The position numbers and the translations under genes were made by a program. Below are positions 1 through 24,000 of a stretch of DNA of 24,000 nt, one piece after another (positions within the stretch are counted from its first letter, which is position 1; each line of letters opens with the position of its first letter). Where the stretch lies: the NCBI GenBank assembly GCA_021774435.1, contig JAJFJB010000257.1:168-24167 (forward strand). The letters are read 5' to 3'. The notes below the pieces were generated by a model. That model saw only the letters and a list, made by a program, of their open reading frames with translations. It was not told where the DNA came from and made no database searches. The DNA comes from Alphaproteobacteria bacterium (GTDB lineage: Bacteria; Pseudomonadota; Alphaproteobacteria; UBA8366; GCA-2717185).

Positions 1-1
1 A

Positions 2-1198
2 ACAACGTCCTTTGTTTTCGAAGATACGGACCAGGCGGCGGCACTATTCAATCTGGAACGGGCAGGACATGTCTATTCTCGCATTTCCAACCCTACCGTC
101 GCCGTCCTTGAAGAACGCCTCGCAGCGCTCGACGGCGGAGTAGGGGCCGTCTGTACGGCAAGTGGACAGGCAGCACTCCATCTTGCAATCGCGACCTTAA
201 TGGACGCCGGCAGCCACATCGTTGCCTCGGCATCGTTGTATGGCGGGTCGATAAACATGTTTGCCCATACGCTGCCACGATTTGGTATTACCACCACTCT
301 CGTCGACCCGCGTGACCCACAAGCGTTCAAAGACGCGATACGGCCGGAAACAAGACTTATATTTGGTGAGGTGATCGGCAATCCGGGGCTCGAAATTCTG
401 GATGTCGAAACGATCGCCGGTATCGCGCATGACGCCGGTATACCGCTGATGATCGATTCGACCTTCACGCCGCCCGCGCTTTGCCGACCGATCGAGCACG
501 GCGCCGATATCCTCATGCATTCCGCCACAAAATGGCTGGGCGGACATGGCGTTGCGATTGGCGGCGCACTGATTGATGGTGGCCATTTCGATTGGACCGC
601 ATCAGGCCTGTTCCCGCAAATGACAGAACCTTATGCGGGCTATCATGGCATTGTTTTTACGGAGGAATTTGGCCCCGCAGCCTTTATCATGCGGGCCCGA
701 GCTGAAGGATTGCGGGATTTTGGCGCTTGTATGAGCCCGACAACGGCCTTTCACATACTTCAAGGCGTTGAAACATTACCGCTGCGGATTGAACGCCACG
801 TTGCCAACGCCGAAAAGATCGTTGAATTCCTGGATGGTCATGAGATGGTGCCGTGGATCAACTACCCCACGCTGAAGCAGCATCCCGACCATCATCTTGT
901 TGACAAATACCTTCCTAAAGGGGCTGGCTCCATGGTGAGCTTTGGCGTCAAGGGTGGTCGTGCCGCTGGGGCAAAGTTTATAGAATCGCTGGATATTTTT
1001 TCCCATCTTGCAAATGTAGGCGATGCAAAATCGCTCATATTGCATCCCGCCAGTACAACGCATCAGCAAATGAATACGGAACAGCTCGCGGCCGCGGGTG
1101 TTGGCGAGGACATGATCCGTATGTCGGTCGGCCTCGAAGACACAGATGACCTGATCGACGATCTGAAAAAGGCGCTGCGCGCCGCCGGGAGGGTTTAA
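2..1198 (+). CDS. metY: O-acetylhomoserine sulfhydrylase (PLP-dependent Cys/Met metabolism family), 5'-truncated by the window edge
   Basis: The frame of ORF 200..1198 stays open back to base 2 (TTSFVFEDTDQAAALFNLERAGHVYSRISNPTVAVLEERLAALDGG...). PLP-lysine motif HSATKWLGGHG. The C-terminal IRMSVGLEDTDDLIDDL is typical of the family. Confidence 0.9.
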   Translation, partial: TTSFVFEDTDQAAALFNLERAGHVYSRISNPTVAVLEERLAALDGGVGAVCTASGQAALHLAIATLMDAGSHIVASASLYGGSINMFAHTLPRFGITTTLVDPRDPQAFKDAIRPETRLIFGEVIGNPGLEILDVETIAGIAHDAGIPLMIDSTFTPPALCRPIEHGADILMHSATKWLGGHGVAIGGALIDGGHFDWTASGLFPQMTEPYAGYHGIVFTEEFGPAAFIMRARAEGLRDFGACMSPTTAFHILQGVETLPLRIERHVANAEKIVEFLDGHEMVPWINYPTLKQHPDHHLVDKYLPKGAGSMVSFGVKGGRAAGAKFIESLDIFSHLANVGDAKSLILHPASTTHQQMNTEQLAAAGVGEDMIRMSVGLEDTDDLIDDLKKALRAAGRV

Positions 1199-1201
1199 AG
1201 A

Positions 1202-2005
1202 ATGAATTTCTCGGTAAACGGCTCTGATATCTACGCAGCTACCGGCGGCAAGAAATTCGATCCCAATCTCCCTGTCTTGATATTCATCCACGGCGCGGGC
1301 TTTGATCATAGCATCTGGCAACAACAGGCGCGGTACTTCGCGCATCACGGCTATGCCGTTCTCGCTCTCGACCTGCCGGGGCATGGCGCTAGCGTCGGAG
1401 ATGCCATTTCGAGCGTCGAAGCGCTCAGCGACTGGATCGGAGGCGCCATTGAGGCAACAGGTGCGGCCTCCGCATCCCTCATCGGACACTCGATGGGTGC
1501 GCTTGCCGTGCTTGAGACAGCAGCCCGCCATCCTGGAAAAGTCGATAAACTTGCCTTGCTCGGAGTCGCAGCCAAAATGCCGGTTCATCCCGAGTTATTA
1601 GATGCTGCCAACGCCAATAATCATAAGGCAATCGAACTGATAGCGGGCTGGGGACACGGTGCCCGCGCCCACAGAGGCGGCAATATCGCATCTGGTGTCT
1701 GGCTAATGCAGGCCGCGACGCGGTTGCTCGAACGTGCGGCACCGGGCGTGCTGGGAAATGATCTCACCGCATCCGATGCTTATAAGGCCGCTGTTTCGGC
1801 AGCCGGAAAGGTTCAATGCCCAACGCTGCTTCTGCTCGGCGGACAGGACAAGATGACACCGGTGAAAGCAGCGGCGCCCCTAACCGAAGCGATCCAAAAT
1901 AACGCAAAGGTCGTTCTTCAGGATGCGGGACATATGATGATGGTCGAAGCTCCGGGGGCAACGCTGGATGCACTAATCGACTTTCTGGGCCGGTCACCAT
2001 CGTGA
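1202..2005 (+). CDS. alpha/beta-fold serine hydrolase, unknown substrate
   Basis: HGAGFDHSIW oxyanion region, nucleophile elbow GHSMGA and C-terminal DAGHMMMVE histidine. GGGAGGG Shine-Dalgarno lies ~9 nt upstream. The start is 3 nt after the metY stop. Confidence 0.8.
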   Translation: MNFSVNGSDIYAATGGKKFDPNLPVLIFIHGAGFDHSIWQQQARYFAHHGYAVLALDLPGHGASVGDAISSVEALSDWIGGAIEATGAASASLIGHSMGALAVLETAARHPGKVDKLALLGVAAKMPVHPELLDAANANNHKAIELIAGWGHGARAHRGGNIASGVWLMQAATRLLERAAPGVLGNDLTASDAYKAAVSAAGKVQCPTLLLLGGQDKMTPVKAAAPLTEAIQNNAKVVLQDAGHMMMVEAPGATLDALIDFLGRSPS

Positions 2006-2436
2006 ACGAGCTGCAGGAGCCGTCGCGGGCAGAATTTAAGCGCTTCCTTGCCATTCCAACGCGTTGGCAGGATTGCGACGTCTACGGACACGTCAACAAC
2101 GTGGTCTATTATTCATATTTCGACACGGCGGTAACCGGACATCTCGTTGCAGAAGGCGGACTGAAGCCGATGGAGGCACCTGTCATCGGTGTCGTTGTCG
2201 AAACACGGTGCCAGTTTCGCCAGGAACTCAATTTTCCGGATACCATCGACGCCGGCATAAAGGTCGTTCGGCTTGGTACCAGCAGCGTCAGCTATGAGAT
2301 CGGATTGTTTCGCCAATGCGAAGAGAAACCGGCTGCCTTTGGACATTTCGTGCATGTCTGGATCAACCGGGAAAGCCGACGGCCTGAAGCTGTTCCGGCT
2401 GCGATACGGAAAGCCCTCGAACCGCTTTGCGTTTGA
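2002..2436 (+). CDS. hotdog-fold acyl-CoA thioesterase (4HBT/YbgC-like)
   Basis: N-terminal WQDCDVYGHVNNVVYYSYFD motif has the same pattern as the YbgC at 22378 ([18 protein letters not shown]). The GTG start overlaps the hydrolase stop (GTGA). Confidence 0.75.
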   Translation: MNELQEPSRAEFKRFLAIPTRWQDCDVYGHVNNVVYYSYFDTAVTGHLVAEGGLKPMEAPVIGVVVETRCQFRQELNFPDTIDAGIKVVRLGTSSVSYEIGLFRQCEEKPAAFGHFVHVWINRESRRPEAVPAAIRKALEPLCV

Positions 2437-2453
2437 GTTCAATTCAGAAAAGC

Positions 2454-2497
2454 AAAGAGCGCGATACCAATTAGATACCGCGCCCTCGAAGGCTTTC
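2454..2497 (-). terminator. candidate intrinsic terminator downstream of the sHSP gene
   Basis: Minus-strand RNA GAGGGCGCG-(15 nt loop)-CGCGCUCUU gives a 9-bp stem with 2 G-U pairs, followed by a U-rich UGCUUUUCUG. The loop is long, so this is only moderate. Confidence 0.4.
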
Positions 2498-2509
2498 TAG
2501 TTCTAGCGT

Positions 2510-2965
2510 TTAGGCTGCTTTATTGCCAATCGACTTCACATTGTGATTGATCGCGATGTTCCGTGGCTTCATGGCCTCCGGCACCTCGCGGACCAGATCG
2601 ACGTGGAGTAGACCGTTCACGAGATCAGCGCCAGCCACCTTGATGTGGTCGGCAAGATTGAAGCGTCGTTCGAAGGCGCGCTCGGCGATCCCACGATGCA
2701 GGTATTGCTTTTCCTCTTCTGCGTTCTCGGTTTTCTCGACACGTCCTGTGATGGTCAGTTGGTTTTCTTTAACCTGCACATCCAGGTCGGTCTCCGCAAA
2801 CCCTGCGACAGCCATCGTAATACGATAGGAGTCTTCATCGACCTTTTCGATGTTGTAGGGCGGGTAGGTTGGCGCTTGATCCGCGGCGACGCCGTCCATA
2901 AGACGAGCCATACGGTCAAAACCAACAGAATTACGGAATAGGGGAGTCATATCGAAAGTACGCAT
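2510..2965 (-). CDS. ibpA: small heat-shock protein, IbpA/Hsp20 (alpha-crystallin) family
   Basis: MRTFDMTPLFRNSVGFDRM...PPYNIEKVDEDSYRITMAVAGF...GIAERAFERRF...VNGLLHVDL is nearly colinear with E. coli IbpA as I remember it. I place the start at the third codon of the ORF-track call (ATG at 2965), because AAGGAGGA lies 8 nt upstream of it and only 2 nt from the first ATG. Confidence 0.9.
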   Translation of the reverse strand: MRTFDMTPLFRNSVGFDRMARLMDGVAADQAPTYPPYNIEKVDEDSYRITMAVAGFAETDLDVQVKENQLTITGRVEKTENAEEEKQYLHRGIAERAFERRFNLADHIKVAGADLVNGLLHVDLVREVPEAMKPRNIAINHNVKSIGNKAA

Positions 2966-3065
2966 TGCCATATCCTCCTTGTAAGCGACATGGGTTTCCG
3001 GGGTCTGCCATCATGGCCAAACCCATCCAATTAGCGCTTTGGACCCGACAATCGGCGTCCGGCGC
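2966..3065 (-). promoter_or_regulatory. ROSE-like RNA thermometer in the sHSP 5' UTR
   Basis: mRNA-sense 5'-CCAUGUC(G)CUU-ACAAG-GAGGAUAUGG-3' (2968..2993) forms a 10-bp hairpin. It pairs UCGCU (the ROSE U[U/C]GCU signature) with the Shine-Dalgarno and leaves one bulged G; the first AUG is also in the stem. Two further hairpins lie upstream: GGACGCCGA-UUG-UCGGGUCC at 3041..3060 and GGGUUU...AAACCC at 2992..3024. Confidence 0.6.
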
Positions 3066-3069
3066 ATCC

Positions 3070-3100
3070 CGTATGTATGCAGCAATCAGGGGACTTCAAG
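3070..3100 (-). promoter_or_regulatory. candidate promoter of the sHSP gene (heat-shock or sigma70-like)
   Basis: Minus-strand CTTGAAG (3094..3100), 17 nt after the CTTG core, then CATACAT (3073..3079). This resembles the CTTG-N17-CYTATNT RpoH-type consensus (5/7 in the -10) or TTGAAG-N16-TACATA. Confidence 0.35.
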
Positions 3101-3142
3101 TGCCTCCCAAAGGTAACAAATAGCGTGTGAGTTTTTTCTGAA

Positions 3143-3157
3143 TTAACCATATCTTAC
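3143..3157. promoter_or_regulatory. CtrA-box-like site TTAA-N7-TTAC upstream of rcdA
   Basis: TTAACCATATCTTAC has one mismatch to TTAA-N7-TTAA. It lies ~90 nt upstream of the rcdA start, in an AT-rich divergent region. Confidence 0.3.
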
Positions 3158-3244
3158 AGTTAGATAGAATTCTGAAACAAAATATGGTAGGTTTTGCGCA
3201 TCATATTGATTAAGCATTTCATGGCAATTTAAGAAATTTTAGGC

Positions 3245-3745
3245 ATGTCTGACACATTAAGGACTACATACTTTTCCGCCTTGCATGACGAAGCCTATGC
3301 GTTACTCGTCGAAGCGCGCAACTATATCGTAGCGCTCCGCCTGCAGGGAAATGACGGTTCTCAAAAGAATAGCGATTACCTGGATGTCACATTGGAGACA
3401 ATGCGACTTACGACCCGGCTAACCCAGGTCATGGCCTGGATCTTGGCCCAAAAAGCGGTACAGAACGACGAAATTTCCCCTGAGGAGGGTGCGTCAAAGC
3501 GCTATCGTCTATCTGGTCAGACGGTATGCATGGACAATGTGTCAGGGCAATCGGCGCATTTGCCACCCTATCTTCGCGATCTCATGGCGCGGAGTTATGA
3601 CTTATATTGCCGTGTCGACCGATTGGAACATCAGATCTGCAATCGGTTGAAATCCGGTGCGTTAGAAGCAAATAGCGTCCTACCGGAAGGACCCTACTTG
3701 CGGCCAGTTAGGACTTCAGACCAAAACCCTCAAACCGCTTGTTGA
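3245..3745 (+). CDS. rcdA: RcdA-like protein (regulator of CtrA degradation, DUF1465 family)
   Basis: Core [31 protein letters not shown]...RYRL matches my recollection of the conserved core of Caulobacter RcdA (..MRLTTRLMQ..W..QRAV..). Size (166 aa) also fits. Confidence 0.75.
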
Positions 3746-3932
3746 ACTTGGCGAGCTGACCGCCAGAGTCGATCAAGCGATGCACACCCGTCCAAGCGGG
3801 ATGCGACGTCGGGTCGATATCGAGTTTCATCGTGGCACCCGGCTCGCCCCAGGTCGAACGGGTTTTATAGGTCGTACCATCCGTCATTTCGATGGTGATT
3901 TCATGATAAACGGGATGGATGTCTTTCTTCAC
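3708..3932 (-). CDS. rpmE: 50S ribosomal protein L31 (Cys-less, non-zinc form)
   Basis: [27 protein letters not shown]...HPAWTG...[13 protein letters not shown] start with AGGAG 8 nt upstream. There are no CxxC motifs. Confidence 0.95.
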
Positions 3933-3962
3933 GATCTTACTCCTGGTGGAAGGCGTGCGCGG

Positions 3963-3991
3963 GTATAACCGAAACCTGCCCCTGAACGCAA
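3963..3991 (-). promoter_or_regulatory. candidate sigma70-type promoter of rpmE
   Basis: Minus-strand TTGCGT (3986..3991)-N17-TTATAC (3963..3968), in the 77-nt gap after the upstream gene. Confidence 0.3.
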
Positions 3992-4009
3992 GTGGTTAAG
4001 CTAATACCT

Positions 4010-5275
4010 CTAGCGCTGATCGAGCTTTAGTTCGATGCGGCGGTTGCGACGATAAGCGAATTCGTCATTGCGCGGATCAAGGGGCTGAAACTCGCCAAAT
4101 CCGGCGGCGGCAAACCGGCTTGCTGGAATTCCTTGCGATGCGAGAAATTTTACCACGGATATCGCTCGCGCGGTGGATAGTTCCCAGTTCGACGGAAACC
4201 GGCGCGTCTTGATGGGCACACGGTCCGTATGTCCGTCAACACGAAGGATCCAATTGATATCAGACGGAATTTTACGCGTGATTTCGAGCAGCGTTTTTCC
4301 GAGCTTCGCCATTTGCAATTTTCCAATTGGCGCTAATTCGTCCGACCCCGATGCAAAAAGCACCTCCGATTGAAACACGAAACGATCGCCAACGATTTGA
4401 ATATCACGGCGATTGCCAAGCACCTGCCGCAACCGGCCAAAGAACTCGGAACGGTACCGTGCGAGTTCTTGCACCTTGCTCGCCAAGGCTGCATTCAGTC
4501 TTTGCCCCAAATTCGCAATTTTAACTTGCGATTCCTTATCGCGGACTTCCGAAGCCTCTAGCGCCTCGTTCAGCGTCGCCACCTGTCGGCGCAGGGCTGC
4601 GAGTTGCCGATTCAACAACGCGACCTGCGCTTTAGCTGCCAAAGAAATCTTGCGCTCTTCGCCGAGCGACTTTGCGCTCGACTCGGCATCCCGAACCGCC
4701 TTGTCGACGCGCTTTGTCAGTTCGTCACGCAGGGCCTGCAACGCGACGATATCTTGCTGAAGCGAGGCAAGTTTCTTCAGTTGAACTTCGATCTTCTCCT
4801 TATCGACGGAAATCGTTCTATTCGCATCTTCGAGGTTCTTATAAGTATTTTCCAATTCTCCGGACAAAGCCCCGCGTTCCGCAATGAGCGCATCACGTTC
4901 CGCTCGAACGTCCACCAGATCCGCCTGCACCGTTTTGAGGCTTTCCTGCACACCAAGCAGCGTACTGAGTTGCGTCGACAAATTGTCCCGTTCGGCTAGG
5001 GAGCTTTGCAACTCCGCTGATATCTGAGCCACATTGTTGCGAAGGTCGCGGCTTGCCCTCCGCTCAAGCGATAGCAACTCGGCTAACTCTGAGATTTGTG
5101 CATTCAGCTTGTCGAGCGCGCGGTCTCGGCCGACCAGCGCATCATTGAGGTAAAATTGCGCGACGACGAAGATCATCAACAGGAATATGATCACCATCAG
5201 CAACGTCGCCAGAGCGTCGACAAATCCGGGCCAAATATTCACGGCACTGCGACCCCGACGGGCTTGAGCCAACAT
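4010..5275 (-). CDS. MotB-type stator B subunit: N-terminal Asp-bearing TM helix, ~230-aa coiled coil, C-terminal OmpA/MotB peptidoglycan-binding domain
   Basis: NIWPGFVD(20)ALATLLMVIIFLLMIFVV parallels TolR TPFVDVMLVLLIVFMV in this window. Residues ~50-280 are heptad-like and rich in L/A/E/R/Q. C-terminal RVDGHTDRVP...SNWELSTARAISV...RRNRRIELK is an OmpA_C-like domain. Confidence 0.85.
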   Translation of the reverse strand: MLAQARRGRSAVNIWPGFVDALATLLMVIIFLLMIFVVAQFYLNDALVGRDRALDKLNAQISELAELLSLERRASRDLRNNVAQISAELQSSLAERDNLSTQLSTLLGVQESLKTVQADLVDVRAERDALIAERGALSGELENTYKNLEDANRTISVDKEKIEVQLKKLASLQQDIVALQALRDELTKRVDKAVRDAESSAKSLGEERKISLAAKAQVALLNRQLAALRRQVATLNEALEASEVRDKESQVKIANLGQRLNAALASKVQELARYRSEFFGRLRQVLGNRRDIQIVGDRFVFQSEVLFASGSDELAPIGKLQMAKLGKTLLEITRKIPSDINWILRVDGHTDRVPIKTRRFPSNWELSTARAISVVKFLASQGIPASRFAAAGFGEFQPLDPRNDEFAYRRNRRIELKLDQR

Positions 5276-5326
5276 CGGTCAGCGCCCTTTACCGCGTATC
5301 GCGTTATTCACGCCAAGCTCCCAAAT

Positions 5327-6484
5327 TTATCGCTCAGGTTCTTCAGCCAGGGCCGCAATGGTACGCGCCAACAACCTGATTTCACTGCGAATTTCCTGAA
5401 CCGTATCGGCCCGGCCAGGCGCCATATCATCATGAATGCGGCTCAAATAGGCCTCGATATTGCGAAGATAGGCCTGCGTGACTTCATCGGAGCCAGAGCG
5501 GCCTTCAGCTTCCGCTAGCTTTGCTAGAACCGGTGTCAGTTCCGACTGGCTTTCCGCAAGCTTCATCATCAGCTTTTGTTCCGTCGCCATCTGGTTCGAC
5601 AGGGCACCGATACGTTCCGTCAGCTCATAAATATTACGGCTGTAGTCGGTCCTATTCTCTTCACTTCGCGCCATCGCCCGCTGCATGCCTTCCAGACCGT
5701 CGGCGGTCTGCTCCAGCAGTGCCTGAATGTACGCCGGAACCGACTGGTCGCCGCCCTCTATACCGCCTATCGCACCACTGCCAAGCCGTGTCAGGCTCGA
5801 CAGCCATTCTTCAAGCTCATTGTAGAAACGATTTTGCGCCTGTCCTGCTTGCAGTTCCAAAAAACCCAGGACGAGTGAACCCGCAAGGCCAAACAAGGAG
5901 GAGCTGAATGCCGTTCCCATGCCCGAAATTGGCGCCTGCAGTCCTTGCTTCAAATCGTTAAAGGCGGCGTTCAGATCGTTGCCGGCGATATTCAGGCCAC
6001 CAACGACGCTGCCTACCGCTTGTACGGTTTCCAACAAGCCCCAGAAGGTCCCGAGCAACCCCAGGAAGACCAGTAGCCCGATCATGTAACGGGAAATTTC
6101 CCGGCTCTCGTCCAAGCGTGCCGCGATGCCGTCCAACAACGTTCGCATGGCAACCGTCGACAAGCTGATCCGTTCGGAACTTTCGCCAAGCATCGTTGCC
6201 ATCGGCGCCAGAAGGCGGGGCGTGGCCGCACCGGTGACGACCATGCTTTCCCGGCGAAAACTCTCAATCCATACAATTTCACTGCGCAGCATCGTTACCG
6301 TTCTAAAGGCGTGGATGATGCCAATTAGCAAAACGCCAAGAATGACACCATTCAGGACGGTATTTGCTACAAACGCTGCCCGCAATGCCGGGAATAACAG
6401 GGCAACTGTCGCCGCGACAACAGCTAGAAAGAATGCCATGCGCGTGAGGAAACGCGAGGGCTGAGACACGCGCTGTACCTCCAT
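5327..6484 (-). CDS. MotA/TolQ/ExbB-family proton-channel protein with a ~160-aa helical C-terminal tail
   Basis: Four hydrophobic helices in MotA order. Channel-core motifs LGLLGTFWGLLETV and GMGTAFSSSLFGLAGSLVLGF parallel TolQ FIGLFGTVYGIMNSF / ALFATALGLVAAIP. I prefer the ATG at 6484 (GGAG 6 nt upstream) over the TTG at 6499 used by the ORF track. Confidence 0.85.
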   Translation of the reverse strand: MEVQRVSQPSRFLTRMAFFLAVVAATVALLFPALRAAFVANTVLNGVILGVLLIGIIHAFRTVTMLRSEIVWIESFRRESMVVTGAATPRLLAPMATMLGESSERISLSTVAMRTLLDGIAARLDESREISRYMIGLLVFLGLLGTFWGLLETVQAVGSVVGGLNIAGNDLNAAFNDLKQGLQAPISGMGTAFSSSLFGLAGSLVLGFLELQAGQAQNRFYNELEEWLSSLTRLGSGAIGGIEGGDQSVPAYIQALLEQTADGLEGMQRAMARSEENRTDYSRNIYELTERIGALSNQMATEQKLMMKLAESQSELTPVLAKLAEAEGRSGSDEVTQAYLRNIEAYLSRIHDDMAPGRADTVQEIRSEIRLLARTIAALAEEPER

Positions 6485-6595
6485 CGCAATCTCCGTCAAA
6501 CGCTAGGGGGTGGATCGAATGCCATTATGGCGAATTCAGTGCGAGAGTTAACCGCTTTGATGCATCAACCTGCAAATAAACGCTATCACCGTGAC

Positions 6596-6617
6596 AAAAA
6601 AACGGCCACCCAATGGC
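6596..6617 (-). terminator. weak candidate intrinsic terminator after the Pro-rich OmpA-like gene
   Basis: Minus-strand GCCA-UUGGG-UGGC followed by CG and U7. The stem is only 4 bp, so support is weak. Confidence 0.3.
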
Positions 6618-6673
6618 ATTTACAAGCCAAAGCGCTGTAATTCCACGAAACAAGCGACGACGATCGCCCAATC

Positions 6674-7837
6674 TCATGATTTTGGAATAATCACATCGAC
6701 ACGATCGGCAATTTGGCCGTCGTCTTTCTTACCCAGGGCACGGACATCGATTCGCGTACTGCGAACGCCCTTCTTCATCAAATAGGTCCTCACTGCCAGT
6801 GCCCGGAACAGGGACATCCGGCGTGCCTGACTTGGCGATTCGCTTGAACCGTTTGCATAACCGTGCAGTTGAACACGGATATCTGGATTGCCGCTCATTT
6901 GAGCGACAAGTTTGTCCAGAGCGCCCGCAGCACTCGACGGCAAGTCGGATGAACCGGCATTAAAGCCAACTCGGATCGTGCCATCGGACGTCGTATTCGT
7001 CGGCGGCGTTCGGGCCGCGACCTGAACCGGTTTGGATTTCTTTGCCGCCGGAGGCGGCGGTACGCTGGGTTTGGGCAGCGGTTTACTTGCGGTTGCCGGT
7101 CTTGGTCTTTTCGGAGGAGGTGGAACAGTAGGCCTCACCGGTGGGGCCGGTTTTGCTTTTGGTGGCGGCGGCACGGCTTTCGCCCGCGGCGGACTCGCTT
7201 TCGGCAATACTGGTGGTGGTGGTACAGTGGCGGGTTTCGCCGGCACGCGAACAATCGGCGGCGGCGGTGCGACCTGTCGTTTTGGAGCGATAGGAGGCTT
7301 GATCGTTGGTGCCGTTGCCTTTTTTGGTGCGGGTGTCGCGACCTTAGGCGGTACCGGTGCGGCAACGGGAGGCCGTGCGGTTTGTGTTGCGCGCTTCGGA
7401 ATAGCGGGGGCAGGAGGTACAACAGTCTTGCGTGGCGCGGATGGCGCGGCAGCGACAACTGGCCTTTTCGGCGCCACAGAAGGCGTCACAGGCGCGCGAC
7501 GAGGTGCCGGTGCAGCACGTGTCGCCAATCCCTTCGGTAGGGATATCTGAGATTTCGGTGGCTCTGACGGTGGCGGCAACAATTTGCCCGTTGCCGCCGG
7601 TGCAAGCGGTGTCCGGCCTGAACGCAACATACCAGGCAGTGTCGGTTCAGGCCCTAGTTTTTCAAGCACGCTAAGATCGACGATAACACTCGGCCGGCTC
7701 GCACCAGGCGGAAATACAAAATACTGCTGCTGCGCAACAGCGGGGATCGCCGCCGACAGCAACCCTGCGACCGCCAATCCAAAACGCCACGAAAATATGC
7801 CCCGGCGCCGTCCCAAATTCAGAACACGCTTTTCCAA
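6674..7837 (-). CDS. secreted proline-rich protein with C-terminal OmpA-like domain
   Basis: N-terminal RRR plus hydrophobic core plus AVA-QQ signal-peptide-like region. About 210 aa are P/A/K/V low complexity (PPPPKAKPAPPVRPTVPPPPKRPRP...). C-terminal VGFNAGSSDL...IRVQLHGYA...ARRMSLFRALAVRTYL...RIDVRALG fits the OmpA_C pattern. The start is non-ATG: TTG at 7837 or an in-frame TTG at 7816. Confidence 0.8.
   Translation of the reverse strand: MEKRVLNLGRRRGIFSWRFGLAVAGLLSAAIPAVAQQQYFVFPPGASRPSVIVDLSVLEKLGPEPTLPGMLRSGRTPLAPAATGKLLPPPSEPPKSQISLPKGLATRAAPAPRRAPVTPSVAPKRPVVAAAPSAPRKTVVPPAPAIPKRATQTARPPVAAPVPPKVATPAPKKATAPTIKPPIAPKRQVAPPPPIVRVPAKPATVPPPPVLPKASPPRAKAVPPPPKAKPAPPVRPTVPPPPKRPRPATASKPLPKPSVPPPPAAKKSKPVQVAARTPPTNTTSDGTIRVGFNAGSSDLPSSAAGALDKLVAQMSGNPDIRVQLHGYANGSSESPSQARRMSLFRALAVRTYLMKKGVRSTRIDVRALGKKDDGQIADRVDVIIPKS
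6985..7615 (-). repeat. low-complexity CCN/GCN/AAR-rich coding tract (Pro/Ala/Lys spacer)
   Basis: Iterated PxP, PPPP and APK units in the protein. The mirror image is the Gly-rich shadow ORF 7032..7550. Confidence 0.6.
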
Positions 7838-7926
7838 AATGGAAGCCTATTCATTTCTGTTATTTCACGCACAATGCGCTGTTTTGTTTGCGCCAAGACC
7901 ATAACTCAGGGCTGATCGGTGCACAA

Positions 7927-8748
7927 CTACTTGTCCTTTGTTTCGGCACTACGAAGCAGCTTACGCAGGGGTTGGTGAAGTTGCTCGTTACCGGCACAAA
8001 CATTCGCCGCACCCAGTTCATAACGGCGTCCGCTTACATCGGTGACTTGCCCTCCTGCCTCTCGCACGAGCAATACGCCGGCAGCAACATCCCAAGGGTT
8101 CAAGCCGTTTTCCCAGTATCCGTCATATCGCCCCGCCGCAACATATGCCAAATCCAGTGCCGCCGAACCGAAGCGGCGCACGCCGGCGCACCCGGCCATG
8201 ACACTGCCGAGTTGCCGTAAAAAAAGTGCGTGGCCTGGTCCGTCTTGAATGCCGAGGAACGGGATACCCGTTGCGAAAACGGCCTCACGCATCCGGCCTC
8301 TGCCGGAAACACGAAGCCGTCTGTCATTGATATAAGCGCCCAATCCGCGCTCTGCCCAAAATAGCTCATCCTTGACCGGATCGTAGACAACGCCCGCAAC
8401 TACCTGTCCGTCGCGTTCCAGCGCTATCGAAATACAGAAATGCGGCAAGCCGTGCAGGAAATTCGTCGTCCCATCCAACGGGTCGACGATCCAGCGATGC
8501 CGTTCGTCGCGGCCCTTCGTTTCGCCCGATTCTTCCATGAGCATCCCAAAATCGGGATGCGCCTGACCTAGGGACTCACGCAGAATTTTCTCAGCTCTCG
8601 TATCGGCGCTCGATACGAAGTCCGCGGGCCCTTTGCGGCTGACTTGAAGTTGTTCAACTTCACCAAAGTCACGCACCAGCCGACGTCCGGCCTTATCGGC
8701 TGCCATGGCCATAACGTTGATGATCGCAGATCGCAACGCCATCGGCAT
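7927..8748 (-). CDS. suhB: inositol monophosphatase family protein
   Basis: IMPase signatures EESG, WIVDPLDGTTNF and WDVAAG. Confidence 0.9.
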   Translation of the reverse strand: MPMALRSAIINVMAMAADKAGRRLVRDFGEVEQLQVSRKGPADFVSSADTRAEKILRESLGQAHPDFGMLMEESGETKGRDERHRWIVDPLDGTTNFLHGLPHFCISIALERDGQVVAGVVYDPVKDELFWAERGLGAYINDRRLRVSGRGRMREAVFATGIPFLGIQDGPGHALFLRQLGSVMAGCAGVRRFGSAALDLAYVAAGRYDGYWENGLNPWDVAAGVLLVREAGGQVTDVSGRRYELGAANVCAGNEQLHQPLRKLLRSAETKDK

Positions 8749-8786
8749 TTACCTCTTTATAACTGGACCGTTACGGTCGACCGCGG

Positions 8787-9356
8787 TCAATCCTTCGCGC
8801 GCCCGACATAGGTGGCATCGGCCGTGTTCACCACAATGCGGGTTCCGGCCTCGATATGTGGTGGCACCTGGACGCGGACGCCATTCTCTAGCAAGGCCGG
8901 CTTATAGGAAGACGAGGCTGTCTGCCCTTTTACGACAGGGTCGGCCTCCGAAATTTCCATCGTCACATGTTCCGGCAAAGTCACGCCAATTGGTGATCCT
9001 TCGAACGATTCAATCATGACCACCATGCCGTCCTGCAAAAATTGGGCGGCATCGGGCCCGATAAAATCAATATTCAGCGTGACTTGATCGTAAGTCTCAT
9101 TATCCATGAAAGTGTAATCATCACCGTCCTGGAAGAGGAATTGATTTTCCCGTTGATCCAAACGAACCTGCTCCACAGTTTCCGATGACCGGAACCGTTC
9201 GTTCAATTTGGTACCGTCGCGGATATCCTTAAGCTCGACTTGCAGATACGCGCCGCCCTTTCCTGGCTGCGTGTGCTGGATCTTGATCGCCCGCCAGAGA
9301 CGGTTCTGATGCTCGATCACATTCCCCGGACGAACGGCGTTTCCGTTGATTTTCAT
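8787..9356 (-). CDS. efp: translation elongation factor P
   Basis: [50 protein letters not shown]...; full length, 189 aa. Confidence 0.95.
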
Positions 9357-9389
9357 GACGTCAGATTTCGGTAGTTGGATTGCGGCGGG

Positions 9390-9414
9390 TTTATAGCGGC
9401 TTCCCGTTGTTCAA
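9390..9414 (-). promoter_or_regulatory. candidate promoter of efp
   Basis: Minus-strand TTGAAC(A)-N10-GCTATAAAC resembles the alphaproteobacterial housekeeping consensus TTGACGS-N10-14-GCTANAWC. It overlaps the thiE stop. Confidence 0.3.
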
Positions 9415-10049
9415 GCAATCTCCGCCATCACCTTATTGAACAATTTCACCGCCGAAGCCGGGCCTTCTGGATAGTCCCAGACCCCCGCAACGACGGACAG
9501 GAAATCGGCGCCGGCGGAAATCAGCGTCGTGCAATTGTCAATCGTAATACCGCCGATCGCCACACAAGGTGTCTCCATCATTTCCTGCCACCAGGATAAG
9601 ATCGCCGGATCGGCCCTAAATTTAGGCGTCTTGGTACCGGAATTGAAGAAGGCACCGAACGCGACGTAATCCGCCCCTTTCTCGGCCGCTCGCATCGCAA
9701 GATCGCGAGAATCGTGACAGGTGACACCGACGATCGCATCGTCGCCGACAAACCGCCTGGCATCGTCATAGTCGGCGTCCTGCTGTCCGACATGGACACC
9801 GTCGCAACCCGTTTCGACCGCCAAATCGGGTCTGTCATTCATAATAAAAGCAACGCTTCTGTCTTGCGCGATCGGTCGCAATACATCCGCCGCGCGCCGC
9901 ACGGAATCATCATCGACATCCTTCAGCCGCAACTGCACGCAAGCGACATCATCGGCATCGAGGGCTTCCGCGAGTGTTTCGCCGAACGCCGCCGGCTCAA
10001 AGCGCGGCGGCGTAATCAGATACAGACGGCAACGGTCCTGCGGGGTCAA
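9411..10049 (-). CDS. thiE: thiamine-phosphate synthase
   Basis: RLYLITP start region, DYVAFGAFF and GGIT motifs of ThiE. The TTG start overlaps the fbaB stop (CTTGA). Confidence 0.88.
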
Positions 10050-10966
10050 GCCTTGCCTTGATAGATTTGAGTGATGGTACTCAGCAGCTCAAGCGCTTCA
10101 GCCTTCGGACGCTGGAAGGAGTTACGTCCGATAATCGATCCGGAACCGCCTCCATCGCGAATTTCCCGAATCTCGCTAAGCAGGCCTTCTGTCCCTTTAG
10201 CGGCGCCACCGGAGAAGACGACAATGCGCCGACCGTTGAATGCCGATTGAACGACATGTTCGATTCGCTTTGTCAGGGTCGAAATATCGATACCCTCTGC
10301 CTCGTAAACTTTTCGCGCATCGTCTTGCTCAATATGCGCGGTCGGTGGCTTCACCTTGATGATATGCGCGCCAAGGAGCGCGGCCATGTGGGCCGCGTAC
10401 GCCGTGACATCAATCGCGGACTCGCCTTCCTTGGAAAGGTTGCCACCACGTGGATAGGACCACAGCACGACGGCCAGGCCGACGGATTTGGCTTCCGCCG
10501 CAAGTTCTTGAAATTCCTCCATTAATTCAAACTGGTCATCCGAACCGGGATAGATCGTGAAGCCAACCGCCGAGCAGCCGAGGCGCAGCGCATCATCGAC
10601 CGTTCCGTAGACGGTTTGATCCTTCGACGTCGCATGGCTGTTGGAACTGTTACACTTCAGTATCGTCGGAACGGCGCCCGCAAAGCTATCCGCGCCGGCT
10701 TCCAGTGCACCAAGCGGCGCAGCGTAAGCGGATAAATTCGCATCGACAGCAAGCTGATAGTGATAATGCGGGTCATAGCCGGCCGAATTCTTGGCAAAGC
10801 TGCGTGCAGGACCATGTTCAAACCCTTGATCAACCGGCAGAATTACGAGCTTTCCCGTACCGCCAAGCCGGCCATGCATCAAAATACGAGCGAGGTTGGT
10901 CTTTGTGCCAGGGCAGTCACTTTCGTAGTTCGACAGGATCTTTTTGACTCGCTGCGTAATTCTCAT
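10046..10966 (-). CDS. fbaB: class I fructose-bisphosphate aldolase, DhnA/FbaB type
   Basis: [22 protein letters not shown] and the HIIKVKPP Schiff-base-lysine region resemble E. coli FbaB. I prefer the ATG at 10966 (AGGAG 8 nt upstream) over the TTG at 10999. Confidence 0.85.
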
Positions 10967-11089
10967 CTCGGCGGCTCCTATTTGCGGTTTCGGAGTCAAT
11001 ACTCGACGAATACCAATAATTCAATAAACAGCGCGCAATTCGGCGCAAATTTGACTGCTCGACTATAGCACCTTCGATGTTACGATGGG

Positions 11090-11554
11090 TTGATGATGAA
11101 AAAAGAAAACCAGCCCACCGAAGACGAACTGTCGATGTACGACGAGTACGGCGCAGAAGAAACCGTCGAAGCGCATACGCCTTTTGTGAAATTCGTCGGT
11201 TACGTCATGATTGCGCAAACGCTGGGCCTGCTCGGCTGTATCGCCGTTTACGACCAATATGGTGATATCGAGGGTGTACAGGGCATCATGCTCGCCTCCG
11301 GCATGATATTCGCGATTGGGATGGCCACGGCTCTCGCATCTTATGTGATCTTCCGAAACGTTATCGCCATGTCAAACGAGTCGATTGCAATGCGAGAGCA
11401 AGCGGAAGAGGACGAATACCGCCTAAATTTGGCACGGGGAAAGAACGCGGAAGCGATGAAACGCGCGAAAAACGGGTTCAAACTGTTGAACTTCTCCGGC
11501 GTCTGTTTCGTCGCCAGTGTCTTGATCGGCGTCAGCGGCCTGTTTTCTCTCTGA
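11090..11554 (+). CDS. hypothetical membrane protein (acidic N-terminus, 3 predicted TM helices)
   Basis: ORF with hydrophobic segments FVGYVMIAQTLGLLGCIAVY, IMLASGMIFAIGMATALASYVIF and FSGVCFVASVLIGVSGLFSL. I recognise no family. Three tandem ATGs at the start. Confidence 0.55.
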   Translation: MMMKKENQPTEDELSMYDEYGAEETVEAHTPFVKFVGYVMIAQTLGLLGCIAVYDQYGDIEGVQGIMLASGMIFAIGMATALASYVIFRNVIAMSNESIAMREQAEEDEYRLNLARGKNAEAMKRAKNGFKLLNFSGVCFVASVLIGVSGLFSL

Positions 11555-11570
11555 ACATTTGCTATCGCGT

Positions 11571-12020
11571 TCAGGACAGGCTTTGAAGATGTGCCAAATT
11601 CGCTTCGCGCAATTCCGATTCTTCCAAACCAAGATCATAAGCCGGTGAAAGAATGAACTCAGTCGCGGTTATCGAGATTTCAATAATGCCTGCGAACTTA
11701 TCCATGTAATCGGACCATTTTTCTGCAAATGCACCCTGTTGTGTCTCGGATAGCTGGGAATTTCGCAAATACTTTGCCGTGCCTGAAACCCGGACCGCTT
11801 TGCGTGCCAGAACATCGATGAAACACACTTCCGTGTTAGGCCGCTTCCCGATATTGCCTATCGTTCCCGGCGACCGCAGATTTCCGAATGCAATCGTTTT
11901 GTCGTCCAAAATCACAAATGTTGCCTTGGGGGATACCGATGGCGAACCGTCATCATTTATCGTCGCGACCATTCCGGCGCTGTGCTCGCTGATAAGCTTC
12001 CTCATCTCTTGAGTCAGCAT
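11571..12020 (-). CDS. pyridoxamine 5'-phosphate oxidase-family (FMN-binding split-barrel) protein
   Basis: AGMVATINDDGSPSVSPKATFVILDDKTIAFGNLRSPGTIGNIGKRPNTEVCFID fits the PNPOx-like / general-stress-protein-26-like pattern. Confidence 0.7.
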   Translation of the reverse strand: MLTQEMRKLISEHSAGMVATINDDGSPSVSPKATFVILDDKTIAFGNLRSPGTIGNIGKRPNTEVCFIDVLARKAVRVSGTAKYLRNSQLSETQQGAFAEKWSDYMDKFAGIIEISITATEFILSPAYDLGLEESELREANLAHLQSLS

Positions 12021-12059
12021 GGCGCATCTCCCTTCGTAACAAATAGCGTTGAACCGAGA

Positions 12060-12554
12060 CTACTCACAGGAATTTTTTAGCCACGTTCGGCACGCCGCAT
12101 CCAATATTGCGACATCATCCACATCGGATTCCAGTTCAATTGTATCCGGCCTTTCCGTTAAAACCGAAGCTTCATAGCCTTCGGCTATTTCTTCGATCTC
12201 TCGCTGGTTGGGGCCGCTGTAGCGAATAAATTTGAAACCATGCCGAAGTGCGGCCAGGGCATGCCCCGGCGCGTCGCCGCAATCCAATACGGCGGCAACA
12301 CTGACGCTCGGATATGCATCGCGGGCGAGGGACACTACTGCGTCAAACCAGCCGGCGCCAACATTCGCCGCAGCACCTGGAGCGCTCATCAACGTAACAG
12401 GGGTTTCGAGGGCCTCAGCTGCGGCAAGTGCAGCCTTGGCCTGGACAAGGCTTATAACCGTGACCGCTTTGCCAATCGGCTTCAGATAAGTTTCCCCATC
12501 GCCACGGCGGTGTCCGACATCCGGTTGGAGAAGCCCCATTCGTTGTCGTACCAC
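12060..12554 (-). CDS. hypothetical protein; start uncertain (ATG 12554 overlaps gap by 73 nt; next ATG at 12389)
   Basis: Long ORF with protein-like composition from about [34 protein letters not shown] onward. I recognise no family. Confidence 0.5.
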
Positions 12555-13489
12555 GACAGGACGCGTACGAGTTTACCGTCAATGACCTGCGTTTGCGTGA
12601 GATCGAAGGTCGAGCTCGCTTGATTATGATTAAAATCACACGAGACGAGCGGTTTATCGTTCGTTTCGAGAACACCTTTTAGCGCGCCGCCAGCAGCCTG
12701 CTGAATGGCACCATTGATTTCCGCTGCATCCGTTTCCCGAGACGCATCGAACTTCAAATCGATCAGGGAAACGTTTGGCGTCGGCACGCGGATCGATGTG
12801 CCGTCAAGTTTACCGGCTAGTTCCGGAAGGACCAGTCCCACGGCTTTCGCGGCGCCGGTCGACGTCGGAATAAGCGATTGCGAGGCCGATCGTGCGCGTC
12901 GAAGATCGGAATGCAGCGTATCGACGGTCGCCTGATCGCCGGTGAAAGCATGCACAGTGGTCATAAACCCGCGATCGATCCCGACTGCCTGGTGCAGCAC
13001 ATGCGCAACCGGCGCAAGACAGTTTGTCGTGCAGGAAGCATTTGATACCACAGTGTGTTCAGCAGTCAGTTGATCGCTGTTGACGCCGTAAACAACTGTC
13101 AGGTCAGCTCCCGTCGCCGGAGCCGATACGAGAACCCGTTTTGCGCCAGCTTCAAGATGCATGGCGGCCTGCTCACGCGTGGTGAAAATGCCCGTGCACT
13201 CAAACGCGATGTCGACGCCAAGTTCACCCCAGGGAAGTTTTTTCGGATCGCGCTCGGCGGTAACCTTGATTTTCCCGCGTCCCAGATCCATCCAATCTTC
13301 ACCGGATGATACTTCGCCCGGAAATGTTCCATGCACGGAATCATACTTCACGAGATGCGCGTTGGTATCGACCGGCCCCAAATCATTGACGCCAACGAAT
13401 TCGATATCGTCACGCCCGGACTCCATCGCGGCGCGAAGCACCAATCGTCCAATTCGCCCAAAGCCGTTGATTGCAACCCGAACTGCCAT
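12482..13489 (-). CDS. gap: glyceraldehyde-3-phosphate dehydrogenase
   Basis: [12 protein letters not shown]-binding motif and active-site [12 protein letters not shown]. Confidence 0.95.
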
Positions 13490-13522
13490 TGATCTTTCTC
13501 CTCGTTCGAAAAAATAGCCGCC

Positions 13523-15526
13523 TTATACGCGATCCCGCGCGGCGTCCGCCACGGCTTTCGCCGTAATTCCAAAATGCTCGTAAAGCGCTGGAGCCGGCGC
13601 CGAAGCCCCGAATTCGGACATGCCAACGAATGCCCCGTTACAGCCTATATAGCGATCCCAACCTTGAGATACAGCCGCTTCGACGGCAACCCGAACCGTA
13701 TTCTTGCCCAAAACCGTCTCCCGATACACAACATCTTGCGCATCGAACAGTTCATGACAGGGCATGGAAACGACCGCGGTACCGATACCATCGGCTTGCA
13801 GAAGGTCCCGGGCCTCACAAGCGAGGCTGACTTCCGATCCGGTGGCAAGCAACGTCACGCGGCGATCCCCATCAGCTTCCGCAAGTATGTAGGCACCGCG
13901 AGAACACTGATTTCCCCCTTCGGCCGTTGACCGTAATGTCGGTACGCCCTGCCGCGTCAATGCCAAGACGGACGGCGTCGAATTGGCTTTCAGCGCCAAA
14001 GCCCAACATTCTGTTGTCTCGACGGCATCGGCGGGCCGGAATACATTCAAATTCGGAATCGCGCGCAAGCTTGCGACCTGTTCGACGGGCTGATGGGTGG
14101 GACCGTCTTCACCAAGACCGATGGAGTCATGCGTCATGACGTAAATGACGCGTTGTCCCATCAACGCCGACAACCGGATCGAAGGGCGGCAATAGTCGGT
14201 AAAAATCAAAAAGGTGCCGCCGTACGGAATGAGACCGCCATGCAAGGCAATACCGTTCATCGCCGCCGCCATACCGTGTTCGCGGACGCCGTAAAAGATA
14301 TAGGAACCGGAATAGTCGCCTGCTTCAACGGGCGACATGCCTGCAGCCTTGGTCAAATTCGACCCTGTCAAATCAGCCGACCCGCCGGCAAGATTGGGAA
14401 TAATGCCAGCAAGCGCATCAAGTGCTTTTTGCGACGCTTGCCGTGTCGCCATTTTCGGCTGCTCCGCGATAACCGCTTCCTTGTAGGTGTCGAACGCCGC
14501 TTCCCAGCCATTGGGCAAGGCGCCGGACAAGGCACTCTCGTAAGATGCCTTCGCATCGGCAGACATGGCGTCCACGCGGGACCGCCATTCATGTCGTCTC
14601 TCAGCGCCGCGGCCACCGACACTGCGCCAGGCCCCAAGCACATCATTGGGCACAACAAAGGGATCGTATGGCCAATCCAATTCGTTTCGGGTCGCGGCGA
14701 TTTCGTCCGCACCGAGCGGTGCGCCGTGAGTGCCAGCGGTGCCTTGCTTGTTCGGTGATCCGTAACCGATCACGGTGCGGCATGCGATCAGGGAAGGGCG
14801 GTCACTCGTGCGTGCCGTTTCTAACGCAGCGAAAATTGCTTCCGGATCGTGCCCATCGATGCGAGTAGCCTCCCAACCACAAGCCTCAAAGCGCGCTATT
14901 TGATCGTCTCGAACGGACAAATCAGTCGGACCATCGATCGAAATCTCATTGTCGTCGAAAAGAACGATCAGTTTTCCAAGGCCCAAATGTCCTGCCAAGG
15001 ACGCGGCTTCGTGACTGATGCCCTCCATAAGGCAACCATCCCCTGCGAACACATAGGTATGATGGTCGACGACCTCGGAACCGTACCGTGCGGCCAGCAT
15101 CCGCTCGGCGAGCGCCATACCAACAGCAGTGCCAATACCTTGCCCCAACGGGCCGGTGGTCGTTTCGATCCCCTGTGCGTGTCCAAATTCAGGATGGCCC
15201 GCGGTCCTGCTACCCAACTGCCGAAAATTTCGGATCTGATCAATATCCATATCCGGATATCCAGTCAGATGGAGCAGTGAATACAAAAGCATCGACCCAT
15301 GCCCGTTCGACAGGACAAAACGGTCCCGGTCTGGCCATTGGGCGTCCGACGCATCGAACTTGAGAAAATCCTTGAAGAGAACCGTTGCAATATCCGCCAT
15401 GCCCATGGGCATGCCCGGATGCCCACTGTTGGCGGCCTGAACCGCGTCCATGGATAGGGCGCGAATCGCATTGGCCATTTGCTTGTGCGTGACGGCTGCT
15501 CCCGTCGGTGGCTCGGCGCGCGTCAT
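13523..15526 (-). CDS. tkt: transketolase
   Basis: [26 protein letters not shown], the [16 protein letters not shown]-binding motif and [16 protein letters not shown]. Confidence 0.95.
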
Positions 15527-15704
15527 CTTTTAAGGCCTTGGTCGTAGGGAAAAAAGAGGACCGTATGAAATTGAACGATCGACGGCAACATGCCGAGCGA
15601 CACGGGATGCGTCAACGGTGTTTTGATTTCTGTTGCCGGTCGATGCGAATTCATTCGGATTAGTGCTTCGAATTGCTGATTAATCCGACATCAAACCCCA
15701 CCTG

Positions 15705-15732
15705 TTGACGATCTCAGAGGGGCCGCTTATGG
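15705..15732 (+). promoter_or_regulatory. candidate promoter of zauP-zapA
   Basis: TTGACG-N16-TTATGG, with GCTTATGG resembling GCTANAWC, ~60 nt upstream of 15791. Confidence 0.3.
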
Positions 15733-15790
15733 TCGTTGAAGATCTATCCTGCGGAGTGTCGCTGATGCTCGAAGAGGTATGCTCGATTAA

Positions 15791-16006
15791 ATGAATTCTC
15801 GATTGAAAAACGTCGAAGAACGTATTGAAAATGCTCTTGCTCGCGTCGATGCCGCCGCTGCGCTAAAAACAACGAATACACAGCAAAATGCAGATATCGC
15901 GGCGCTGGAAGCCGAGAACGCGTCCTTGCGTAATCAGCAGGACGAAATCTCCAAGCGACTCGATTCGGCCATCGATAAATTGCAGCGGGTTTTACAAGGA
16001 CAATAG
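15791..16006 (+). CDS. small coiled-coil protein, ZauP/DUF4164-like (ZapA partner)
   Basis: 71-aa all-helical heptad sequence encoded immediately upstream of zapA, the position ZauP occupies in Caulobacter. The assignment rests on context and composition only. Confidence 0.5.
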   Translation: MNSRLKNVEERIENALARVDAAAALKTTNTQQNADIAALEAENASLRNQQDEISKRLDSAIDKLQRVLQGQ

Positions 16007-16011
16007 TTAAA

Positions 16012-16353
16012 ATGCCCGAATTCAATGTCACGATTAATGGACGCAACTACGCGATTGCCTGTGATGAAGGACAAGAAGAACATATTGGCCGGCTGGCCGG
16101 GTATGTGAAAGTCCGTGTCGAAGAATTGGTTGATTCCGTTGGCCAGATTGGGGATGCCCGCTTGCTGCTTATGGCGAGCCTGCTTGTTTCCGACGAACTT
16201 TCCGACGCCTATGCCGACTTGGCAACACTGCAGGCCGGTGAGGTCGCAAAGGTTCCCACGGATGCGGCATCGGCCAGTGATGATGCTGCGACCAAACTGG
16301 AGGAGCTTGCCGAACGCGCTGAGGCTATTGCCGCGCGCCTCGAAGCATCCTAG
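16012..16353 (+). CDS. zapA: cell division protein ZapA
   Basis: VTINGRNYAIACDEGQEEHIGRLAGYV...ARLLLMASLLVSDEL is the typical ZapA core. Confidence 0.9.
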   Translation: MPEFNVTINGRNYAIACDEGQEEHIGRLAGYVKVRVEELVDSVGQIGDARLLLMASLLVSDELSDAYADLATLQAGEVAKVPTDAASASDDAATKLEELAERAEAIAARLEAS

Positions 16354-16361
16354 GTATACGG

Positions 16362-16532
16362 TGGCGGTTAGCTGCGTGGTGCGTTAGGTCACCATTACCC
16401 CAGGGGCGATAATATGCTCTTCGGGAGCTGTCCCTGTCGGAATCTTGGTTTCGGCATATGGCGCCCACCTGGTAAAACAGGTCCTTGAGGGTTTGACTAG
16501 ACCGACGGCTGTGCGGCGCCGCCAACCCGCAC
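16362..16532 (+). ncRNA. ssrS: 6S RNA (SsrS), approximate ends
   Basis: This 215-nt gap between zapA and the 5-formyl-THF cyclo-ligase gene is the classic ssrS locus. An imperfect closing stem pairs 16367..16380 with 16513..16526. An apical stem pairs 16400..16417 with 16454..16472 (CCAGGGGCG/CGCCCACCUGG plus AUAUGC/GCAUAU). Large unpaired central regions remain, and the 3' bubble has a small GGUC/GACC hairpin. Confidence 0.55.
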
Positions 16533-16568
16533 ACCTCATTTATTCTCAATCGAATTCGGATCCCGTGA

Positions 16569-17150
16569 ATGACGTCGATATTCACGCAAAAAAAGCAATT
16601 GCGAACGGAAGCCTCTGCGCGCCGCACTGCTTTGGCGGCGAAATATGACGTCGGGGACCGGTTCATTAAAATATTCCGGAACGAAATTCAGCTCAAACCA
16701 GGCATGTGCGTTTCGGGTTATTATCCAATTGCCAGCGAAGCCAATGTTATGCTGCTGCTATGTGACATCGGTACACGTGGCTTTGACACCGCCTTGCCCG
16801 TCGTCGCGGGTCGAGAAGACCCGCTGACATTCCGAGAATGGCGCGAATCTGACCCGATGGACAAAGGGCCGTTTGGCATTCCCGAGCCACGCACCAACGC
16901 CGAAATCATATACCCAGACGTGATTTTGGCGCCGCTATTGGCCTTCGATCGCACCGGCAACCGGCTTGGTTACGGGGGTGGATATTATGACCGTACAATC
17001 ATCGCTATACGGCAACATAAACCGGTATTGGCTATTGGGGTCGCCTATGCGGCTCAAGAAGTAGACAGCGTTCCCCACGACAGCGAAGACGTAGCGTTAG
17101 ATTGGGTCATGACGGAGAAAGAGGCCTTCGCGGTCGATAGAGGCAAGTAA
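16569..17150 (+). CDS. ygfA: 5-formyltetrahydrofolate cyclo-ligase
   Basis: LLAFDRTGNRLGYGGGYYDR signature; 193 aa. Confidence 0.9.
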   Translation: MTSIFTQKKQLRTEASARRTALAAKYDVGDRFIKIFRNEIQLKPGMCVSGYYPIASEANVMLLLCDIGTRGFDTALPVVAGREDPLTFREWRESDPMDKGPFGIPEPRTNAEIIYPDVILAPLLAFDRTGNRLGYGGGYYDRTIIAIRQHKPVLAIGVAYAAQEVDSVPHDSEDVALDWVMTEKEAFAVDRGK

Positions 17151-17965
17151 TGAAAATTTTATTCTGCGGCGACATTGTCGGGCGGTCAGGCCGCGAAGCG
17201 GTTGAGAAACACGTTCCGGATTTGCGCGAACGGTTGAAGCTCGATTTCGTCATCGCTAATGGCGAAAACGCAGCCCATGGCTTCGGCATTACCGAAAAGA
17301 TTTGCAAATCACTCTTTGCCGCAGGCGTCGACGTTATCACCGGCGGAAACCATACATGGGATAAACCAGACATTATCCCACTCATGAACAGTGACTCACG
17401 GATGTTACGGCCAGGTAACTATCCCCCTACGACACCAGGACGCGGTGTTGGCACTTATACCGATGGTGCTGGCCGAAAGATTAAGGTCGTCAACATTATG
17501 ACTCGGCTTTTCATGGAGTTGCTCGACGACCCTTTTGCTGAGCTTGAACGAAATCTTCCCCCAGCCGAACCGAAAAAAATGGGCTTCGATGCGTTGATCG
17601 TCGACGTGCATGGTGAAGCTACCAGCGAAAAAATGGCCCTCGGCCATATCGCAGACGGTCGGGCGACCCTAGTTGTCGGCACCCATACGCACATCCCCAC
17701 CGCCGATGCTTTTATTCTGAATAACGGGACAGCCTATCAGACGGATGCCGGGATGTGCGGCGACTACGACTCCGTTATCGGCATGAAAAAAGAGGCCTCC
17801 ATTGGAAACTTTCTCCGTCGATTGCCTCGCGAACGGATGCAACCGGCCGAGGGTGAAGCAACGTTTTGCGGTGTCTATGTTGAGAGTGACCCAGCAACCG
17901 GTCTTGCAATCACGGTCTCCCCGGTGCGGTGCGGCGGCCGCCTCGCAGAGCAAATTCCCGGATAA
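17150..17965 (+). CDS. ymdB: YmdB-family metallophosphoesterase (2',3'-cyclic-nucleotide phosphodiesterase-like)
   Basis: MKILFCGDIVGRSGR, ANGENAAHGFGIT and VDVHGEATSEK motifs. The start overlaps the ygfA stop (TAATG). Confidence 0.88.
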   Translation: MKILFCGDIVGRSGREAVEKHVPDLRERLKLDFVIANGENAAHGFGITEKICKSLFAAGVDVITGGNHTWDKPDIIPLMNSDSRMLRPGNYPPTTPGRGVGTYTDGAGRKIKVVNIMTRLFMELLDDPFAELERNLPPAEPKKMGFDALIVDVHGEATSEKMALGHIADGRATLVVGTHTHIPTADAFILNNGTAYQTDAGMCGDYDSVIGMKKEASIGNFLRRLPRERMQPAEGEATFCGVYVESDPATGLAITVSPVRCGGRLAEQIPG

Positions 17966-18000
17966 GTCAACTTCCAGGAGCGCTGCCGTGTATTAGACCG

Positions 18001-18543
18001 TTATTCGGCTTTGTCCGTTTGCGTTGGTGAGTTTTTCGAAACCGCCTGAGCTAGACCAGCGATAATTTCCCTTCCAATCGGACCGCCATCGCCTTTGATA
18101 TTATTTCCAACGATGCCGCGGAGCGCATCGACATGCGCATTAAGAACATTCATCACGCCATCGTTGGCGGATTCGACTGACTCAACGAAATTGCACAACG
18201 AAGCGGCGATATCTGACACGAGACCGTAGCCAAAAGTCGACCCCAGTCCGCGAATATCGTGCGACTGAAGAAAAATTTTCTCAAACGACTTTTTTCCCTC
18301 GCCATTGTCGGCCTGCGCTTCGCGCATCGCTTCCACAAGCCCATCGATCTGCGCCTGCGCACGTTCGATATATTTCTCGGCATGCTTGCCGACAACATCC
18401 TCTGCCTTCTTGAGCATTTGGCTTGTAAGGGGGCCGCCGCCCGAGACTTTCGTGCGAATCGTATGCGGTGGCGTGATATATTCAGCCTTCTTGCCGCCGC
18501 CCTTTTGCTGTTCTCGTTCTCTGTTCTCGTCGGTTTCGGCCAT
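18001..18543 (-). CDS. Hpt-like histidine phosphotransfer protein (putative)
   Basis: QSH(95)DIRGLGSTFGYGLV closely parallels the CheA-P1/Hpt phosphorylation motif (AAHSIKGGAGTFGF). The flanks look helical and the N-terminal ~40 aa are charged and probably disordered. Confidence 0.6.
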   Translation of the reverse strand: MAETDENREREQQKGGGKKAEYITPPHTIRTKVSGGGPLTSQMLKKAEDVVGKHAEKYIERAQAQIDGLVEAMREAQADNGEGKKSFEKIFLQSHDIRGLGSTFGYGLVSDIAASLCNFVESVESANDGVMNVLNAHVDALRGIVGNNIKGDGGPIGREIIAGLAQAVSKNSPTQTDKAE

Positions 18544-18604
18544 AGCCTACTCTCCCGATAACGTCGCGCTTCCCGCTATCATGTTTAACAGTTCATATAC
18601 TTCA

Positions 18605-18634
18605 CCGCGACCCTCACTGTTTGTCGGGACGCGG
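18605..18634 (-). other. stem-loop between the response-regulator and Hpt-like genes
   Basis: Minus-strand CCGCGUCCC-(12 nt)-GGGUCGCGG: 8 bp plus one U-U mismatch and no U-tract. Function unknown. Confidence 0.3.
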
Positions 18635-18662
18635 AGATAGAGTCCAACACCGGCAAACGCCG

Positions 18663-19154
18663 TTAACAATCGATCTCCCCACGGCGGTCTTCTCCCATGA
18701 AGTCTTTTACGGTCCGCCGGCGATCAGGGCCGAAATACTCCGATGCCCGGACGAATTGCCGAGGATTTTCAATGACGGTTGCAATTCGGGTGTATAGCCC
18801 GTTCGCCGTCACCGGTTTCGCTAAAAATTCCGTAACGCCAACGTCGCGCGCTTCGATTACCCGTTCCATTGAACTGTGCGCCGTTAGCATGATGATTGGC
18901 ACGAACGGGTTAGGACTATCCGGTGACGTTCGAACCATACGCGTGAAATCGATCCCATCCAACGGATCCATTTCCCAGTCCGTCAATACGATATCCGCCG
19001 GAAAATGCCGCAACTCAGCATACGCTTTGCTGCCGTCGTGAGCGGTTTGCACATTGCTGATCCCAAACGCAAAGAGAATGTCGCGGACGAGAGCACGCAT
19101 GGATGCATCATCTTCGACAAGCAGAATATTTAGCCGTTCTAGATCGTATGCCAT
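18663..19154 (-). CDS. single-domain CheY-like response regulator with Arg-rich C-terminal extension
   Basis: Complete receiver: LLVEDD(15,16), LTD(59)WEM, IMLT(91)AH and LAK(113)P. It is followed by ~35 aa, ...FVRASEYFGPDRRRTVKDFMGEDRRGEIDC. Confidence 0.9.
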   Translation of the reverse strand: MAYDLERLNILLVEDDASMRALVRDILFAFGISNVQTAHDGSKAYAELRHFPADIVLTDWEMDPLDGIDFTRMVRTSPDSPNPFVPIIMLTAHSSMERVIEARDVGVTEFLAKPVTANGLYTRIATVIENPRQFVRASEYFGPDRRRTVKDFMGEDRRGEIDC

Positions 19155-19248
19155 GCCTGTGCTTTAGGCCTCGGAGCAAAGGGCGGGAATATTCGCCGTT
19201 AAAGTAACGATGATTTTGTACATACACGCGTAGGCACTGACCGTACCG

Positions 19249-19266
19249 AAATGTTGGTTAACATTT
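19249..19266. promoter_or_regulatory. inverted repeat AAATGTT-GGTT-AACATTT in the divergent regulator/yebC intergenic region
   Basis: Perfect 7-bp arms with a 4-bp spacer. It lies ~95 nt upstream of the response-regulator start. Confidence 0.3.
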
Positions 19267-19446
19267 TAATAATCAGCGCCTCTCGCTCCTCAGTGCCGCA
19301 TTATTGCCATATTGGCCGCTTAATCACCCTAATCTATGCATTTTCACTATTGTGCATGCAATCACAACATCTGGTATAAGTGCAAAGCTAGTATGCATAT
19401 ACTTGCTCCGCAAATTGAATATCAATGGGGAATTCCACGGAACGAA

Positions 19447-20196
19447 ATGGCCGGCCATTCAAAATTTAAAAATATCATGTACCGCAAGGGCGCTCAGGAT
19501 AAGAAGCGCGCCAGTCAGTTTGGTAAATTTGGGCGGGAGATAACCGTCGCCGCGAAGATGGGCGGGCCCGACCCGGACATGAATCCTCGTCTGCGAACTG
19601 CGATTTTGGCGGCCCGCGCGGGGAACATGCCAAAGGATAATATCGACCGCGCGGTTAAAAAGGGTGCTGGTGCGGGCGAGGGCGAGGACTTCGAAGAAAT
19701 TCGATACGAGGGGTATGGCCCTGGTGGGGTCGCCGTCATCGTTGAAACCTTGACAGACAATCGTAATAGAACCGCGTCGGAGATCCGCGCCGCATTCAAC
19801 AAAAACGGTGGCAATCTCGGAGAAACCGGTTCGGTCAGTTTCATGTTCGATCATGTCGGGGAAATTCGCTATCCGTCGGAAAAGGCCGACTCGGACACGG
19901 TTTTTGAGGCGGCATTGGAAGCCGGCGCAGACGATGTCGACTCTTCCGACGATGGCCATGAGGTAATTTGCGCGCCAGAATCGTTGCATGAAGTCTGCGG
20001 CGCTCTGGAAGAAACGCTGGGTGAGCCCGTATCGGCCAAACTCGTGTGGAAACCGCAAAACAACACGCCGGTAGACGAAAGCGCTGCCTCGACGCTTCTC
20101 AAATTGCTGGAAGCGCTTGACGACAATGACGACGTGCAGACTGTTTCGGCGAATTACGACATCGCCGACGACATTCTTGAACGCCTGACCACGTAA
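19447..20196 (+). CDS. yebC: YebC/PmpR-family DNA-binding transcriptional regulator
   Basis: The family N-terminus [21 protein letters not shown] begins at the ATG at 19447. The ORF-track start at 19336 adds 37 non-homologous residues. Confidence 0.9.
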
Positions 20197-20212
20197 AGGC
20201 CACACGGATAAC

Positions 20213-20716
20213 ATGCGATTAATCGGACTCGACCCAGGGCTTCGTAACACGGGATGGGGGATTATCGACGTCCAGGCCAACAGACTTACTTATGTCGCGG
20301 ATGGCACCGTATCGCCGGCGCCTGACCAGGATCTTGCCAACAGGCTGCGGGATTTGCATGACGGACTCGCAGATGTATTACTGAACTATGACCCTGACGA
20401 AGCTGCTGTCGAGGAGACATTCGTCAATAAGAATCCCACAACCACTCTGCGTCTCGGTGAGGCACGCGGAGTGGTCGTACTGGCGCCCGCGCTTGCGGGA
20501 CTACCTGTAGCGGAGTACTCCGCCAACCGGATCAAGAAATCGGTCGTCGGCGCGGGACATGCCGCAAAAAGCCAAGTCCAGATGATGGTGGGCCGCATCC
20601 TACCTGGCTGCAATTTTTCCAGTCCAGATGCCGCGGATGCTTTAGCGGTTGCTATCTGCCATGCGCATTTTGCGGAGACCAACCGTCGCCTGCACAACGC
20701 AGTATCGAACCTATGA
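20213..20716 (+). CDS. ruvC: crossover junction endodeoxyribonuclease RuvC
   Basis: MRLIGLDPGLRNTGWGII...EETFVNKN...ADALAVAICH. Confidence 0.95.
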   Translation: MRLIGLDPGLRNTGWGIIDVQANRLTYVADGTVSPAPDQDLANRLRDLHDGLADVLLNYDPDEAAVEETFVNKNPTTTLRLGEARGVVVLAPALAGLPVAEYSANRIKKSVVGAGHAAKSQVQMMVGRILPGCNFSSPDAADALAVAICHAHFAETNRRLHNAVSNL

Positions 20717-21318
20717 TTGCGCGGCTTTCCGGCGTCCTTGGTGAAATTGGCGAGGTTTCCGCCATTATCGATGTGGGCGGCGTCGGGTATCTCGTATTCT
20801 GTTCCGGCAGGACGTTGTCGCGAATGCCATCAGTCGGTGAGGCCGTGCGCGTGGAAGTCGAAACGCATGTCCGCGAAGACCATATTCATCTTTATGGCTT
20901 TATCGATGCGGCGGAACGTTCTTGGTTCCGCTTGTTAACGACGGTCCAGGGCGTTGGTGCGCGGGTGGGGCTCGCCATACTTTCGGTTCTGACGGCGGAC
21001 GAACTTGTCCAGGCCATCGCGGCGCAGGATAAAGCGGCGGTCGCGCGGGCGAATGGCGTTGGCCCCAAATTGGCAGCCCGGATTGTCACTGAATTGCGCG
21101 ACAAGGTCGGCGGCATGTCTCTTGGATCGGTCGCCGGCACGGCGGAGACAGTTTCCCCGTCGGTTAACAATGGTGAAGAAGCCATCTCGGCTCTGGTCAA
21201 TCTTGGATACACACGTGGCGATGCCTTCAACGCGATCGCCAAAGCCGGAAAACAATTGGGCGATCAGGCCGCACTTGACGCATTGATCCGGTTCGGACTG
21301 CAGGAAATGTCACAATGA
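20713..21318 (+). CDS. ruvA: Holliday junction DNA helicase subunit RuvA
   Basis: MIARLSGVL...VGGVGYLV...[18 protein letters not shown]...[11 protein letters not shown]; 4-nt overlap with ruvC. Confidence 0.95.
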
Positions 21319-22385
21319 GCGACGCCGCAGATCGTATTGTCACACCGGAAATGGCGGAGTCCGATACCGACGAAGCCTCGCTACGGCCGCAGACCCTGGA
21401 TGATTTTATTGGCCAAAATAACGTACGAGAGAATCTTTCGATCTTTATTCAGGCGGCGCGCGGCAGGAGCGAGGCGCTCGATCATACAATCTTCTTCGGA
21501 CCGCCGGGTTTAGGGAAAACCACGCTGGCCCAAATCGTCGCGCGGGAACTCGGCGTCAGCTTTCGCGCCACCTCCGGCCCGGTGTTAGCGAAGGCCGGTG
21601 ATCTGGCGGCTTTGCTGACCAATCTGCAGCCCCGAGATGTTTTGTTCATCGACGAAATCCATCGGCTGCATCCCGTCGTCGAAGAAATTCTCTACCCTGC
21701 CATGGAGGATTTTCAGCTTGACCTGATCATCGGCGAAGGTCCCGCGGCACGGTCGATCCGCATCGATTTGCCGCCATTCACCCTCGTTGGCGCAACGACG
21801 CGCACGGGACTTATAACCACGCCGCTGCGCGAACGATTTGGCATCCCCCTGCGTATGAACTTCTACGATATCGAGGATTTACAGCGCATCGTAGAGCGAG
21901 GCGCCCGTGTCCTCGATATGGCATTGAGCGGCGACGGCGCGCATGAAATTGCCAAGCGCAGCCGTGGCACGCCACGTATCGCGGGGCGTTTGTTGCGCCG
22001 CGTTCGTGATTTCGCAATGGTCGCAGGACAATCGGAGGTCAACGCGGCATTCGCCGATAACGCATTGCTTCGTTTGGATGTCGACGGCAAGGGGCTCGAC
22101 GCCATGGACCGCCGCTTCCTGCGATGCATGGCGGAAAATTATGGCGGCGGCCCGGTTGGCGCAGAAACGCTGGCCGTCGCGCTAGCGGAACAACGCGACG
22201 CGATCGAAGAAGTGATAGAGCCTTATCTAATACAACAAGGCTTTGTGCAGCGCACCTCGCGGGGCCGGATGTTGACGGCGCAGGGCTGGCGCTATCTAGG
22301 TCTCGAAGCGCCGGCGGCGGCGGCTGTACAACCCGACCTTCTGGATCAGGAGACGGACGGAAGCGCCGGAGAATTAGATGTCTGA
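21315..22385 (+). CDS. ruvB: Holliday junction DNA helicase RuvB
   Basis: [12 protein letters not shown], Walker [18 protein letters not shown] and [17 protein letters not shown]. Confidence 0.97.
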
Positions 22386-22800
22386 TATCGGCGCGACTCA
22401 CGTGTGTCCCGTCCGGGTCTATTACGAAGACACCGATGCAGAAGGTATCGTGTACTACGCGAACTATTTAAAATTCGCCGAGCGCGGACGCACTGAAATG
22501 CTGCGTGCTGCGGGAATCGCACATCCAACGTTGTGGGCAAACCACGGCGTCGGTTTTGCGGTACGCAACATGACGGCGGACTATCTCAAACCGGCGAAGC
22601 TGGACGATGTTCTGGCGGTACACAGCCGTCTAATCAATTTGCGCGGCGCATCTATGTCGGCGGAACAAATCGTCCGACGAGCAGATGAGGATCTCGTACG
22701 TCTTACCGTTCGATTGGCTTGTATCGACAGAAATGGCCGGCCGAAGCGACTACCGGATCTATTCCGCACGGCATTGGATTCGTATCGGCATGATATTTAG
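22378..22800 (+). CDS. ybgC: Tol-Pal-associated acyl-CoA thioesterase YbgC
   Basis: [32 protein letters not shown]. It sits between ruvB (8-nt overlap) and tolQ. Confidence 0.85.
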
Positions 22801-22812
22801 CAAGGAATTTAT

Positions 22813-23544
22813 ATGGACCAGAATTTAATAGAAGCGACGGCGCTAGCCGGATCGGTTGCTGATGTAAACTTTTCGATGTGGTCTTTATTCGTCCAAGCGA
22901 CGTTGATCGTGAAGATCGTACTCATCGCGCTCGTAATTGCATCGATCTGGACATGGGCGATCATTATTGAAAAAGTCTGGCGGTTACGGCGTCTCGGTCG
23001 CGCGGCGGCCGCGTTCGAGGATGAATTCTGGTCCGGCGGAACGCTTGATGGTCTATACGAACAGGTTGGGCAGCGTCCCAAGGACCCCATGTCCGCCGTG
23101 TTTACAGCGGCAATGCGGGAGTGGCGTCGCACGGCGTCGCGCGGGCTGGACCGAAGCCAGCTCTCCCATACCAGTCTGCAGCAACGTATCGACCGCGTCA
23201 TGCAGGTGAGCTTGAGCCGTGAGATGGAACAGCTGGAACGCTACATGACATTTCTTGCATCAGTCGGTTCAACCGCTCCCTTTATTGGACTGTTCGGTAC
23301 GGTTTACGGAATCATGAACAGCTTCCAATCGATTGCGATCACAAAGCAGACGAGTCTAGCGGTCGTCGCTCCCGGGATCGCCGAAGCCTTGTTCGCAACA
23401 GCCTTGGGGCTGGTCGCCGCAATTCCGGCGGTCGTCGCCTACAACAAAATTTCGACAGATCTGAGCCGTTATGCCGGCAGACTGGAAGCATTCGCACATG
23501 AATTCAGCGGCATTCTCTCGCGCCAACTCGAGGAGGCCGAGTGA
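22813..23544 (+). CDS. tolQ: Tol-Pal system protein TolQ
   Basis: Three TM helices; LASVGSTAPFIGLFGTVYGIMNSF and GIAEALFATALGLVAAIPAVVAYN. Confidence 0.93.
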   Translation: MDQNLIEATALAGSVADVNFSMWSLFVQATLIVKIVLIALVIASIWTWAIIIEKVWRLRRLGRAAAAFEDEFWSGGTLDGLYEQVGQRPKDPMSAVFTAAMREWRRTASRGLDRSQLSHTSLQQRIDRVMQVSLSREMEQLERYMTFLASVGSTAPFIGLFGTVYGIMNSFQSIAITKQTSLAVVAPGIAEALFATALGLVAAIPAVVAYNKISTDLSRYAGRLEAFAHEFSGILSRQLEEAE

Positions 23545-23547
23545 ACC

Positions 23548-24000
23548 ATGGGCGTGCAGATGCAAAGTGGCGGCTACCGCGGAAACAGCAAGTATCGCTA
23601 CACGAAAATGGCGGAAATCAACGTCACGCCATTCGTCGACGTCATGCTTGTTCTGCTTATCGTGTTCATGGTGACCGCACCGCTCCTGACCGTAGGCGTT
23701 CCGGTCGACCTTCCCAAGACGCGCGCGGCGACGATCAACGATACCCAAGAACCTCTCGTTGTCTCGATCGACGCCTCCGGCACGATTTATTTGCAGGAAA
23801 CCACCATTACGCTGGAAAAATTAATTCCCCGTTTGAGTGCGATTACCAGTTCGAACCCGGATCTACGTATCTTCATTCGTGGCGACACCTCTCTCGCCTA
23901 TGGCGACGTAATGTCCGTCATGGGACAACTCAGTGCTGCAGGCTTCCGGAAGGTATCTCTATTGGCAAAAATCCCCGAATCCGATCCGGGCAAGAAATAG
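23548..24000 (+). CDS. tolR: Tol-Pal system protein TolR
   Basis: MAEINVTPFVDVMLVLLIVFMVTAP with the conserved Asp. The TAG stop occupies the last three bases of the window. Confidence 0.9.
   Translation: MGVQMQSGGYRGNSKYRYTKMAEINVTPFVDVMLVLLIVFMVTAPLLTVGVPVDLPKTRAATINDTQEPLVVSIDASGTIYLQETTITLEKLIPRLSAITSSNPDLRIFIRGDTSLAYGDVMSVMGQLSAAGFRKVSLLAKIPESDPGKK

What the first reader, a model, noticed from the sequence alone, without database searches (positions are those of the whole stretch)
4010..6484. Orphan MotA/MotB-type ion-driven stator pair with long helical extensions on both sides of the membrane
The A subunit (5327..6484) has four TM helices in MotA order. Its channel-core motifs (LGLLGTFWGLLETV, GMGTAFSSSLFGLAGSLVLGF) parallel the genuine TolQ in this same window. 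A ~160-aa soluble, heptad-like tail follows (…NIYELTERIGALSNQMATEQKLMMKLAESQSELTPVLAKLAEAE…). The B subunit (4010..5275) has a single TM helix carrying the hallmark Asp (WPGFVD20ALATLL). About 230 aa of nearly uninterrupted coiled-coil-type sequence come next, then an OmpA/MotB peptidoglycan-binding domain. At about 0.15 nm per residue, a continuous coil of that length would be on the order of 30 nm, roughly the full periplasmic depth. That is unlike the short plug/linker of MotB, TolR or ExbD. No flagellar, chemotaxis, TonB-dependent receptor, Tol-Pal or Zorya partner genes are adjacent. TolQR exists separately at 22813..24000, so this motor has no assigned output. Its position among core genes (rpmE, suhB, efp) suggests a conserved housekeeping or envelope role rather than an accessory one.
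Basis: partly seen in the sequence, partly recalled or inferred. Interest (0 to 1): 0.75.

Follow-up and report, generated by a model that had tools for sequence, protein, structure and literature searches.

The report
Uncharacterised alphaproteobacterial wall-anchored ion motor
Two adjacent genes, usually with a third next to them, encode a proton-channel motor of the MotAB/TolQR/Zorya type that carries long helical extensions and is conserved in the core genome of many Alphaproteobacteria, but I found no published function for it.

Summary
On the minus strand lie A (5327..6484, 385 aa) and B (4010..5275, 421 aa).

- **A** has four transmembrane helices and the TolQ-like channel motifs. A 170-aa helical tail follows, ending in a conserved tip.
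- **B** has one transmembrane helix with Asp20, invariant in 146 of 146 orthologues. Then come 246 proline-free residues with strong heptad periodicity and a MotB/PomB-class peptidoglycan-binding domain.
- **Superfamily.** A's predicted fold matches ExbB, TolQ and ZorA. Its best profile hits are ZorA models, all weak.
- **Named family.** B belongs to NCBIfam PRK09039, named only "peptidoglycan -binding protein".

It has a signal peptide, a conserved N-terminal motif, a proline-rich spacer and an OmpA-like domain. C lies directly upstream of A in 81 of 109 evaluable related loci.

A and B are adjacent in 117 of 120 loci. The order suhB-(C)-A-B-...-rpmE-DUF1465 holds from Rhodospirillales to Sinorhizobium meliloti, where the pair is SMc03993/SMc03992 by gene order.

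It is not a flagellar, Tol, Ton or Zorya system by the tests I ran. No paper I could search characterises it.

Best reading: a peptidoglycan-anchored, proton-driven 5:2 motor of unknown output, probably acting on the cell envelope. It is a new variant of a known kind, of moderate to high interest.

The parts
5327..6484 (-). Gene A: pentamer-type (MotA/ExbB/TolQ/ZorA superfamily) channel subunit, 385 aa from the ATG; a TTG at 6499 is an alternative start
   Evidence: ORF. Homologues are 380-385 aa. Foldseek matches to ExbB, TolQ and ZorA. PADLOC ZorA1 E 5e-13. Pfam MotA_ExbB E 1.5e-3, below cut-off.
6311..6454 (-). A residues 11-58: N-terminal pair of membrane helices. The N-terminus is probably cytoplasmic by the positive-inside rule.
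   Evidence: Hydropathy peaks at 16-34 and 39-57, with 3 K/R before the first helix. Helices in the AlphaFold2 model.
6098..6310 (-). A residues 59-129: cytoplasmic loop with invariant residues (E69, W72, P89, D118-G119, R123-L124-D125-E126, R128)
   Evidence: Alignment of 44 homologues. The topology is inferred.
5849..6097 (-). A residues 130-212: channel core, i.e. the last two membrane helices with the invariant motifs FLGLLGTF-G and GMGTAFS-SLFGL and a 30-aa periplasmic loop
   Evidence: Translation. Invariant columns. Motif parallel with the window's TolQ.
5330..5848 (-). A residues 213-385: cytoplasmic helical tail. It has a conserved start (QAGQAQNRFYNELEEWLS), a disordered linker and two long helices at 249-326 and 335-381.
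   Evidence: AlphaFold2. Heptad periodicity. Tail length held at 234-258 aa from TFWG to the end (5th to 95th percentile of 105 loci).
5342..5401 (-). A residues 362-381: conserved C-terminal tip, VQEIRSEIRLLARTIAALAE
   Evidence: Translation. A relaxed version of the motif occurs in 132 of 133 related loci and 100 of 128 family representatives, against 0.15% of shuffled controls. It is absent in S. meliloti.
4010..5275 (-). Gene B: dimer-type (MotB-like) subunit, 421 aa, a member of NCBIfam PRK09039
   Evidence: ORF. NF006543 E 3.7e-140, 467.7 bits against a cut-off of 305.
5156..5233 (-). B residues 15-40: membrane helix WPGFVDALATLLMVIIFLLMIFVVAQ, with Asp20 at 5216..5218
   Evidence: Translation. 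W15, V19, D20 and F31 are invariant in 146 of 146 orthologues.
4406..5143 (-). B residues 45-290: periplasmic coiled-coil-type helix, 246 residues without proline
   Evidence: Periodicity test. AlphaFold2 helices 15-170 and 172-286. Length is variable among orthologues.
4013..4402 (-). B residues 292-421: MotB/PomB-class OmpA-like peptidoglycan-binding domain with invariant D347-G-H-T-D351 and N363-x-x-L-S-x-x-R370-A
   Evidence: Pfam OmpA E 4.6e-13. PDB sequence hits to MotB, MotS and PomB. Foldseek hits to the MotB-like protein 3khn, MotS and PomB. Invariant columns.
6674..7837 (-). Gene C: conserved upstream partner, 387 aa. It has a signal peptide ending AVA-QQQ, a mature N-terminal motif, a proline-rich spacer (31% Pro over residues 61-290) and a C-terminal OmpA-like domain (292-373).
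   Evidence: ORF. Pfam OmpA E 2.8e-12. Same architecture in orthologues. Directly upstream of A in 81 of 109 evaluable loci.
7652..7687 (-). C residues 51-62: conserved motif VIVDLSVLEKLG near the predicted mature N-terminus
   Evidence: Translation. The motif V-x-V-D-x-S-V-L-D-x-L-G occurs in 33 full-length orthologues, always 5-15 residues after an A-x-A-Q site.
6485..6673 (-). C-A spacer with a terminator-like hairpin and T-run (6605..6617) followed by a promoter-like site (6524..6551)
   Evidence: Consensus scan only. These are weak matches.

Best explanation
A and B form a peptidoglycan-anchored, ion-driven (probably proton-driven) motor of the 5:2 class.

**Proposed mechanism.**
- Five A subunits surround two B helices in the inner membrane.
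- Protons pass by way of B Asp20 and the polar residues of A's last two membrane helices, T146 and S194-S196.
- This drives A to move around B.
- B is held to the cell wall by its MotB-class domain at the end of a long, probably dimeric, periplasmic coiled coil.
- A carries a fixed-length helical tail with a conserved tip into the cytoplasm. In layout this resembles the Zorya subunit ZorA.
- C, a secreted protein with a proline-rich spacer and an OmpA-like domain, is a frequent periplasmic partner.

The system is a vertically inherited core-genome feature of Alphaproteobacteria, distinct from the flagellar, Tol-Pal, Ton and Zorya motors. Its most likely field of action is the cell envelope: coupling membrane energy to the wall, or reporting on the wall's state to the cytoplasm.

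**Shown here.** Gene structure, domain content, superfamily membership, invariance of the key residues, operon-like linkage, and conservation of gene order.

**Inferred.** The 5:2 stoichiometry, rotation, the ion used, the topology of the tail, binding of C to the complex, and the envelope role.
For: **A is a 5:2-motor A subunit.**
- Its predicted fold matches ExbB, TolQ, ZorA and PomA. The top 50 Foldseek hits are all such subunits, with probability up to 1.0.
- Profile hits: ZorA1 E 5e-13 and ZorA3 E 2e-12; NCBIfam ZorA_2 E 1e-6; Pfam MotA_ExbB E 1.5e-3.
- The S. meliloti orthologue passes the Pfam cut-off, 23.9 against 22.9 bits.
- The motifs FLGLLGTF-G and GMGTAFS-SLFGL are invariant in 44 homologues.

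**B is a MotB-like subunit.**
- Asp20 is invariant in 146 of 146 orthologues.
- The wall-binding domain is of MotB, MotS and PomB type, with the D-GHTD...N-x-x-LS-x-x-RA residues invariant.
- Heptad periodicity is far above shuffles.

**Linkage and conservation.**
- A and B are adjacent in 117 of 120 evaluable loci. The median gap is 13 nt.
- C is directly upstream in 81 of 109 loci, often with its stop overlapping the A start.
- The gene order is conserved from Rhodospirillales to S. meliloti.
- The family is large: 580 clusters at 50% identity with E below 1e-30.
- A is retained in an AT-rich clade, one locus of which encodes an ATP/ADP translocase. I read that gene as a mark of an intracellular lifestyle.

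**Envelope hint.** A fragment bound by ChvI lies inside SMc03993, which is A by gene order (PMC3687685). ChvI is part of an envelope-related two-component system.
Against: - No experiment on this family was found, so the function is entirely inferred.
- The window's A scores below Pfam's cut-off. Profile comparison with the window's TolQ aligns only 30 columns at 26% probability. A family profile finds no 5:2 motor in the PDB by sequence.
- The structure models are of modest confidence, with pLDDT 62 and 65.
- The coil of B varies from about 150 to 450 residues. This is hard to reconcile with a stiff stator anchor.
- The S. meliloti A tail lacks the conserved tip, and S. meliloti has no C. Neither feature is therefore universal.
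- A/B are absent from the stored S. meliloti list of essential genes. 'Housekeeping' does not mean essential there.
- In the AT-rich clade, A occurs without B or C within 6 kb.
Confidence: 0.65

Rival explanations
1. It works like Tol-Pal or Ton. The A/B motor energises C, which would be the force transducer reaching from the motor to the wall or outer membrane. C's layout resembles TolA and TonB: an N-terminal hydrophobic segment, a short strand-like motif, a proline-rich spacer and a globular C-terminal domain.
For: - C's architecture and its conserved mature N-terminal motif.
- The description of TolA/TonB as a membrane helix, a 'motor box' strand, a proline-rich domain II and a C-terminal domain (PMC12204202).
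- B's membrane helix (P-G-F-V-D-A-L-A-T-L-L) resembles that of the window's TolR (T-P-F-V-D-V-M-L-V-L-L).
Against: - C's N-terminal segment looks like a cleaved signal peptide. It is variable, ends in A-x-A-Q in essentially all orthologues, has no conserved His or SHLS motif, and falls below the membrane-helix threshold.
- B has no ExbD/TolR periplasmic domain for a 'motor box' to dock on.
- C is absent in S. meliloti and in 28 of 109 loci.
Confidence: 0.15
2. It is mainly a static structural element. A coiled-coil periplasmic tether or scaffold is anchored in the inner membrane and the wall, and the channel function is vestigial.
For: - The coil is long and variable in length, and it expands by duplication of modules.
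- It gives weak Pfam matches to crescentin and other coiled-coil rods.
- Both B and C have wall-binding domains.
Against: Asp20 and the polar channel residues of A are invariant across very divergent sequences. That is not expected of a vestigial channel.
Confidence: 0.1
3. It is a spare flagellar stator, a MotAB, MotCD or MotPS-type paralogue.
For: - Sources name homologues 'flagellar motor protein MotA' and 'chemotaxis protein MotB'.
- B's wall-binding domain is closest to MotB, MotS and PomB.
Against: - No NCBIfam flagellar MotA model hits A at all.
- B reaches 97 bits against the MotD cut-off of 283, and only over the OmpA region.
- A's cytoplasmic loop is about 70 residues, and its best profiles are ZorA models.
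- There are no flagellar genes in the window.
- Gene order is conserved among translation and metabolic genes.
- It is present in genera such as Belnapia, Paracraurococcus and Crenalkalicoccus. To my knowledge these are described as non-motile cocci.
Confidence: 0.05
4. It is a remnant or minimal form of the Zorya anti-phage system.
For: The best profile matches of A are ZorA models, and ZorB3 is one of B's two best-scoring profile families. A has a C-terminal cytoplasmic helical tail, as ZorA does (PMC11946911).
Against: - No ZorC, D, E, F or G-like gene is adjacent.
- NCBIfam ZorA scores are far below cut-off, 28 against 100 bits.
- The tail is about 170 aa. The ZorA tail runs over residues 223-729.
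- The locus is a conserved core-genome position across orders, not a variable island.
Confidence: 0.03

Closest known systems
Zorya ZorA-ZorB motor (ZorA5B2; PDB 8QYD, 8VVN)
   Same: - The A subunit has a C-terminal helical tail after the last membrane helix.
- The B subunit has an N-terminal membrane helix with the essential Asp and a C-terminal peptidoglycan-binding domain, and no obvious MotB-type plug.
- ZorA profiles are the best sequence matches of A.
- ZorA gives the highest sequence identity among the fold matches, 20%.
- The polar pair T146 / S194-196 parallels ZorA Thr147 / Ser184.
   Different: - There are no ZorC/D effector genes.
- It is a core-genome locus, not a defence island.
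- The tail is about 170 aa rather than about 500.
- A has an extra N-terminal membrane helix, four in all.
- B carries a coil of 150 to 450 residues between the membrane and the wall-binding domain, which ZorB lacks.
- The scores are far below the family cut-offs.
Flagellar stators MotAB, PomAB and MotPS
   Same: - A has four membrane helices in the same order as MotA.
- B has a membrane Asp near the cytoplasmic end and a MotB-class extended OmpA-like domain.
- The A and B genes are adjacent.
   Different: - A has no large rotor-facing cytoplasmic domain.
- B has no plug-and-linker segment.
- There is no flagellar gene context.
- None of the curated flagellar models is passed.
TolQ-TolR and ExbB-ExbD
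   Same: - The channel motifs of A parallel TolQ in the same window.
- B's membrane helix resembles TolR's.
- ExbB and TolQ are the top fold matches.
   Different: - B has no ExbD/TolR domain and has an OmpA-like domain instead.
- No TolA/TonB-type anchored partner is present.
- A genuine ruvB-ybgC-tolQ-tolR cluster is present separately.
NCBIfam PRK09039 'peptidoglycan -binding protein' (NF006542 to NF006546)
   Same: B passes the NF006543 cut-off. The S. meliloti orthologue matches NF006544 end to end.
   Different: - The family name says nothing about function.
- The window's B has about 75 more coil residues than the 342-350-aa models, so it aligns in two pieces.

Membership tests
MotA/TolQ/ExbB superfamily (A subunits of 5:2 motors; Pfam PF01618) | Match to the Pfam profile at or above the gathering score | tested here: inconclusive
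   The window's A scores 18.7 bits against a cut-off of 22.9. The S. meliloti orthologue scores 23.9 and passes. Two other family members score 16-17 bits.
MotA/TolQ/ExbB superfamily (A subunits of 5:2 motors; Pfam PF01618) | Fold of the membrane core | tested here: met
   All 50 best Foldseek PDB matches are ExbB, TolQ, ZorA, PomA or MotA chains. The best E-value is 1.5e-3, probability up to 1.0, and TM-score on the target up to 0.63. The model itself has only pLDDT 62.
MotA/TolQ/ExbB superfamily (A subunits of 5:2 motors; Pfam PF01618) | Conserved polar residues in the last two membrane helices facing the B-subunit Asp | tested here: met
   T146, T191, S194 and S196 are invariant in 44 homologues. 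Their position in three dimensions was not verified.
MotA/TolQ/ExbB superfamily (A subunits of 5:2 motors; Pfam PF01618) | 5:2 assembly with a B-type subunit | not testable with these tools
   No multimer prediction was available. Adjacency of A and B in 117 of 120 loci is only indirect support.
MotB/ZorB-type B subunits | Single N-terminal membrane helix with an invariant Asp near its cytoplasmic end | tested here: met
   D20 is present in 146 of 146 orthologues. The helix spans residues 15-40.
MotB/ZorB-type B subunits | C-terminal OmpA-like peptidoglycan-binding domain | tested here: met
   Pfam OmpA E 4.6e-13. MotB, MotS and PomB structures match by sequence and by fold. The binding-site residues are invariant. 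Binding itself was not tested.
Flagellar stator (MotAB/PomAB) | Passes the curated flagellar MotA/MotB models | tested here: not met
   A has no flagellar MotA hit. B scores 97 bits against 283 for MotD, and 64 against 301 for MotB.
Flagellar stator (MotAB/PomAB) | Plug helix and short linker after the B membrane helix | tested here: not met
   The membrane helix runs straight into 246 residues of heptad-periodic helix.
Flagellar stator (MotAB/PomAB) | Flagellar or chemotaxis gene context | tested here: not met
   None is present in the 24-kb window or in the related loci.
Zorya (ZorAB plus effectors) | Passes the curated ZorA models | tested here: not met
   NCBIfam ZorA_2 gives 28.2 bits against a cut-off of 100, and ZorA_4 gives 17.6 against 500. 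The PADLOC hits, E 5e-13 at best, cover only part of the profiles.
Zorya (ZorAB plus effectors) | Adjacent zorC/zorD (type I) or zorE/F/G genes | tested here: not met
   The neighbours are suhB, efp, rpmE and DUF1465. C has no PADLOC hit.
TolQR / ExbBD | B subunit with an ExbD/TolR domain (PF02472) | tested here: not met
   B has no such hit. The window's true TolR has it at E 5e-30.
TolQR / ExbBD | Membrane-anchored TolA/TonB partner with a conserved His motif | tested here: not met
   C's N-terminal segment is a variable signal-peptide-like sequence ending in A-x-A-Q, without a conserved His.
NCBIfam PRK09039 peptidoglycan -binding protein | Score at or above the curated cut-off of an equivalog model | tested here: met
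   NF006543 gives 467.7 bits against a cut-off of 305. NF006545 and NF006544 are also passed.

The most novel reading that the evidence does not exclude
The A/B(/C) operon is a housekeeping 5:2 rotary motor of Alphaproteobacteria and the closest cellular relative of Zorya's ZorAB. It is anchored to the wall through a long coiled coil. It would use the proton gradient to turn a short cytoplasmic tail whose conserved tip engages an unknown cytoplasmic partner. This would be a constitutive link from envelope to cytoplasm, for sensing or remodelling the wall, from which the phage-sensing Zorya motor may have been derived.
Probability: 0.25. Interest if true: 0.85.

Novelty: new variant of a known kind. 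Interest (0 to 1): 0.6.

Why it matters
Ion-driven 5:2 motors are known to power flagella, Ton-dependent uptake, Tol-Pal envelope maintenance, gliding and Zorya defence. This would add a further output.

The system is vertically inherited in the core genome of a major bacterial class. It has an architecture not described for the characterised systems:
- a ZorA-like tail on A;
- a long, variable coiled coil on a MotB-like B;
- a proline-rich OmpA-like partner.

It is genetically tractable in S. meliloti (SMc03993/SMc03992 by gene order) and in Magnetospirillum. A function could therefore be found with standard tools.

It may also bear on where Zorya's motor came from, and on how Alphaproteobacteria organise their envelope. 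Both links are speculative.

Tried and rejected
- **Rgs polar-growth proteins.** I first suspected the pair might be among the S. meliloti Rgs proteins. The paper shows RgsB, C and D are something else. Only the neighbouring gene rgsF is an Rgs gene.
- **Literature.** Queries covered MotAB-like and Zorya terms, PRK09039, S. meliloti locus tags and guessed Caulobacter locus tags. None found a characterisation. The CenKR and ChvGI regulon papers do not mention the genes.
- **PDB by sequence.** The A sequence and a family profile found no 5:2 motor.
- **Empty look-ups.** The first metagenome scan, with one divergent protein, found nothing. The exact look-up of B's contig also found nothing. Cluster look-ups gave almost no names.
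- **Length co-variation.** I tested whether A-tail length and B-coil length vary together. They do not (Spearman 0.12, p 0.21).
- **Further partner genes.** Clustering all ORFs of 160 loci for other conserved partners found none. The only recurrent extra gene is an oppositely oriented ABC transporter between B and rpmE.


Full report
**Observation.** Three consecutive ORFs lie on the minus strand: C (6674..7837, 387 aa), A (5327..6499 from a TTG, or 5327..6484 from the ATG, 385 aa) and B (4010..5275, 421 aa). The ATG start gives the length of the closest homologues, 380-385 aa.

Hydropathy finds membrane helices in A at 16-34, 39-57 and 133-151. The fourth, about 186-210, is Gly/Ser-rich and falls under the threshold. 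It is helical in the model, and by sequence comparison it lines up with TolQ's last membrane helix. Three positive charges precede the first helix and ten lie in the 58-132 loop. This fits a topology with the N-terminus inside, as in MotA, and the C-terminal tail in the cytoplasm. That topology is an inference.

B has one membrane helix at 15-40. The 'coiled-coil' description passes a test. B residues 45-290 have no proline. Their 3.5-residue hydrophobic periodicity has power 3.70, against 0.21 +/- 0.21 in shuffles, none of 2000 reaching it. The A tail also passes. AlphaFold2 gives B as helix from 15 to 286 with a single break at 171, then an OmpA-type fold (pLDDT 65).

**What A is.** By sequence the window's A is only a marginal member of Pfam MotA_ExbB (E 1.5e-3, 18.7 bits, cut-off 22.9). 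The S. meliloti orthologue passes at 23.9 bits.

- The strongest profile matches are ZorA models: PADLOC ZorA1 E 5e-13, ZorA3 E 2e-12, and NCBIfam ZorA_2 E 1e-6. All are far below family cut-offs.
- The AlphaFold2 model (pLDDT 62) finds only A subunits of 5:2 motors among its 50 best PDB matches. These are ExbB, TolQ, ZorA, PomA and a MotA chimera. ZorA gives the highest identity, 20%.
- Against the genuine TolQ of this window, profile comparison aligns only the FLGLLGTFWG / FIGLFGTVYG helix (30 columns, 26% probability).
- In 44 homologues the channel motifs, T146, T191, S194 and S196, and a block at the start of the tail (Q212...W227-L228-S229) are invariant.
- After a disordered linker the tail forms two long helices, 249-326 and 335-381.
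- The tail ends in the tip VQEIRSEIRLLARTIAALAE. A relaxed form of this motif occurs in 132 of 133 related loci and 100 of 128 family representatives, against 0.15% of shuffled controls.
- The tail is held to 234-258 residues from the TFWG motif to the end (5th to 95th percentile).

**What B is.** B passes the curated NCBIfam equivalog PRK09039.1-2, named only 'peptidoglycan -binding protein' (467.7 bits, cut-off 305).

- Its C-terminal domain matches MotB, MotS, PomB and a MotB-like protein by sequence and by fold.
- The D347-G-H-T-D351 and N363-x-x-L-S-x-x-R370-A residues are invariant. From general knowledge these make up the peptidoglycan site of OmpA-like domains.
- W15, V19, D20 and F31 of the membrane helix are invariant in 146 of 146 orthologues recovered from 160 loci.
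- The helix sequence (PGFVDALATLL) resembles that of the window's TolR (TPFVDVMLVLL) more than the classical MotB motif, which I recall from memory.
- B does not reach any flagellar MotB, MotD or MotS cut-off. No plug-and-linker segment is visible.
- B's length ranges from 325 to 621 aa in 110 orthologues, apart from one 205-aa outlier. One homologue triplicates a coil unit of about 118 aa.
- At 0.15 nm per residue a straight coil would be about 22 to 67 nm long. The coil may tilt, fold back at the break near residue 171, or lie along the wall. This is unresolved.

**A third gene.** It has four parts:

- a signal-peptide-like N-terminus ending AVA-QQQ;
- the motif VIVDLSVLEKLG;
- a spacer with 31% proline;
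- an OmpA-like domain (Pfam E 2.8e-12).

Orthologues share this layout, including the A-x-A-Q site and the motif V-x-V-D-x-S-V-L-D-x-L-G 5-15 residues after it. In many genomes the C stop overlaps the A start. In this window a 190-nt spacer holds weak terminator-like and promoter-like matches.

**Conservation.** Each protein has at least 8000 homologues, the cap of the word-indexed search. The exhaustive search gives 2827 clusters at 50% identity with E up to 1e-3, and 580 with E below 1e-30.

Among 160 loci from species-representative genomes and metagenomes:

| Arrangement | Evaluable loci |
|---|---|
| B directly downstream of A | 117 of 120 |
| C directly upstream of A | 81 of 109 |
| suhB upstream on the same strand | 88 of 93 |

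The genomes include Magnetospirillum, Roseomonas, Belnapia, Telmatospirillum and many uncultured Rhodospirillales.

An S. meliloti chromosome that is filed among plasmids shows this order: thiE2, rgsF, suhB, A, B, an ABC transporter on the other strand, rpmE, DUF1465. This is the same frame as in the window, so the arrangement predates the split of these orders.

- thiE2 is SMc03996.
- rgsF is SMc03995. It has the same 381-aa length, and its published primer matches the 3' end of the gene.
- suhB is SMc03994.
- By order, A should therefore be SMc03993 and B SMc03992. This is an inference from numbering.

S. meliloti lacks C, and its A tail lacks the tip.

A divergent AT-rich clade has A without B or C within 6 kb. 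One example follows ddl-ftsQ. Another lies beside a TLC ATP/ADP translocase gene, which I read as a mark of an intracellular lifestyle.

**Comparison with known systems.**

- *Not a flagellar stator.* There are no model hits, no plug and no flagellar context. It is present in genera that, to my knowledge, are non-motile cocci.
- *Not TolQR or ExbBD.* There is no ExbD domain and no anchored TolA/TonB partner, and a true ruvB-ybgC-tolQ-tolR cluster is present separately.
- *Not Zorya.* There are no effector genes, the position is in the core genome, the tail is short and the scores are far below cut-off.
- *Closest in layout to ZorAB.* ZorAB is described as a peptidoglycan-binding proton-driven ZorA5B2 motor whose tail carries the signal into the cytoplasm (PMC11946911).
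- *Acknowledged but not described.* A 2025 survey of MotAB relatives recognises a heterogeneous group of non-flagellar 'generic ion transporters' with extra domains and unknown functions. It does not describe this family (PMC12505986).

**Mechanism.** The best-supported model has B, as a dimer, fixed to the wall by its MotB-class domain. Protons passing Asp20 drive the A ring around it, and the A tail or the periplasmic parts deliver the output.

- Shown: domains, invariant residues, gene linkage and synteny.
- Inferred: stoichiometry, rotation, ion, tail location, and any contact with C.

An envelope role is suggested by three things: the two wall-binding domains, the secreted partner, and the ChvI-bound DNA fragment inside SMc03993 (PMC3687685). 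None of these is proof. The pair does not appear in the stored S. meliloti list of essential genes that includes suhB and rgsF. It is probably not essential there, although the full table was not available.

**Verdict.** It needs three corrections: a partner gene is present, the affinity is to ZorA rather than MotA, and the coil length is variable. The family is annotated only generically, and no functional study was found in the searchable literature. It is a new variant of a known kind of machine, of moderate to high interest.

Noticed in passing
window 3245..3745 (+) and 3708..3932 (-): A DUF1465 / RcdA-like gene converges on rpmE and overlaps its 3' end by 38 nt. Its scores are Pfam E 1.3e-26 and NCBIfam RcdA 70 bits, below the cut-off of 170. 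The DUF1465-rpmE pairing next to B recurs in S. meliloti.
   Followed up: partly
window 6485..6673: The C-A spacer holds a terminator-like hairpin with a T-run (6605..6617) followed by a promoter-like TTAACT-16-CATAAT (6524..6551). In many other genomes the C stop overlaps the A start.
   Followed up: partly
window 3600..8900: There are 18 terminator-like hits against 6.6 +/- 2.3 expected. Four of them are on the plus strand inside the proline-rich part of gene C. The 172-aa Gly-rich ORF at 7032..7550 (+) appears to be the antisense shadow of that region.
   Followed up: no
P0240 (B homologue), P0241 and P0308 (A homologues): Both extensions grow by duplication of modules. P0240 (657 aa) repeats a coil unit of about 118 aa three times. 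P0241 and P0308 (581 and 574 aa) repeat the tail module. A-tail and B-coil lengths do not correlate across loci.
   Followed up: partly
L081 5977..7116; L082 5977..7122: A divergent AT-rich clade has A alone. In L081 it follows murC-murB-ddl-ftsQ, where I would expect ftsA/ftsZ. In L082 it sits beside a TLC ATP/ADP translocase and a patatin-like lipase.
   Followed up: partly
L161 (S. meliloti) 4271..5416 and 6773..8910: rgsF (SMc03995), an essential polar-growth and septum factor with Sel1 repeats, lies two genes upstream of A. A ChvI-bound fragment was mapped inside SMc03993, which is A by gene order. In R. leguminosarum the rgsF and suhB orthologues carry locus tags 14 apart (RL4039, RL4025), so the link may be chance.
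   Followed up: partly
window 9411..15526 and 21315..24000: The window has housekeeping blocks: transketolase, gap, DeoC/LacD-type aldolase and thiE upstream, and ruvB-ybgC-tolQ-tolR at the end. In S. meliloti tkt2 (SMc03978) carries a locus tag close to thiE2 (SMc03996), which fits extended synteny.
   Followed up: no
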